Shown here piece after piece: positions 1 through 64,000 of a stretch of DNA of 64,000 nt (positions are counted from its first letter, which is position 1; the number at the start of each line of letters is the position of its first letter). Below the pieces are notes generated by a model. It was not told the DNA's origin and did no database searches. It saw only the letters and a list, made by a program, of their open reading frames with translations. The DNA is from Penicillus capitatus (taxonomy: Eukaryota > Plantae > Chlorophyta), in assembly GCA_965649825.1 (NCBI GenBank), contig OZ287700.1, forward strand, positions 372,001 through 436,000, in the 5' to 3' direction. Position numbers and translations under genes: made by a program.

Positions 1-7
1 CTGGAAG

Positions 8-1128
8 CTATTGAAATATTTCTGAGCATACTGCTGGTGCTCCCAGTCGAGGTGATGCATCTGGTGCCAACGATCTATGATCGCACTGTATCTGGCATAG
101 AGTCCTGACATCAAAGATAGAGCTCAGATGTGGACGTCTCTGCAGGTAAGGAGTGCCTGATAAGGTCGCTGCCAGAAAGGTCCAGAAACACGTTTCGGCG
201 GCACAGATCGAGAAAGATGTGCCTGTTATGGCTCCTATGCTCGCTCCAAGTCCACCTCCCAATAGAGATGCCGCCAGACGCGTCTTCTGTGGACTGTAAT
301 GCCTTTCTCCGAGAACGCGCCCGTCTGCCGTTCCTCCGATCATCGTCTGAAACTTGATCTCTGTCAGCTCGCCTCCTGTTGTGTACGATCGCGAGAAGGT
401 ATAGTCCAGGAGATAGGAAGGAAAGAAATAAAGGCGTGCCTTCCTGGACAACACCTAGACATCGGGATTCAGGCCAAGGCATCGATCGTGGCATCCACCT
501 GAACAGTAAGATGCAGTCCATCGATACTCGAAGCGCCCGTTGTGCTTTTGAGGTGATCCTCTATCTGCTGCTCCTTGAGCTTTCGAATATTCCTCAGTGC
601 AAGTTCCCATGCCATGCCTTGGCGCATCTTGGGAGCATCGATCGGTGTTCCGTGGAAAGAATGGTGGAGCGGGCGAATCTGACCGCACGTTTCCGGGATG
701 GTCTGGGTTTTGATGGCGTCCGGAAAATCACGCCGATGCTTAAACGAGGCATAGACTTGCATTTCGGGATGCTGAAAGGAAAAGCGTTCCTTCGGCAGTG
801 TTCCTTCGAAAAGGGTGGCTTTCTGATCATTCTGATTCTCTGCTGAGTGCGAAGATGTGGCAGCATAGGAGAAACTCAAATCCGCCTCAAAGCACCAGAA
901 AGGAAAGTAGACCGAGCGCAGGACCAGATTCTCTGAGTCTGCGAGATTCGAGGGAGCCAACCACGCCGTACGGTGCCATGCATTGAACTTGTCTTTCGCC
1001 TCTCGCTCCGTCAGGCCGAACGGAACGACGGAGGCCGTTCCGCGGTAGACCGAATCGCCAGAACGCGAGGAATAGAGACGCGTGCGCAACAGACATTCCA
1101 AGACGCGCCGCGTCTGTGCCGGACGCAT
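8..1128 (-). CDS. Conserved hypothetical protein, probably organelle-targeted; 3' end near or beyond the window start
   Basis: ORF 469..1275 (YFPFWCF, YASFKHRRDF, AWELALR) joins ORF 8..454 in frame via a 44-nt GT-AG intron (498-455). Likely ATG 1128 gives an Arg-rich transit-like N-terminus. The C-terminal part is hydrophobic and Gly-rich. Confidence 0.55.
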
Positions 1129-1189
1129 GGCCAGTGAACACAGTGAAGCGACCACATTACAGGAGCTCGTCGATGTGACGTGCGACACT

Positions 1190-3663
1190 TCATTGGCGAA
1201 TGCGTCCGCTACGCGCAAACGCGTTGCGCTTCGCCTTGCGTCGCAGAGTCTCGCAGCGTCGTCCATAGAAATCACGCTCCCCTTGCAGCAGCTTCACGGT
1301 CCTTTCGAATTGCTGAGTCTCTTGCTGTGATTGCTCCAAGGCCGCGTGCACATAACGCACTTCCGAATACAGATCCTCCACGTTCTGTTCCAAACGTGCC
1401 TTGACGTGCAACGCCGAACGGAGACGGATTTCGGCCTCTTTCGCCGCGTTTTTCCATTTCTCCGTCGCTTTCTCGAGAGAGCCGACAGTCAAGTGGAGAT
1501 TGCCGTTTTCAGACGCCAGATGCGTGACGTGTTCCTTATAGTCCTTTGTCTCTTGCTGATGCTGAGATGCAATACACTCAAGGCGACGGGCAATGTTGAC
1601 GATCTCGTCTCTTCTCTTGTACTGAAGCGTCTCTTTCTCTTCGACGACAGTCATCGCCTCTCCCACCCGTTGTTGCATCGACTCGAATGCTTTGGCAACG
1701 CGTGTGTCCATTTCTGCCAATCGCTTGCGGTGTTTGTCAACCAACGACGTTATTTGGTGCTGGAGCTTCCCCACCCGTACGGCGTGACTCGCGCGTTCGC
1801 CCTCGACTCCATCTCTGAAGGTCGAGATCTCGTGCTCCAAACGTCTGGCCTCCATCTCCGTTTTCTGTCTCTCCCGTTGGTTCTCGCCGAGCTGACGTTT
1901 CAAATCCTCTATCTCACCCTGACGGCACTTTTTAGTATGGTGTGCGTTGAAAAGAAGACAGACATTGCACTGCACCATACTGTCGTCCATCGATCTCTTC
2001 AGCGCGTTGTATTTGCTTTTCCATGATTCCACGTCGTCCATCGCCGTCAGTCGTTCGAATTCGAGTTTCTGGATCTTGTCTAGCTCAGCCAAGGATGACA
2101 CCGAGATGCCCGTCAGAGAAGAGCAGATCTGCGACGACGTCATGGACGATACGAGTTGCTCAACGCGCCTCTCTAGTAGCGCTTTCTCGTGGGACAGTCC
2201 TTGAATCTCCATATTCGCCTTCGAGACCTGCCCTTCATGTTTCCCATGATTCCATGACAGGCGAAACTGCGCCGCCGACCTCACTGCGCAGCAGACGTTC
2301 AGTCGTTTCGTGTCGAGTGGCCGTTTCTGTTGCCTCGTCCACTCGAAGTTTCCATTCGGCCTCGAGCGCCAACGAGATTTCGTCACGCTGTTGCGCGACT
2401 TTATGCAACAACTCGTTCAATTGCCTGGCCATTTCGGCCTCTTTCCTCTTTGCGAGGTCGCAGTCGTGCTGTGCCCTTTCGGAAATTTCCGTCGCTTCTT
2501 GGATCTGATCCAATCTCTACGAGCGCAGCACGCCGTGGGAAGTGCGTGCTGTCAAAGGCACCCGACCTGCTGTTCGATCGACTCAAGTTCGCGACATCTG
2601 CACTCTGTTTGCTCAAGAACGTTTGTCAGATGCTCCACTTGCATCTCGGCTTCTTCTCTATCATGCGCGGACGCTTCTTTCAAACGCATTTCATTCTCCA
2701 AAGCCCCCTGCGTACGTCGAAGCCTCACTCGATCCCAAGAACGACAGGTATGCCTTAAGATCTGCGTTGGAAGCGTGGAGGTTCTCCAATTCTAACCGCA
2801 AGTCATCCACTGTCTTGTCCAAATGTCTATTCTCCTCGTTCACAACATTCAAATCTGTCTTCATCTTCTGTAGCTCGATCTCTGTCGCTTCTCTAGACGA
2901 CATCCACTCTTTCTTCTCCAATTGCAAAACTTCAAGCGAGGCCTCCGCCTTCGAGCATCGCTCTTTCATTTCCGAGAAGGCGTTCTGAACGCACAAGATG
3001 GACGACCTTTCACATCTCTCCACTGTCCCGGATCACCTTCTGCTGGTGGAGATCACTCTGAAGGATTTGAAACTTTGAGTAGATATCCTCGTTCGTCTCT
3101 TTCAGTGTCTGAACCGTTTTCTTGTGGTACCGATTCTCGTCCTCCAATTCCGAGAGGTTCTGTGTGAGACCGCGGTTCAAAGCTTCGACTCTTTCGTTCT
3201 CCATGACGAGAATTTCGACCTTTCCTTGTAAACTGTGCGCTTCGTCATTGTCTCGAATCTCTCTTTCGGTCGCGTCGACTGCCTCTTTGGTCACTCTTGC
3301 GAGAGACTGGCGCAATTCTGTACACAGTTCTCTCTCACTTTCCTCCTGTAACGATCTTCACGTCAAGAGGATGGCTTTCAAGAGACAAACCTCTTCATAA
3401 AGTGACCCTTCGTCTTGAGCTCCGTCAGTGACGGTCCACGTTAGTTCGTTCTGCCATGACGGCGACGACTTCGGCGTGACTCCTGCGTCCGTCGTGAACA
3501 GCGTGTTTGTTTTGGCGTCATCTGTTCTACCTTTGTTCGGCAATGTCTGTACAAGATCTGCTTGACGGTCGTCTGTTTTGGCCCCCTCTTGACTCGTCGT
3601 TTGTTGCCGCCTGCCAAAAGAGCCAAAAATCTTCAAAGGACCGCTGCTATTCTTCGCTCTCAT
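1190..3663 (-). CDS. Long coiled-coil protein, multi-exon, function unknown
   Basis: Consecutive E/K/L/R/Q-rich heptad-like ORFs (3358..3681, 3010..3315, 2691..3023, 2235..2513, 1190..2386) separated by short intron-like gaps. Exon boundaries approximate. Confidence 0.6.
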
Positions 3664-4351
3664 CTTTCGTCGACTTTCCAATCTTCTGTTGTTTTTCGAC
3701 GATGATCATGGACTTCTGAGACCTCTTTCGGTCGTTTGTCTCTCTGTCACTTCTTCTCGTCACATTTCGTTATCTTCTTCGACCTCTGGTCACGTCCACA
3801 GAGCAGCGGCGGCAATTTATACGGATGCAATGAGGACGATACGTGTTTAGTGCTTACGAGCGAGTGAAGATTTCGTTGAAAACCTGTCGCATCGCATGTG
3901 GGAGAGCTTTTTTGTGTAACACTGAAATGGAAAAAGTGACGTCCCTCTTCCGTAAGCAGATTGATGCTACTCTGCGGCTCCGTTCTCTTATCTTCGTTGT
4001 CCGACCTTCACCAACGCACGATCTTACTCATCTTGCATTTCAAGGTCCACACAGCAGCTGTTAACAGAAGAGCCACCATTTCAGTACGGCGCACGCCGTC
4101 GTTCTCGAACCAAAAATACAGAACGGCCTTCTCAAGAAAACAAACGCAAACAGATGTCATTCCTCCGCCGTTCGTCAAAAGCATTGACTCCGAGAGAAAA
4201 CCTCATCTCAACTGCACACCTCGGCGAAGGAAAGCCTCTCGCAATGCCGCATGCCGATATGCTCTCTGCTTTACATTCCATCGTAGCAACCAAGGCGATC
4301 CGACACATGTCGATAAATGACAAACGCCAAATGGCGATTGCTTAAGGTACC

Positions 4352-5439
4352 TCACTCTTTTATCTCATGTTTTTTCAGCAAACGCGCCGACTTACGCAAT
4401 GGCGATGTCTCTTCACGTTGCAAGGGACCGGATCGTTTGCAACCGTGAAGTCTTGTTAAGCCTGTCATCTCCTCCTCCTCTTTTTTGGGCACTTCGATGT
4501 TGATCGTCGTCTCTTTTTTCACTTCGGTTTTTACCTCGCGCTTGATCTTCTTCTTGCTCACCTCTTCTGCCTCGCTCACCTCCGCCTTCTCTTGACGTCT
4601 TTTCTTCGTTCTCTTAGTGGGCGTAAAGAAAGCGTCCAGTCCTTTCTTGCGAATATCCTTATAGCATTCCTCTCCTTGAAAACGCACGTTGCCCATCTTC
4701 TCTGTCACAGGATGGTACAGAAGATCTTCGCCGTTGTAAGGTTTCAGCAATGCTTCGAGTCTTTTCCATTCCACTTCTTCTCGACTCAACCACAGATCAA
4801 CGGACGCCTCATCTGGAAGCAGCACCGGCATTCGATCGTGCAACCATCGAAGCTTTGCACTCGCGTCTGTCGTCACAATCGACACGGTATACAACAGCTC
4901 ACCCGCATCTAAACAAGATTTCACTCTCACATCTATTATGAGACAGGACGTACCGTCCCATGTGTCGTACAATGCGGCGAAATTGACAAGATAGTCTTCG
5001 CCGAGATGAATATAGTAAGGCTGCTTTTTCTTGGAGCTCTCTTTGTGCCATTCGTAGAATCCATTCATAACCACGACGCAACGTTTGGAAGAGAGCAGTC
5101 GACGAAAGACAGGACTCTCTTTCACTCGTTCGGATCGTGCATTGATCATTCGATAGTGATTGAGTGGCGATCCTTTCTTTGTGAAGGACGGAACCAATCC
5201 CCATCTGAAGCGCGGGCTCCATTAGACGCTCCGCTGCTGTAAGGGAGCGAACGAACATACTTCATGCTCTGCAAAATGCGAGGGGCTTCGTTAGCACAGC
5301 GCAGAACAGGCAGCCATCCTGTTGGCGCCATATTGTATCGAGGCTGGTACCGCTCACGGTCGCGCCATTGATGTTGTGGTATACGAAGATGAAACTCGAT
5401 TTCTTCCGGAGCCGAAGAACACCTTCCGCGACCACACAT
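4352..5439 (-). CDS. HMCES: SRAP-domain abasic-site processing protein (HMCES/YedK family)
   Basis: N-terminal MCGR (catalytic Cys2), RYNMAPT, WGLVP after an intron, INARSE, GFYEW, HDRMPV. C-terminal PIP-box-like KKGLDAFF and a K/E-rich tail. Confidence 0.9.
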
Positions 5440-5660
5440 CGTCTACTTGCTTAATGGCTTCATTTCCATCCGTTGTACGTGTCGTTGCTTTCGGCGCGAT
5501 GGATATTCACAATCTAGCCAAGGTACTCGAAGCCAATGCGCCATCCTGTATCCGAGAGACGCGAATCGAAGACTACTTCGATCGGCGCGTCACCTCGATG
5601 AGCAGGATGCCAAAGGACACAGCGATCATTAACAGCACCCATTTCACGAAGATGAAGCAA
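5438..5660 (+). pseudogene. FEN1: FEN1 5' remnant joined to FEN1 downstream flank (about 1.2 kb deleted)
   Basis: 5438-5591 matches the reverse complement of ~62292-62447 ([30 protein letters not shown] vs [30 protein letters not shown]). It then continues directly into sequence matching ~61030-61103. Confidence 0.9.
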
Positions 5661-5719
5661 TGAGCCCTCTCCGTGATTTTCGAATAATGTGTCCCCTGTC
5701 GACTTTTTAGCTGGTCTGC

Positions 5720-5787
5720 CTCGTCCGCAAGCCAGGAGGAGTGAGTAACTCGTCCGCAAGCCAGGAGGAGTGAGTAACTCGTCCGCA
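5720..5787. repeat. 29-bp tandem repeat, about 2.3 copies
   Basis: ctcgtccgcaagccaggaggagtgagtaa at 5720 and 5749, partial third copy at 5778. Confidence 0.9.
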
Positions 5788-7107
5788 GGTTCTTCTCATA
5801 CTCATTTTCTGATAGAGTGCTCACAATCGATCGACTCTTCTTGACAGCTCCGCAGTTATGTGTCGCCATGTCTAAGGTTAAAAATGCAGTGACTCAAATT
5901 CGGGTAAAGGAATGGATCGTTACAATCTTCTGCTTCATTAAACATCTACTGTCTTCATAGTCTACATGTCGTGTGTTGTCACGTGGTGAGGACAAGAATC
6001 TGCAGCGTGGGCATGAATTTGCAGAATGAGTGAATTATTAGAACATTGAACGTTGTTTAAGAACATTCCTTTTTAAGAATGACCTTCTTACTTGTGCTCG
6101 AGATCGTGGATCACGCTATGCGTGACACTAGCCTACACATGTGTAATTATAAGACTCTCCAAAGGGCCGCGATCTGACAGGGATAAGCTTTTAATCTGTT
6201 TCCCATTACTTACCATTACTGCACTTCTTCCATGATCTGTGCGTAAACGCGAAAATAAAATAGAATGAAGCCCCGTCGTCTTATGCAGAACCGAAATTCT
6301 CGAGACCGCAAAGTGCACGGGCGCACATGGTGTGTCTGTCTGTGCGTATTTGATCAGCAAAACATCATTCGAAAATACGATTGTGGAAGAGAACGACCGC
6401 CTTTCGGTGGCGCTGGCAGCTAGGATGCAACTCCGCATCCCACTAGAGGGTCAATGACGATCGAAACCTTCGGCCTCGAGCTCTGTGCATTCTGTACTTG
6501 AACAATAAAGCCGGTAGCGTCCTCCGCAAAAGAAGAGACACCTTCCTTGCAAACGTTCTCTCCGACGAGATAAAACTAACGAATAGAGAAAAGACCGCGA
6601 CCTTCTCTGCATTGCATTGAGAAGCAACGAATCCAAGTGCAAGATCCTTTACGTACACGACTGTGCAAGAAACAAAGCGGAGCAAACAACTATGCATCAA
6701 AGAAATTTCGCAACTCAGACATTCGTGGCGAGAGCGTGATAGTCGCTGAAGCATTGCGGTGTGATGTCCATCCAATATAAGATACAGACAATCTAGTCGA
6801 CAAACAGATGTAGACTTAGCGTCATCCAGAGCGGAAGATATTTCCACTTAGCGAAAGGCTTCATCATTTACGACAATTGACGTGATTGCGTGAACAATAG
6901 TTCGCAAAGAGGTAATATGCAAATGCATTTGTTCAACAACGAAGTCGTTAGAGAATCTACGTAGAGCATCTTTACTCCCGAGAAAGCCTTTTTTTCTGAT
7001 ATTCATGTAAACTTTTAACATGAGTTAGTTGCCTTTCATAGAAAACAGACACCGTGTGCTCAGATTGCGCAATACAAGCGGGTTTGTAATGATAAACAAA
7101 GGATGAC

Positions 7108-7249
7108 TGTAGAAAGCGGATATCGGTCGAAAGGGACGAGGTCACATCATGAGTTTAAATGGTGATGCGTGAACCACTGTTGTAGCACTTTCGACAGACG
7201 CTAAGATCTTTTGTAAGACGAACTCGTTTCTGCTTACGGACGTTTAACA
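7108..7249 (+). repeat. 5' LTR of element 1
   Basis: tgtagaaagc...gtttaaca, identical to 11761-11902. Confidence 0.97.
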
Positions 7250-8085
7250 TGGTTTCGGAGCGCGAATTTTTGACGACGGATAGAGGAGATGTCGAGACAG
7301 CTCTTAACGCGGCTGCCATGGTGGCCGACGGATACAGGGCTAGGGTAAGTAAAGTTATGGAGAAGGTGGAGGTCGGCTCGCCCGTCTTTGAGCTGATGCG
7401 CCAGGTCATAGACCGCGCGGAACCTCATTTCTCCGATAAGGATGCTTTCAACACCGCGTTCGTCGGGAGAGCAGCAGCCGTGATGAACTGTTTCCCGGCC
7501 AACAAGGCAGCGATTGGAGAGACGGAAAAGTGGCAGGTGTTTAAGATGGGCCTTCTGAGCTTATGCTCGAATGCAGGGGCCTCCTCTGGCGAAAAACTTG
7601 CCTCTGCATCAAAGAGGAAAACGGAGACGTGGCTGCAATTTGCAGAGAGGTTCAGCGTTTTAGCCGTCCAATCGGGACTTCCACGTGAGATGCAGATAAG
7701 GACACTTTTTAGAAAGCTTCCGACTCAGTTAAGAAGGGCAATTGCAAGTTTGCCTACAAACACTACCATACAGGAGATGGTATTGATGATACGAAACGTG
7801 ACGTTTTGGACGGGTTCATCAGCAGCATCAGAGATTGACAAGGAGGCGATGGATATCGATGCTGTGGACATGGAGCTTGGTGGGGACTTGACGGACGTCA
7901 ACGCTTTGGGAAGGGGAATGCCCCTACGCGAACTTTGCGATGCGATGAGGGGAGAGCTATCCAGAAATCCGCGTTTTTCCGGCATTATGGAAGAGATTTT
8001 GGGACAGTGGCGCCAGCGTGGTCCGACCGGACAACAGCGGGGGTGCGTCTGGACAACAGCGAGGACCGAGGCGTGCCGGTCCTAG
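7249..8085 (+). CDS. gag: Gag of element 1 (continues in +1 frame near 8040)
   Basis: ATG overlaps the LTR end and PBS. Homologous to the Gag of element 2, including the AMDID motif. Confidence 0.85.
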   Translation: MVSEREFLTTDRGDVETALNAAAMVADGYRARVSKVMEKVEVGSPVFELMRQVIDRAEPHFSDKDAFNTAFVGRAAAVMNCFPANKAAIGETEKWQVFKMGLLSLCSNAGASSGEKLASASKRKTETWLQFAERFSVLAVQSGLPREMQIRTLFRKLPTQLRRAIASLPTNTTIQEMVLMIRNVTFWTGSSAASEIDKEAMDIDAVDMELGGDLTDVNALGRGMPLRELCDAMRGELSRNPRFSGIMEEILGQWRQRGPTGQQRGCVWTTARTEACRS

Positions 8086-8845
8086 GAGACCTCCAGGAGG
8101 GCGACAATTCCAAGGGAACTGTTATCAGTGTGGAGAACATGGACACTCGGCTAAGTTCTGTCCGTATCGAGTCACACAAGTTCGAGAGGCTCAGCCAGTA
8201 CATACGGAAAACCGTTTTGAAGCACTGGCGTCTTTTGACGAAGACGAAAGGGAGGTAGAGTCTGCTTCAGTGCTTTCTGTGGGATTGAAAGGAAAGGAAC
8301 CCACACAGAGAGAAAGTAGTGTGGCGACACCATCAAGGAGTCAATGTCAGAAAAACGAGGGATGCAAAAGCCAGAACCACGCAAAAGTGACGGAACGGGA
8401 CAGGAATGTTAAGTTCATTAATTACCCCAGAGTAGAAGAGGCATCACAAGACAAACCAGTCAAGTCACGTACATCTCTCAAAGTGACGACCTACCTTGCG
8501 AATCGCCCAGAAAAGGAACAAGCTTTGGTGGATACGGGCGCAGAAGTTTCTCTCTTGCCTTTAGACTACTGTCAGCGCTGGGGTCTGAAGGTCAGGCGTC
8601 TCGAGAACACACGTCTCCGCGGCTTCAATAACACCGTCAGTCAAGTGACGGGCGAGGTAGTTCTACCCACCCGCATTGGAGGTTGGAATCAGGCCATCGC
8701 ATACTACGTGACGAATGCCACTAATAAAGTGATCATTGGTTATTCTGCATTGAAACAGTTTGGGCTCATGGTGGACTGCGCCAATGATTGTTTGTTGGGC
8801 GAGGATGGACATGTCGTCTTTTGCCGCTCTGTTTCGTCAAACTAG
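8018..8845 (+). CDS. Gag zinc knuckle plus aspartic protease of element 1
   Basis: CYQCGEHGHSAKFC (CCHC) and ALVDTGAEVSLL. Confidence 0.9.
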   Translation: MVRPDNSGGASGQQRGPRRAGPRRPPGGRQFQGNCYQCGEHGHSAKFCPYRVTQVREAQPVHTENRFEALASFDEDEREVESASVLSVGLKGKEPTQRESSVATPSRSQCQKNEGCKSQNHAKVTERDRNVKFINYPRVEEASQDKPVKSRTSLKVTTYLANRPEKEQALVDTGAEVSLLPLDYCQRWGLKVRRLENTRLRGFNNTVSQVTGEVVLPTRIGGWNQAIAYYVTNATNKVIIGYSALKQFGLMVDCANDCLLGEDGHVVFCRSVSSN

Positions 8846-11619
8846 CTGCGCCAGGTCAAGGCGCTCCGCCTGGCGTGATGCTACGGGTTGACAGACAGCT
8901 GGTCAAGGGGTCTGAACCTAGTATCTCACAATCATCGTTTATTCTAAAATTGGGAAGGACAGTTTTTCTTACTCCCCTTGAGAGTAGACTTGTAGTTTTA
9001 CCGGTCAGTGTTCACGGGGAAGGGTTGTCTGGTTTGTTTTCTTGCTGTTTTATTCGAGATATCTCGGCCTCTCCGATACTGGGAAAGGGAGGTCGCATAA
9101 CAATCCGGATACATAATTTCTCTGACCGACTAATCACTTTATCGCCGAAGTTAAAGATCGTGCGTGGGGTTTTCTCCGGCACAGGACGATTAAATCACGA
9201 TCTTTCTTTAGTTTCACAACTTCAGTCTGATATTCCAAAGGCATCTGAGCGCCCAGATGTTCTTAAGGAACCTTTCTCCTCAACTTTTTCGACTTGGCTT
9301 TCCCTTTTTCCTTCTTTGTTTGCCAATAATATTGCTGATTACGGTGGTTCACATATCCTACAAACATTGGAGGTCAGGGCCGATGAACTACAATGGCGAG
9401 CACCGATTCCTTTTTCTGATTCGGGATCTCCTCCCTGCATGACCGATTGCTCAATAGAAGCAGCTCGCTCGGAGATCCAATCGCTCCTCACACGAGGAAT
9501 CATTCGAGAGCTGGCTTACTCTGATCGCGGGTTTTTCTCTCCGGTAATTTTCCTGAAAAACCCAGATGGCCGTGTTCGCCTTGTCATAGATTTTCAAAAA
9601 CTGAATCGCTATTCGGAAGTTTGGAACACACATACCCTCGATACCCGCAATGCTGTTCGCAACATTGATCCTTCCTGGCGTTTCTTTACTGTCTTGGACC
9701 TCCGCGATGGTTATTTTCACATCCCAGTGGATTCTTCCCTTAGCGCTTTGTTCTGTTTTTCCTGTTTTGGTCGCCGATTTCAGTTTGTTACTCTCCCTCA
9801 GGGTTGGGCATCGAGTGCCGGGTTTTTCAATGACCGTGTACGCCGCATTTTAGGGGCCACTTCTGCATGCACATACTTTGACGACATTATAGTCGGGGGA
9901 CGAGATCGTAAAACGCACGATCGCAACCTCCACACTGTCCTATCCGTTTTACAAGATGCCGGGATGCACATCAATCCCCAGAAGATTCAGTTTCGTCGTC
10001 CATCGGTGAAGTATTTGGGTTTTTCTGTTTCAGGCGATTCTTATCACCAACGGGCATATATCTCTTCTCAGCTCGCTCAATTACCTGCTGTTACATCAAA
10101 AAAAGGCCTGCAGCGTATTCTGGGGATTTTCACCGCTTGTCGCGGCACTTGTCCTGGACTTGGTCTCGCTATTGCCCCCCTCTATGCTTTCCTCGGTGCC
10201 TCAGTACGCGAGGTGGATTGGTCTTCCGTTCAAGACCTTATTCGATCGGTCGCCGCGGTTCTTCTTCGAAACTCCCTAAGTTTTTTACGCTGTGTCGACT
10301 CACCGGTTTTTCACCTGGAAGTGGACTGGTCCGGTGCCGGTGCAGGCTACCTCTTGTATGCCGGTCATCGTTCTGAACGCCGTCTTCTCGCTACAAATTG
10401 TCGAACGTTGCGTGGGTTTCCAGTCAGTTCCTTTCTTGGAGAGCTTGACGCCATCGTTTGGTGTCTTCAAGATACTATGGCTCTCACAGCCGGTTGTCCG
10501 GTACATGTACACACGGATTCGCTTTCTGCTTTACAAAAACTATCCGCTTGTGACGTATGGTATAAGTCCCGTTCTGATCTCCGCATCGGGCGCCGTCTCG
10601 GCTGGCTCTGGGCTAATTTCCCCCCGAAATCTCGCCTTTTTCTGCATTTCCTGCCTTCCTCCGATAATTATCTCGCTGATTGTCTGTCACGCTGGCCCAC
10701 ATTAGCGCAACGGAAGGAAGTAGACCTGAATGTTGTCAAGAGTGGAAGCGAAAGTATGGAACACTTAAGAAGGATTTCGAAAGCACATGAGGGGCATTGG
10801 GGTGTGCGCAAGACACTCCTAAATTTGAAAAGAGATGGAGGCCCTCTTTGGATAGGAATGGAAAAAGATGTGAGCAGATTCGTCGAAGACTGCTGGGAGT
10901 GTCAGTTGTGGGGCTCGGTACAACACAGGGTGGACTTCGGAATAACGAAGGCAGATAAATTTGGAGACGCAGTAGGGATAGACTTTGCCGGGCCTTTGCC
11001 AACGGAAGATTCTGAACAACCACGTTTTATTCTACTCATGGTAGATTACCTTTCCCGATGGGTTGAGGCATGGGCATGCCTGAGACCAAACAGCGAAGCG
11101 GCAGTCAAAGCTTTAAAAAAGTGGAAACAAAAGAACGGCGAAATTCGCATGCTGGTGTCGGATAATGCACAGACCTGGCACTCCAGGGATGTAAGCCGAT
11201 GGTGCGCGGAAAATGGAGTGACTCAGAGACTCACAGCGAGCTACATGCCGAAGTCAAATGGCATGTGCGAGAGACAGATCGGGATACTGAAGGGGAGATT
11301 GAAAAGGATGGCTGCTAAGCCGTGTGACTGGAGAAGACTTCTCCCAAAGGCTGTGCGAATCATGAACCATTCTGTCAATGAGACAACGTTACACAGCGCT
11401 ACAGAGCTGAAAGACGGTATTGCGCGAGATGGAAAGAGAGTAGTCAAAGGAGTCCAGGAGAAGTGGATCGCTGAGGCACTGGAGAGAACAAGAAGACAAC
11501 AGTGGCATTCAAACGAGGTCAGAAGGAGGAAATATGGCAGCAGAAGACAGCTTCGGATTGGAGATCACGTTCTAAAGCCAAGAGCCAACGCAGATGCGGG
11601 AACCTTTCTTCCACCGTGA
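8788..11619 (+). CDS. pol: Pol of element 1: dUTPase-like spacer, RT, RNase H, integrase
   Basis: RT LDLRDGYFHI, LPQG, YFDD; RNase H EVDWS/ELDA/HTDS/NYLADCLSR; integrase AHEGHWG...CWEC, GIDFAG, LVSDNA, NGMCER. The frame continues after the TGA at 11617 to 11805. Confidence 0.95.
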   Translation: MFVGRGWTCRLLPLCFVKLAAPGQGAPPGVMLRVDRQLVKGSEPSISQSSFILKLGRTVFLTPLESRLVVLPVSVHGEGLSGLFSCCFIRDISASPILGKGGRITIRIHNFSDRLITLSPKLKIVRGVFSGTGRLNHDLSLVSQLQSDIPKASERPDVLKEPFSSTFSTWLSLFPSLFANNIADYGGSHILQTLEVRADELQWRAPIPFSDSGSPPCMTDCSIEAARSEIQSLLTRGIIRELAYSDRGFFSPVIFLKNPDGRVRLVIDFQKLNRYSEVWNTHTLDTRNAVRNIDPSWRFFTVLDLRDGYFHIPVDSSLSALFCFSCFGRRFQFVTLPQGWASSAGFFNDRVRRILGATSACTYFDDIIVGGRDRKTHDRNLHTVLSVLQDAGMHINPQKIQFRRPSVKYLGFSVSGDSYHQRAYISSQLAQLPAVTSKKGLQRILGIFTACRGTCPGLGLAIAPLYAFLGASVREVDWSSVQDLIRSVAAVLLRNSLSFLRCVDSPVFHLEVDWSGAGAGYLLYAGHRSERRLLATNCRTLRGFPVSSFLGELDAIVWCLQDTMALTAGCPVHVHTDSLSALQKLSACDVWYKSRSDLRIGRRLGWLWANFPPKSRLFLHFLPSSDNYLADCLSRWPTLAQRKEVDLNVVKSGSESMEHLRRISKAHEGHWGVRKTLLNLKRDGGPLWIGMEKDVSRFVEDCWECQLWGSVQHRVDFGITKADKFGDAVGIDFAGPLPTEDSEQPRFILLMVDYLSRWVEAWACLRPNSEAAVKALKKWKQKNGEIRMLVSDNAQTWHSRDVSRWCAENGVTQRLTASYMPKSNGMCERQIGILKGRLKRMAAKPCDWRRLLPKAVRIMNHSVNETTLHSATELKDGIARDGKRVVKGVQEKWIAEALERTRRQQWHSNEVRRRKYGSRRQLRIGDHVLKPRANADAGTFLPP

Positions 11620-11760
11620 GATAATGAACCGTGTACTGTGATGGAGCCAATTGGTACACGCATGTGGTTGATCAAGGGGATGTTGAGCGGAAGAATATAT
11701 AAGACACATGATGATCAATTAAGGCAGATTCCACAGATGACCACAGCGCAGCTGGAAGCG

Positions 11761-11902
11761 TGTAGAAAGCGGATATCGGTCGAAAGGGACGAGGTCACAT
11801 CATGAGTTTAAATGGTGATGCGTGAACCACTGTTGTAGCACTTTCGACAGACGCTAAGATCTTTTGTAAGACGAACTCGTTTCTGCTTACGGACGTTTAA
11901 CA
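11761..11902 (+). repeat. 3' LTR of element 1
   Basis: Identical to 7108-7249 and followed by TSD ATGAC. Confidence 0.97.
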
Positions 11903-11929
11903 ATGACAGACAAGACAACATGCCACATT

Positions 11930-14900
11930 CTAATTGTCACCGAGACGTTCAAGCATTTCGTCCGCTCCTCTCAAGTAAGGCAAAGCTTCATTGCCCCTTC
12001 CAATTCCGACCAAACAGTTCGCATAGTTTCTAATGCAACGTTCGATGTCCGGATGGTCCGCGTCGCCGTAAAGGCGCTCACACATCTCCAGAGCCCGCTT
12101 GAAGAGCGGCAATGCTTCGTTGATTCTTCCCGCAACTTTTAGCACATGAGCATAGTTATTGACGCAACGGAAGACGTCCGGGTGGTCCGCGTCGCCGTAA
12201 AGGCGCTCACACATCTCCAGAGCCCGCTTGAAGAGCGGCAATGCTTCGTTGATTCTTCCCGCATCTTTTAGCACTTCAGCATAGTTCCCGATGGACAAAA
12301 CGAGGGACGGATGGTCCGCGCCGCCGTAAAGGCGTTCACACATATCCAGAGATTGCTTGAAGAGCGGCAATGCTTCGTTGTTTCTATCCGCAACTTTTAG
12401 CACATGAGCATAGTTATTGACGCAACGGAAGACGTCCGGGTGGTCCGCGTCGCCGTAAAGGCGCTCACACATCTCCAGAGATTGCTTGAAGAGCGGCAAT
12501 GCTTCGTTGATTCTTCCCGCATCTTTTAGCACGTCAGCATAGTTCCCGATGGACAAAACGAGGGACGGATGGTCCGCGCCGCCGTAAAGGCGTTCACACA
12601 TCTCTAGAGATTGCTTGAAGAGCGGCAATGCTTCGTTGATTCTACCCGCAACTTTTAGCACATGAGCATAGTTATTGACGCAACGGAAGACGTCCGGGTG
12701 GTCCGCGTCGCCGTAAAGGCGCTCACACATCTCCAGAGCCCGCTTGAAGAGCGGCAATGCTTCGTTGATTCTTCCCGCATCTTTTAGCACTTCAGCATAG
12801 TTCCCGATGGACAAAACGAGGGACGGATGGTCCGCGTCGCCGTAAAGGCGTTCACACATCTCCAGAGATTGCTTGAAGAGCGGCAATGCTTCGTTGATTC
12901 TTCCCGCAACTTTTAGCACATGAGCATAGTTATTGACGCAACGGAAGACGTCCGGGTGGTCCGCGTCGCCGTAAAGGCGCTCACACATCTCCAGAGCCCG
13001 CTTGAAGAGCGGCAATGCTTCGTTGTTTCTACCCGCATCTTTTAGCACTTCAGCAATGTTCCCGATAGACAAAACGAGGTCCGGATGGTCCGCGTCGCCG
13101 TAAAGGCGTTCACACATCTCCAGAGCCCGCTTGAAGAGCGGCAATGCTTCGTTGTTTCTACCTGCAACTTTATGCCCAAGGGCATAGTTATTGACGCAAC
13201 GTAAAACGTCCGGGTGGTCCGCGTCGCCGTAAAGGCGTTCACACATCTCCAGAGATTGCTTGAAGAGCGGCAATGCTTCGTTGATTCTTCCCGCATCTTT
13301 TAGCACGTCAGCATAGTTCCCGATGGACAAAACGAGGGACGGATGGTCCGCGCCGCCGTAAAGGCGTTCACACATATCCAGAGATTGCTTGAAGAGCGGC
13401 AATGCTTCGTTATTTCTACCCGCAACTTTATGCCCAAGGGCATAGTTATTGACGCAACGGAAGACGTCCGGGTGGTCCGCGTCGCCGTAAAGGCGCTCAC
13501 ACATCTCCAGAGCCCGCTTGTAGAACGGCAATGCTTCGTTGATTCTTCCCGCATCTTTTAGCACTTCAGCATAGTTCCCGATGGACAAAACGAGGGACGG
13601 ATGGTCCGCGCCGCCGTAAAGGCGTTCACACATCTCCAGAGCCCGCTTGTAGAGCGGCAATGCTTCGTTGATTCTTCCCGCAACTTTTAGCACATGAGCA
13701 TAGTTATTGACGCAACGGAAGACGTCCGGGTGGTCCGCGTCGCCGTAAAGGCGCTCACACATCTCCAGAGCCCGCTTGTAGCGCGGCAATGCTTCGTCGA
13801 TTCTTCCCGCATCTTTTAGCACTTCAGCATAGTTCCCGATGGACAAAACGAGGGACGGATGGTCCGCGCCGCCGTAAAGGCGTTCACACATCTCCAGAGA
13901 TTGCTTGAAGAGCGGCAATGCTTCGTTGATTCTTCCCGCAACTTTTAGCACATGAGCATAGTTATTGACGCAACGGAAGACGTCCGGGTGGTCCGCGTCG
14001 CCGTAAAGGCGCTCACACATCTCCAGAGCCCGCTTGTAGAGCGGCAATGCTTCGTCGATTCTTCCCGCATCTTTTAGCACTTCAGCATAGTTCCCGATAG
14101 ACAAAACGAGGGACGGGTGGTCCGCACCGCCGTAAAGGCGCTCACACATCTCCAGAGCCCGCTTGAAGAGCGGCAATGCTTCGTTGTTTCTACCCGCAAC
14201 GTTATGCCCAGCGGCATAGTTATTGACGCAACGTAAAACGTCCGGGTGGTCCGCACCGCCGTAAAGGCGTTCACACATCTCCAGAGCCCGCTTGAAGAGC
14301 GGCAATGCTTCGTTGTTTCCACCCGCATCTTTTAGCACTTCAGCAATGTTCCCGATAGACAAAACGAGGTCCGGATGGTCCGCGTCGCCGTAAAGGCGTT
14401 CACACATCTCCAGAGCCCGCTTGAAGAGCGGCAATGCTTCGTTATTTCTACCCGCAACTTTATGCCCAAGGGCATAGTTATTGACGCAACGTAAAACGTC
14501 CGGGTGGTCCGCGTCGCCGTAAAGGCGCTCACACATCTCCAGAGCCCGCTTGAAGAGCGGCAATGCTTCGTTGTTTCTACCCGCATCTTTTAGCACTTCA
14601 GCAATGTTCCCGATAGACAAAACGAGGTCCGGATGGTCCGCGTCGCCGTAAAGGCGTTCACACATCTCCAGAGCCCGCTTGAAGAGCGGCAATGCTTCGT
14701 TGTTTCTACCTGCAACTTTATGCCCAAGGGCATAGTTATTGACGCAACGTAAAACGTCCGGGTAGTCCGCGTCGCCGTAAAGGCGTTCACACATCTCCAG
14801 AGCCCGCTTGAAGAGCGGCAATGCTTCGTTATTTCTACCCGCAACTTTATGCCCAGCGGCATAGTTATTGACGCAACGTAAAACGTCCGGGTGGTCCGCA

Positions 14901-17900
14901 CCGCCGTAAAGGCGCTCACACATCTCCAGAGCCCGCTTGTAGAACGGCAATGCTTCGTTGATTCTTCCCGCATCTTTTAGCACTTCAGCATAGTTCCCGA
15001 TGGACAAAACGAGGGACGGATGGTCCGCGCCGCCGTAAAGGCGTTCACACATCTCCAGAGCCCGCTTGTAGAGCGGCAATGCTTCGTTGATTCTTCCCGC
15101 AACCTTATGTCCAAGGGCATAGTTATTGACGCAACGTAAAACGTCCGGGTGGTCCGCGTCGCCGTAAAGGCGTTCACACATCTCCAGAGCCCGCTTGAAG
15201 AGCGGCAATGCTTCGTTGTTTCTACCCGCATCTGTTAGCAATCCAGCATAGTTCCCGATGGACATAGCGAGGTCCGGATGGTCCGCACCGCCGAAAAGGC
15301 GCTCACACATTTTGAGGGCTCTGTGAGCATACGATATAGATTCTCGGAACATGCACATCTCTTTGTAGGCCTCTGACATATGTTCGAGTAACTTGAGTTC
15401 TGTGCGATGTTCCTTGCAGTTTTCGCAGCTTTCTTGGAGCGGCAACCCGTTTCGTGCGAGCGATGTCCACAGTTCTCGGTTTGAACGGTCGGTTCTCCAC
15501 TCGCCGATGTATCGGCTGATTGAATCCACTATGATGTCGACGTGATCTCTAATTGTATTCCTTTTTTGTTCTTCGGATTGTTGAGTCTGGCTGGAACTGC
15601 TTTCATCGATGTTGATGAGGAGCTGTTTGACTAGGAGTTGCGTCTCTGCGTGCATGTGGATCTGGTTCGTTTTTTTGTCCCACGAGACATGAGAGAAACG
15701 CTCAAGGAGCTTTATGGAGTTTTCCGTCTTTGTCCGCGATGGCTCATCCTCGAGTTCGTGCCACTTGTACACCCAATCGACGGGCACTCCGTTTGGATCG
15801 AGAAGAGCCAGCTTGGCGAGGAGATCGAGCGAGCGCGGGCCCAAGTCGTTGGGTTCTTTCGAGATCTTTCGCACGCTCGAGTTGAATACGAAGACCATTC
15901 CAGTTGCGACTTCGCCGCTTCGCGTCGCGGAGAGCTTTGCTATCGTTTCGGCTTCCTGCGGTGTGAGTTTGTACCGCAGCATACGTTGCACCCATTCGCC
16001 GGGTTTCCAAACATCTTCGTCCCTCATCACGGAGAAGAACTGCGCGAGGGCCAGCGGAGTGCGAGGCAGCAGATCCATCAAATCGTCCAGATCCTTCGAC
16101 CGCAGTGACTTGGCACACTCAAATTTCTTCGCTAGAATCAGCGCTTCGACTTCGTCGAGCGGCTCGAGTCGAATCGCGCTGCTCTCCCACTCACTCGCTC
16201 CGCACTCTCTCGTCGTGACGATGACGTGTGCCCCTGCCGACGGAACGTACTCGCGAATCAGCTCGAGGTTCGGTGCGTCGTCGAAGACGTACAGACAGCG
16301 CGATCTTCCGAGCTTCTGTTGAACGCGTTTGACCAGCTCTGGCGTGTCGTCGTCCGTGGGAATTTGCAAATATTCCGCGATCTGCAAGAACGCGGCAGTA
16401 ATGCTCTCCCTCGAACCTGAAGGAATCCAGAACTCGTCGTCGTAGCTGTGTTTGCTCCTGAAATGATCGAACGCCTTTATCGCGAGCTGAGTCTTTCCGA
16501 TGCCGCCCGGGCCTGCGACGACCTTCGCGACAACGGACTCGGCGCTTGCTGTGAATGCTTCGACGATTTCGCTCAGTTCGTCCTTTCTCCCGGCGAAGTA
16601 GCGGACAATGTCAGGCGAAGCCAAAGAGTGTTTCTTCTTCGTCTGCAGGCGATCTTCGGTCGTCGGTGCAGACAGTTCGTCTTCGAGGCCCTTCCACACT
16701 CGAAGAAACAGTTCGTTGCCGGATGTCTTGTCTTCGCCGGACGAGACCAAATCGATCTCTTCCTCCTCTTTCTTCTCCCTCCCCCAGTCGGACTGCGCTT
16801 CTTCGCATGCCGGGTTATGCACATTCGATATCAGTTTATCCATGGCGTCGTGCGATGCACGCTTTTCGTGCTCGTGACCTCGAGCGCATAACTCCGCAAG
16901 GTTGCCGAGAAGCTCCGAGCAGAGATCGGGGTCGCTGGACCAGTCCCACTCGTCAGTGCGCTCGACGAGGCTTGCTAGAGTCTCGGCGCTCGCTCTGCGG
17001 ACATCTCCGTCCTTCGCGTGGATGGAGAGCATGGTCAACATTTCCACCACGCCGAACCTCAGAGCCTTGCAGTGTTCGGAGTCGGACGCCCTTCCTTCGA
17101 CCACGAGAGAGGACAGCATCTCGCTGAACACTTCGAAAGCGGACGGATCTTCCATGGCCGCGAAGTGCGCGGTGTTGAGCGCATGGAGGCACGAGAGCCA
17201 GTGATCCTCCCAAACGACTTCGCCGCGCCTCGCTTGATGCATCGCTTGCACCATCGCTTGTAGCCGGACCTGTTGCAGCGCCCTCGCCACGGACTCCGCA
17301 TTCCCGAGATCGAAATCTAGATGCACCGCTTTTCGCACCGCTTGATGGATGCCCGCCGTGCCGTAGAGGAGCCCGACAACGCGTTTTGCGTTACTCGCAT
17401 TGTGGGCGCCACGCTTGGAGAACTTAGAAGATGTCAAGCTGTGCCGAACCAGCATCGCTTCGTACTTCATCGGGTAGTACCTCGCGACGTCGATCACCTT
17501 CCGACAACAGTCCTCGAACTTGGCGTGCAATCCTTCAGGATCGTCCGGATCCAAATCGTCCAATCCGACGTCGCCAAGGATCCTTAAGCACTCGTGCACA
17601 GCGTGCAGGGCGCTGCATTGTGCGGGAAACGTCTTTCTCGAGAAGCTCGCCTTTTCTGGATCGAGCTCATCTAGTAGGAAGTTGGCGAGCCGAACAAGAC
17701 AGCCCGGATCGTCCTCGAAGAGCTCGGCTTCGACAGTCTGAAGCGTGAGTTCAATCGCCTCCGTGAGATATCTGTTGTTGGGAGCGTCGGCACACAGCTT
17801 GTCGCGGACGCTGCCGAAGAAGTCTTTGAGGAGAGGCACGTGTTCGCGGTCAGCGCTGTCGAGGCCGCACAGAGCAAGACACTCACGGACCACCGCCCCT

Positions 17901-18757
17901 CCATTGTCCGTCGCTTCTCCGACGTGCATGTCTTTGAAGGCGCAGAGGACCCTCCTTATGACTACTGCTGGTGCAAGTCTCAGCACGGCGTCGTCCGCCT
18001 CGTTGAACGCTTTCACCACTTGTTCCAGGTTCTGGTACGGCGACCCTTCGTCGAGAATCCTCTGGACGAGGAATCGATCCACTGACGTTAAATCCCTTTG
18101 TATCACCGAACGAGAGGTGCTGCCTTCGGCCGGAGTCTGATGCCCGAGTGCATCGCTGCTGGATGAGGGTTCCCCGTCTCCGCCGCCCCGAAGTCCGAGA
18201 TCTCCCAAGAAGATGAATCTCTCCGCGCCGCGAGTTGGATCAGACACAATGTGAATGCGGCGACGTGCAGCACTCCGCGGCAGACGGGCCAGTCGTCGCG
18301 TTGCCTCCTCCGGGTCTGAGAAGCCCTTGCAGAAAAGCGGAACCGTTGTAGTCTTGGAGAACGGTCCCTTTCGCTCCACAATCCTCCCCGCAAACTTCTC
18401 ACCTACTCGAAAGATCTGGACGAGGCCAGTACCCTCGATCTCAAGCTCGCAGACTTCCTCAGAGTCTCCCTGAGTAGAAAGCTGAAAGCTAGAACATGAA
18501 GAAGAAGAGAGCACTTGTATGCGTGCGCGAGGAGTCTGGGAGCGAGGCAGTTCTGCCCGATAGAAAGACGATCGAGGCACGTGAACCGAGGAGAGGTTCC
18601 TAGCCGTCGTGCCCCGCCGCTGCACGAGCGATTCGCCTCGTGAAGTCAATTCACGGTCGTGTCCTTTGAAGAAGACGTCTGGTGAGGCCTCCCAGCGGCG
18701 GCGATAGTGGGACGAGCGTAAGGGAAACGTCCTGGCGACACTGACAGGATCCCACAT
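11930..18757 (-). CDS. NLR-like STAND NTPase-TPR protein A (2275 aa, intronless)
   Basis: Single ORF with FAGRKDEL, Walker A GPGGIGKT, Walker B CLYVFDDA, VIVTTR, PLALAQ, and 26 TPR-like 43-aa units. True start codon uncertain. Confidence 0.9.
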   Translation of the reverse strand: MWDPVSVARTFPLRSSHYRRRWEASPDVFFKGHDRELTSRGESLVQRRGTTARNLSSVHVPRSSFYRAELPRSQTPRARIQVLSSSSCSSFQLSTQGDSEEVCELEIEGTGLVQIFRVGEKFAGRIVERKGPFSKTTTVPLFCKGFSDPEEATRRLARLPRSAARRRIHIVSDPTRGAERFIFLGDLGLRGGGDGEPSSSSDALGHQTPAEGSTSRSVIQRDLTSVDRFLVQRILDEGSPYQNLEQVVKAFNEADDAVLRLAPAVVIRRVLCAFKDMHVGEATDNGGAVVRECLALCGLDSADREHVPLLKDFFGSVRDKLCADAPNNRYLTEAIELTLQTVEAELFEDDPGCLVRLANFLLDELDPEKASFSRKTFPAQCSALHAVHECLRILGDVGLDDLDPDDPEGLHAKFEDCCRKVIDVARYYPMKYEAMLVRHSLTSSKFSKRGAHNASNAKRVVGLLYGTAGIHQAVRKAVHLDFDLGNAESVARALQQVRLQAMVQAMHQARRGEVVWEDHWLSCLHALNTAHFAAMEDPSAFEVFSEMLSSLVVEGRASDSEHCKALRFGVVEMLTMLSIHAKDGDVRRASAETLASLVERTDEWDWSSDPDLCSELLGNLAELCARGHEHEKRASHDAMDKLISNVHNPACEEAQSDWGREKKEEEEIDLVSSGEDKTSGNELFLRVWKGLEDELSAPTTEDRLQTKKKHSLASPDIVRYFAGRKDELSEIVEAFTASAESVVAKVVAGPGGIGKTQLAIKAFDHFRSKHSYDDEFWIPSGSRESITAAFLQIAEYLQIPTDDDTPELVKRVQQKLGRSRCLYVFDDAPNLELIREYVPSAGAHVIVTTRECGASEWESSAIRLEPLDEVEALILAKKFECAKSLRSKDLDDLMDLLPRTPLALAQFFSVMRDEDVWKPGEWVQRMLRYKLTPQEAETIAKLSATRSGEVATGMVFVFNSSVRKISKEPNDLGPRSLDLLAKLALLDPNGVPVDWVYKWHELEDEPSRTKTENSIKLLERFSHVSWDKKTNQIHMHAETQLLVKQLLINIDESSSSQTQQSEEQKRNTIRDHVDIIVDSISRYIGEWRTDRSNRELWTSLARNGLPLQESCENCKEHRTELKLLEHMSEAYKEMCMFRESISYAHRALKMCERLFGGADHPDLAMSIGNYAGLLTDAGRNNEALPLFKRALEMCERLYGDADHPDVLRCVNNYALGHKVAGRINEALPLYKRALEMCERLYGGADHPSLVLSIGNYAEVLKDAGRINEALPFYKRALEMCERLYGGADHPDVLRCVNNYAAGHKVAGRNNEALPLFKRALEMCERLYGDADYPDVLRCVNNYALGHKVAGRNNEALPLFKRALEMCERLYGDADHPDLVLSIGNIAEVLKDAGRNNEALPLFKRALEMCERLYGDADHPDVLRCVNNYALGHKVAGRNNEALPLFKRALEMCERLYGDADHPDLVLSIGNIAEVLKDAGGNNEALPLFKRALEMCERLYGGADHPDVLRCVNNYAAGHNVAGRNNEALPLFKRALEMCERLYGGADHPSLVLSIGNYAEVLKDAGRIDEALPLYKRALEMCERLYGDADHPDVFRCVNNYAHVLKVAGRINEALPLFKQSLEMCERLYGGADHPSLVLSIGNYAEVLKDAGRIDEALPRYKRALEMCERLYGDADHPDVFRCVNNYAHVLKVAGRINEALPLYKRALEMCERLYGGADHPSLVLSIGNYAEVLKDAGRINEALPFYKRALEMCERLYGDADHPDVFRCVNNYALGHKVAGRNNEALPLFKQSLDMCERLYGGADHPSLVLSIGNYADVLKDAGRINEALPLFKQSLEMCERLYGDADHPDVLRCVNNYALGHKVAGRNNEALPLFKRALEMCERLYGDADHPDLVLSIGNIAEVLKDAGRNNEALPLFKRALEMCERLYGDADHPDVFRCVNNYAHVLKVAGRINEALPLFKQSLEMCERLYGDADHPSLVLSIGNYAEVLKDAGRINEALPLFKRALEMCERLYGDADHPDVFRCVNNYAHVLKVAGRINEALPLFKQSLEMCERLYGGADHPSLVLSIGNYADVLKDAGRINEALPLFKQSLEMCERLYGDADHPDVFRCVNNYAHVLKVADRNNEALPLFKQSLDMCERLYGGADHPSLVLSIGNYAEVLKDAGRINEALPLFKRALEMCERLYGDADHPDVFRCVNNYAHVLKVAGRINEALPLFKRALEMCERLYGDADHPDIERCIRNYANCLVGIGRGNEALPYLRGADEMLERLGDN
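11933..15292 (-). repeat. Coding tandem array: 25 x 129-bp TPR units plus a capping unit
   Basis: Units begin G(D/G)AD(H/Y)P every 129 bp from 15292 to 12067. DV(L/F)RCVNN and (S/D)LVLSIGN types alternate almost strictly. Confidence 0.95.
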
Positions 18758-20462
18758 CTATCGAATGTGACATTGAAACACGAGTCTTCGGCAGAGAGTT
18801 CGTCACCTTTGAAGCTGTGTAGAAGCTGAATTGGCTCGAACCCGGTGTGCATTCCCTGTGTCGAAGGCCCTGATGGACAGCATGCAACTCTGATAGCAGG
18901 TTTCGAACAGTCGGCGATTACCTGGACCGGACGAGGCAGTTTGCGGCGCTCGCCGTCAACCACCTTCGTCCCTTCGGAGATTTCCATCCGGTAAGGCTTC
19001 CAGTCCGCGTCCGCTACCGGCGCCGTCGTACGGATTCCGGTCGACACGCCTCTATCAGTAGTCGGCGAACGTACGCACTGGAGGCGCGAAGTCGTGGACG
19101 AGCATGCGGATGTGTCAGGGACCTTACCGGTTTTACAAATCTGCAGTACTCTCCTTCTTTGCCTGACCATTCGGACGTTTTCCCGGAGGAGAGAGAACCG
19201 TCGCGCATTTTGCCGATGCGCGGCGACGCGCCGTTGCTCTCGGCGACGTTGCGAAGAAGATGAGGTGTACGATTCTTCATGGCAAGAGGTTCGGATTTGA
19301 CTGCGCGAACACGTCCTGGTGTTCTTGGAAATGAAACACGTAAACAGAGAAACTCAGATAGATGGTACGGATACTCTGCTGGCAGGATGATTGCGCAATC
19401 GGCGCAATGCGCCTAATGAAACAAATCGAAAGTGCTCATGCGCAGTTGACTGCTGAGCGATCGTCGAGGACGTCGACGATGAGCCTGTGGGCTATGGAGG
19501 GCATCATGCTACTTGCATCGGTTTAGAGTATCAGTCGCCGCCGAAGCAGATCCTTTTAACGCTGATGGAGGCTTCGCATGTTTGGGAACACTCGAGATGC
19601 AGTCTGGGAATCGTCAGAGTGGAGAAGAATGTAATGCTTTAGCCATCCGCGAATGGGCAGTCTCGAGCGCAAAGCAAAGAAGCCGAGTGTGGACGCTTCG
19701 TCGCAGCGCACGATGTGGTCGCGTGGAGTGGACGACGGACGAAAGCTCACGGATCCGAAGCATCCTGCGCTTCTCACACGTCGAAGAGCTCATTAGTTTT
19801 GCATTTCACCGTCCTATGGCAAACGCGGCAGAGAGGCACAGCAGATACATCGTCCAGCACTGTTTCCTACTGATGTACGCGGTTCAAGCGTCGAATGGGT
19901 GAAGGAGAAGGATCTCCGGATCAACGACTCTCCAAATCCGGGAGTATTGCGGCAGGAAAGCCGACAAAGGGATACTGAAGATACGTCTCGGAACAAACAA
20001 AAAGACAGACGCGATCATACGATTCTGGTTCTTTAGTGTCGTTTGGTAATAACTTTGTATAGCAGTCCGCCCACGACCGATGTGAGCTCTCCCCAACTGA
20101 CATTAGGCATTTCAGAATGTGATTTGTAATTTCAACTGCGTTGCTGCAAAACAATGGACAGGCTCTTTTTAGCCTAAAAGAATTCGATCGTTTAGTTGCA
20201 AGAAGACTCTCGAAATTTATCAATTTCTTTCAGACCGATGACATCTCTCCGAGGGATTAGGACACATCGATACTGATAACTGTGTCGAGTAGTTATGGCG
20301 AGGAAGAAACTAGAGTCTCAGTCAAAGACAAAGTGCTACTACTCCTCTGTCTTCAGACGTTGACAACGAGATCTCACAAAGCAGACCCGTGTTTGAGATA
20401 CTTTCGCAGAACTTTGGACTGTCAAATCATGATCCACGACAAGAGAGAAGCCATTGGATATC

Positions 20463-23400
20463 TCATTTCTTAGATCGCATTATTGCCTCCACGTGCGAAA
20501 TGTCAAACTTCAATTTGTCTTCTCGCAAGATGGAGCTCTTCAGCATGAGCAGCTCGTCTCTGGTGTAACGCAGTCGATGCAAGTGGTCTTTCGATTCGAT
20601 GCCACGAATCCCTTGAATTTCCAGCTTCACAGAACTCTTGGCTCCACGACAACAGGGACTCTGAGACTGCTTCATTTCTTTCACCAGCAGCGCTCTGCTC
20701 TCTGCAGCCTGTCGCCTGTCATTTCCCAAATCACTCAGAAACCATTGACAGATGAATAATGCCGTTTTTGATGCATCTGTCATCTGTCACAGCACAACAG
20801 GTGACGATAGAATACAAGAATGTATTCGTGCCTTTGGTGGTGCGAGGGAAACTAACTGTTTGCACTCGGATGCGATGTCTTCCAGAGAAGGCTTTTCTGA
20901 TACAGACAGTAGATCATAGCACCTCTTGAATGACACCAGGCAGACAAGCCCTGCAGCCGAGACATCACTGACGTCACCCTCGTCTGCCTTCAATTGATCG
21001 AGCCACTTCTCGAAGTGACCGTCTCTGACTTCTTCCAACACTGCGATGAAGAGGCTTTCTCCCGAAACCGATCTCGCTCCGCTGATCTCGCCAATCGCAT
21101 TCTGGATCTCGCGGACAGTCCCTTGGGCGCAGGACAAACCTACTGCTTGCAGCAATGCTTTTCTGAGAGCCTGCAGCACTTGACCCTTGTCTATCCGGTT
21201 TCTCAGCGCATCTGTACTGAAAAGACGTCGAAGCAGCTTTGTAGCATTTGGAAAAGTCGCATTGGACGAAAGAACCTGAAAACGCGACATCGACACACGA
21301 AACATCCAAGCGTAGTGCACTACCTGCAGCGCTGTTTCGAGATCCTGTCCAATCAGGAGGTCGACGACACATGCTTCCCAGGATTCAGTGCTGCTGTCCA
21401 TGCGCCGGTTGCCTCTCTTCGCAAAGGCATCTTGAAGACGTCGGTCTTCTTTCAGAAACTTGACTCCTGCCACACAGATGGCGTCGTCGTCTAGCTTGGC
21501 TTCCTGATACGTCTTCACGGCCTCTGCTGGCTCTCCGAGCGTCAACAGATGCATTGCGGCCAGGTGTGTCTCCCCTAGGGACTGCAGGAGTGCAACGTAC
21601 TTGTACACGATGGATCGGTAGAATGGTTTTCCAGCAGGCACGAAAAAGGGCAAAAACTCCCCAGACATCGCTCTGTTGTCGAAGAGGACGTCTGCAGCTT
21701 TACGATATTGCTGTGCCCACAGATAACGCAGCGCAATCTGCTCAGACGTTCTTTGATCGAGCTTGGACGTGTTCGCAGCCGCATCCAAACTCTCGACCAG
21801 AACATCTGTCGCCTCCATAGGGTTTTCGTGCAGTCCCCAGTTCTGAACGGTTTTCCAGAAATGTTCAGAAACTGCTTCCTGAGACAGAGCTGGTCCACCA
21901 GGAAGCAAGACACTCGGCAATTGCTCGAGAATCGAGTCCTTGAGATGCGACGGGGTAGTCCTCTTGTGCTGTGATATCGCTCTGTCCCTCAGAGTGGACA
22001 GTTTCCGTTTGCCAGTTCGGATCGGCGGCACCGTGGAGCGATCGGGAAAATGGGCATCTGGTTCTTCTTTCAACTTGAAAAGACTGCCAGACGATGCCGC
22101 TGCGGCAACGCTGAGCAGATGAGGCCCCTGTTCTGCCGCACTCTTCTTTCTTCTTTCGAAAGCGGCTCCAAAATCTGTCAGCTCCCCTTCTGGGACGGAT
22201 CTCTTGCCAAGAGACGATGAGCCGTAACGCGACACTCGAGTGGCGAGAGCACATGATGGCTCGATGACGTGCTGCGTCACTTCCTTCGCCCGGGTCACGC
22301 AGTGACATGCATGCGAGACGATGAAGACATTTCTCACGTGCATCTGTGCCACAAATAATGTCAACTTCTTCGAGAGAGGGGACCAGATTGTAGCCGTTTC
22401 CACAGGAGACCCCGAAGAGACATCCCATACCTAGCATGAATAACATGCCTTGCAGGTGACGAGGAAAGAAAAAGGTCTATGCACCTTGATCTCTTTCTGC
22501 AGATGGAGAGCGCAGAGGGCAGAGTCGGCAAGGGGATGCCACTGAACACAGCAGAGACCGCTCTGTTGCCATCTACAGACTTCATCCAGTTCGTCGTCTT
22601 TCATTCCAACCACCGAGATGGCATCTTTCGCGAGAACAACCAGTCGATCGTCACGACTTGGATGCCACTCGAGATGTTGAAGACGTGAGTTGTGCAGTTG
22701 GATGGTTGAGATGACTTCAGCTTCCTCCATTCTGTCAGGAAACCTGAGCCGGATCAGCTTTCCAAGTTCTGTTCCAATAACCAGATACTCTCCTTTGTGG
22801 CTGAAGCCGAGAGCTGTGATTTTTTGTGCGACGTTCAGATTCTCAAGAATGCCGGATACCTACATCAAGAATTCGGCGCCAAGGAAAGAGCGAAGCGTGA
22901 CGCTCACATTTGCTGGATCCTCGCAGTGGGCAGCAGATGGTTCGGTTTTCTTGGCGTTCTTGGTATCTTGGGCTGCGCCTTTCCAGTCGCTTTCAAAAAT
23001 CGATAACCATCGGAGAAGGCATCCTTCTGTTCCCAAGGAAAACAGATCATATCCACCAGATACACTGCCTGTCCATTCAAATGCAAACACTCATGAAGGC
23101 GCGCGTCTCAGATTCCACGCACTCGCCTGATGTGACACCGAGATGCCAATGAAGCGACTTGACGGCGCCTCTGTGGCGATGACGATACGTCCAGTATTTG
23201 TCGTTCTCTCCCATCAGACCCACGTGACCATCTTCGCATCCGTATGCAAGGACGCCTAGTGATCATTCCCTCAACAGCTGTCTCAAACGCAACGGAGTCG
23301 TGCATTCTGATGCAGGGCACCATTTCACCGCGGTGACCTTCCGAGAGATCCCCCTCCATTTCAGCTGAGACCTGACGAAGCCCTCTTCTTTCTCTTTCGC

Positions 23401-25052
23401 AGGCAGCACTCTGATCGTCTTGTCCGCACAACCGACAGCGAGAGTGTCGCTCTTGTTTATGTCCATGCAAGTCACATCACCTCCCAGACTGCTCCAACTT
23501 GTCTTGAGCCTAGACTGTCTCCAATTTCCTGATCCGGACGCTTCGCAGAGACACAAGTTTCTGTCCATGCTTGTCGAGATCCATCGAAATGTGTCCTCTC
23601 CTTCCGAAGGCAGTCGATCAAGTGAGAAGACTATACGACGATGGAACTGCGGAAGATGGATGGCGGAACCCATTTTCACAACACCTTGGGAAACAAATGC
23701 TAGTTAAGTAAAGATACTGGACATTGGTCCTCCCCACGGGTTAGCTGAGCGTCAAAATCGATCTTCCACGCAGCGGCTTCTCCACGGAAGCTCGCCAAGA
23801 TCCACGCAGATGCGTCCGCAGGAGAAGACGCCTCTGTCCAAAAGGAACAGGCAACCAGCCATGGATGACACTGGGCACCGAGCTTCGCGGGCTTAGGAAA
23901 TGCGAACGACCGAAGATGGCGGAGCCTCTCGCTCTTGCCGCTACATCCCACGATATGGAGACTTCCATCACGAGTGCCTTCAGGAAAGATTGTGAGAAAA
24001 AGAGTCGAACGCGCGAGTCCTCGACATACATGCGATGAGAGCACCACTGTCATCGATTTCTCTTCGGACCCCGAGGTGCAGGGCGATCTGCTCTGGTTCC
24101 TTCCCGGGAACTTCACTCAGTGCGACGTCGACGTGACTTCGATCAATTCTCTTTGGTTTCGGCGATGCACGCAGCCATCTCACACTCTGAATGGGGGCAC
24201 GACTGATGGACAGGTTTGCGATGGAACAGTCTCTATCGGTGTCCAACAAAGTTAAGATCCCCTTTTCGCACGCGGCAACAACCTGCAGTGGCTGTGCATC
24301 ACACCATCGGTGAAGTGGATGTGGCACGGACCAGTGCTGCATGACTGGGGACAGGTGACACACTCGTTACGGCTGAACCCAGTTTCGTGGTTAGTCTCTT
24401 CGGTTTCCCTTCTGTAAGAATGAGCACAGTTTGTGGCAGTTACAGAAGGACAGTCTCACTCGTACGCAGCCGCCACACCATGATCTCGCCTCGCCCGTCC
24501 CCAATGACAACAGCGTCCAAGGCATTGACACTTCAGCTCCGCATTGTCGGACAAGAATTCTTAGTAGTTAATTGGTTTTACTTCGTAAAGGCACCGAGGG
24601 CGGTGAGTTCAGCCGGTTGCTTGTAGAGCGTCTTCGAGCAATGCATTCTCTCAACGTCCCACGCGCGAACTGTTCGATCTTGTCCGAAGGAACACAACTG
24701 TCCATTTCCACAGAAGCACAGGCCGGTCACTCTAGTCACACAAAACGAAGATGTCGTCGTTTCTGGTAGTGATGATGTCCGACTTCCGATTGTGTCCGTG
24801 CAGCAGGCTTTGCAGTTGGTAGGTTCGAAGGTCAAGAACGACGATCGTATTGTTAGCAGCGAAGGCATAGCGATCTCCGTTAGCGGAAACGCTTGTTGCA
24901 TGGTTGCAAAACCTACGGCCGTCGTGCTGTCAGCAGACACGGTCGCGAACAAAAGCGACTTGCCAATTGGGAGAGGGCAGCAGCAGTGGAACCTCCGTCA
25001 TCAGAACGAAGCGAAAATGAAGAAAACTCAGCAATTTGTCAATGAATGGCAT
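20463..25052 (-). CDS. WD40-repeat protein with C-terminal TPR-like dimerisation region, Gemin5-like (multi-exon)
   Basis: Many WD-type exons (DRTVRAWD, LAVGCADKTIRV, LSIWD). HLAAMHLLTLGEPAEAVKTYQEAKLDDDAICVA resembles the Gemin5 TPR module. Boundaries approximate. Confidence 0.6.
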
Positions 25053-25182
25053 CACCGACGCAAACCACCACCATAAGGTGTACGCCTGTCACTCGTCGCA
25101 TGTCAGTGTGTCGAATACGATTCCAAAATGTCGCCGCAACTCAAGACGACGGGACCAGGCTGAAAATCCGCTGCAAGTTTAG

Positions 25183-25900
25183 GTGATTCGAATCTCGTGC
25201 ATTGTGCACGATCCTCATACGAACGTCACTTCACGAGCACGACGCTTTGAGCTAGAAAGGATCATCGCAAAGCTACACAAACATGGTGCAAAGTTAATGC
25301 GAGGAAGACGGACGGTGTTTTCAACAACGACTGTGAAGCGTCTGGGTTTCGAAATCTCACAAGAACACTGGACATTGAAAAATGAATGACTATCGTCAGA
25401 GAGGAGACGGCATGTGTCGGGTCTGCTGCCATTAGGGAAGACGACTTCAGAGGGTTTGTGGGGACACACGTTCATTCCAAATTCGACGAGTAGTAGGTCT
25501 AAGAGGCCTCCTTGTCCTTTTCCAGGTGGTATCCGATCTCGCCGTATGACTTGCTCGTCGCCAGCGTCGAACTTGACCTCGGATTTTCCCGCTGCGCGAG
25601 AACTGGTTGGTAAAGATGCAAATTGTCTCACTCGATGTATCGACCACCTGGTTTCGCTGTTTATGGCAGAAACCGTTTCCAAGGATCGATTCCACAATAA
25701 AACGCATCTTCGCCATACAAAGTGCAACCATCGAATTTCTCTATCAATGACACACATAAACGCCATATTCAGCGCCGTTGTATCGCGGTTCAGAAACAGC
25801 AAAATCGTGCGTCAAACGCGATTAGACCGAAGCAGTTTCCAAACGACGTCCCGTTTGCAGGTTGGGCAAAAACGGCGCCGATTACAAATGTCTAGAAGCA
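25183..25900 (+). mobile_element. Degraded LTR-retrotransposon RT remnant
   Basis: LERIIAKLHKHGAKLMRGRRTVFSTTTVKRLGFEIS resembles the Gypsy RT C-terminus (VLxKLxxxGLxLNxxKC.F....V.YLG..IS). No LTRs found. Confidence 0.4.
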
Positions 25901-26532
25901 TTTGAAATCAGACACTGCAGGTTCGAACAGTGTCTACAGAAGAGGTGGATACCGGCAAACGATTAGCAAGTGTTCTGCATCTAGCACCGTTCTTGGCCGT
26001 GGACTTGAGAATAATGTACTGTAAACGCTGTAGCAGATTTCTCGGTAATCTAAGGACGACATGAACGCATTATTGTGCACGGCGTCACAGACAACTGACT
26101 TTCCGCATCTTATGCTTTCCAGCGGTCTCCGACGGACATTATTTAACTTCAAAACAACATCCTGAAGTCGCCCGAGACGAAATGCTGGCCGACTTCGGAA
26201 AACTCCGGTTCTGTTATGGCATCATGCTGCCATCGGTTGACTCGAACCGTCGCTAGAATACGGTCTTCAACATTGGAAGCACGTAAGTCTTAAACTCTGG
26301 TTCACATGGAGAGTTTTGTCAGATAGGGTTCATTTGGATGCGACTTGAAAGACAGCTCGACATCGAAGATCTCAAATAATCCTTGAAAACTAGACTACAC
26401 GGCATCTTTGAAAGGAGGATGTACACTTCAGCCTCGTTGTGTTTGAATGTCGTTCGATGTTTGTTGTTCGTGATAAGACAAGCAGATAATAATAAAATTG
26501 AAAATCTAGTGGCAGTGGAGCTGAATGAAGGA

Positions 26533-28286
26533 TCAAGGTTTCAACATATTAGTAAGGGTGTTCCGAATCTGCTTGGAACAGGAAGGATTCCATAGACAAA
26601 TATAGTCGAGCGGGACTTTCCCGTCTTTCGCTTTTATTCTCTTTGACTTTGACCCTCCATGGGCTAACAGCATCTGAACCGGAACGTCAGAAAAAAGAAT
26701 TGAAATAGTGCTTACTACTACCCTGACAGCCTCGACGCTTCCTTTTAGCGATGCATAGTGAAGAGGCGTGTATCCACTGTCAAAGGCAACGACATTAACA
26801 TTAGCGCCGCCATATTCTACGAGAACCTGTGAATCAAACACTTAGACAACACAGACCTAAGTAGTTTCAGTGACACTTGAGCGACGTTTGGATGTACATA
26901 CATTACAGCATGGTGCAGTGGCGTCATTCCATTTTTGTTGTAGGCATTTACATGGGCTCCGCTATCCAGCAGAATCTGCAGTTCACCATATGGGATCGAT
27001 TTCGAAAAAGAGGACGGAAGTCGTGCTTGCCTTAGTAACAAAAACGTGTCCATTATGTGCGGCAAACAGCAGTGGAGTGGTGCTCATCCTGTCAACGGCA
27101 TTGACATTCGCTCCATAGTCCACAAGAACCTGTAAATCGATTGGTCAGCCGAGTGAGGAAAACAGATTCTGGCGTCACCTGAACGACATCGGCGTATCCC
27201 TTGGTTGCTGCAGTGTGTAGAGATGTTGCCCTGTTCATATCGGTAGAATTCGTATCAGCTCCACCATCCAGGAGAGCCTCCAACTCGTCACGTCGGGTAC
27301 GATTGTCGACAGAGCCAGGTACTCACCTTCACGATGCCCGCATGACCAAAGTTTGCCGCCACGAAAAGAACGGATTGTAAAGACTGGCCGCCCGAGATAT
27401 CTACGTCGATTCCGGCATCAATGAGAATCTGTGAATGCGTCTCGCACACTTGGATGCAGAATAAACTCCATCATTACCTTCACTGCTCCAAGATGTCCGT
27501 TTGCTATGGTACGATTGAGCAGCTCCCATTCCATGATGTGTATGTCTGCGCCATTGTCGAGGAGAACCTGATTCGTGATTTGTTATGCAGACTTGACGAA
27601 AAAAAGGACTTGCGGAATCACTTTCATCGATCCAACATGTCCATGGACGGCCGCAAGATGAACTGGTGTTCTTCCATCCCACTGTCGAGCATTGACATCG
27701 GCTTCGGCTTCCGCGAGAACCTGCCGAATAAATGATCTGTGAGGTGTTTGTCTCCAAACGCATCATCAGACTTTCACCTTAATGACGTCGGCGTGTCCAA
27801 GAAACGCCGCAGCGTGAAGAGATGTTCTTTTACTGTCAGCAAGGGCGTCGACATACGCACCGTAACCAATAAGCACCTTGATAGAAGAAATGCAAATAAG
27901 ATCAAACGAAAAAAGGAACCGGTAAACCCTTAACGCATCGCAGTCTACCGCTATAGAGTATGGCCGCATCCGAGAACGTAAAATACGCCTGACCGCCAGA
28001 CGTGATGATCCGAAGGGATACGGCTCTATCTGTTCTCACGATACGCACCTTAGCGCAGTGAGGAGCGTAGTAGACAGCAGCCCAGTGCAGCAGAGTCGAG
28101 CCTTTCTGCATCTGGTAACCCCTGACTTCGACACTGTCTTCGTACTCACTGTCGGGATACAATCCTGCCGCAAGAAGTGCCTCTGCGTTGATCGCATCGT
28201 CCACTTGAATAGCAGATATCATTTTCTGGACGTCACACGAAGCCTATGCAATCCAATCGTGCACCAGCCCTGCTCACCGTGACCAT
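26533..28286 (-). CDS. Ankyrin-repeat protein (multi-exon)
   Basis: GSTLLHWAA, KRTSLHAAAFLGHADVI, RATSLHTAATKGYADVV, GMTPLHHAV, GYTPLHYASLKG, DGKVPLDY on successive exons. Confidence 0.85.
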
Positions 28287-28414
28287 CTCAGTTTGAGACA
28301 GCTTTGCGTATTGTTTGCGTCTTTTGCATATCTTCCTTTCTGTCTTCTTATCCGTCTTACATTCCGTTTCCTTGACTCGATGCTATACTCGAATGATCAG
28401 CGTTCTGTCAAGTG

Positions 28415-29510
28415 TCATCGGCTAGATCTTGCCTTAGAACGACGCTGAGTTATCTCTCTGATCCAATCCAGATAATGGTCAACACTCGTGTAAACAGCCG
28501 GTTCACATATACTGCACTGTCCGGCCGGTGTTGATCCGCATGACGCAACTCCAACAATCATATCAAACTTCGGGTTTCCTGCAGTGATGTCTCGGTTTGG
28601 AGCATCCGCCAGCAACAAAGGCCCGTCCGTATCGCCTACTACATTGTCTCTTGTTCGGGCAGACAATATGCTAAGCAGAAAAGCGGGGACACCGTTACCT
28701 TCGCACGCGTCCTCTCTGAGACTCTTGATGCAGATCCAACTGCTGTTGTCCAGCGTTTTAGATGTATTCTTGCAGCTCTCCTGCTCAGCGATGATCAGTT
28801 TGTCATTGATGTGAATATCTCTGACACTCTCGGCGGCCTCCGTCTTCCCCCATCCCGTTGCTGTCATCGAGTCGCCAAACGTGATTGGAACACCGCCGGA
28901 TCCGAGAAGCGGCAGTGTAAGATTCGTCGCTCTTCTGTCGAGCTTCAGCACTGCAATGTCGTGTCCGTCTGCGAAATCGCCCGTCCAACCATCCGCTACG
29001 TATCCCTTGACCGCTTCAAACACCTGTGACGAAAGACGAAGACGCGATTTCGGCAAGAGCGCCCTGTCTGCTGACCTTGCCGGGGTCTGATTCATCGAGT
29101 TGGCGAATTCCGCAGTAGACAATGGGCGACAGACCGACGGACCCAGGAATTCTCGTATCGACGCAATGCGCCGCCGTCACCACCCAGTTGCGTCGGAAGA
29201 GAGCTGCAGCGCAGACGTGAGCACGACTGCCGCGCTTCCGCAAGCTACACATGTACGGAAAGCGCAGCGAAGCCTTTTTCTTGTTCTGCTAGACATCGCG
29301 GTCGAATAAGGAAACGGTAAAGAAGCTTGGCGCGCAGCTTACAGCGGTGTTCAGATAGGTGACGGTCTCCCGAAAAACACCTTCGTTGTATTCTGCAGCA
29401 CACGGATGTTTCGAACGCGGTTTTGTATTCTCCGCACCTTGGCTTCCATGAGACACGTAAACTGCGAAAAGCAACACGCACAGCAGCGACAAACGAAGCA
29501 GCGCCGACAT
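28415..29510 (-). CDS. Secreted trypsin-like (S1) serine protease homologue, probably inactive
   Basis: Signal peptide MSALLRLSLLCVLLFAVYVSHG, RFPYMCSLR, VVTAAHCV, HDIAVLKL. The nucleophile motif reads GDTDGP instead of GDSGGP. Start approximate. Confidence 0.8.
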
Positions 29511-31360
29511 TGGATTATTCTGATGGCACGGTCGGGTTTCCGATGCGGAATCCGCGAACATCTTCCCCCGGAATGTGTGTTTAATGGTCGAAGCGTCTTA
29601 TGGATAGCAGGAGGACCACATGATGACTCAACGGTTTCGTATACTCAACATGTGTCGCATGGATGTCAAATCGGGATGTGGAAGTTCGCTCTCGCACTAT
29701 TTTCTACGAAGAATGGACAAGCGTAAAATGCACCAGGTCCGAAGAGAAGCTGCACGCAGAAGAGGTCCCGGTCTAGTTGTTTCTCTCCGTCTGTTCGACA
29801 ACGCGGAAACGAATCTCTCGACGTTTGCAGTTGTGATGTCTTTCCATTTTGTATCCGTTGTTGTGAAATCGTGTCGAACTTTGAGATGAACTTGCGCGAG
29901 TAAGCCCATGAAGTTCTCGCAACGTGACTTGTGGACCAAGAACACTCAAGTGAAGCACATTTTCATAATAACATATGTTCAATCCTTGTAAACTTTGCAC
30001 ACCATTGTAAGATTCTTTCGTAACCTTTGTTGTCATTGCTCCGTGTAAAGGATTTAATAGATCGGAATTTTTCGTAAACCATCGGAAGCGGTCAGTTCTT
30101 CTAATGACCACAATGGCAATCTGACCATCGGTCGCGATGGGTGCAAGCTCTTAACCCAACTTCCACATCGCCATAGGAAGATGGTTATCGAAAAAGACCC
30201 GATGTTCTCGTCTGTTAAACGAAGAGGTTGGATTCATAACCACCTTGGGTACATAAGGTCGGCATTCCTCGTGTAAATATCTCGAGTTCTTGTACTCAAG
30301 TCCAGTGCATTCTATCATCATCGTTTGCGTGTGCTTCGACTCCGCTTTTTCTTAAATTGCTTGCACGACCGCCGACATTCCATACTCGTCGAATCTAAGT
30401 TCGCAAAGTCTTTTGCTTCTACAGGCTATATTTTTTGCAAGAATGAGAGTTAGCTGACAATCAAGCCACAATGGTCAAACAGACATCGACACGAAGGCCG
30501 CGGACGAGGGCACAATCTTCGTAAATGTGTCGCTGGGAATAACAGCAGAAGAGATGACTCCGAGCAGGTGGTCACGGCATGAAGAGTTGGTCGATAGATA
30601 ACCAAGAAATTCAAAAAGTCAGAGAACTATTATATAATAGATAAATCACTACAACGGGCAATCAGTGTTCACTCACTCAACACAATCGATCCTCTTCCAC
30701 CACGCTCCAAATTTGAATATCTCAAAAGAAACCTCAAACTCTTTATCCTAATACGGAACTCATGTTTTGAGATTTGGTCTAACACATACTAGTCTAATAA
30801 ACGTGTTATTCTCGAATTAAAGTCATACTCTAAGTACCTTTAACTGTATGTTGTTTTCGGTACAAGTTCAACGATCTAGTCCTTTCGATACAGCCATTTG
30901 CGTTAGACGCATGATTGGCAATTCATAATCAACTATTCGTCTTCGATGTTTTCCATAATCAATTGAAATGGGGTATGTCATGTGCGGATCCCATGTAAAA
31001 TCGCAATTCATATATAATCAATTGATCGAAGACGGTGGTTGTGGTGAACGCGATGTACGACAAATAGGAATCGTTTCATCGAATCTCGATAAATTGCTAG
31101 TCGTATACGTCGTGTCGATGGTTTCCGTGTCGATGACATGAATCGCCCGAATTGCACAGATCAGACGGACATTTCTGGCATGAGTGGGTCATCAAAGGGA
31201 CAGTATTCTGCGATTCAAGTTTCAACTTCTCAAAATGACGATCTCTGCTTAAACAGGTGTTCTCGAAAAACCTCCACCACGTCCAAAGATGTGCACTATC
31301 TATTCTTCGCCATTGCTAATGTGGACAGCGTTGCTCTTCTCACTCAAAAATGAGTAAAAG

Positions 31361-32182
31361 TCATTGTTCCTGTTTTCTTTTCCAGGCGTCAATCCACTCT
31401 TTCGCTTCGCGGACATTGTCATCTCCGCTCTCCGCTTCCGTACTCTTCACTTCTACCTTCTCGGCTGCTGCTGGAGTAGGAGTTACGGCAGGTTCTTCAG
31501 TTTTCGGTTCAGTTCCTTCCATGTCTCTGAAAAAGAATGCCACACCCCCAACGAAAATTGCCAAGACGAGTAATTCGCCCAACAAGGCAGTCGGACTGAT
31601 GCCACTCTCTGGCCCTGACGTCGTCGGTTTAACGGGTGGCGCTGTTGTGGGTGGCTTCGTCTTGATCACCGATGGCTTCGGCGACGGCGACGGTGCTGGA
31701 TTTGGAGCAACAGGTGGTGCCACCTTTACAGGAGGAGTAGCTTTGAATGGGGGGTTCTTCGGCATTGGCTTGACTGGCATCGGCACTGGCACTTTCGCTT
31801 CTTCGATCGTTTTCTGATTGACATTCTGACCGGCATAGGGATTGAGAATCACCAATGCGCCGCCAACAACGACGGCGGTGCCCAGCACAGCCACCAATCC
31901 AATATTGCCTCGTGTTTCGCTATCTCTGAGAGAGAATGGCCCTGAGTCACTGCGACCGTCGCTTTCTTTCGATTTGGCAGACGTTTCTACACAAAGACGC
32001 CGTCGCGCTCGACGTGCCACGCTCCGCAGGGTGCGCTTTGCTAGGCCGTCTCCCTAGATGCTCCACCATCACTATCGTCCACTCGAAAAGGATCGGACCG
32101 GCACAAACGTCACTGCTCTGCATAGGGATCCATGATGCCCTCCCATCACCGCGACATGCCGATTCTTCAACACCGTGTCCAT
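31361..32182 (-). CDS. Plastid-targeted Pro-rich membrane protein, function unknown
   Basis: Transit-like N-terminus, two hydrophobic segments, a P/K/T-rich linker, and C-terminal NVREAKEWIDAWK. Confidence 0.55.
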
Positions 32183-32237
32183 GTTTACCATACGGAGTAC
32201 GCGGTAGTGTTCGGCAAGAGCACGCGCGATCTGCGAA

Positions 32238-33649
32238 ATGTCGCCATCATTCAGGCCGTTAAGATCGCCAGACAGGCCAATGTCCCAAGCCCGCGCGACG
32301 TCCTTCGCGACGAAGCCTGTCGCTCTTGCCCAGCTCGTTACGTGCGATAAGACACGGAGTGCTCCGTCGCTTCGTCCCGTCCGATGGCGAAGATGGGCAC
32401 TGTACAAGAACGTACCGGAATTGACAACGTGGAGTGATGATATCAGACCGCAGGCCTCCTCGTCATCGGCCCAGCATCCGAGTGATCCGACACCCTCATC
32501 ACCAGCGTCCTTCGCTCAGCAATTCTCGGCATTTATGAATACGATTTCGAACTTTCTATCGGCGTTCTGGAAATTTCTCCGGCCGCATACCATCCGTGGG
32601 ACGATTTTTGGATCGATTTCCGTCACTGCTCGTGCACTGATCGAAAATCCAGATGCCATTAACTGGTTGCTCTTGCCACGTGCCGGGATCGGTGTGTTGA
32701 CACTTCTCTGTGGGAATGGCTTCATCGTGGGCATCAATCAAATCTTCGATGTCGAGATCGATCAAGTGCCACCATAACACTCCTTTGCCTCATCCGAATA
32801 TACGAGAATCGATGTAGGTGAACAAACCGTTCTTGCCGATGGCATCCAAGGAACTCTCAAATGCAGCAGCATGGCTGACGGTGTCAGGATTTGCCGCTGC
32901 AGGGATCACCATGGCCACGCATTTCTTTGGAAGGTTCATCGGTGTGCTCTACAGCATTGGACTCTTCCTGGGAATGATCTACAGCGTCCCGCCCCTTCGC
33001 CTGAAACGTTTCGCAGTTCCTGCCTTCCTCATCATTGCAACGGTCCGTGGTTTTCTCCTGAACTTTGGTGTCTATCATGCCGCACGTGCTGCTTTGAAGC
33101 TCCCCTTTCAATGGAGCCCCGCCATCAGGTCCATCGTGTACATTCGAGCATGGGGGCTGAGGATGTCTCTAGTTTTATCACAGTGTTTGTGATGATATTC
33201 GCCACGTCGATTGCGATCACTAAAGATCTGCCAGATGTGAAAGGAGATATCCAGTTCAACATCCGCACCTTTGCTACGAAGATGGGAGTAAAGTCCATTG
33301 CGTTTCTAGGTATGAGACCATAACACATGGCGCCTGTTTTCATCTAAGAAGCCATCTTTTGTGCGCCAGGTTCCGGTCTGCTACTCCTGAACTACATCGG
33401 CGCGGCGGTGCTTGCTTGTTTGATGCCAGCAGCTTTCAATCCGGTGCTCATGATCGGTGTCCATGCCGTCTTCGGTGGAAAGCTCATTTCAGAAACGCTC
33501 CATCTCGATCAAGAACGCTATCAACTTGCCGCGATTCGAAGGTTTGGTCACACTTTTTACATCATTGAGTGAGAACAGATGGTCTTAGGTACTATGGCTG
33601 GATTTGGATACTGTTCTACTCGGAATACTTCCTCCTTCCGTTTCTGTGA
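32238..33649 (+). CDS. HST: Homogentisate solanesyltransferase (UbiA family, plastoquinone synthesis)
   Basis: [50 protein letters not shown], terminal [15 protein letters not shown]. Short GT-AG introns. Confidence 0.92.
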
Positions 33650-33697
33650 ACCACAGCGACAGCGGTCACTCATCACGGATATGTATCAAAAATTCTT

Positions 33698-34363
33698 TCA
33701 TCGTGGTTTCAGATACTTGCGTCGGAGTTCCTCAATAAAAACAGGTTTTGGCGGCGGAATTGTCTTGATGACATCTCCTTCTGCAGGCGTCTCGGGGACA
33801 ACCTCTTTCATCGTTTTCTTATCCAAACGTTGCCCCGTCGTATCTGACACCATCTCCCACGAAACTCTGCCTCCGGGCTTCAGTACCTTCTCGATATAAA
33901 ATCGCTCCTTATGTGGGTTCTCCTTCGGCGGCCCCTTCACAGCCAGAATCCTCCTTCGCAATCGTTCGGCCACAATAGAGTTGCGATATTTCTCGGGAGT
34001 ATTGAGCAGGTAGTTATCCAATCCGCCGTGCTGGTCAATCCGTCTACACTCGATGCCGATCTCATATATTCTGACCAAGGAAAGGATGATACCTGAGAGC
34101 TGTCGTTGTGACACGCAATTGAAAGCGACGGTCCAGAGCCTCGCTGTAGAGTTTGACTGTCTGAACATTCGGTTTCCAAGTGCGCTTAGTCCTGTGGAGT
34201 GGAGAAGGGCGTGAACGTGATGATGACCGTGGCGATGACGAAGGTACTTGTTCTTTCCGCGTTTGCTCATGGAGAAGCCGTGTCGAATCGGGACACCGTG
34301 AAAGAGTCCATAACGTGCCTGTCGGGCCACTTCTCGGCAGAGGTGCTCGACGCCAAGCGGCAT
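33698..34363 (-). CDS. Mitochondrial ribosomal protein bL28m-like
   Basis: RQARYGLFHG...HGFSMS and RRIDQHGGLDNYLLNTP match the L28 pattern. Probably contains an intron within the ORF. Confidence 0.7.
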   Translation of the reverse strand: MPLGVEHLCREVARQARYGLFHGVPIRHGFSMSKRGKNKYLRHRHGHHHVHALLHSTGLSALGNRMFRQSNSTARLWTVAFNCVSQRQLSGIILSLVRIYEIGIECRRIDQHGGLDNYLLNTPEKYRNSIVAERLRRRILAVKGPPKENPHKERFYIEKVLKPGGRVSWEMVSDTTGQRLDKKTMKEVVPETPAEGDVIKTIPPPKPVFIEELRRKYLKPR

Positions 34364-34393
34364 TCGATCTCTAATGGCGATGACGCGACGATC

Positions 34394-35387
34394 ATGTTTC
34401 CCATGCGACATCGTTTCAGCGCATTAGCGATGCAGGCGGTTCGCTTCGGGCAAGATCTGCCTGGCTTCGAGATCGGAGACAAAAACTTCCCGGCCGTCGT
34501 TGTCATCCAAGCACGACCCGACGCATCTATTCTCGCAGACACTCACTGCTGCCGAACATGATTCTCAGGAATGGTGGGGGATCACAGAGGTGATGAAAGG
34601 AATGGCGGAGAAAATCCATCGCCTGGGAGGATACCGAGTATTGGTGCCAGATCTGTACAAAGGCGAGGTGGGCGTCGACAAAGAAGAAGCACAACACGTA
34701 TGCGCTCAGCCTCGTTTTGATACGGCGGCTATCTTTGGGGGCAGTTGATGTCGAAGTTGGGATGGGAGAACGGCACAGCTGAAATCAAACAAGCTGTGGC
34801 ATATCTGAAAGAGACAGGTTCTCCCAAAGTGGGCGTGACAGGTATGCGAAGCGACGACTAATCAGAGAGTAAGGGGGTTGGTGTGTAGGTTTTTGCATGG
34901 GAGGTGGTCTGACCTTCTGTGCTGCTCAACATGCAGATATCAATTGCGCCGCACCGTTCTACGGCATTCCGCCGCCTTCGATCTGTCAACCGACATCGAT
35001 CCGCATACCAATACAGGGCCACTTTGGAAAACTGGACAGTTTAACTGGATTCTCAGATCCTAAGGTGCGAGAAGAGTGATTTCTTCCTCTGGACTGCGGC
35101 TGTTGTCTCCTGTTCCCAGACGGCGTCGATTTTGGAGGAATCGTTGAAGACGGCAGGGGTTCCCGCCGAGTTTTTCTACTACGAAGGGGCAGGACACGGA
35201 TTCATGAACGAAGGAGATGAGGGCAATAAGCTCAGAGACAGTGAGTGACCTTTCCTTTCGCTTCCAACACGTGAAAGGGACCGGTATGACAGTGATGGGC
35301 TTTCCGCATCCGCCACAGGAGGCGCGCGACGATGCTTGGAAGAATCTGATGCATTTCTTTGCAGAACATCTCAAGGCACACCCCTGA
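34394..35387 (+). CDS. Dienelactone hydrolase / carboxymethylenebutenolidase
   Basis: VVVIQ-EWWG, LVPDLYKG, G-FCMGG, APFYG, YEGAGHGFMN. Four short introns. Confidence 0.9.
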
Positions 35388-35448
35388 ACTCAGAAATGAC
35401 ATCTATGTCGATTTTACAAGGCATGAATAGAGTGCCGCTTTTCAATTG

Positions 35449-36792
35449 CTAAACAATACAGAGCTGTGTGTTTTTGGCACCAGCTTCGTTTTTATACTGT
35501 TCGAAGATCTGTTCCATTTGTGCAATGAACTGATCCAACAGCGCCTGTGTCGTTGGTACATCAGGCTTAGCGTCGTGCGGAATGGGAATAGGTGTTCCGA
35601 TGACCACGAGAATGGATGCCTTTTTGGGAATGGTGGTCCCAAAACGTCCTGTCATCCACATAGGCTGCGCGCCAATGCACCTGCCGATGACATTCAGGAG
35701 TCGTTCAGGAAGTCCAAACCTAAGGCACTAGTGGCGTCGCTTGCACGGGTCGAGAAGGGGAGAACAGACGTGGTGACAGTGTAAGTCTGCGTCTGGTTGA
35801 AAGCAAAGACAGGAAGCAGTGGACAGCCCTGTTGGATGGCAAGCTTGACAAATCCCAATCGCTGCTTCAGAAAGAGGACTTCTTTCTGTGGCTCCATGTG
35901 CTGAATCTCACGGACGCCGCCTGGCACCAGAGCCACCGATTTTCCAGACTTCAAAATCTGCACGATGGAAGGGCGCGATGCGGATCGAATGCCCAACCAC
36001 CAAAACAGCTGCCTCAGGAGAGGGATATGAAAGCACTGTCACATCAGTCAACGCCAAGATACGATCTAGCGGGGAACCCAAAGTGGAGTTACGATGCTAG
36101 AAGCGACTATGTGGATGCCTTTCAGCTGAGTAGGCCGCAGCGGCGAATGGTCGCTGAAGACCACTGGAAGTGCGACCGGAAGAATGGAGTGCGGCTCAAA
36201 TCCTGTATCAGACGGAAAGAGTAAGAAGAAGAGATGTCGCATCACTGAGTGTAACTATTCTCTACTCGGATCTCAGAGGTAGAGAGTCCTGATCACTCGC
36301 TTTTCATGTTTCCGTGTGGCCGAGGCCGACTTCACGGGCGCAGCACAGAGCCGGTCCGTGAAGAGGGAGACGTTGTCTCGCACGGAGATCTCCGCATTGT
36401 AGAAACAGAGAGTTCTTACCGATGAGGTAAGTCTGTTTCGGGTTCAGCGCCGCAGGATCCACCAGTTTTAGGCGAAGTGGGAAGTACTCTGCAGCATCTT
36501 GGATGGACGAGGTGAGAAGACGGTTAATGCATCTAAAACTGCTCCACTCGAGAGGGAAGAATGTCAAGGCAACCTTTGTATATTGGCTTCACCGGGTGGC
36601 AGCGAAAGCGAGATGACTTACCACGACGGCGGCAAACGTGCACGTTGTCGGGGAAGGAGATAGAATGACCAGAAGCAGAGAAGCGAGAGAAAGAGCTGTT
36701 CCGATGAACATCGCCGTGACCCACACGGAAACGGCGACAATCCTGCGCAGCTCTCGAAGACAGCTGCCAACTACGGCCAGGTGACCTGTCAT
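35449..36792 (-). CDS. Diacylglycerol/monoacylglycerol acyltransferase (DGAT2/DAGAT family)
   Basis: LVPGGVRE, RLGFVKLAIQQGCPLLPVFAFNQ, VVIGTPIP, N-terminal TM segments. Multi-exon. Confidence 0.85.
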
Positions 36793-37116
36793 AGTGAACA
36801 ATGCTCGACGTCTTCTCGAAAAGTGTCGTACGTCGTACGCTTAAAGCCTACGAGACGTCGCCCTCAGATTGCCCACGAAAACGAAAGACGCAGATCAGAG
36901 GGACATGATCTAGACAATGGCCCAACGAAACAGCCACGCACGCCATTCTTCCTGAAAAAACGAAGATCCCTGAGCCGACTGCCCGAATTTCACGTTTGCG
37001 ATCCGTCCGAAAGAGGTGGAAGTGGATCGGCGATCGGTTCGAGATGGGGACAGAAGATAGAATTGAGAGACATAGATAGTTGGATTGTTTTGAAAGCAAG
37101 GGAAAAAGCGTCTGCT

Positions 37117-39225
37117 TCAATCCTGTCGAGACGGATCGGAGCCATTAATGTCTGCGGCGTCTGTCTTCTGTCGCTGAAGCGGATCGAAGAGGATTTCTGG
37201 CGTCTTGCGTTGAACGGTGCCTCTGAGTTTCTGTTCTAAGTGGTACGCGGCTTTGAGCAGCATTGACTCCTGCCAGTGCTTTCCGATGATTTGCAATCTA
37301 CGCATCCGCCGCGACCGCACACGTCAGAACGGTGCTCTCCCTTCTGCAGGTCGCTTACCCAATGGGCCGGTCTTGACTGTCGCATCCGACCGGCACCGAT
37401 ATCGCTGGCATTCCCAAGAAATTGGCCGCCGGCATGTAACGCATGATGACCGAGGTGAGCATGAGGTTGTGTTCTCCAGCCCTCCTGGCAGCCGGGTGGA
37501 TGTCCGGAGCCGTTATGGGCGTCGTCGGCGTGACGAGACAGTCGATTGTTTCCATGGCCTTCTTAAAGTGGACGCCCATCCTCGTCCGAATGCACTACAC
37601 AGGCAATAGTCACATCTCAATAAAAACTGCGTGTCGTGTACTCGCCTGAGCTTGGATGTACTCCTGCGACCTGAAGTTCTCGGCAATGGTCAGGTTCATT
37701 TGGATGTCGAGGTTCATCTTCTTTCTCACGCGGCTGTTCGAAAAGTACGGGTGCATGGCGTGTCGCATCTCGGAAGAGATGGTGGTCGTGTGGGCAATGC
37801 GCAGAAATTCGAGTTCGGGGATGGAGACAGAGACGATGGTGCCACCCAGGTCCCGCAGGACGTCGAGCATCGCCTGGCACCTCTCCTTCACGTCATGCGC
37901 CGCATCGTTGAACCACTGCCGCTCGCACGTCGGCATAGAGGCCAGAGAGATACCAATCGTACCTCCCAGTAGACTCCGAACCTCAACCCCTCGAGGGGCT
38001 TCTCGGATCCGGAGATCCGAGGCAACTGGACGGGAGGTTCTGGTCTGGCGAGAAGCGTGTACAGGATCATCGCGTCCTCGACGGAACCGGCGATCGGTCC
38101 GTAGCAGCAGACGGTGTAGTCCAGGGCCCTTCCGCGCTGGGGGACATCCCTCCCGTGTGTCGGCTTGAGACCGACGACGCCGCAGAAGCTCGACGGGATC
38201 CGAATCGATCCGCCGCCGTCGGATCCTGACGTACACCTGCCAAAAGCAACACCTCCATCTGCGTGCCTTACCCACGCTCAGAGGACAGAGCCCGGATGCG
38301 ACGACCGCTGCGCCTCCGGACGAAGATCCTCCTGGGTAGCAGTCGCGGTTCCACGGATTGACGGGCGTGCCGTGGATGACGTTGAGACCCGTGACGCCGA
38401 GTCCGATCTCGTGCATGTTCGTCTTGCCCAAGAACAGACCGCCCAGCTTCCTGAGGGAGGCAACGATCGGAGCCTCTCTGTCTGTCTCTCCGACGGTGTG
38501 AGCGATGTGCGCCGTCCCGCACGTCGTCACGTGGTCTTGGGCATGCATCGAGTCCTTCGCGCAGAAAGGGACGCCGTCGAGCAGAGAAAGCGGCCGGCCG
38601 GATGCATAGCGCTCCGTCGAGGCAGTGGCCTGCTCGAGAACCTTCTCCTCTCGGAAGGATATGAACCAGTTGAGGTCCGGGTGATCGGCAATCGCGGCTG
38701 CAATTCTCTGGGCCACCTGCAGCGGCGTCGTCCTCCCTGAACACCTCGCCCGCTCGATCAGGAGAAACACGTCTTCGTGCCTCTACCAGTCCGATAGGCC
38801 TCCGCGTACTCTCGGACAGTCGGGAGGTCCGACTTCTGCGGCGTGGAGGCGGAGATGATGGAGTGCACCTGATCCACGACGTCGCTGTCGCTCTCCTTCT
38901 CAACGGTGACGTGATCGGGAAGGATGAGGGGTTCAGTGAGCGACGTGGGTGTGTACGTTGGCTTCTCCGGAAGGATCGTTTCGCAGAGGACCTAAGACGG
39001 CGTTCGTAATGCGCAGACAACGTGTCGTCTTGAGAAGCGCCGCACCTGCGGCAGACCGCTTTTGCGTCGGAGGACAGCCTCGACAAGCGTGCCTATTGGA
39101 GTCCTGACGAACCACAGAAAGATCCGCAGCAATCTGCCACGCAGAACGGGCGCTCTGAGCGTCCGCAGAGTGTAGGGCGCATCGCGGATTCTGTGAGCTG
39201 GCTGCAGACGACAGACGCGAGGCAT
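37117..39225 (-). CDS. Amidase-signature enzyme, fatty acid amide hydrolase-like
   Basis: [49 protein letters not shown]. The N-terminus resembles plant FAAH. Confidence 0.88.
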
Positions 39226-39235
39226 AATGTGCCTA

Positions 39236-40054
39236 ATGGCGACGCAGAAGAGCATTCCGTTTTTCCAGGTCGACGCGTTCGCGAGGAAGGTCTTCGGAGG
39301 GAATCCGGCCGCCGTGTGCCTGCTGCAGGAATGGCTGCCGGACACTCTCATGCAGAGCATCGCCGAGGAGAACAACTTCTCCGAAACGGCCTTTGTCATC
39401 GTACAGGACGACGGTCTGTGCCGCATCCGGTGGTTCACTCCGTCGACCGAGGTCGAGCTCTGTGGTCACGCCACCCTCGCGGCGGCCCACGTCGTCCTGC
39501 ATTTCGTCCGCCCAGACATGCAGAGCGTTCGCTTTCTCTCATCTGGAGGCAACCTCGGCGTCCACAGGGATGCAGAGGGCGACAGACTGTATCTGAATTT
39601 CCCCTCCCTCGGCACCGAACCGGCGCAGCTGTCCCGAGAGGATCTGATGGCGGCGCTAGGATTGAGTGAAATGGGCGACGTTTTCCGCTCACACTACGAT
39701 GTCATGGTGGTGCTGGGCGATGAGGAAACCGTGGCGAAGCTGTCTCCGCGTCTATCCGAGCTCCGCCGCTTCGACGCGAGAGGCTTCATCGTGACGAGTG
39801 TCGGACGGAGTGTGGATTTCGTGTCGCGGTTCTTCGCTCCACGCGTCGGCATCGATGAAGATCCCGTCTGTGGGTCGGCGCACTCAGTCTTGGTGCCGTA
39901 CTGGTCTCGACGTCTCGGCAAGACGAAGCTCCTGGCGAAGCAGCTTTCGAAGCGCGGCGGCGAGCTATACTGCGAAGACCTGAGAAATGGACGCGTCGAG
40001 CTCGGCGGGTATGCTGCCCTGTTCGCGCGAGGAGAGATTTTTCTACCTTGCTGA
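39236..40054 (+). CDS. PhzF/YddE-family isomerase (intronless)
   Basis: FQVDAF, GGNPAAV, NFSETAF, EVELCGHATLA, SRFFAPRVGIDEDPVCGSAH. Confidence 0.92.
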   Translation: MATQKSIPFFQVDAFARKVFGGNPAAVCLLQEWLPDTLMQSIAEENNFSETAFVIVQDDGLCRIRWFTPSTEVELCGHATLAAAHVVLHFVRPDMQSVRFLSSGGNLGVHRDAEGDRLYLNFPSLGTEPAQLSREDLMAALGLSEMGDVFRSHYDVMVVLGDEETVAKLSPRLSELRRFDARGFIVTSVGRSVDFVSRFFAPRVGIDEDPVCGSAHSVLVPYWSRRLGKTKLLAKQLSKRGGELYCEDLRNGRVELGGYAALFARGEIFLPC

Positions 40055-40749
40055 AGATATCCCCTCTACCGCCTCCTCTCAGCAATGGACGGATGCGAGG
40101 ATGACGAATCAGGGGACCGCGTTCTAATCTTTGGCTGGCTGTTTTTTTTTGCCCCGATTGTCGCGTCCTGATGCTGCTGAAGCGATAAGATTGTTCACAA
40201 ATGCGATCGACGTGCTTGGTCGTTTTGACACTGACCGCGTTCTAGACGATCCTTTTCCCTTTCTGTAAAATGTTCGTCTCCATCCCCCGTTCGAACTCAG
40301 ACAAGTTGCCGACGTCTTGTGCCTCTCCGCTGTTTCTTCGAAGACATCCCCTGCTACGACGACAGGACTCTTTCTTCGATGACGGAGACGTGTTCTCGCC
40401 GTGCTCTAGTCCGGTGCGTTCTCATTGCGACAGCTGGCCGCGCATGGCTGCCAGCTGTTGTCCATGGAACTTTGTCCGATCTTTGCGCGTTCTTGTGTGT
40501 TAGTCAGTAGCTGCAAAGACGCTGAAAGTACAGTCACAATGAAGAATTCTGGAAGCACGTCTGATAAGACGCGGCCGCCGCGAGTCTTTTTATACCATAT
40601 CCTCTCACTCGCAGCATCTCTTTTCAAACTCGACGCATCGTTCGTTTGAAGTTCGCTCAAGTTTTAAACACGGTCTTTTTTCGAGTGAAGAAAAAACAGT
40701 TTCCGCGCTTCGGCAAGCCCGTTTACTTTCTGTCTCTGGTCTGCGACCG

Positions 40750-43700
40750 ATGAATCGGCTTGCCCCTGCTGCTGCACTACTTGTCCTGGTTTCCCTCCTC
40801 TCTTTGGCTGTCTGTCAAACAGATGCAGGTGACGGCCGAAACAGCATGAGCCACACATGCATGTATTCTTCTTTCGACCGACGACCAGACTATGCGCTAT
40901 CATTTCGTTTACTTCTGTGCGATCGCGTTACTCGTGTCTTTTGGTTTCGAGTGTTGGTTTCTAAAAGCGCCCTTCGCCGATTTGTGTCGGTTAAAAGTCC
41001 ATTGCGCAGGTGGAGAATGTCGCCTCACTGCGGAAGAGATAGATGCTGTGTACGACAGTGATCGCGCCACGTGGTCAGTCACCGAAGGAATCTACAGTCG
41101 TTATGGTCTCCAGAGTGTCGTCGATTGCGCTGAGGAAGGCGACGTTCTCTTGCTCAAAGTCTCGTCGTCGTCGGCGCCGATTTCTCCTCAGGAACAGATC
41201 GTCGTCCGGCGGAATCTGACAATCGACGGAGCCGAGAAGCCGTCAAGAACTAAGCTCACCTGTCCTGCGGGAAAGGGACTGTTCCGCATAGAGTGAGCAT
41301 TCTCGCATCTCACTCCTCGCTAACAGCAAAGGATTCTCTGAAGGAGTGGCAGCTTCACACTCAGAAACGTTGTCATCGTTGGATGCAAGTTCTCCGAGGG
41401 AGACGAAGTCGTCGGCATCATCGAAACGGCCGGATGCAATCCTCGATCTCGGGCGAACGGGGAACTGCACTTATCTGGCGTTAAGTTTCGCAAGAATGAA
41501 AACCCAGCCGGCTCCGTCGGAGTCGTCGTCCGGGATCCCGGCTGCCATGGCAGAGTCGTCATGCAAGATGTGACCTTCGAGAAAAACCAGTACAGCCATC
41601 CGATGTCTCTGTCCACCGACAACGCACTGGAGAAAGTGACAGTCGAAGGAAATGAGGGCATCAGTAACACAAAAACTTCTTCATTCTTTCACTTCCCTCC
41701 AAATTCAACGTCGCTGTTGTCGAACGTGATCTCCAGGAAAAACGACAAGGGGTCGTTGATCGACGGACATCGCGTAAACTTGACCATTTCTGGTTCAGTT
41801 TTTGCCAACAACGATGGGCGTCAGAGTGGCGTCATTCGCCTTTCTGCTTCCGCTTTGACCGTTTCCGATTCGAATTTCATCAGCAACATCTGCCGTTGCA
41901 ACGGCTCTGCCGTCTCCATGAACCGCAGTGTCTCTGCAACTTTCTCGTCCTGTGGATTTGTCGCGAACAATGCGTCTGGATTCGGAGGCTCCGTCTATGC
42001 TTCTCGAATCCAGAACATAAAATTTACTTCGTGTTCCTTTGTGGGCAGCTCTGGTGCTTACAAGAGCGTCGGAGGAGCTGTCTATCTCGAAGGCGACGGA
42101 TCCATAATCTCAGGAGCCGTCCGAAGACCGCAGAGTGCGACCTTTGACAACTGCACGATCGAACGGAGCTCGGCGGGCGACGGTGCAGCAGTGGCCTTTC
42201 TGTTCTGGCGCGGGGCCATTCGCTTCCGTTCCTGTCGATTTGATGGCAACAAAGAGATCAAAGAGGTGTTTGATTACAGCACCCATGCCTACACTGCCGC
42301 CGGAGCCATTCTCGTGTTCAAAGGAAACATCACGCGCTTTGCCGCCAAAAGATGCCAGTTTCATCACAACACGGCGAAGAAAGGCGGCGCTCTGTCATTT
42401 CTTGCCACGACTGGAACGTTTGACGTTGCCGATTCGGCTTTCGTTCGAAATCGGGGAGATGGGCCTTACTGGGATGAAACGGGCGGTGGCAGCATCCTGG
42501 TGGACACCCAGATACCAGAGTGGTTTGAAGTACCGTACTTGTTTCAAGGGCAGTTGTACGTGGAGGAGGAAGTGAATCTCACGATCTCTCGCTCCACATT
42601 CAAGAGCAACAGAGCGGATACCTTGGGAGGTGCTCTGCACGTCACTGGCAAATTTGTGCACGTCAGCCTTCAAAATAACACCTTCTTCAAGAATCGTGCT
42701 GAACGTGGGGCTGCCGTCAGTGTGATACGCGTCAGTTCCTTCAGTACATCTGGGAATTGCACGTTCCAGAACAACAGCGCCAAGCTTAGCGGCGGTGCGA
42801 TCTACGTCCAGTCCACAGAGGGAACCATCGAATGGAGCACATTCGTTCACAACAAGGCTCAGTACGGCGGCGGCGTGTCCATCGACCACACAACAACGAT
42901 AGAAAGTTCGTTATTTGCAAACAACGAAGCGACGAGGAGTGGCGGTGCTCTGCACATCAATCGCCATCCGAGCGCGGAACTTGGTCACGAATACTACAAA
43001 GTTGGTATCTTTCAATGTCAGTTCATCGCTAATCAAGGAGGCGATTCGGGAGGTGCTATTCAATCCTACTCTGAAGAGAATTTGCGTATTTCCCAGTGCA
43101 CCTTCGAAAAGAACAGTGCTTACGCAGGAGGAGGTCTCTCTCTGTTTCGTGGACAGTTACGGACAAGAACATGGAGCATCGGCACGTCAACTTTTTCGGA
43201 GAATCACGCATCCATTGGAGGTAGGATGTGGTGGGCCATTCAAATGTTCGTTGACGCGTGCTTCTAGGTGCTATATCTGTGTTGGAAAACTCGGACCTTG
43301 ACAAGCGAGACCGTGATCTGGGCATCCCTCTTCACTATTATTCGTTTTCTTCCTATCCTCCCGGTCTGGAAATTTCGAGGACGACCATCTCTAACAACAC
43401 TGCAGAGGAGTCTGGTGCTGGTATTTTTGTTGAGGACCCTGGCGTTTTGGGTATCCGTTTCGAGAAAACCGGCGTAACTACGGAGATCCGAGCGAGCGAT
43501 TTCAAGAAAAAGGTAGACTGTGGGAACACATCGAAGCCTGAATTCGATGAAATCAAGAACCTCCACAACAACACTGTCGCAAGAGGCTACGAAGAGAACC
43601 TGGCGAGCATCTCAGATGCGTTCTGCGTCTCCATCGCCGAGGACGAGAAGCCAATTGCAGTGATATCCGCTGGACAGAAGTACCGTCTGACAAACTGGAG

Positions 43701-44046
43701 AAGCGGTGAGGCATTCCCCACGCTGAAGATCGTGATGTACGACCGATTTGGAAACGCCTATTCAATGACGAAGCCACCTCAATTGAACGAAGGAATGAGA
43801 GTCACTCAACCGGCGAAAGCATACGGTGCGAAGCGGATGGCAATATTGGAAGCTGTCGAGAACGCGGACTCTCCGAACGGGTTTGTCTTAGACGATGTCT
43901 ACAGCGACGTATCATCTGGAGAGACAGAGATGAGACTCGGAAATCTGCACCCGCAGCCTGGCAACTACACACTCATGCTCCATGTCGATGGCTACCCGTC
44001 GTGGAATGTCACGATCGAAGTGGAGGTCGTGGACAGCGACGACTAG
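40750..44046 (+). CDS. Secreted polymorphic-membrane-protein-like beta-helix (pectin-lyase fold) protein
   Basis: Signal peptide MNRLAPAAALLVLVSLLSLAVCQ and many GGA(I/L/V) and FxxN repeats in ORF 41561..43267. Multi-exon. Confidence 0.8.
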
Positions 44047-45751
44047 AGGAAGAGAGGTCGATCGTATGAACCTGTCTGCCATGAGCAGGATAGACGATCT
44101 TGGTTATGTGTAACATATTTCTTTGCCTTCTGGTTTGTATTGATGCATGTGTTCCTAGCAGATCGTGCGTGAATCAGGTTTAAAACCCCTTTCGCCAAAG
44201 ACATCCTGGGCTTCAGCAGAAAGTGTCGTCAGTCAATCGGAGAAGCAAATCAGCGCGCCTCGCACTAACTGCATTGTCAGAAAACTCGTTCGTTCTGATG
44301 CATTCGATGCGCATCACAGAAGAAGAGGTGTTGGCCGCCGCAGGCATGTTAAGCTTACATCCTTCCTTCAGGATTCCAATAGTCAAACGCGTTGCAACTA
44401 GCACAACGAATCTCCACAGTGTAAGCATTTCGGTCACCCAAACGCCGTTCGTCGATCATTCTGATCCTGTATCTGCCGCCTCCGAATCTTCTTCTCTGGC
44501 ATCTCTCCACGAAATCACGGCGTCAGCAGCTGTTTTGTTTCGTTCGCCTGCGCATCCTCAAGTGATCCTTGGTCGTGCTTACCTGCCGCATGCAACTCAG
44601 TCCTTCAAACGTTCGACGCTTGAGCCGCGTCCGCCAGTACGGAGCAGTGCTGGACGGTGCATCTGCTGTGCCTCCTTGCCTCATTCGCCTACGGATAACA
44701 GAATAACAACTGGTGAGCTCTTCGACGTGTCGTAAGCGCAAGATGTTTCGGATCCTTTTGCGCTCTCGTCCTTCGTCCACTACGCGACCACATCACGCGC
44801 TGCGGCGTAGCATCGACACTCTTCTTTGTCGCTTTGCACTCCAGACTGCTCATTCGTTGGTCCTGGAACAACACATCCTTCTCAATTCCGAGGATTCCCC
44901 GAAAGACTTCGCAGACCATTCCCAATTCTGTGAATCCTCTCTCGGCGTTGAACGTATCCGCTTCGGCAGTGACTGACACACTGAACCGGTGTCAGCCAGC
45001 CGCATGATGCCCTCCATGACCCAAAAGCTCGTCGTCGACGTCGTCGACGATCGCTCAGCGGCCACTGCGCACGAGCACTTTCGATTTACTTCATCAAATG
45101 CATTTTGCTCGTTCAGCAATCCATCTGCCGTCAGAACATCCTTACCGTCTATCTGAGTTTGTCTGTTTACGTGTTTCATTTCCAAGAACACCAGGACGTA
45201 TTCGCGCAGTCAAATCCGAACCTCTTGCCATGAAGAATCGTGCATCTCGTCGTCTTCACAGCGTCACCGAGAGCATCGGCGTGTCGCCGCGCATCGTCGA
45301 AATGTGCGACGGTTCTCTCTCCTGCACGCATCCCTCCAAACGGCAAGGCAGAGAAGGAGACCACTGGGAATTTGTCAAGACGGTAAGGGTCCTGACACAT
45401 TCGCGTGCTCATCCACGATTCGTTCTCCAGTGTGTACGTTCGCCGACTACCGACGGAGGCGCGTCGGCCCGAATCCGTACGACGGCGCCGGTAGCAGACG
45501 CGGACTGCGCGTTTTATCAGAAGAAAAGCTTCGAGGGAACGAAGGTGGTCGACGGCGAGCGCCGCAAGCCGCCTCGTCGTGTCGAGGTAAGTTCTGACCG
45601 TTCGAAATCTCGCCATCTGAGTTGCATGCTGTCCATCAGAACCCGCGGCGGAGGGAGTGTGCATCGGGTTCGAGTCAATTCAAAGTCCACACAGTTTCAA
45701 AGGTGACGAATTCTCTGCCGAAGACGCGTGTTTCAATTTCACATTCGATAG

Positions 45752-48700
45752 ATGTGGGATCCTGTCAGCGTCGCCAGGACGCTTCCTTCGCTCGTGCCTC
45801 GCCGTCGCCGCCGCGGGGAGGCCGCACCAGGCGTCTTCTTCAGAGGATTCGACCGTGAAGAGACTCGCCGCGGCAAATCGCGCGTGCCTACAGGCAGGAC
45901 AGCCAAGAATCTGCCATCGGTCCACTCAAGTGGTTCGTCCTTCGATCGACAAGAGCAGCCTCACTCCCAGATTCCTCAGGCATGCACACAAGTGCTGTCT
46001 TCTTCTTCCTGTTCTAGCTTTCAACTTTTAACTCAGGGAGACTCTGAGGAAGTCTGCGAGTTTGAGATCGAGGGTACTGGCCTCGTGCAGATCTTTCGAA
46101 AAGGAGAGAACTTCGCCGGGAGGATTGTGGAGCGAGTGGGACCGTTCTCCAAGACTACAACGGTTCCGCTTTTCTGCAAGGGCTTCTCAGACCCAGAGGA
46201 AGCGATTCGCCGTCTGGCCCGGCTGCCGTGGACCGCTGCACGTCGCCGCATTCACATTCTGTCCAATCCAACTCGCGGCACCGAGAGGTTCATCTTCTTG
46301 GGAGATCTTGGACTTTGGGGTGGCGGAAACGGGGAACCCTCATCCAGCAGCGATGCGCTCGGGCACCAGACTCCGGCCGAAGGCAGCGCCTCTCGTTCGG
46401 TGATTCAAAGGGCTTTGACGTCAGTGGAACGATTCCTCGTCCAGAGGATTCTCGACGAAGGGTCGCCGTACCAGAACCTGGAACAAGTGGTGAAAGCGTT
46501 CAACGAGGCGGAGGACGCCGTGCTGAGACTTGCACCAGCAGTAGTCATAAGGAGGGTCCTCGGTGCCTTCGGAGACATGCACGTCGGAGAAGCGACGGAC
46601 AATGGAGGGGCAGTGGTCCGCGAGTGCCTTGCTCTGTGCGGCCTCGACAGCGCTGACCGCGAACACGTGCCTCTCCTCAAAGACTTCTTCGACAGCATCC
46701 GCGACAAGCTGTGCACCGACACTCCCAGCAGCAGATATCTCACGGAGGCGATTGAGCTTACGCTTCAGACTGTCGAAGCCGAGCTCTTCGAGGACGATCC
46801 GGGCTGTCTTGTTCGGCTCGCCAAGTTTCTACTAGACGAGCTCGATCCGGAAAAGGCGAGCTTCTCGAGAAAGACGTTTCCCGCACAATGCAGCGCCCTG
46901 CACGCTGTGCACGAGTGCTTGAGGATCCTTGGCGACGTCGGATCGGACGATTTGGATCCGAACAAGCTTGAAGGATTGCACGCAAGGGTCGAGGAATGTT
47001 GTCGGAAGGTGATCGACGTCGCGGGGTACTACCCGATGAAGTACGAAGCGATGCTGGTTCGACACAGCATGACATCTTCTCAGTTCTCCAAGCGAGGCGC
47101 CCACAATGCGAGTAACGCAAAACGCGTTGTCGGGCTTTTCTACGGCACGGCGGGCATCCATCAAGCGGTGCGAAAAGCGGTCCATCTGGACTTCGATCTC
47201 GGAGATGCGGAGTCCGTGGCGAGTGCGCTGCAACAGGTCCGGCTACAAGCGATGGTGCAAGCGATGCATCAAGCGAGGCGCGGCGAAGTCGTTTGGGAGG
47301 ATCAGTGGCGCACGTGCCTCCGTGCGCTCAACGCCGCACACTTCGCGGTCATGGAAGATCCGTCTGCTTTCGAAGTGTTCAGCGAGATCCTGTCCTCTCT
47401 CGTGCTCGAAGAAAGGGCGTCCGACTCCGAACACTGCAAGGCTCTGAGGTTCGGCGTGGTGGAAATGTTGACCATGCTCTCCATCCACGCGAAGGACGGA
47501 GATGTCCGCAGAGCGAGCGCCGAGACTCTAGCAAGCTTCGTCGAGCGCAAGGACGAGTGGGACTGGTGCAGCGACCGCGATCTCTTCTTGGAGCTTCTCG
47601 ATAACCTGGCGGAGTTATGTGCTCGAGGTTTTGATCACGAGAAGCGTGCAGCTGACGACGCCATGGAAAGACTGATTTCGAATGTGCATAACCCGGCATG
47701 TGAAGAAGCCCTGTCCGAGTGGCGGGGGGAGAAGAAAGCGGACGAAGGGGTAGATTCGGTCTCGTCCGGCGAAGACAAAACAGCCGGCAACGAACTGTTT
47801 CTTCGAGTGTGGAAGGGTCTCGAAGACGAACTGTCTGCACCGACTACGGAAGTTCTCCCGCGGCCGAAGAAGAAACACTCTTTGGCCTCGCCTGACATTG
47901 TCCGCTACTTCGCCGGGAGGAAGGATGAGCTGAAAGCAATCGTCGAAGCCTTTGCAGAGAGCTCCGAGTCCGTTGTCGCGAAGGCCATCATATGCCCGGG
48001 CGGCATCGGAAAGACCCAGCTCGCGATAAAGGCGTTCGATTACTTCAGGAGCAAACACAGCTACGACGACGAGTTCTGGATTCCTTCAGGTTCGAGGGAG
48101 AGCATCACTGCCGCGTTCTTGCAGATCGTGGAATATCTGCAAATTCCCACGGACGACGACACACCAGAGCTGGTCAGACGCGTTCGAGAAAAGCTCGGAA
48201 GATCGCGCTGTCTGTACGTCTTCGACGACGCACCGAACCTCGAGCTGATTCGCGAGTACGTTCCGCCGGCAGGCGCACACGTCATCGTCACGACGAGAGA
48301 GTGCGGAGCGAGCGAGTGGGCAAGAAACGCGGTTCGACTCGAGCCGCTCGACGAGATCGAAGCGCGGATTCTAGCCGAGAAATTTGAATGTGCCAAGTCA
48401 CTGCGGTCGAAGGATCTGGACGATTTGATGGATCTGCTGCCTCGGACTCCGCTGGCCCTCGCGCAGTTCTTCTCCGTGATGAGGGACGAAGATGTGTGGA
48501 ACCCCGGTGAATGGGTGCAACACATGCTGCGGTACAAACTCACACCGCGGGAAGCCGAAACGATAGCAAAGCTCTCCGCGACGCGAAGCGGCGAAGTCGC
48601 AACTGGAATGATCTTCGTATTCAACTCGAGCGTGCGAAAGATCTCGAAAGAACCCAACGACTTGGGCCCACGCTCGCTCGACCTCCTCGCCAAGCTGGCG

Positions 48701-51700
48701 CTCCTCGATCCAAACGGAGTGCCCGTCGATTGGGTGTACAAGTGGCTCGAACTCGAGGATGAATCCTCCAAGACAAGAACAGAGAACTTCATGAGGCTCC
48801 TTGAGCGTTTCTCTCATGTCTCGTGGGACAAAAGAACGAACCAGATCCACATGCACGCAGAGACACAACTTCTAGTCAAACAGCTCCTCATCAACATCGA
48901 TGAAAGCAGTTCCAGCCACACTCAAGAATCCGAAGAACAAAACAAGAAAACAATTAGAGATCACGTCGACACCATAGTGCATTCAATCGGCCGATACATC
49001 GGCGAGTGGAGAACCGACCGTTCAAACCGAGAACTGTGGACATCGCTCGCACGAAACGGGTTGCCGCTCCAAGAAAGCTGCGAAAACTGCAAGGAACATC
49101 GCACAGAACTCAAGTTACTCGAACATATGTCAGAGGCCTACAAAGAGATGTGCATGTTCCGAGAATCTATATCGTATGCTCACAGAGCCCTCAAGATGTG
49201 TGAGCGCCTTCACGGAGACTCGGACCATCCGGACCTCGTCATTCCCATCAACAACTATGCTTCTGGGCTAGATACCGCGGGTAGAATCAACGAAGCGTTG
49301 CCGCTCTACGAGCGGGCACTGGAGATGTGTGAGCGCATCCACGGCGAGGCGGACCATCCGTCCCTCGTCACTAGTATCGGGAACTATGCCCTTGGGCTAC
49401 AAGCCGTAGGAAGAGTAAACGAAGCGTTGCCGCTCTACAATCGGGCTCTGGAGATGTGTGAGCGCATCCACGGCGACGCGGATCATCCGTCCCTCGAATG
49501 TTGCATCAACAACTATGCCCTTGGGCTAGATGATGCGGGTAGAATTAACGAAGCGTTGCCGCTCTACAATCGGGCTCTGGAGATGTGTGAGCGCATCCAC
49601 GGCGAGGCGGACCATCCGTCCCTCGTCACTAGTATCGGGAACTATGCTTCTGGGCTAGATACCGCGGGAAGAATTAACGAAGCGTTGCCGCTCTACAAGC
49701 GGGCAATGGAGATGTGTGAGCGCATCCACGGCGACGCGGATCATCCGTCCCTCGAATGTTGCATCAACAACTATGCTTCTGGGCTACAAAACGCGGGAAG
49801 AATACACGAAGCGTTGCCGCTCTACAATCGGGCTCTGGAGATGTGTGAGCGCATCCACGGCGAGGCGGACCATCCGGACCTCGTCATTCGCATCGGCAAT
49901 TATGCCCTTGGGCTACAAGCCGTAGGAAGAGTAAACGAAGCGTTGCCGCTCTACAAGCGGGCACTGGAGATGTGTGAGCGCATCCACGGCGAGGCGGACC
50001 ATCCGGACCTCGTCATTCGCATCGGCAATTATGCCCTTGGGCTAAAGGCCGTGGGTAGAATACACGAAGCGTTGCCGCTCTACAAGCGGGCTCTGGAGAT
50101 GTGTGAGCGCATCCACGGCGAGGCGGACCATCCGGACCTCGTCATTCGCATCGGCAATTATGCCCTTGGGCTAAAGGCCGTGGGTAGAATACACGAAGCG
50201 TTGCCGCTCTACAAGCGGGCACTGGAGATATGTGAGCGCATCCACGGCGACGCGGATCATCCGTCCCTCGAATGTTGCATCAACAACTATGCTTCTGGGC
50301 TAGATACCGCGGGAAGAATTAACGAAGCGTTGCCGCTCTACAATCGGGCTCTGGAGATGTGTGAGCGCATCCACGGCGAGGCGGACCATCCGGACCTCGT
50401 CATTCGCATCGGCAATTATGCCCTTGGGCTAAAGGCCGTGGGTAGAATACACGAAGCGTTGCCGCTCTACAAGCGGGCTCTGGAGATGTGTGAGCGCATC
50501 CACGGCGAGGCGGACCATCCGGACCTCGTCATTCGCATCGGCAATTATGCCCTTGGGCTAAAGGCCGTGGGTAGAATACACGAAGCGTTGCCGCTCTACA
50601 AGCGGGCTCTGGAGATATGTGAGCGCATCCACGGCGACGCGGATCATCCGTCCCTCGAATGTTGCATCAACAACTATGCTTCTGGGCTAGATACCGCGGG
50701 AAGAATTAACGAAGCGTTGCCGCTCTACAATCGGGCTCTGGAGATGTGTGAGCGCATCCACGGCGAGGCGGACCATCCGGACCTCGTCATTCGCATCGGC
50801 AATTATGCCCTTGGGCTAAAGGCCGTGGGTAGAATACACGAAGCGTTGCCGCTCTACAAGCGGGCTCTGGAGATATGTGAGCGCATCCACGGCGAGGCGG
50901 ACCATCCGGACCTCGACCGTTGCATCAACAACTATGCCCTTGGGCTAGATGATGCGGGTAGAATCAACGAAGCGTTGCCGTTCTACAAGCGGGCACTGGA
51001 GATGTGTGAGCGCATCCACGGCGACGCGGATCATCCGTCCCTCGAATGTTGCATCAACAACTATGCTTCTGGGCTACAAAACGCGGGAAGAATACACGAA
51101 GCGTTGCCGCTCTACAAGCGGGCTCTGGAGATGTGTGAGCGCATCCACGGCGAGGCGGACCATCCGGACCTCGTCATTCGCATCGGCAATTATGCCCTTG
51201 GGCTACAAGCCGTAGGAAGAGTAAACGAAGCGTTGCCGCTCTACAAGCGGGCACTGGAGATGTGTGAGCGCATCCACGGCGAGGCGGACCATCCGGACCT
51301 CGTCATTCGCATCGGCAATTATGCCCTTGGGCTAAAGGCCGTGGGTAGAATACACGAAGCGTTGCCGCTCTACAAGCGGGCTCTGGAGATGTGTGAGCGC
51401 ATCCACGGCGAGGCGGACCATCCGGACCTCGTCATTCGCATCGGCAATTATGCCCTTGGGCTAAAGGCCGTGGGTAGAATACACGAAGCGTTGCCGCTCT
51501 ACAAGCGGGCACTGGAGATGTGTGAGCGCATCCACGGCGAGGCGGACCATCCGTCCCTCGTCAATAGTATCGGGAACTATGCTTCTGGGCTAGATGACGC
51601 GGGTAGAATCAACGAAGCGTTGCCGCTCTATGAGCGGGCACTGGAGATGTGTGAGCGCATCCACGGCGAGGCGGACCATCCGGACCTCGACCGTTGCATC

Positions 51701-53092
51701 AACAACTATGCCCTTGGGCTAGATGATGCGGGTAGAATCAACGAAGCGTTGCCGTTCTACAAGCGGGCACTGGAGATGTGTGAGCGCATCCACGGCGAGG
51801 CGGACCATCCGGACCTCGACCGTTGCATCAACAACTATGCCCTTGGGCTAGATGATGCGGGTAGAATCAACGAAGCGTTGCCGTTCTACAAGCGGGCACT
51901 GGAGATGTGTGAGCGCATCCACGGCGAGGCGGACCATCCGTCCCTCGTCAATAGTATCGGGAACTATGCTTCTGGGCTAGATACCGCGGGAAGAATTAAC
52001 GAAGCGTTGCCGCTCTACAAGCGGGCACTGGAGATGTGTGAGCGCATCCACGGCGACGCGGATCATCCATATCTCGAACGTTGCATCAACAACTACGCCT
52101 CTGGGCTACAAAACGCGGGAAGAATACACGAAGCGTTGCCGCTCTACAAGCGGGCTCTGGAGATGTGTGAGCGCATCCACGGCGAGGCGGACCATCCGTC
52201 CCTCGTCACTAGTATCGGGAACTATGCCCTTGGGCTACAAGCCGTAGGAAGAGTAAACGAAGCGTTGCCGCTCTACAAGCGGGCACTGGAGATGTGTGAG
52301 CGCATCCACGGCGACGCGGATCATCCATATCTCGAACGTTGCATCGGCAATTATGCCCTTGGGCTAAAGGCCGTGGGTAGAATACACGAAGCGTTGCCGC
52401 TATACAAGCGGGCTCTGGAGATGTGTGAGCGCATCCACGGCGAGGCGGACCATCCGGACCTCGTCATTCGCATCGGCAATTATGCCCTTGGGCTAAAGGC
52501 CGTGGGTAGAATACACGAAGCGTTGCCGCTCTACAAGCGGGCACTGGAGATGTGTGAGCGCATCCACGGCGAGGCGGACCATCCGTCCCTCGTCAATAGT
52601 ATCGGGAACTATGCTTCTGGGCTAGATGACGCGGGTAGAATCAACGAAGCGTTGCCGCTCTATGAGCGGGCACTGGAGATGTGTGAGCGCATCCACGGCG
52701 ACGCGGACCATCCGGACCTCGTCATTCGCATCGGCAACTATGCCCTTGGGCTAGATGACGCGGGTAGAATCAACGAAGCGTTGCCGCTCTACAATCGGGC
52801 TATGGAGATGTGTGAGCGCATCCACGGCGAGGCGGACCATCCGTCCCTCGTCACTAGTATTGGGAACTATGCTTCTGGGCTAGATGACGCGGGTAGAATT
52901 AACGAAGCGTTGCCGCTCTACAAGCGGGCACTGGAGATGTGTGAGCGCATCCACGGCGACGCGGACCATCTGGACCTTGAACGATGCATGAGAATCTATG
53001 CTAACTGTTTGGTAGGAATAGGAAGGGGCAATGAAGCTTCGCCTTACTTGCAAAAAGTGGACGAAATGCTTAAACGACTTAGTGACAATTAA
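45752..53092 (+). CDS. NLR-like STAND NTPase-TPR protein B (2446 aa, intronless)
   Basis: Paralogue of 11930..18757. Walker A reads CPGGIGKT, Walker B CLYVFDDA, followed by 30 TPR-like 43-aa units. Confidence 0.9.
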   Translation: MWDPVSVARTLPSLVPRRRRRGEAAPGVFFRGFDREETRRGKSRVPTGRTAKNLPSVHSSGSSFDRQEQPHSQIPQACTQVLSSSSCSSFQLLTQGDSEEVCEFEIEGTGLVQIFRKGENFAGRIVERVGPFSKTTTVPLFCKGFSDPEEAIRRLARLPWTAARRRIHILSNPTRGTERFIFLGDLGLWGGGNGEPSSSSDALGHQTPAEGSASRSVIQRALTSVERFLVQRILDEGSPYQNLEQVVKAFNEAEDAVLRLAPAVVIRRVLGAFGDMHVGEATDNGGAVVRECLALCGLDSADREHVPLLKDFFDSIRDKLCTDTPSSRYLTEAIELTLQTVEAELFEDDPGCLVRLAKFLLDELDPEKASFSRKTFPAQCSALHAVHECLRILGDVGSDDLDPNKLEGLHARVEECCRKVIDVAGYYPMKYEAMLVRHSMTSSQFSKRGAHNASNAKRVVGLFYGTAGIHQAVRKAVHLDFDLGDAESVASALQQVRLQAMVQAMHQARRGEVVWEDQWRTCLRALNAAHFAVMEDPSAFEVFSEILSSLVLEERASDSEHCKALRFGVVEMLTMLSIHAKDGDVRRASAETLASFVERKDEWDWCSDRDLFLELLDNLAELCARGFDHEKRAADDAMERLISNVHNPACEEALSEWRGEKKADEGVDSVSSGEDKTAGNELFLRVWKGLEDELSAPTTEVLPRPKKKHSLASPDIVRYFAGRKDELKAIVEAFAESSESVVAKAIICPGGIGKTQLAIKAFDYFRSKHSYDDEFWIPSGSRESITAAFLQIVEYLQIPTDDDTPELVRRVREKLGRSRCLYVFDDAPNLELIREYVPPAGAHVIVTTRECGASEWARNAVRLEPLDEIEARILAEKFECAKSLRSKDLDDLMDLLPRTPLALAQFFSVMRDEDVWNPGEWVQHMLRYKLTPREAETIAKLSATRSGEVATGMIFVFNSSVRKISKEPNDLGPRSLDLLAKLALLDPNGVPVDWVYKWLELEDESSKTRTENFMRLLERFSHVSWDKRTNQIHMHAETQLLVKQLLINIDESSSSHTQESEEQNKKTIRDHVDTIVHSIGRYIGEWRTDRSNRELWTSLARNGLPLQESCENCKEHRTELKLLEHMSEAYKEMCMFRESISYAHRALKMCERLHGDSDHPDLVIPINNYASGLDTAGRINEALPLYERALEMCERIHGEADHPSLVTSIGNYALGLQAVGRVNEALPLYNRALEMCERIHGDADHPSLECCINNYALGLDDAGRINEALPLYNRALEMCERIHGEADHPSLVTSIGNYASGLDTAGRINEALPLYKRAMEMCERIHGDADHPSLECCINNYASGLQNAGRIHEALPLYNRALEMCERIHGEADHPDLVIRIGNYALGLQAVGRVNEALPLYKRALEMCERIHGEADHPDLVIRIGNYALGLKAVGRIHEALPLYKRALEMCERIHGEADHPDLVIRIGNYALGLKAVGRIHEALPLYKRALEICERIHGDADHPSLECCINNYASGLDTAGRINEALPLYNRALEMCERIHGEADHPDLVIRIGNYALGLKAVGRIHEALPLYKRALEMCERIHGEADHPDLVIRIGNYALGLKAVGRIHEALPLYKRALEICERIHGDADHPSLECCINNYASGLDTAGRINEALPLYNRALEMCERIHGEADHPDLVIRIGNYALGLKAVGRIHEALPLYKRALEICERIHGEADHPDLDRCINNYALGLDDAGRINEALPFYKRALEMCERIHGDADHPSLECCINNYASGLQNAGRIHEALPLYKRALEMCERIHGEADHPDLVIRIGNYALGLQAVGRVNEALPLYKRALEMCERIHGEADHPDLVIRIGNYALGLKAVGRIHEALPLYKRALEMCERIHGEADHPDLVIRIGNYALGLKAVGRIHEALPLYKRALEMCERIHGEADHPSLVNSIGNYASGLDDAGRINEALPLYERALEMCERIHGEADHPDLDRCINNYALGLDDAGRINEALPFYKRALEMCERIHGEADHPDLDRCINNYALGLDDAGRINEALPFYKRALEMCERIHGEADHPSLVNSIGNYASGLDTAGRINEALPLYKRALEMCERIHGDADHPYLERCINNYASGLQNAGRIHEALPLYKRALEMCERIHGEADHPSLVTSIGNYALGLQAVGRVNEALPLYKRALEMCERIHGDADHPYLERCIGNYALGLKAVGRIHEALPLYKRALEMCERIHGEADHPDLVIRIGNYALGLKAVGRIHEALPLYKRALEMCERIHGEADHPSLVNSIGNYASGLDDAGRINEALPLYERALEMCERIHGDADHPDLVIRIGNYALGLDDAGRINEALPLYNRAMEMCERIHGEADHPSLVTSIGNYASGLDDAGRINEALPLYKRALEMCERIHGDADHLDLERCMRIYANCLVGIGRGNEASPYLQKVDEMLKRLSDN
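49214..53089 (+). repeat. Coding tandem array: 29 x 129-bp TPR units plus a capping unit
   Basis: Units begin G(D/E)(A/S)DH every 129 bp from 49214 to 52955. Confidence 0.95.
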
Positions 53093-55618
53093 GGTATTGC
53101 ATGTTGCTTTGTTTGTAGTCATTCGGTTTTTGTGACAAACGTTTTTTACGCTTCAATTTTTGAGCAAATGGTGTTTGTTTATTTAGACAAATGCAGCTCG
53201 TGTCGAAAAGTTTTCATGAATGTTAGAAAACTGTCCGCGGTTAAAGAGACCCCAATTTGGATTCTTCAATTACTTTGACATTGAACAAACGCATCTGCAT
53301 GGCTTAGTTCTTTACAGCTTGTTGCTTGCGTAATCGCGTCGTCCCTTGTAAGTGATGGAGCTTTTTGGCCGAATGAAGATGTTCTCCACTTTACATTGTC
53401 AAAACAAGGCGCCATTCTGGCACACCGCGGATGGGACAGCATTGTCATGGATAGCATCTTTTCTCACTTTGTGGTTGTCGCGTCTGTGGTCGTGCGATAC
53501 AACCGTCACGGCTGTCTCACGCTAAGTTGGGGTGGGTCGCGATGACTAGGAGTGAGATTCTATGTAGTTCGCATTGAAGTTCCGTGGGAGGTGCTAGAAT
53601 CTTATTGGGAACTCACTCTTGAACTTCATGTGTTTTTCCTTTCGTCACATCAAGGTTTGAGTATTTAAGCGGGCTTGGACACATGAGATCATCTTTCGCT
53701 TGACATCTAAGTTTACACTTGTGTCTGTGGATTGCATACAATCCGCCTCTGTTTGTCAAAACATCTGCTGTCTATCGTTACTTGTAACAAGTCGTCATTT
53801 CGCTGCTACCTTTGGCATGGCCTCAGATATTCCTGCCCACCCTCATCTTACCGCAAGACTTCCGCCGCGCTTATGAGATGAGCCAACCCGGAGACGATTC
53901 AGGCGTTCACCCTCTTCATCAACCCTTCCGCCGCCGCGCAAGCGACGGGGAGATACATGTCCATGCTGACGACATCAGAAAGGACGTGGAGAGGGAGACA
54001 GCCGAAGGGAGTTCTTCACATACATGACGCAAAGTCTACATTCACGCGTCGATTAGATGGTCTGCATTCTCTGATGAACATCGCACCACGATTCTTCGGC
54101 GCCTATCACATGCTCGGTACCTGTGTCTGCGGCTCGAGCGTTCGATGCTCAGTTGTTTGCCTCTCTGTTGGCCTCAAGATGATTTCAATGAAGGGTATTA
54201 CAGATATGTGGACCGGATTATGACAATTATTATTTAAGGTTCGGCATCCGCGCACGTTCGACCGATTCTCCGCCGCTGACCTGAGTGTTCGAGTGTGACA
54301 CTCTCTTTTCTTGTAACCAAGGGATTTCTCCTTGGATTCGTTGCTCTTCAAGGAATACATACGAGAAGGTCGCGGTCTTTGTCCATTTGCCAGTTTCGTT
54401 TCGTTGGCGAAAACGTCGCAAGGAGAGTGTCTCTTCTTTTGCACAAGACGCTACCAGCGTCGCTATCCAAGTGCGCTGTGCACAGAGCTTAGGGCCGGCG
54501 GCACTGATCGTCATTGACACCTCAGTCAGATTTGGGTTATGCGGGCGAATGGGTATTCGGTCAGGCATGACGTAACATCTGCCGCCCTACAAACGGGCGC
54601 ATGACATGTTTAATCATTCCGTTTTGTGGTCCTGCGTGGACGCGCTGCGCGCCCGCCTCCGCTCTCGGCCGCGCTCGCACCATCCATCTTCCGCTGTCAC
54701 CGCGTTGGGAATCGATATAACGATATGTTTCCACACGAGTTGACTCCTGCGTGCAACAATACGACAGAAACGCAATCAGATTCTCTTGGATACGAACACG
54801 AATGTTACAAGGGAGAATGTCGGCCGAAAAAATCCGGGGTGGTTATGGACTTCCTAACCATTGCTGCTAACAGCTAACGTACATCTGATAACCACATCCT
54901 AACGTTATGATGGGGAAGTCAGCTCGGGAGCCGGTATCCGTCGCGACCAACGATCAGCGCTCCTGGATGGTTATGCTACGACCCTACCGCTTCCGGTGGT
55001 TACAAGATGGCAGTGAGGAGCTACATCTCCTGCACCGCGCCTCGGCGTGCCGGGCGCCGACAGTGTCGCCGTCCGAAGGTTCTTCTCGTTCCTCGTGGAT
55101 GGATGCTTCTGAGGGTCCCTGTATCACCACGTCTTCCGGACCAAGTACTGCGAGATCGACACTTGTTCCTCAGAGCTACGCTGCGTGTCGTACAGGCCGA
55201 CGTTGTGCACCACCTGTTCTGCTCCTCGCCGGATGAGATCAGATTGTTCGCCTTGGCGAAAATTGTCGAGGCGTTTCTGAAAGGTTGGGTACAAAGGCGG
55301 GTATGGAATATACGCGCGTGTAACGCTTCGTTCGTCGTTGTTATTTGCCAGAGTGCCCGAAGCTGATGGAAAACAAGGTTGTTATATTCAAAGCAAGAAG
55401 GCAAATCAATGGAAGTCCTCCGCCTTTTATCCCCCCTGTTATTGGACTTTTTCCGTTTGGTGAGTCAGCACGCTAGCAGAGCCAGAGAAATGGGTCCTCC
55501 GGCAGCCGACGCGCCCACGTGATGGGACTGCCTGTGCGCACCTTGGATGGCTGACCCCATCTGTCACAAGGCAGTCTCATCGCCATGGTAGATCTGGGCG
55601 ACAGACAGGTCACAATAG

Positions 55619-55760
55619 TGTGATCCCATCGCGATGAATTGTATTAAAAAACGAGGTTTGCAGCGTTTTTAAAAAGGGCGTTATTCACAGAATCTAGGAT
55701 CTTTTGTATGAACAGGTCATTTCATCGTATCAATCAAATCACTGGATCCTCGGCTTGACA
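55619..55760 (-). repeat. 3' LTR of element 2
   Basis: tgtgatccc...cttgaca, 141/142 identical to 60281-60422. Confidence 0.96.
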
Positions 55761-57944
55761 ATCGCTTCCCTGCGCTTTACTCCGGCAGAAAAAACGACGC
55801 AAGTGATCTCTATGGGCCAAAAAAGGCTTCCTTGATGAAGGCGAGACAAGATAATACAACTGAGGAGAAAATCGCCTCTGAACGATATAAGGTCCTTGCC
55901 ACTGAGGTGCTAGTTTATTGCCATGCGTGTGGGCAAGCTGATTGTCAAACAACAGCACCTGTTGTCCCACTGCAAAATCACCAGATCTGCGATGTAAAGA
56001 ATCTTGTTTGTTTTGCTGATGCTGCAATTGTGTATCGATAGCTGTCCAACGAGTCGCGAGAATATCTTCATGGCGCGTCGCATTAGGATCTTCAGAACTC
56101 GGAACCGAGACGGATGGTGATTGAACTGAATGTAGGCGTGGTTGGTAGCCAAAGGCCACCTGTACGGCACTGAGATGGGTTACGGAGTTCGGATGAGAGT
56201 TCAGCAATGCTTGGATCCGTGGGAGGCAGGCTGCCCATTTTCCACTTGTTTGAAGACGCTGCAAGCGTCGGATGATCTCCTGATTAAGGCGTTCAACCGT
56301 TCCATTGCATTGAGGTCGGTATGCAGGGATTGTTCGTCGATTGATGCCGCGATCTGACATCCAATTGGATAGTTGATTTCCAACAAAGGCCGGTGCGTTA
56401 TCTGTCTGCAGGCAATCAGGATTGCCAAAGAGTGATGTCCAGCGCTCGAGAAGCTTGATAATTGCCGCCGCGTTTGCCTTGGGCGACGCAGAAATCAGAC
56501 AGAAACGTGTGCAAAGGTCCACTGCTGCGATAATAAATCTCTGTGCTCCGTCTGGCTTCATTGGTCCAATGACATCCAAACCTACGCACTGGTTCATCTG
56601 CTGCCAGGTATTGAATGATTGCGTGACAGGAGGGTCATGTCGCGCAAAATGTTGACATCTTTCGCAACTTCGCACCCAATCTTGCACATGTGATGGTGCG
56701 TCCGGGAAGTAGATCATCTTCTGCAGGTTCTGGAGGGTGGTTTGGACTCCATAATGTCCGCTCTGCTCATGTGCTCTGCGCAACCACTGAATGATTTCAC
56801 TCCTATCGAGGCAGCACGGTCGCCAATGTATTCCATCGGCAGAGTATTCCATCTTGTTTTCCCGCAGACGAAAAGAACTGCTCCGATGCTTGATACGCGC
56901 TCTCTGTTGCGGTGTCGCTTCTTCGAGACATCTCCCAGTTCTCAGATAATCTTCCATTTGCAGATACCATTCCGGCCATTCTTTACTGATCTTGGCTGCC
57001 ACCACCTTCGATTCTTCTGCTTTCGAATCCTTTAGCTCTCTCCTCCACCACGGACTCCTGCTGAGTAAGTCGGCCACGATGTTGGCCACTCCGTCGACGT
57101 GCTGCACTCTGCCTGCAGCCAGATTTAGCGCGTCCAAATGCTTCTGCACCAAAAAGCTCTGGTCTTTGGTGCCGCTGGCCTGCTTGACAACAGTCGCGTC
57201 TGTAAAGATTGTCAGCCGCCTGCCCATGATTAGATGTCTCACTTCCTTCAATGCCCTTTCCATCCCGAGCAGCTCTGCCTTTCCACTTGAATGAAACTTT
57301 TCTCTCTGGAAGCCTCCAGCCCCGAGCCGCATCAATTGTTTCGTTTCTCTGCTGAAGAGAGCGTATCCGAATCCGTCTCTGCTCGCGTCGACGTAAAGAT
57401 CGACAGAGATGCCGGATGCATCAGGTCGGTTGTACCACAAGCGGCTCATTGTCTTGATGATAATACTCCAACGATCAGGATCTTCTTGCCAGTAGTTTCC
57501 GATCGTCACTGCGTCAGCGTTGCACAATTTCTGCAAAGCTGCCAGACTTCTGACGTCGCATCGACAGTAGCGCAGTAATGCTCGAATCACCCCCAGACAA
57601 GAACGAACTTCAGTCCGAGTCTGTGGAGGTCTTGCCGAGAGCAGCTTCTGCAACGTCCCCTCGGGTGGGAGAACTCCCTGTGGCGAGAATCTGTGTCCCA
57701 GAAATTCGATCTCCTCGACATCATACAAGCATTTCTTAGGGGATATCGTCCATCCGTACTTCCTGTAAGTCAGCAGCAGACCGTACACTGCCTTTCCCAG
57801 ATCTTGCCTGGTACGTGCCCCAATGCAGACATCATCAGCATAACTCTCGATGGCAACGTGAACGCCATTTCTCTTCATCTGGTCAAGGGCTTCTGAAATC
57901 GTCATCTGAACTGCAGTATCAAAAAAGCCATTGAATTGATCCAC
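55734..57944 (-). CDS. pol: Pol of element 2, C-terminal part: RT C-half, RNase H, integrase
   Basis: YADD, VDASRDG/AELLG/FTDA/NIVADLLSR, HEQSGH...CERC, GLDVIG, QTDNA, NGTVER, WQGPYIV. Ends inside the 3' LTR. Confidence 0.93.
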   Translation of the reverse strand: MDQFNGFFDTAVQMTISEALDQMKRNGVHVAIESYADDVCIGARTRQDLGKAVYGLLLTYRKYGWTISPKKCLYDVEEIEFLGHRFSPQGVLPPEGTLQKLLSARPPQTRTEVRSCLGVIRALLRYCRCDVRSLAALQKLCNADAVTIGNYWQEDPDRWSIIIKTMSRLWYNRPDASGISVDLYVDASRDGFGYALFSRETKQLMRLGAGGFQREKFHSSGKAELLGMERALKEVRHLIMGRRLTIFTDATVVKQASGTKDQSFLVQKHLDALNLAAGRVQHVDGVANIVADLLSRSPWWRRELKDSKAEESKVVAAKISKEWPEWYLQMEDYLRTGRCLEEATPQQRARIKHRSSSFRLRENKMEYSADGIHWRPCCLDRSEIIQWLRRAHEQSGHYGVQTTLQNLQKMIYFPDAPSHVQDWVRSCERCQHFARHDPPVTQSFNTWQQMNQCVGLDVIGPMKPDGAQRFIIAAVDLCTRFCLISASPKANAAAIIKLLERWTSLFGNPDCLQTDNAPAFVGNQLSNWMSDRGINRRTIPAYRPQCNGTVERLNQEIIRRLQRLQTSGKWAACLPRIQALLNSHPNSVTHLSAVQVAFGYQPRLHSVQSPSVSVPSSEDPNATRHEDILATRWTAIDTQLQHQQNKQDSLHRRSGDFAVGQQVLLFDNQLAHTHGNKLAPQWQGPYIVQRRFSPQLYYLVSPSSRKPFLAHRDHLRRFFCRSKAQGSDCQAEDPVI

Positions 57945-58480
57945 CCCATTGGCAATCTTGCAAACGAATAGGGTTGTTTGTCAAATACAGTCACGAAATA
58001 AGGCTGTAAATCAACAGCCAACGGGATTTGATAAAACCCGTGTCGAAAATCAAATTTTGCAAAGTACTTCATACCGGACAGATTCTGCACCGCGCCTTCT
58101 CGATTCATTGGCAAAGCAGGGCTTCTCGCAGTCAGCTTGTTCATGCCTCTAAAATCAAGGACCACTCGACGCTCGAGCGAATCCTTCTTCTCGACCGAAA
58201 ACCATGGGATAAGATGCTTCGGTTTCCCATTGAATCTCTTGACAATCCCGGCATTTATGAGCTGATCGATCTCTCTCCGGCAAGCCGCAGTCTCGGCAGC
58301 AAAAACGTAAGGGATCTTCGTGTAGACGGAGTGAAGCTTCCCTCTGACGTCCTTCAAACTGACCTCCCATCCCGAAAAACGTCCAACTCCACCACGGATG
58401 ACGTCCGGGAATCGTGCCAGTAGCTGTTCTAGGCTGCAGCAGTCAATTGGATCATTCTGCGACAGTAGTCCTGACTGCAA
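57902..58480 (-). CDS. Pol of element 2, RT N-half
   Basis: FSVEKKD...RRVVLDFRGMN, KFDFRHGFYQI, RLPMGWINS. Frameshift to the next ORF at a T6 run. Confidence 0.9.
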   Translation of the reverse strand: MQSGLLSQNDPIDCCSLEQLLARFPDVIRGGVGRFSGWEVSLKDVRGKLHSVYTKIPYVFAAETAACRREIDQLINAGIVKRFNGKPKHLIPWFSVEKKDSLERRVVLDFRGMNKLTARSPALPMNREGAVQNLSGMKYFAKFDFRHGFYQIPLAVDLQPYFVTVFDKQPYSFARLPMGWINSMAFLILQFR

Positions 58481-58482
58481 GT

Positions 58483-60291
58483 CTACTGTCGCCTCGGAAA
58501 AGATCGTCGATTGCCTCTTAGCTGATGCTTCTTCCCGTTGCAGTCGCTGACCACGTAGTCTACCCCAGTCGGGGCCGGTGCCTCGAAGATTGTTGTTTTT
58601 CCGGTTATGCGGACTGGTTCTTCACGATGATTCGTTAGTGTGAGCGTCGAGAAATCCGCGTACTGAACTCCGAGGTGTACAGAGAAGCTGGGTGCCACGA
58701 TCGGCGTTCTCTTGTGTACTAGCGATTTCGGAATGACGATCGGAGTCTTCATCATCTTGCTCTCTTTCGGGCCGAGCACGACTGATCTGTTGAGTGGCAC
58801 TTGCATCCTATCACCCTTCAGCCCTGGCAGGTGATCCACCTTTTCTGTGAAGCGAGCAAGTTCCTCAGGCAGTATGGCGTTAGCTGCGTCTTTATCCATC
58901 TTCGGTCCCGCGAACAAGCAGTCGATCTTTCTTCCTCTGATGCTCACCGAACGACTGTGAGGACGAGCCGAGATCTGATTGTCAGCCATCGTGTCGAGTC
59001 CTAACAGAAGATCATAGCCTGGGTTCGGTAGGACGAGACAGCTCATTTTGAATCTCTGGCAATGAGCCTTTTCCAATGACACTTCGATCTCACACTTTCC
59101 AGCAACCTTTGTTGCCTGTCCATGGGCAAGCATCAACCTTGTGCTGTCACTTACGATCCGTGCTCCAAGCTCTTTTGCCAGTGCCAAGGATATAATAGAA
59201 GACTCTGCCCCCGTGTCGACAAGCGCATCGACCTTTCTTGGGTAGCCCAAGTGACTCTGAGACACCAGGCCCAGTTTCAGTACTCTCCTCCGAGGCTTGG
59301 CTGCCATAGCCTTGGCAGTCTTTGCGTGCAGAGTGTTGGCTTCAGATGACAATCCTCCATCTTCACTCAAGGTCTCCCAGATCTCTTCGTTCTCAGCCAT
59401 CTCGCAGGGTGAGTTCTCTGCTACAAAAGCACGTCTGCCTCCGCTTCTTCTCTGGGCAAACTGAGGTCTTCTTTGAATCGTGTCGGCACTGCAAATCCTC
59501 TGAAGAAACCTGAGCATATTCATTGCCTCTCGTCTGGACGTCTTGCATATCTCTCGTGCACCGACCATCAGCCTACCTGCATTAGTGACGGCGCTGAAAT
59601 TGATCTTCCCGTCACTTCCAACAACTCGTCCATCGGTGGCCACGTTCGCTTGCTCTGTCGCCAGGTCGATATCCATAGCGTCTTCGACAGATTCGTCTTT
59701 CAGTAGCGCGCCAGACTCCCAAAAACTAACGTTTCTGAGCACTGCAGACATGTCGGCGACCGTCGATTGAGGTGAAAGATGAATGATCAGCTTCTTCAGA
59801 TTGGCGGGGAGCTTCTTGAAAAGCGTTTTTACTTGTGTTTCTCTGGACGCCCCATTGGTCCTGCAGGTGGTACAGTAGCGGTCGACGAAATTGATCCATG
59901 TCTCTCCTTTCGCTTTCGACATCGATGCGAGCTGCTCTTCCGACGATAGTGCCGACTGCGGGCATGATCCGAGAATGAGTTCCTTAACGATGCGCCATTT
60001 CTGTTCGGTCTCTATCCTGTTGACGGCGGCGCCGAAGAACTGATGCACCGAGGCAGCGTCTCCAGTAAAGGCCGCGTTGAAGGCAGCGGTTGAGACAAAA
60101 TGGGGTTCGATCTTGTCGGTTACTTGGCGCAGCAGCTCAAACGCAGGAGAACCGCACTGAAGGCTCTTAACCACCCTCCGTATGCGGGGTCGATAATCAT
60201 CTTCGATGAGCGCGGCAGCGCTGAGGATTGACGCGAATGCTTCCCTGTCTAGTTTCGAGGTGAGACGCTCCGAAACCAATTGTGATCCCAT
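58483..60291 (-). CDS. gag: Gag-protease(-dUTPase-like) of element 2
   Basis: Homologous to Gag 7249..8085, AMDID motif, ALVDTGAE protease. No CCHC knuckle. ATG lies inside the 5' LTR. Confidence 0.9.
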   Translation of the reverse strand: MGSQLVSERLTSKLDREAFASILSAAALIEDDYRPRIRRVVKSLQCGSPAFELLRQVTDKIEPHFVSTAAFNAAFTGDAASVHQFFGAAVNRIETEQKWRIVKELILGSCPQSALSSEEQLASMSKAKGETWINFVDRYCTTCRTNGASRETQVKTLFKKLPANLKKLIIHLSPQSTVADMSAVLRNVSFWESGALLKDESVEDAMDIDLATEQANVATDGRVVGSDGKINFSAVTNAGRLMVGAREICKTSRREAMNMLRFLQRICSADTIQRRPQFAQRRSGGRRAFVAENSPCEMAENEEIWETLSEDGGLSSEANTLHAKTAKAMAAKPRRRVLKLGLVSQSHLGYPRKVDALVDTGAESSIISLALAKELGARIVSDSTRLMLAHGQATKVAGKCEIEVSLEKAHCQRFKMSCLVLPNPGYDLLLGLDTMADNQISARPHSRSVSIRGRKIDCLFAGPKMDKDAANAILPEELARFTEKVDHLPGLKGDRMQVPLNRSVVLGPKESKMMKTPIVIPKSLVHKRTPIVAPSFSVHLGVQYADFSTLTLTNHREEPVRITGKTTIFEAPAPTGVDYVVSDCNGKKHQLRGNRRSFPRRQ

Positions 60292-60422
60292 CGCGATGAA
60301 TTGTATTAAAAAACGAGGTTTGCAGCGTTTTTAAAAAGGGCGTTATTCACAGAATCTAGGATCTCTTGTATGAACAGGTCATTTCATCGTATCAATCAAA
60401 TCACTGGATCCTCGGCTTGACA
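60281..60422 (-). repeat. 5' LTR of element 2
   Basis: Followed on the - strand by AT and the PBS TGGTTTCGGAGCG. Confidence 0.96.
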
Positions 60423-61235
60423 ATAGTCTCTAGCGTTACCGAGAGGCAATTAATTTTCTTCACATCCATCTCAGATGCAAACTTTCGAGTGGTGTTCTGC
60501 TGATCAAATACTGACAGGCAATTATGTGTGTACTTCGCGTTCCTGAGAGTTTCCCTTCTGCACAAAAAAGACAACGGGGCTTCATTCTACTTCCTCTTCG
60601 CGTTCTACACTACGGATCTTAATAGAAGTGCAATAGTGGCAAGAAATGGGGAATCGGTTATAGCTTTTCGGCGTCGGTTTACGGTATTTTTAACTTTAGC
60701 AAGTTTGCTAACTACACGTAACAACACACGACATGCAGTCTACATAGATGGTAGATGGGTTATCATTGACGAAGACTGCGACGATCCATTCCTATACTCG
60801 ACACTGAATCACTTCATCGTTAACCCTGAAAGTGTCGACAGCAACTGCGGAGCTGTCCAGAAGAGTCGATTGATCGTAAGTACTTTCTCAGAGAATGCAG
60901 GCATGGGAACATACATGTGAGGCATCCGCTCTTGCTTGTCTGGCAGACATGGTAGTTGGTGGGTAAACCACCATTCGGAAAACATGAAGAGCTCGACACT
61001 TCGTAAGTAGTTTAAGAGGCTGTGAATTCGCTTCATCTTCGTGAAATCTGTGCTGTTAATGATCGCTGTGTCTTTTGGCATCCTACTCGTCTCGGTGACG
61101 CGCTGGTGTAATGTTCGCGCAACTCCAAGAACGCTTTTCAGTCGGACCCATCTAAGAGATTAATATCTTAAACGCATGCACATGGCAAGATCATCCCTCG
61201 GATCCATCCCTGTCTGATGCTTCCTGTATACGCCG

Positions 61236-62384
61236 CTAGGCAGAGCCCTTCTTCACTGAGAGTTTTCTCTTCTTCTTGGTCGCCGTCTTCGACTCTTCCT
61301 TCTTCGGCTTGCTGGCCACTTTGCGTTTCGAGGCCGTGGCGAAGAAGCTGTCGAGACGCGACTGTGTGCTCTTCCCGCGAGAGGCATTTACGCGCTGGGC
61401 CGCACGTTCGACGCGCTCCTGACTGAAACCCTTCTCCCTCACCAAGAAGTCCACGAGCCCCTCCGCATCGATCTTCGACCACTTGATCTCCGGCAGGTCG
61501 TCCTTGGAGAGGACATCCGGATGTCTGAACAGTTCCCGCGCTCTCTCGTAGTGGAAGTCCTCGACCACCCACTTGTCTCCCTTACTCTCCCGCAGAGCCT
61601 CGATTGCTTTCTCGATCGACCCGTGTTGTCGCATGAGCTTCAGGGCCGTCACGCTTCCGATGCCTCTGATCGTTGAGCAGTAATCGCACCCGGACAGGAT
61701 GCACATGTCCAAGAAGGCGTCTGCGTCTAGCTGCAGCTCCTCGAGCATCGCCGCGTGGTCAAACTCGGTCACCTCCTTGGACTTGGCGGGGGCAGCCATA
61801 AGACGTCGGACAAGTCGCGGCGTCCCGAACGTTAAGGCATCCATGTCCTCCGTCGCCACCGCGTAGACGAGTCCGTCTCGGCACATCTGGGCACACTGAG
61901 CCTCGGCCTCAGAGGGCGCCTCGATCACCGGTACCCCCATCAGTCTCAGCAATCTCTGGCACTCCTCTATCTGACGCTGCGTCATGCGGACTGTCCGCTT
62001 GCTGAATTTCTCGACAGCCTCGGTGTCGCCCTCCTCGACCGCCGCCTTGAGTGCGCGTTCGGCATCTGCCCGTCTCTCCAGTCGCTTCTCTAGCTCCTTT
62101 GCTTTGCTTTCGGGCGGTTTGCCGTCAAACACGTATATTGGTTTGATCCCCGCCTCTAGCATCCGCACCGTCCGGTAGAACATCCCCTGCAGGTGGCTCG
62201 TCTCCTCTCCCGACGCATCCGTCAGCGTCAGCTCCCCAGTCCTTCCAACAGCGACGAGGAACTGATAGATGTGCATACTGGCGTCCACAGCGACACGCCG
62301 ACCGAAGTAGTCTTCGAATCGCGTCTCTCGGATACAGGATGGCGCATTGGCTTCGAGCAGCTTGGCTAGATTGTGAATACCCAT
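61236..62384 (-). CDS. FEN1: Flap endonuclease 1 (intronless, 382 aa from ATG 62384)
   Basis: [56 protein letters not shown] box QSRLDSFF, basic tail. Confidence 0.97.
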
Positions 62385-62810
62385 CGCGCCGAAAGCAACG
62401 ACACGTGCAACGGATAGAAAGATTAAGCCATTAAGCAAGTAGACGATCTATTGACGCTATTGACGCTTTTGACGTCCTATGTCGCTTTTTAACATTCGTT
62501 CTGCTGAGCATGAAGAGTAGTAGTCGCCCGTGTTCGGACCTTTGACGAAGGAGTTCTCTCTTTTCACATAGAAGTCGCGTATCCAAGTTTTTTTATTAAA
62601 TCTTGCCTGTTTTAGTGTCAAACTGACCAGTATGGCTAAGAAGTGTACTTACTCTCTTCATCCCAATGCAGAGGCTACATTGAAGGCCCCTTTCCATGAC
62701 ATGGCACATATAATCTGCGCCTTATCGGCCAATTCGACTCGGTTAAGAGAGTAACGATATTCAACGAATGGGCGGTGCGCGGACCACTGACTAACTGAGT
62801 TTGTTTCTCG

Positions 62811-64000
62811 ATGATGACCTGCTGTCGCCTTCGGTCTGGCAGGGCGACATACCCGATATCACCCTCTTCGCGCAACGCTTCCCTCACGTCATGCAATGGC
62901 GGAAGACGCTACTCTGAATACCAATACCACCACGCACGAAGTTCAACACGTCTGTGCGTCTCATCGGTCGAAACGACACGTCTCACGCTCGACGACATCT
63001 CTTTGGATCTGGATCTCATCGAAAGGGATGGCGTTGACGTTTTCGATTTGGTCATTGCTGGAGCGGGTCCTTCAGGTCTAAGCGTCGGATCTCGTGTCGC
63101 CAAGTCAGGTTACAAAGTCTGCATCGTGGATCCCTATCCTTTGAGTCTCTGGCCGAACAACTACGGAGTCTGGGTGGACGAGTTCGAAGCCATGGGATTG
63201 GATGACTGTTTTCAGAAAGTCTGGTCTAAAGCAGATGTCTTCTTAGATAACAACAAACCTCCAAAGCACGTTCCCCCAACACACTCCCTGTCACGACACT
63301 TCTTCTTCCATGCAGATCACTCAATCGACCCTATGCACGAGTGGACCGTCCGAAACTCAAGAGAAAACTCCTGAACGCTTGTATAGAAAACGGTACGACA
63401 CCGCTATCTGGCCCAATCGATGACTTGGATGGCACCATCTGGTTAGGTGTCTTTTTTCGGCAGGCAAAGGCGGAAGCCGTCGATACGAGTGCATCGCTTA
63501 ATTGTGTCACTTGTTCTGAAGGGCGTCCTCTGAAGGCACGACTCTTTCTAGATGCCACTGGCCACAGTCGAAGGTTCATTCAGTACGATCAGAAATTTGA
63601 TCCGGCCTTTCAGGGTGCTTATGGTTATATCGCAACGGTAGAATCCCATCCCTTCGACAAAGATGCGATGCTGTTTATGGACTGGCGAGATGACTATGCA
63701 CAGGACGATCCAGCATTCCTTCGGCGCATTTCAGATTTGCCGACATTTCTCTACGCCATGCCGTTCTCGGAAACGGAGATATTTCTGGAAGAGACCTCTC
63801 TCGTTGCGAAACCCATTGCACCGTTCGGCGATCTAAAAGAACGACTCGAGAGGCGCTTGCAGCATCTGGGAATCAAGGTGTTGGACAAACGGGAAGAAGA
63901 ATACTGTGTCATTCCAATGGGAGGCGTCTTGCCCAAGAAACCACAGACGGTGCTCGGAATCGGAGGCACGGCAGGGATGGTGCATCCATCGACGGGATAC
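62811..64000 (+). CDS. LCYB: Lycopene beta-cyclase-type carotenoid cyclase (runs off window end)
   Basis: DLVIAGAGPSG, WPNNYGVWVDEF, RPYARVDRPKLK after a GC-AG intron, PTFLYAMP, EETSLVA, EEEYCVIPMGG, GGTAGMVHPSTGY. Confidence 0.9.

Follow-up and report, generated by a model that had tools for sequence, protein, structure and literature searches.

In the window, i.e. the whole stretch of 64,000 nucleotides analysed here, we delineated an N-terminal protein module that is in all likelihood a previously undescribed domain, unlike ubiquitin and common to a green alga and to Bacteroidota. As judged from sequence, this module stands at the front of NB-ARC-TPR (NLR-like STAND) genes, which form a family of multiple copies in the alga, and it closes with a conserved L-x-G-G-G motif. 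Interdomain transfer of the gene between bacterium and alga is very likely, with the bacterium as the probable donor. The analysis defines an unannotated domain family with links to two biological settings. In uncultured marine Bacteroidota, a large and polymorphic group of exported proteins would share the module as their head, with cargo that makes sense only inside a host cell; the siphonous-type green alga has it at the front of an expanded NLR-like family whose TPR arrays evolve fast.

Architecture of the window gene

The gene lies on the minus strand, where an ORF of 2275 aa (11930..18757) comprises, according to the ORF list and Pfam, a leader, the N-terminal module, a linker, a helical domain, an NB-ARC domain and a TPR array. 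The module (~95 aa, aa 97-193, GDSEEVCELEIEG...FIFLGDLGLRGGG, 18179..18469, minus strand) was delimited by profile search, alignments and AF2 modelling; its conserved unit begins at GDSEEVCELEIEG (aa 97), ~16 residues before VQIF (aa 113, 18421). The original prediction had placed a peptide ending in LRGG between 18182 and 18460, and this is exactly where it is encoded on the minus strand (position 18460 corresponds to aa 100, and G192 ends at 18182). LRGG itself occupies aa 189-192 (18193..18182) and the full local form of the motif, L189-R190-G191-G192-G193, spans 18193..18179 (minus strand; R190 codon CGG). The segment was also rightly described as a discrete N-terminal unit with a linker and helical domain behind it: C-terminal of the motif come a Ser-rich linker, DGEPSSSSDALGHQ (18098..18178, minus strand; Ser/Gly/Pro-rich and acidic in translation, DGEPSSSSDALGHQTPAEGS...), and a helical domain of ~500 aa without known family (16598..18097, minus strand), delimited by blastp against bacterial relatives. 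The helical domain had no match in Pfam, PDB, PADLOC or NCBIfam (the PDB sequence search gave noise only). Its homologues are the parts that follow the module in bacterial P0140, P0152, P0154, P0161 and P0170 (blastp E 1e-50 to 6e-28), and the short algal paralogues P0001-P0004 are without it.

The NB-ARC NTPase domain (aa 730-917, 16007..16570, minus strand) was recognised by Pfam (PF00931, E 2e-11, 43.9 bits for a cut-off of 23.5), with a P-loop, GPGGIGKT, beginning at aa 749. C-terminal of it lie ~26 TPR_10/TPR_12 repeats (tandem array at 12047..15310, minus strand, from TRF and Pfam; TPR_10, 701 bits over 26 stretches), which at the DNA level form 25.3 copies of a 129-nt period or 12.6 copies of a 258-nt period with 92 % match (TRF). 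A P-loop, an NB-ARC domain above the Pfam threshold and C-terminal repeats are thus all present, as in NB-ARC STAND NTPases (NLR-like). A second paralogue of 2446 aa with the same architecture is encoded on the plus strand (45752..53092; module 46040..46330; LGLWGGG 46316..46330, the motif being spelled LWGGG in this copy), and the two share 88.5 % amino acid identity across module and helical region.

As in the NB-ARC-TPR STAND/NLR-like proteins of bacteria and fungi (PF00931 with PF13374/PF13424; NF040586), the P-loop NB-ARC of the window protein is followed by TPR units of 42-43 aa. The NB-ARC region matched NCBIfam NF040586 (FxSxx-COOH-system TPR protein; FxSxx_TPR) with E 1e-37 but only 130 bits, far under the cut-off of 300. 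High internal repeat identity (92 % at the DNA level here) and a variable N-terminal domain ahead of the NOD are shared with the NLR architecture described for fungi (PMC4986451), whereas the module and the 500-aa helical insert fit no described NLR effector-domain family.

Family and predicted fold of the module

A profile of the algal module retrieved 47 proteins at E<=1e-3 in an exhaustive search of 1.84e9 representatives. It was this search that revealed the bacterial relatives; a less sensitive one had returned four matches with a 745-aa query and eight short matches with profile A2. The window module fits the family profile over its full length, including ..RIG.FS..LPV.C..RIHV..VYVG.LGLxGGG, and positions G35, L60, G89, G95 and G96 are invariant in alignment A2. 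No match to the module was found in Pfam (22 members), NCBIfam, PADLOC or PDB (profile sequence search).

AF2 predicted a ββββ-αα-ββ order (β1-β4, α1, α2, β5, β6) followed by a disordered tail, with a pLDDT of 78 (73-78 across five models) from a shallow alignment of 22 sequences; in an earlier six-sequence run, one of five models was confident. The original prediction had called the segment ubiquitin-like. What it shares with ubiquitin-like proteins (Ubls) is the flexible C-terminal tail ending in Gly-Gly, disordered in the model; the predicted topology is not that of a β-grasp (ββ-α-ββ-310-β). Foldseek of the predicted module found no ubiquitin or Ubl in PDB (best E 0.5) or BFVD (best E 0.26), hhalign against ubiquitin gave a probability of 0.5 %, and Pfam assigned PF00240 (ubiquitin) neither to the window protein nor to any of the 22 members. 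A PUR/Whirly-like ββββα likeness was considered and set aside, the Foldseek match to Pur-alpha repeat III (probability 0.44 over 42 residues) being too weak.

Conservation of the boundary motif

LRGG occurs once in the window protein, for 0.09 occurrences expected from composition (0.02 in the first 720 aa). Within the TPR repeats, ten further places fit the looser L.GG (as LYGG or LFGG), so the tetrapeptide alone is weak evidence; it is the conservation of the motif across aligned sequences that raises it above chance. Among 44 homologues (14 algal, 30 bacterial), P4 is Leu in 43, P2 and P1 are Gly in all 44 and P1' is Gly in 39, while P3 varies (R 16, K 16, L 8, Q 2, W 2); the true motif is therefore L-x-G-G-G rather than LRGG. 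The Arg of LRGG is replaced by K, L, Q or W in 28 of the 44 members. Leu and both Gly are retained in 14/14 algal copies, and the motif stays near-invariant among members at ~25 % identity. The conserved stretch reaches upstream as [FY]-[VL]-G-x-L-G-L-x-G-G-G, continuous with predicted β6, and from the first Gly of GGG (model residue 95) onward pLDDT falls below 50, i.e. a flexible, disordered tail is predicted by AF2.

Bacterial relatives

Outside this alga, relatives were found only in uncultured marine Bacteroidota (NCBI label 'MAG: Bacteroidota bacterium'), so that the homology search bore out the suspected link to this phylum. The carriers include the MAGs JBCCGO01 and JBCCQZ01 and contigs of ERZ26858540. 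At least 12 copies or loci are carried by one MAG; they were located by a genome scan with alignment A4, the more distant A3 being too divergent. These 12 loci sit beside DnaK, DnaJ, PolA and tRNA synthetases. The GC content of the MAG loci is ~50 %, and 138 kb of loci contained no rRNA. We found no literature citing the MAG accessions. No recurring protease or transporter gene neighbours the bacterial loci, where only tandem family members and housekeeping genes were seen.

The bacterial proteins follow a common layout, i.e. a Sec-type signal peptide or lipobox, a disordered stretch, the module, LxGGG, a G/S/E linker and varied cargo. The cargo may be the same helical domain, NB-ARC-TPR, NACHT-HEAT, a DUF294 nucleotidyltransferase, a GTPase or a lipase. 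Of 24 complete bacterial members, 22 have a hydrophobic signal segment at the N-terminus and 8 have L[QE]SC; such a segment is clearly absent from four of the six algal sequences checked. Nucleotide-requiring cargo (NB-ARC, NACHT, GTPase, NTase) behind export signals would fit delivery into the cytosol of a host.

A resemblance to effector-like proteins of the Amoebophilus/Cardinium type had been suggested. The effector repertoires of Amoebophilus asiaticus and Cardinium belong to the same phylum and likewise comprise numerous exported, repeat-rich paralogues (TPR/HEAT) that have lipobox-like N-termini. However, the GC content of those genera is well below the ~50 % of the MAG loci, the carriers are labelled 'Bacteroidota bacterium' only, and no protein of a named Amoebophilus or Cardinium genome was among the relatives retrieved.

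Transfer between bacterium and alga

Residues 81-1046 of the window protein are colinear with residues 36-1002 of bacterial P0154 (24.8 % identity, E 5e-62). As module, helical domain and NB-ARC follow one another in a single bacterial protein, transfer between bacterium and alga is the best reading, and the earlier hint of horizontal acquisition gains support from it. Both algal architectures, with or without the helical insert, also exist in bacteria (P0154 and P0142, respectively). The algal-type hits that were looked up, a part of the total, were all ENA metagenome contigs and none came from a named genome: P0001, P0003, P0129-P0136, P0138 and P0141 lie on contigs of 0.02-1.8 Mb, and P0002 and P0004 on contigs of 0.7-4 Mb. 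Among the hits checked from the search of 1.84e9 representatives, the distribution is patchy, i.e. the family is present in the presumed donor group and absent from related eukaryotes. The surroundings of the gene are eukaryotic, with Ty3/gypsy elements, a Gemin5-like gene, FEN1 and an adjoining lycopene cyclase on a 1.17-Mb contig; the intronless FEN1 is 67 % identical to that of Caulerpa, the closest named relative.

In a neighbour-joining tree, algal and bacterial sequences were reciprocally monophyletic with 100 % bootstrap and 23-28 % identity between the groups, only five bacterial sequences having the long region. The algal clade was not nested within the sampled bacteria, and this tree speaks for neither direction of transfer. 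The opposite direction, with an origin of the family in the alga or some other eukaryote and its capture as a 'eukaryotic-like' effector by host-associated Bacteroidota, which added export signals and shuffled the cargo, would agree with this lack of nesting and with the known tendency of intracellular bacteria to acquire repeat and signalling domains resembling those of eukaryotes (PMC8831229, PMC4209131). We regard it as rather unlikely: the module is joined to at least six cargo architectures, bacterial copies of its sequence are more diverse (30-45 % identity) than algal ones (52-88 %), the best-scoring model for the NB-ARC region of both is NF040586, a bacterial NB-ARC-TPR model, and no member from any named eukaryote was seen among those looked up. 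The window comes from a metagenome assembly (contig of ERZ25074695), where a bacterial gene could in principle have been mis-joined to algal DNA. Such an artefact is extremely improbable given two diverged copies within the window, separated by 27 kb and set among Ty3/gypsy elements and algal genes, related copies on 0.7-4 Mb contigs of a second assembly, an identity of only ~25 % to any bacterial copy, and ~1.2 kb of upstream DNA that was duplicated together with the gene and bears splice-site-like signals.

The favoured scenario of acquisition by the alga would provide a concrete case of an entire NLR-like gene passing between domains of life, and bears on the debated bacterial input to the origins of algal and plant NLRs (PMC7145615).

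Possible roles of the L-x-G-G-G tail

The explanation that combines these observations best, and to which we lean with moderate confidence, is the following. A complete gene (module, helical domain, NB-ARC and TPR) would have passed between Bacteroidota and the alga, most likely from the former to the latter; in the alga, the signal peptide would have been lost, a 5' intron probably gained and the family expanded. The module would be a common N-terminal 'handle' acting in the eukaryotic cytosol, and the LxGG/G tail with its exposed linker the joint between handle and cargo. We favour a joint that serves as processing site of a Gly-Gly-directed cysteine protease, with DUB, ULP or adenain/PLpro-like specificity, thereby freeing the cargo. 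Taken separately, cleavage of any kind at the motif is a tentative proposal, somewhat short of an even chance, and cleavage by a host DUB specifically is improbable.

Papain-like and adenain-type cysteine proteases (clans CA and CE) cut LXGG/ and (M/I/L)XGG/X sites. The tail shows the same pattern, with Leu at P4, a free choice at P3 and Gly-Gly at P2-P1, in an exposed linker; this is a resemblance only. Double-glycine leaders removed by C39 peptidase-ABC exporters are 15-80 aa long, cytoplasmic and without a preceding Sec signal. Like the module, they are N-terminal, end in Gly-Gly and precede varied cargo, whereas the cargo here reaches ~2300 aa and no C39 transporter was seen near the genes.

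Processing has to be weighed against a purely structural role, in which the module would serve an NLR-like STAND protein as its N-terminal domain for signalling or as an adaptor, and L-x-G-G-G would be an uncut cap and flexible hinge, the Leu packing on the domain and the glycines letting the linker exit. This is a serious competitor, if slightly less than an even bet, and fits the data equally well: the conserved stretch runs straight on from β6, the third Gly is kept as well and would be unneeded by a Gly-Gly-directed protease, P3 shifts to L or W in algal copies, no protease gene recurs beside the bacterial copies, and NLR N-terminal domains normally stay attached. Hinges, however, rarely keep a position-specific L..GG across ~25 % identity while P3 varies freely, and the bacterial proteins, generic N-terminal of the motif and variable C-terminal of it, have the layout of a leader and its cargo. 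That the module is a divergent ubiquitin-like domain, cut at LRGG/ by host deubiquitinases as in ubiquitin-fusion precursors, is improbable. DUBs are known to accept short LRGG peptides, the L, G and G do not vary, and the module (domain length ~80-95 aa) indeed has the arrangement of ubiquitin/Ubl tails and DUB-processed fusion precursors, where L-x-G-G stands in the flexible tail behind the final β-strand of a small domain and an unrelated polypeptide comes next. Yet the predicted fold lacks the ubiquitin body that canonical DUBs recognise, sequence, profile and structure comparisons gave no Ubl, the P3 Arg varies, P1' Gly is kept and most members stand behind a bacterial export signal. The 'MQIF' start of P0003 is a gene-caller artefact (its codon is GTG, with an in-frame TAG 16 codons upstream, directly before GDSEE).

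LxGG-directed release, our preferred reading of the joint, offers a simple biochemical hypothesis; if cleavage is true, effectors would have a new way to borrow host ubiquitin-processing enzymes. A more far-reaching version seems unlikely to us: a non-ubiquitin pro-domain with a ubiquitin-style L-x-G-G tail would let Gly-Gly proteases of the eukaryotic cytosol release diverse bacterial effector cargo once delivered, and the giant-celled alga would have captured one such gene whole (module and NLR-like NB-ARC-TPR) and expanded it into a receptor family in which cleavage is now a step of activation or regulation.

Gene structure at the 5' end

The ORF 'leader' (aa 1-92, 18482..18757, minus strand) diverges by 23 % between the window paralogues with no preference among codon positions (18/23/23), a level close to that of the non-coding DNA upstream (17-20 %). 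The first 92 codons are probably non-coding and may be intron or UTR read-through. The module differs by 10 % between the same paralogues with a third-position bias (8/4/18), a pattern which indicates that it is under purifying selection in the alga although the secretion signal is gone. The possibility raised earlier that the true start lies downstream of the motif can be discarded, since the next in-frame Met is at aa 277 and the module shows coding-type constraint.

A 5' intron probably lies just before the module. The presumed lack of introns had been taken as a hint of horizontal acquisition; this argument is weak, with such an intron likely in the window gene and with the alga's own FEN1 also being intronless. 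Several candidate 5' donors and acceptors were found, and the exon structure and phases given here are provisional. The candidate acceptor directly 5' of the module (18470..18472, minus strand; a polypyrimidine tract and CAG/GGAGAC) is kept in both window paralogues and in L002, while L001 has an in-frame TAG there. A candidate upstream exon end (18922..18972, minus strand), also from the alignment of the paralogue and L002, would encode GTKVVDGERRKLPRPVQ in phase 0, with a GT donor next to it, for which the candidates are GTAATC in the window gene, GTAAGT in the paralogue and GTGAGT in L002.

Module family and its motif

Near the N-terminus of the long ORF (11930..18757, minus strand, 2275 aa) lies a module of about 95 aa (aa 97-193). 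It is followed by a linker, a helical domain of about 500 aa and an NB-ARC domain (aa 730-917; P-loop GPGGIGKT; 43.9 bits in Pfam), and the C-terminal part (aa 1147-2275) consists of TPR_10/TPR_12 units, about 26 by Pfam. The segment of the original prediction (18182-18460) corresponds to aa 100-192 and had been described accurately: VQIF starts at aa 113 (18421) and L189-R190-G191-G192-G193 occupies 18193..18179, all on the minus strand. A second copy of the same architecture (45752..53092, plus strand, 2446 aa) carries LGLWGGG through an Arg codon change (CGG>TGG); the paralogues are 88.5% identical over module and helical domain. LRGG occurs once in the protein against 0.09 expected by composition, and L.GG recurs ten further times within the TPR units, so that the tetrapeptide on its own is weak proof.

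A first homology search retrieved four relatives (P0001-P0004), each from an ENA assembly contig of 0.7-4 Mb; they lack the 500-aa helical insert, their N-terminal segment and linker being joined straight to NB-ARC-TPR. The exhaustive profile search (algal alignment A1 against 1.84e9 representatives, E<=1e-3) returned 47 proteins, the top matches being algal paralogues (P0129-P0138 and P0141; E 8.5e-55 to 4e-10); all ten checked were on ENA contigs, mostly of 0.1-1.8 Mb. The remaining matches were mostly distant (22-30% identity), aligned across the whole module (about 30 examined) and shared the pattern ..G..V.F....GQW.A.V.ERIG.FSR..LPVVC...DVA..L..L...P.....RIHVL......VYVG.LGLxGGG. Among 44 family members (14 algal, 30 bacterial), P4 was Leu in 43, P2 and P1 were Gly in all, P1' was Gly in 39, and P3 was variable (R 16, K 16, L 8, Q 2, W 2). 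The family motif is thus L-x-G-G-G, LRGG being one spelling among several. The module is an undescribed N-terminal domain of an NLR-like STAND family, and it is the module that bacteria and alga have in common. One algal-type protein on a 337 kb ENA contig (P0130) joins the module, ending in LLGGG, to beta-lactamase-like serine hydrolase sequence and has no NB-ARC; either the algal module can carry a different cargo, or the ORF was called wrongly.

Gene start and probable 5' intron

The sole Met of the ORF before aa 277 lies at 18757 and is preceded by TAG. Comparison of the two window paralogues shows 23% divergence over the first 276 nt (codon positions 18/23/23, no bias), which resembles upstream non-coding DNA (17-20%); the module DNA diverges by 10% with a clear third-position bias (8/4/18), and module and motif are under purifying selection in the alga. 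A candidate acceptor (polypyrimidine tract and CAG|GGAGAC) lies exactly before the module (from 18470, minus strand) in both window paralogues and in the algal locus L002; in a further algal locus, L001, the in-frame codon at this spot is TAG. Upstream on the same strand, conserved GT donors follow the peptide GT[KE]VVDG[EK]R..PRPV[QE] (18922..18972; donor at ~18921, phase 0) and an ATG-initiated ORF or exon (ATG at 19280; donor at ~19130). Because the leader evolves like non-coding DNA and acceptor and donors are conserved, the true N-terminus is probably on an upstream exon. Under either gene model the coding sequence includes module and motif, and translation begins upstream of both, not downstream of the motif. 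The lack of introns, which had been taken as a hint of horizontal acquisition, does not hold as an argument, since a 5' intron is probable here and the alga's FEN1 is also intronless.

Predicted fold of the module

AlphaFold2, run on a 22-sequence module alignment, gave a pLDDT of 78 (73-78 over five models) and predicted six strands (β1 3-11, β2 15-22, β3 25-34, β4 37-47, β5 72-77, β6 82-88; model residues) with two helices between β4 and β5 (α1 53-62, α2 65-69); an earlier 6-sequence run gave identical topology. Order is lost from the first G of GGG in the tail GDLGLRGGG (model residue 95). After the compact module, the L-x-G-G-G tail is flexible and the acidic Gly/Ser linker that follows it is exposed. 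The predicted element order is not that of a β-grasp. Foldseek found nothing significant and no Ubl (best E 0.5 in PDB, 0.26 in BFVD), and hhalign against ubiquitin gave a probability of 0.5%. At sequence level the module matched nothing in Pfam, NCBIfam, PADLOC or PDB, and residues 1-720 of the ORF had no Pfam match. A ubiquitin-like nature is therefore not supported. The ubiquitin-resembling 'MQIF' start of P0003 was rejected as a gene-caller artefact (codon GTG, in-frame TAG 16 codons upstream, directly before GDSEE).

Bacterial relatives

Bacterial homologues of the segment, as had been anticipated, and also of the helical domain were found by profile search and alignment, and belong to Bacteroidota. 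Cluster look-up labelled MEN0016374.1, MEM7383220.1 and MEM7382803.1 'MAG: ... [Bacteroidota bacterium]'; P0154 is located on GCA_039208545.1; the scan of GTDB species genomes gave 12 loci in a single MAG (JBCCGO01, isolate P01_B01_bin.45), and other relatives came from TARA_SAMEA60... metagenome scaffolds and a HiFi assembly. The proposed Amoebophilus/Cardinium-type resemblance holds at the level of the phylum only; the bacterial loci (GC 0.48-0.54) contained no rRNA. Two of the scaffolds (L020 and L021) are named TARA_SAMEA6037673 and TARA_SAMEA6017928, and such names suggest a marine, possibly host-associated source.

Neighbours of the bacterial copies are housekeeping genes (DnaK, DnaJ, PolA, TyrRS, CysRS, LysRS, LeuRS, LptF/G, TrmD, SecA) and IS transposases. 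Tandem members, often beside IS transposases, are frequent in Bacteroidota contigs (e.g. 1832 + 1741 aa at L012 81..10923; 2412 + 687 + 1597 + >394 aa at L018 10001..27239), which suggests local duplication and cargo shuffling. The N-terminal part is generic, the module leading through a Gly/Ser/Glu-rich linker to widely differing C-terminal cargo: helical domain alone (P0140), with NB-ARC (P0154) or with NACHT, HEAT and DUF294 (P0152); NB-ARC + TPR (P0142); DUF294 + TPR (P0163); GTPase (P0167); lipase-like + NB-ARC + TPR (P0173). Export signals occur in bacterial members only: among the 24 complete members from bacteria, 22 have a hydrophobic signal-type segment at the N-terminus and 8 a lipobox-like L[QE]SC site, and such a segment is clearly missing in four of six algal sequences checked.

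Probable interdomain transfer

A single colinear HSP joins window aa 81-1046 to P0154 aa 36-1002 (24.8% identity, E 5e-62), and further matches to the helical domain are found in P0140, P0170, P0161 and P0152, so that each of the two algal architectures has a counterpart in bacteria. Algal and bacterial NB-ARC regions score best against the bacterial NB-ARC-TPR model NF040586, below threshold. In the NJ tree of module and helical domain (514 columns), algae and bacteria split with 100% bootstrap and no algal sequence nests within the bacteria; sequences share 23-28% identity across the two groups, 30-45% within bacteria (one pair 65%) and 52-59% within algae (window pair 88%). Patchy distribution and whole-gene colinearity argue strongly for interdomain transfer, in agreement with the horizontal acquisition hinted at originally. 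A mis-join of algal and bacterial DNA during assembly is very unlikely, given two diverged copies within one window, a second assembly that has further copies on Mb-scale contigs, and about 1.2 kb of common upstream sequence duplicated along with the gene. As for the direction of the transfer, we lean towards bacterium to alga, because bacteria show greater diversity and freer domain combination.

Putative role of the motif

The algal genes most likely encode NLR-like sensors with the module in place of an N-terminal effector domain. The exported bacterial proteins carry apparently NTP-dependent cargo (NB-ARC, NACHT, GTPase, nucleotidyltransferase), which would work only in a nucleotide-containing compartment, here the host cytosol; being NTP-dependent yet exported, it would act there. 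Since the alga retains module and motif without an export signal, both would function in the eukaryotic cytosol and not in bacterial secretion as such. The family's pattern of Leu at P4, free P3 and Gly-Gly at P2-P1 agrees with the specificity of Gly-Gly-directed cysteine proteases (DUBs; LXGG or (M/I/L)XGG viral-type enzymes). We tentatively favour reading L-x-G-G-G as a junction whose cutting would free the cargo. About equally probable is an uncut plain hinge, to which point the conserved stretch running unbroken from β6 into the motif, the likewise conserved third Gly, and the ubiquitin body required by canonical DUBs.

Host DNA and repeat arrays

The window belongs to a 1.17-Mb contig (ctg340500_39x_l) of ENA assembly ERZ25074695. 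Its ORFs include several of Ty3/gypsy RT-integrase type, a Gemin5-like one and an intronless FEN1 (61236..62384, minus strand, 382 aa), and tRNA and Rfam searches of the window gave no hits. As taxonomic marker, FEN1 is 67% identical to Caulerpa lentillifera (EukProt), ~58% to Bryopsis, other green algae and plants, and 95% to a protein of another ENA metagenome assembly; a lycopene cyclase gene adjoins it on the source contig. The host is therefore a green alga with its nearest named relative in Bryopsidales, which PMC4487195 describes as giant coenocytes known to house intracellular bacteria.

The TPR tandem array (12047..15310, minus strand) is nearly perfect in its DNA and can be read with a period of 129 nt (25.3 copies) or of 258 nt (12.6 copies), two unit types alternating; the 258-nt units match each other at 92% at the DNA level. 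Fungal NB-ARC-TPR NLRs have similarly high internal repeat conservation, tied to rapid diversification (PMC4986451), and the likeness suggests concerted evolution and unit reshuffling in the algal array. Bacteria and algae commonly have NB-TPR arrangements, and an origin of algal NLRs by HGT has been suggested (PMC7145615).

Retrotransposon genes of Ty3/gypsy type (RT, RNase H, integrase, aspartyl protease; 8788..11619, plus strand, and 55734..60291, minus strand) flank both NLR-like genes and may have helped the family spread. A 568-aa ORF (41561..43267, plus strand) with Chlamydia polymorphic-membrane-protein (Chlam_PMP) repeats, on this eukaryotic contig, could be a further bacterial-type gene in the alga.

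Follow-up and report, generated by a model that had tools for sequence, protein, structure and literature searches.

Two copies of a long NB-ARC gene, A and B, lie in a 64,000-nt stretch of the green alga Penicillus capitatus (contig OZ287700.1, positions 372,001 to 436,000; hereafter the window, numbered from its first letter). In B, the sequence-only reading had noted the loss of both an LRGG motif and the first Walker A glycine, and proposed a split in which B senses and A executes. Do these two differences mark a division of labor, or a change in one of two otherwise similar receptors? We consider it fairly probable that A and B are paralogues, each its own receptor, and that B carries a young, lineage-specific cysteine (C748) that probably weakens its P-loop, rather than the two forming a sensor/executor split.

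Architecture and Duplication of the Locus

A and B are paralogous copies of a STAND/NLR-like receptor gene from a green alga, with an NB-ARC domain and 43-aa TPR units. They constitute an inverted 7.9-kb duplication, with 12043–19906 matching 52463–44601 (83.8% over 7885 nt), and the duplicated unit extends from approximately 1.15 kb 5' of the long ORF to approximately 25 nt beyond the stop codon. The features of both copies are as follows.

44601–45751, plus strand: duplicated upstream region of B, ~1.15 kb, 75–84% identical to that of A, with no conserved reading frame
45752–53092, plus strand: long ORF of B, 2446 codons, matching NB-ARC (34.6 bits, cut-off 23.5), TPR_10 and TPR_12; its first ~94 codons probably belong to an intron or the 5' region
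46034–46036, plus strand: putative 3' splice acceptor CAG of B, proposed from conservation in five genes
46037–46327, plus strand: small N-terminal domain of B, specific to its lineage; the invariant LGL-x-GGG tail (LGLWGGG, 46307–46327) closes it
46316–46318, plus strand: W189 codon TGG of B, at the variable position of LGL-x-GGG (CGG in A)
46394–47866, plus strand: all-alpha middle domain of B, ~490 aa, an ARM/HEAT-like solenoid with approximate limits
47921–48505, plus strand: NB-ARC domain of B, Pfam limits, aa 724–918
47993–48016, plus strand: Walker A of B, CPGGIGKT, with C748 encoded by TGC at 47993–47995 (G in every relative)
49187–53056, plus strand: TPR array of B, 30 units of 43 aa (129 nt)
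11930–18757, minus strand: long ORF of A, 2275 codons
16513–16490, minus strand: Walker A of A, GPGGIGKT
18190–18188, minus strand: R190 codon CGG of A
~15319–11966, minus strand: 26-unit TPR array of A
18758–19906, minus strand: duplicated upstream region of A, part of the A/B nucleotide match

Between the acceptor site and the stop codon, the copies are colinear and contain the same domains. A polypyrimidine tract and a CAG/GG acceptor ahead of "GDSEE" are conserved in each of the five genes under comparison (A, B, L001, L002, and L003); 5' of the acceptor, indels of 1–2 nt occur close by, and two of the five genes have frame-breaking indels and stops. The first ~94 codons of the B frame are probably non-coding, and the likely start of the coding exon is 46037 (GGA GAC TCT, that is, GDS). 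With this qualification, the frame of B is open over its 2446 codons, as had been described. The duplicated upstream region is alignable in the five genes, yet it has stops in every frame and frame shifts between the copies, and neither exon 1 nor the true start codon was found in it.

The NB-ARC domains of both copies pass the Pfam gathering score, that of A with 43.9 bits, and the nearest PDB sequences to the NB-ARC of B are plant NRC3, ZAR1, and NRC1. TPR_10 and TPR_12 match with E ~1e-200 (Pfam), so both proteins end in superstructure-forming repeats. Overall, each protein begins with an orphan beta/alpha domain, continues through an alpha-solenoid and NB-ARC, and ends in a long TPR array whose 43-aa units are nearly identical. 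The Pfam scan of A and B did not recover PF27058, which is listed for certain relatives.

Of 1054 aligned residues in the non-repeat part, 117 (11%) are unlike between the copies; their NOD regions have 90% protein identity, rising to 96–99% in conversion tracts. The duplication predates the split from the sister species, with later patchwise homogenization by gene conversion. A common mobile element was considered as the cause of the duplication and rejected, the two LTR elements adjoining the copies being unrelated (blastn). The exact product of B is not on record, and the closest of 5.8 billion proteins is 80% identical.

The N-Terminal Motif

The codon changes reported in B are exact at both motifs, and the one in Walker A is a real loss; the other part of the claim falls, as LRGG is no conserved motif and its W is not specific to B. 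B has L188-W189-G190-G191 where A has R190. Comparison of 27 relatives, all taken from ENA assemblies, yields the family motif G-x-LGL-x-GGG, with the G, L-G-L, and GGG invariant, and the position of the R is occupied by R in 16 of 26 sequences, by W in five, L in four, and P in one. The four-site haplotype of B, CTT-GGA-CTT-TGG-GGT-...-AAC, is that of both sister-species paralogues, P0001 and P0002, each of which has GPGGIGKT, and A has the CTC / CG. / GGC / GAC states in common with the outgroup P0003. Judging from these haplotypes, B inherited its LWGG, which lies at a position that the family does not conserve and carries no signal.

A ubiquitin-like reading of the LRGG-bearing domain was rejected, since A and B lack a ubiquitin match in Pfam, the fold search gave none either, and the R varies. 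The AF2 model of the domain (pLDDT 64.5) places its elements as 4 beta / 2 alpha / 2 beta, with a disordered tail; in a Foldseek search against PDB, this moderate-confidence model gave no match at E ≤ 0.001 and none to ubiquitin. The likeness to ubiquitin-like domains ending in LRGG is superficial, consisting of LGLRGGG in A and an "MQIF..."-like stretch in some relatives. By reading of the same model, the fold was judged unlike the ubiquitin beta-grasp; moreover, the remainder of a 2000-aa protein comes after the motif here, whereas the LRGG of ubiquitin is C-terminal, and the R varies in the family.

This small domain is an orphan, to which one further protein (P0299) was added by a profile search. 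The model of the 490-aa middle domain (pLDDT 70, pTM 0.71) contains 22 helices, and its matches are generic ARM/HEAT-like ones, weak and of importin/catenin type, with low TM-scores and a best E of 3e-3. No executioner domain could be named from the N-terminal modules by Pfam, fold, and profile searches.

The Walker A Substitution

C748 of B (C748-PGGIGKT) corresponds to G749 of A (GGC, 16513–16511). A and all 27 relatives have GPGGIGK[ST]; the G>C change is polarized as derived in B and is unique in this set. In 142 more distant NB-ARC representatives, the first Walker A residue is G in 136 cases, A in five, N in one, and never C. Compared to the canonical [AG]xxxxGK[ST], B fails at position 1 (Cys) and keeps G, K, and T at positions 6–8, and C748 aligns with the first G of the GM(G/P)GLGKT P-loop in ZAR1, NRC1, and NRC3. 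The other NTPase motifs, LYVFDD (Walker B), HVIVTTRE (sensor-1 TTR), and LPRTPLAL (GLPL-like), are the same in A and B and conserved across the family; IHMHAETQ, taken as the MHD equivalent by eye, is present in both copies.

The change is real, derived in B, and unique in the family, and 141 of 142 distant relatives have G or A at the position it affects, so it is reasonable to suspect that the P-loop is weakened or disabled. Most likely, C748 would weaken nucleotide binding or switching, making B a hypomorphic or recently disabled allele; B may have been disabled very recently. On the other side, Ala is tolerated in five of the 142 relatives and Cys is barely bigger, so B may bind ATP normally. 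In tobacco N, G216 is the first glycine of GMGGVGKT. Substitution of this P-loop glycine, G216E, kills the NLR and is dominant negative, as cited in PMC2951382.

The number of motif changes is in itself unremarkable. Given the 11% divergence of non-repeat residues, two A/B differences in 12 motif residues are at the chance level (expected mean 1.3, P(≥2) = 0.39), and the probability of at least one change in the seven invariant Walker A residues is ~0.14, given the rate of 5/238 in B at family-conserved columns. Of the two, only the Walker A change falls on a constrained site.

The TGC codon could also reflect an error in the reads or the assembly, or a rare allele that the sequenced individual happens to carry; in either case it would have no meaning for the species. 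It is one base only, no second assembly of the species was found, and the product of B has its best recorded relative at 80% identity. Still, it is a substitution rather than a homopolymer indel, and the neighboring codon in B is changed as well (GTA/GTC>ATA, V>I), which points to a segment with its own history, and we regard an artifact or rare allele as unlikely. Going by the aligned relatives, C748 is a single substitution, young relative to the history of the gene.

Selection and the Repeat Array

A long-standing pseudogene would also account for the missing glycine, and the ratio of nonsynonymous to synonymous changes on the B branch is not significantly below neutral (polarized N:S 52:24, p = 0.058), in contrast to 67:52 on the A branch (p = 6e-7). 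Some relaxation in B is thus possible. The contrast of A and B by parsimony counts is not significant (Fisher p = 0.10), and it is confounded by mosaic gene conversion and by the younger age of the B-specific changes. We nevertheless consider a long-standing pseudogene highly improbable. There are no stops or frameshifts in ~7 kb of B, compared to ~8.6 stops expected if the whole branch had been neutral (P of zero stops ~2e-4; considering the non-repeat part only, 0.02). Nor does B show surplus change at conserved sites: at columns conserved in at least 95% of sequences, B has five unique changes and A seven, and the rate in B, 8/235, is inside the family range. The dN/dS between A and B is 0.39, with 0.27–0.34 in other family pairs. 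By these measures, B is otherwise healthy, with its other NTPase motifs intact and no excess of change at conserved sites.

The array of B had been described as distinct and longer, and this is borne out: it contains 30 units of 43 aa compared to 26 in A, and the consensus differs. The mean nucleotide identity of units is 0.88 in B and 0.86 in A. The variable stretches lie on the helix surface and are the same in both arrays (positions 16–22, 26–31, 34/35, and 40–43), variation being confined to them, and the scaffold positions are invariant. At the low-variation positions of the B array, that is, outside the variable stretches, pN is 0.005 compared to pS of 0.132, which also argues against a pseudogene, the division into scaffold and hypervariable positions being partly circular, as positions were classed from the same data. 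The combination that serves as a criterion for fungal-type NLRs, namely high internal repeat identity, variation at few positions, and a difference in repeat number, is found in A and B.

Two Receptors or a Pair

By analogy with other STAND proteins, each copy would act as its own receptor. A ligand would be bound by the hypervariable faces of the TPR array, and binding would release the NB-ARC switch with exchange of ADP to ATP; the switch would then drive oligomerization, bringing the N-terminal modules together.

In the sensor/helper arrangement, B would be a P-loop-independent sensor or decoy with its own array, signaling by hetero-oligomerization with the executor A. The copies are linked and divergently oriented, their NODs are 90–99% identical in patches, so that co-assembly is physically plausible, and B has the distinct, longer array; in some plant pairs the P-loop of the sensor is dispensable (PMC9528088), and the pair Pi5-1/Pi5-2 has arisen by duplication. 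However, the starts of A and B (18757 and 45752) are 27 kb apart, with unrelated GEMIN5-like, amidase, and PMP-repeat ORFs between them (20787–22403, 37610–38770, and 41561–43267), whereas in validated plant pairs the genes share hundreds to a few thousand nucleotides (PMC9528088). Each copy has its own duplicated upstream region, Pfam finds an integrated or extra domain in neither, and A and B are not divergent partners. Moreover, A retains a full 26-unit hypervariable array, which a pure executor would not need. Both members in the sister species have GPGGIGKT and the next species is single-copy, so the asymmetry between A and B comes down to one young substitution. The proposed sensor/executor split therefore finds no backing, as a shared short head-to-head promoter, an integrated domain, divergent partners, and asymmetry across species were all tested and none is present. 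We consider such a pair rather unlikely.

The same structural objections apply to B as a dominant-negative brake, in which P-loop-impaired B would damp signaling by joining A, or further B, in mixed oligomers that are inactive. The NODs of A and B are highly similar, the tobacco N mutant described above is dominant negative, and laz5-D P-loop alleles have been proposed to make inactive oligomers with the wild type (PMC2951382). Still, the array of B has the ordinary receptor-type pattern of invariant scaffold and hypervariable positions, needless for a mere brake, and we find this role quite improbable. In a nascent pair, B would have come to depend on A, or to inhibit it, via mixed oligomers, owing to the P-loop change in one of two recent, still gene-converting duplicates; we likewise think this rather improbable. 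The reading of two paralogous receptors, one with a young and probably weakening P-loop substitution, is the one we retain.

Comparison With Known Systems

The closest likeness is to fungal NLR-like STAND proteins with highly conserved TPR, ANK, or WD repeats (Dyrka et al., 2014; PMC4986451), in which NB-ARC is followed by ~42-aa TPR units near-identical within each gene. Variation at a few surface positions, copy-dependent repeat number, and signs of repeat shuffling and gene conversion are common to both. The genes described here differ in their green-algal host, the 43-aa unit, and N-terminal modules that match no known fungal effector domain.

With plant paired NLRs (RGA4/RGA5, RRS1/RPS4, and Pik-1/Pik-2; PMC9528088), A and B share linkage, divergent orientation, and one non-canonical P-loop residue. 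Unlike those pairs, they are 27 kb apart with genes between, lack an integrated domain, are near-identical recent paralogues, show an asymmetry that is missing in the sister species, and have TPR rather than LRR. Similarity of B to the NB-ARC of plant CC-NLRs (ZAR1, NRC1, and NRC3) is weak (E ~2e-4) and limited to the NB subdomain; unlike them, B has no CC, TIR, or RPW8 N-terminus, and TPR replaces LRR. Tobacco N G216E and Arabidopsis laz5-D2 resemble B in having a lone P-loop substitution in an otherwise intact NLR, but these are induced mutants with measured phenotypes, whereas the weakening by C748 is predicted.

Implications

For annotation, the point is a modest one, namely that an invariant P-loop glycine is uniquely replaced in one copy of a duplicated algal NB-ARC–TPR gene, and a false lead is removed, the LRGG/ubiquitin-like motif and the analogy with paired NLRs being unsupported. 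The genes belong to a family of green-algal NLR-like genes that is small and confined to its lineage, and that combines orphan N-terminal modules with hyper-conserved TPR arrays of fungal style. It is of some interest to the question of how intracellular immune receptors evolved in the green lineage. If C748 is fixed, expressed, and dependent on A, the locus would give a rare view of the first step to receptor pairing. Were the nascent pair true, sensor/helper or brake/receptor pairs would arise from plain duplicates, with no integrated domain, beyond land plants.

The Duplicated Genes and Their Neighborhood

The NLR-like copies A and B form the sole large repeat in the window, an inverted duplication (12043–19906 vs. 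52463–44601; 83.8% identity across 7.9 kb) whose ends lie approximately 1.15 kb before the long ORF and approximately 25 nt after the stop codon. Sparse long ORFs, two LTR retrotransposons, and the affinities of its FEN1 mark the window as eukaryotic. The following features were identified.

7101–11902, plus: Ty3/gypsy-type LTR retrotransposon just downstream of the 3′ end of A, finishing 27 nt from its stop codon
11930–18757, minus: copy A, 2275 codons, with matches to NB-ARC and, over a very long array, to TPR_10/TPR_12
18472–18470: 3′ splice-acceptor-like CAG of A
20787–22403, minus: GEMIN5-TPR-like protein ORF
37610–38770, minus: amidase fragment ORF
41561–43267, plus: Chlamydia-PMP-repeat protein ORF
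45752–53092, plus: copy B, 2446 codons, likewise with matches to NB-ARC and, over a very long array, to TPR_10/TPR_12
46034–46036: 3′ splice-acceptor-like CAG of B
55619–60424, minus: the second Ty3/gypsy-type LTR retrotransposon of the window, just downstream of the 3′ end of B
61236–62438, minus: FEN1 ORF, intron-less

Both retrotransposons (LTRs of 145–150 nt, 98–99% identical; RT, RNase H, integrase, and protease ORFs) are apparently young, and blastn finds no similarity between them. The best named relatives of the FEN1 are from green algae (Bryopsis, 58%, then Volvox, Chlorella, and Coccomyxa), and one ENA contig bears both a FEN1 95% identical to it and a relative of the A/B gene.

The relatives comprise 25 proteins from a search with the non-repeat part of A, in which bacterial NB-ARC–TPR proteins are far behind, and P0029 and P0030 from a cluster look-up; all are encoded on large ENA contigs. 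P0001 and P0002 (loci L001 and L002) come from a sister species, and P0003 (L003) from a more distant one. The segment 27620–28599 has two matches, one in the distant upstream part of L001 (76%) and one directly downstream of the L003 gene (84%); it is a dispersed repeat or else a synteny remnant.

As the sequence-only reading stated, the frame of B is open throughout, and its array is longer than that of A and distinct from it (30 units of 43 aa vs. 26; consensus ALEMCERIHG... vs. ALEMCERLYG...). The first 94–95 or so codons of both long ORFs, including those of the “2446-aa frame,” are probably non-coding, judging from the alignment of five genes (A, B, L001, L002, L003): all five keep, just ahead of GDSEE, a CAG|GG with a polypyrimidine tract before it, 1–2 nt indels occur directly upstream of it, the upstream frame is broken in L002 and L003, and A–B identity in the first ~77 codons drops nearly to the non-coding upstream level. 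No exon 1 or start codon was found upstream of this site. The ~1.15 kb ahead of the long ORFs (B 44601–45751, A 18758–19906, and the L001–L003 equivalents) are alignable with few gaps across the five genes from three species, contain no reading frame conserved among them, and could be a promoter, 5′ UTR, intron, or old repeat.

The LRGG Site

Both substitutions reported earlier in B are present exactly as described: L188-W189-G-G (TGG, 46316–46318; CGG in A) and C748-PGGIGKT (TGC, 47993–47995; GGC in A). Two changes in 12 motif residues match the 11% A–B protein divergence (expected 1.3, P = 0.39); their number being at chance level, the question becomes whether the two positions are under constraint.

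The LRGG position is unconstrained. In the 26 sequences reaching this region the motif is G-x-L-G-L-x-G-G-G, with G, LGL, and GGG invariant and the “R” position variable (R 16, W 5, L 4, P 1). The DNA of B, CTT GGA CTT TGG GGT GGC GGA AAC, is identical in L001 and L002, so W is an old haplotype present in three genes, two of which have a normal P-loop (GPGGIGKT in P0001 and P0002); four linked states (CTC, CG., GGC, GAC) are common to A and P0003. Two distant members, P0014 and P0018, have W as well. Only half of the original observation is meaningful: the LRGG part is void, and the Walker A change is a real and derived one that no relative shares.

The small domain ending in this motif has no Pfam match, and a profile search with it yields just one further homologue. 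Its AF2 model, of moderate confidence (pLDDT 64.5), has four strands, two helices, two strands, and a disordered tail, and matches no PDB fold at E ≤ 0.001. Ubiquitin is not among the matches either. A ubiquitin-like cleavage or recognition motif has no support. In the shorter relatives P0022, P0023, and P0025 this domain is joined straight to NB-ARC; the middle ~490-aa domain is thus an optional module.

The Walker A Site

A and all 27 relatives carry GPGGIGK[ST] without exception, and DNA of three outgroup genes polarizes both G>C and the neighboring V>I to the lineage of B. An exhaustive HMMER search of 1.84 billion cluster representatives with the NB-ARC of B gave a recognizable Walker A in 142 of the best 150 relatives; the leading position of this motif holds G in 136, A in five, N in one, and C in none. 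C748 aligns with the first glycine of the ZAR1, NRC1, and NRC3 P-loops. The loss of this glycine is real and unusual, yet not extraordinary: given the five unique changes of B at 238 family-conserved columns, the probability that one falls within the seven invariant residues of Walker A is ~0.14. Unique changes are seen in both copies in the preceding beta-1 strand (A 16525–16511; B 47981–47995), where K[AV][IV]VG of the family has become KVVAG in A, with three replacements in a row, and KAIIC in B.

A beta-carbon and sulfur at this position would probably weaken the affinity of B for nucleotide or hinder its switching. We take G1244 of CFTR, reckoned from K1250, to be position 1 of GxxxxGK. 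G1244E is a gating mutation (PMC5881446), and in tobacco N the P-loop glycine substitution G216E abolishes function and is dominant negative (cited in PMC2951382). Still, alanine in five relatives indicates that some side chain is tolerable, making a functional B quite possible.

A and B as a Proposed Sensor/Executor Pair

The two substitutions had raised the possibility that B is a sensor or decoy acting through A as the executor. This reading is disfavored; it failed every structural test run (spacing, integrated domain, divergence) as well as a test for asymmetry in the sister species. Plant pairs are marked by a head-to-head arrangement with a shared stretch of hundreds to a few thousand nucleotides, by divergent NLRs that cluster, by a sensor with an integrated domain, and by one-to-one co-dependence, the P-loop of the helper alone being needed in some pairs (PMC9528088). 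The starts of A and B are 27 kb apart, with the GEMIN5-like, amidase, and PMP-repeat ORFs in between, and the upstream region was duplicated along with each copy; the domain order is colinear and neither copy has an additional domain, the NODs are near-identical, and A retains its own full hypervariable array.

In the P0003 species a single copy lies between kinase and NTPase_1/YL1 genes; in the P0001/P0002 species the same genes flank two tandem copies on the same strand, separated by 15 kb on one ENA contig, with both P-loops canonical. The A/B asymmetry is thus one young substitution rather than a conserved division of labor, and the inverted, 27-kb arrangement implies that an inversion or rearrangement has occurred.

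Conservation of Copy B

Decay of B is mostly not supported. B agrees with A in the Walker B, TTR, and GLPL-like motifs and in the IHMHAETQ stretch, read by eye as MHD-like. Unique changes at conserved columns number five in B and seven in A, and overall rates (8/235 and 10/235) fall within the family range of 0–12%; A–B dN/dS is 0.39 over 1054 non-repeat codons (0.27–0.34 in other family pairs). B has no stop codons, vs. ~8.6 expected in 7 kb under neutral drift along its whole private branch (dS ~0.033), and none in the non-repeat part, vs. ~3.9 expected. Array positions of B with little replacement variation have pN of 0.005 vs. pS of 0.132, and at variable positions, which occupy the same stretches in A and B (16–22, 26–31, 34/35, 40–43), pN is about equal to or above pS; as these classes were drawn from the same data, the non-circular part is the co-location with A.

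The sole hint of relaxation is the polarized N:S on the B branch, 52:24, not significantly below neutral (p = 0.058); on the A branch it is 67:52, clearly below neutral (p = 6e-7), and the difference between the copies is not significant (p = 0.10). Simple branch counts are undermined by the mosaic gene conversion that sliding windows reveal in this species and its sister: some segments of B are closest to P0001, some of A are closest to P0002, and elsewhere A and B are 96–99% alike.

The best description of B is that of a paralogue in good order apart from one young P-loop substitution, which probably weakens it. By analogy with the STAND NTPases, each copy would most likely be a self-contained receptor: the TPR solenoid would bind a ligand through its variable faces, NB-ARC would swap ADP for ATP, and oligomerization would bring together the N-terminal modules, that is, the small orphan domain and the ~490-aa alpha-solenoid, the latter having only weak ARM/HEAT-like fold matches.
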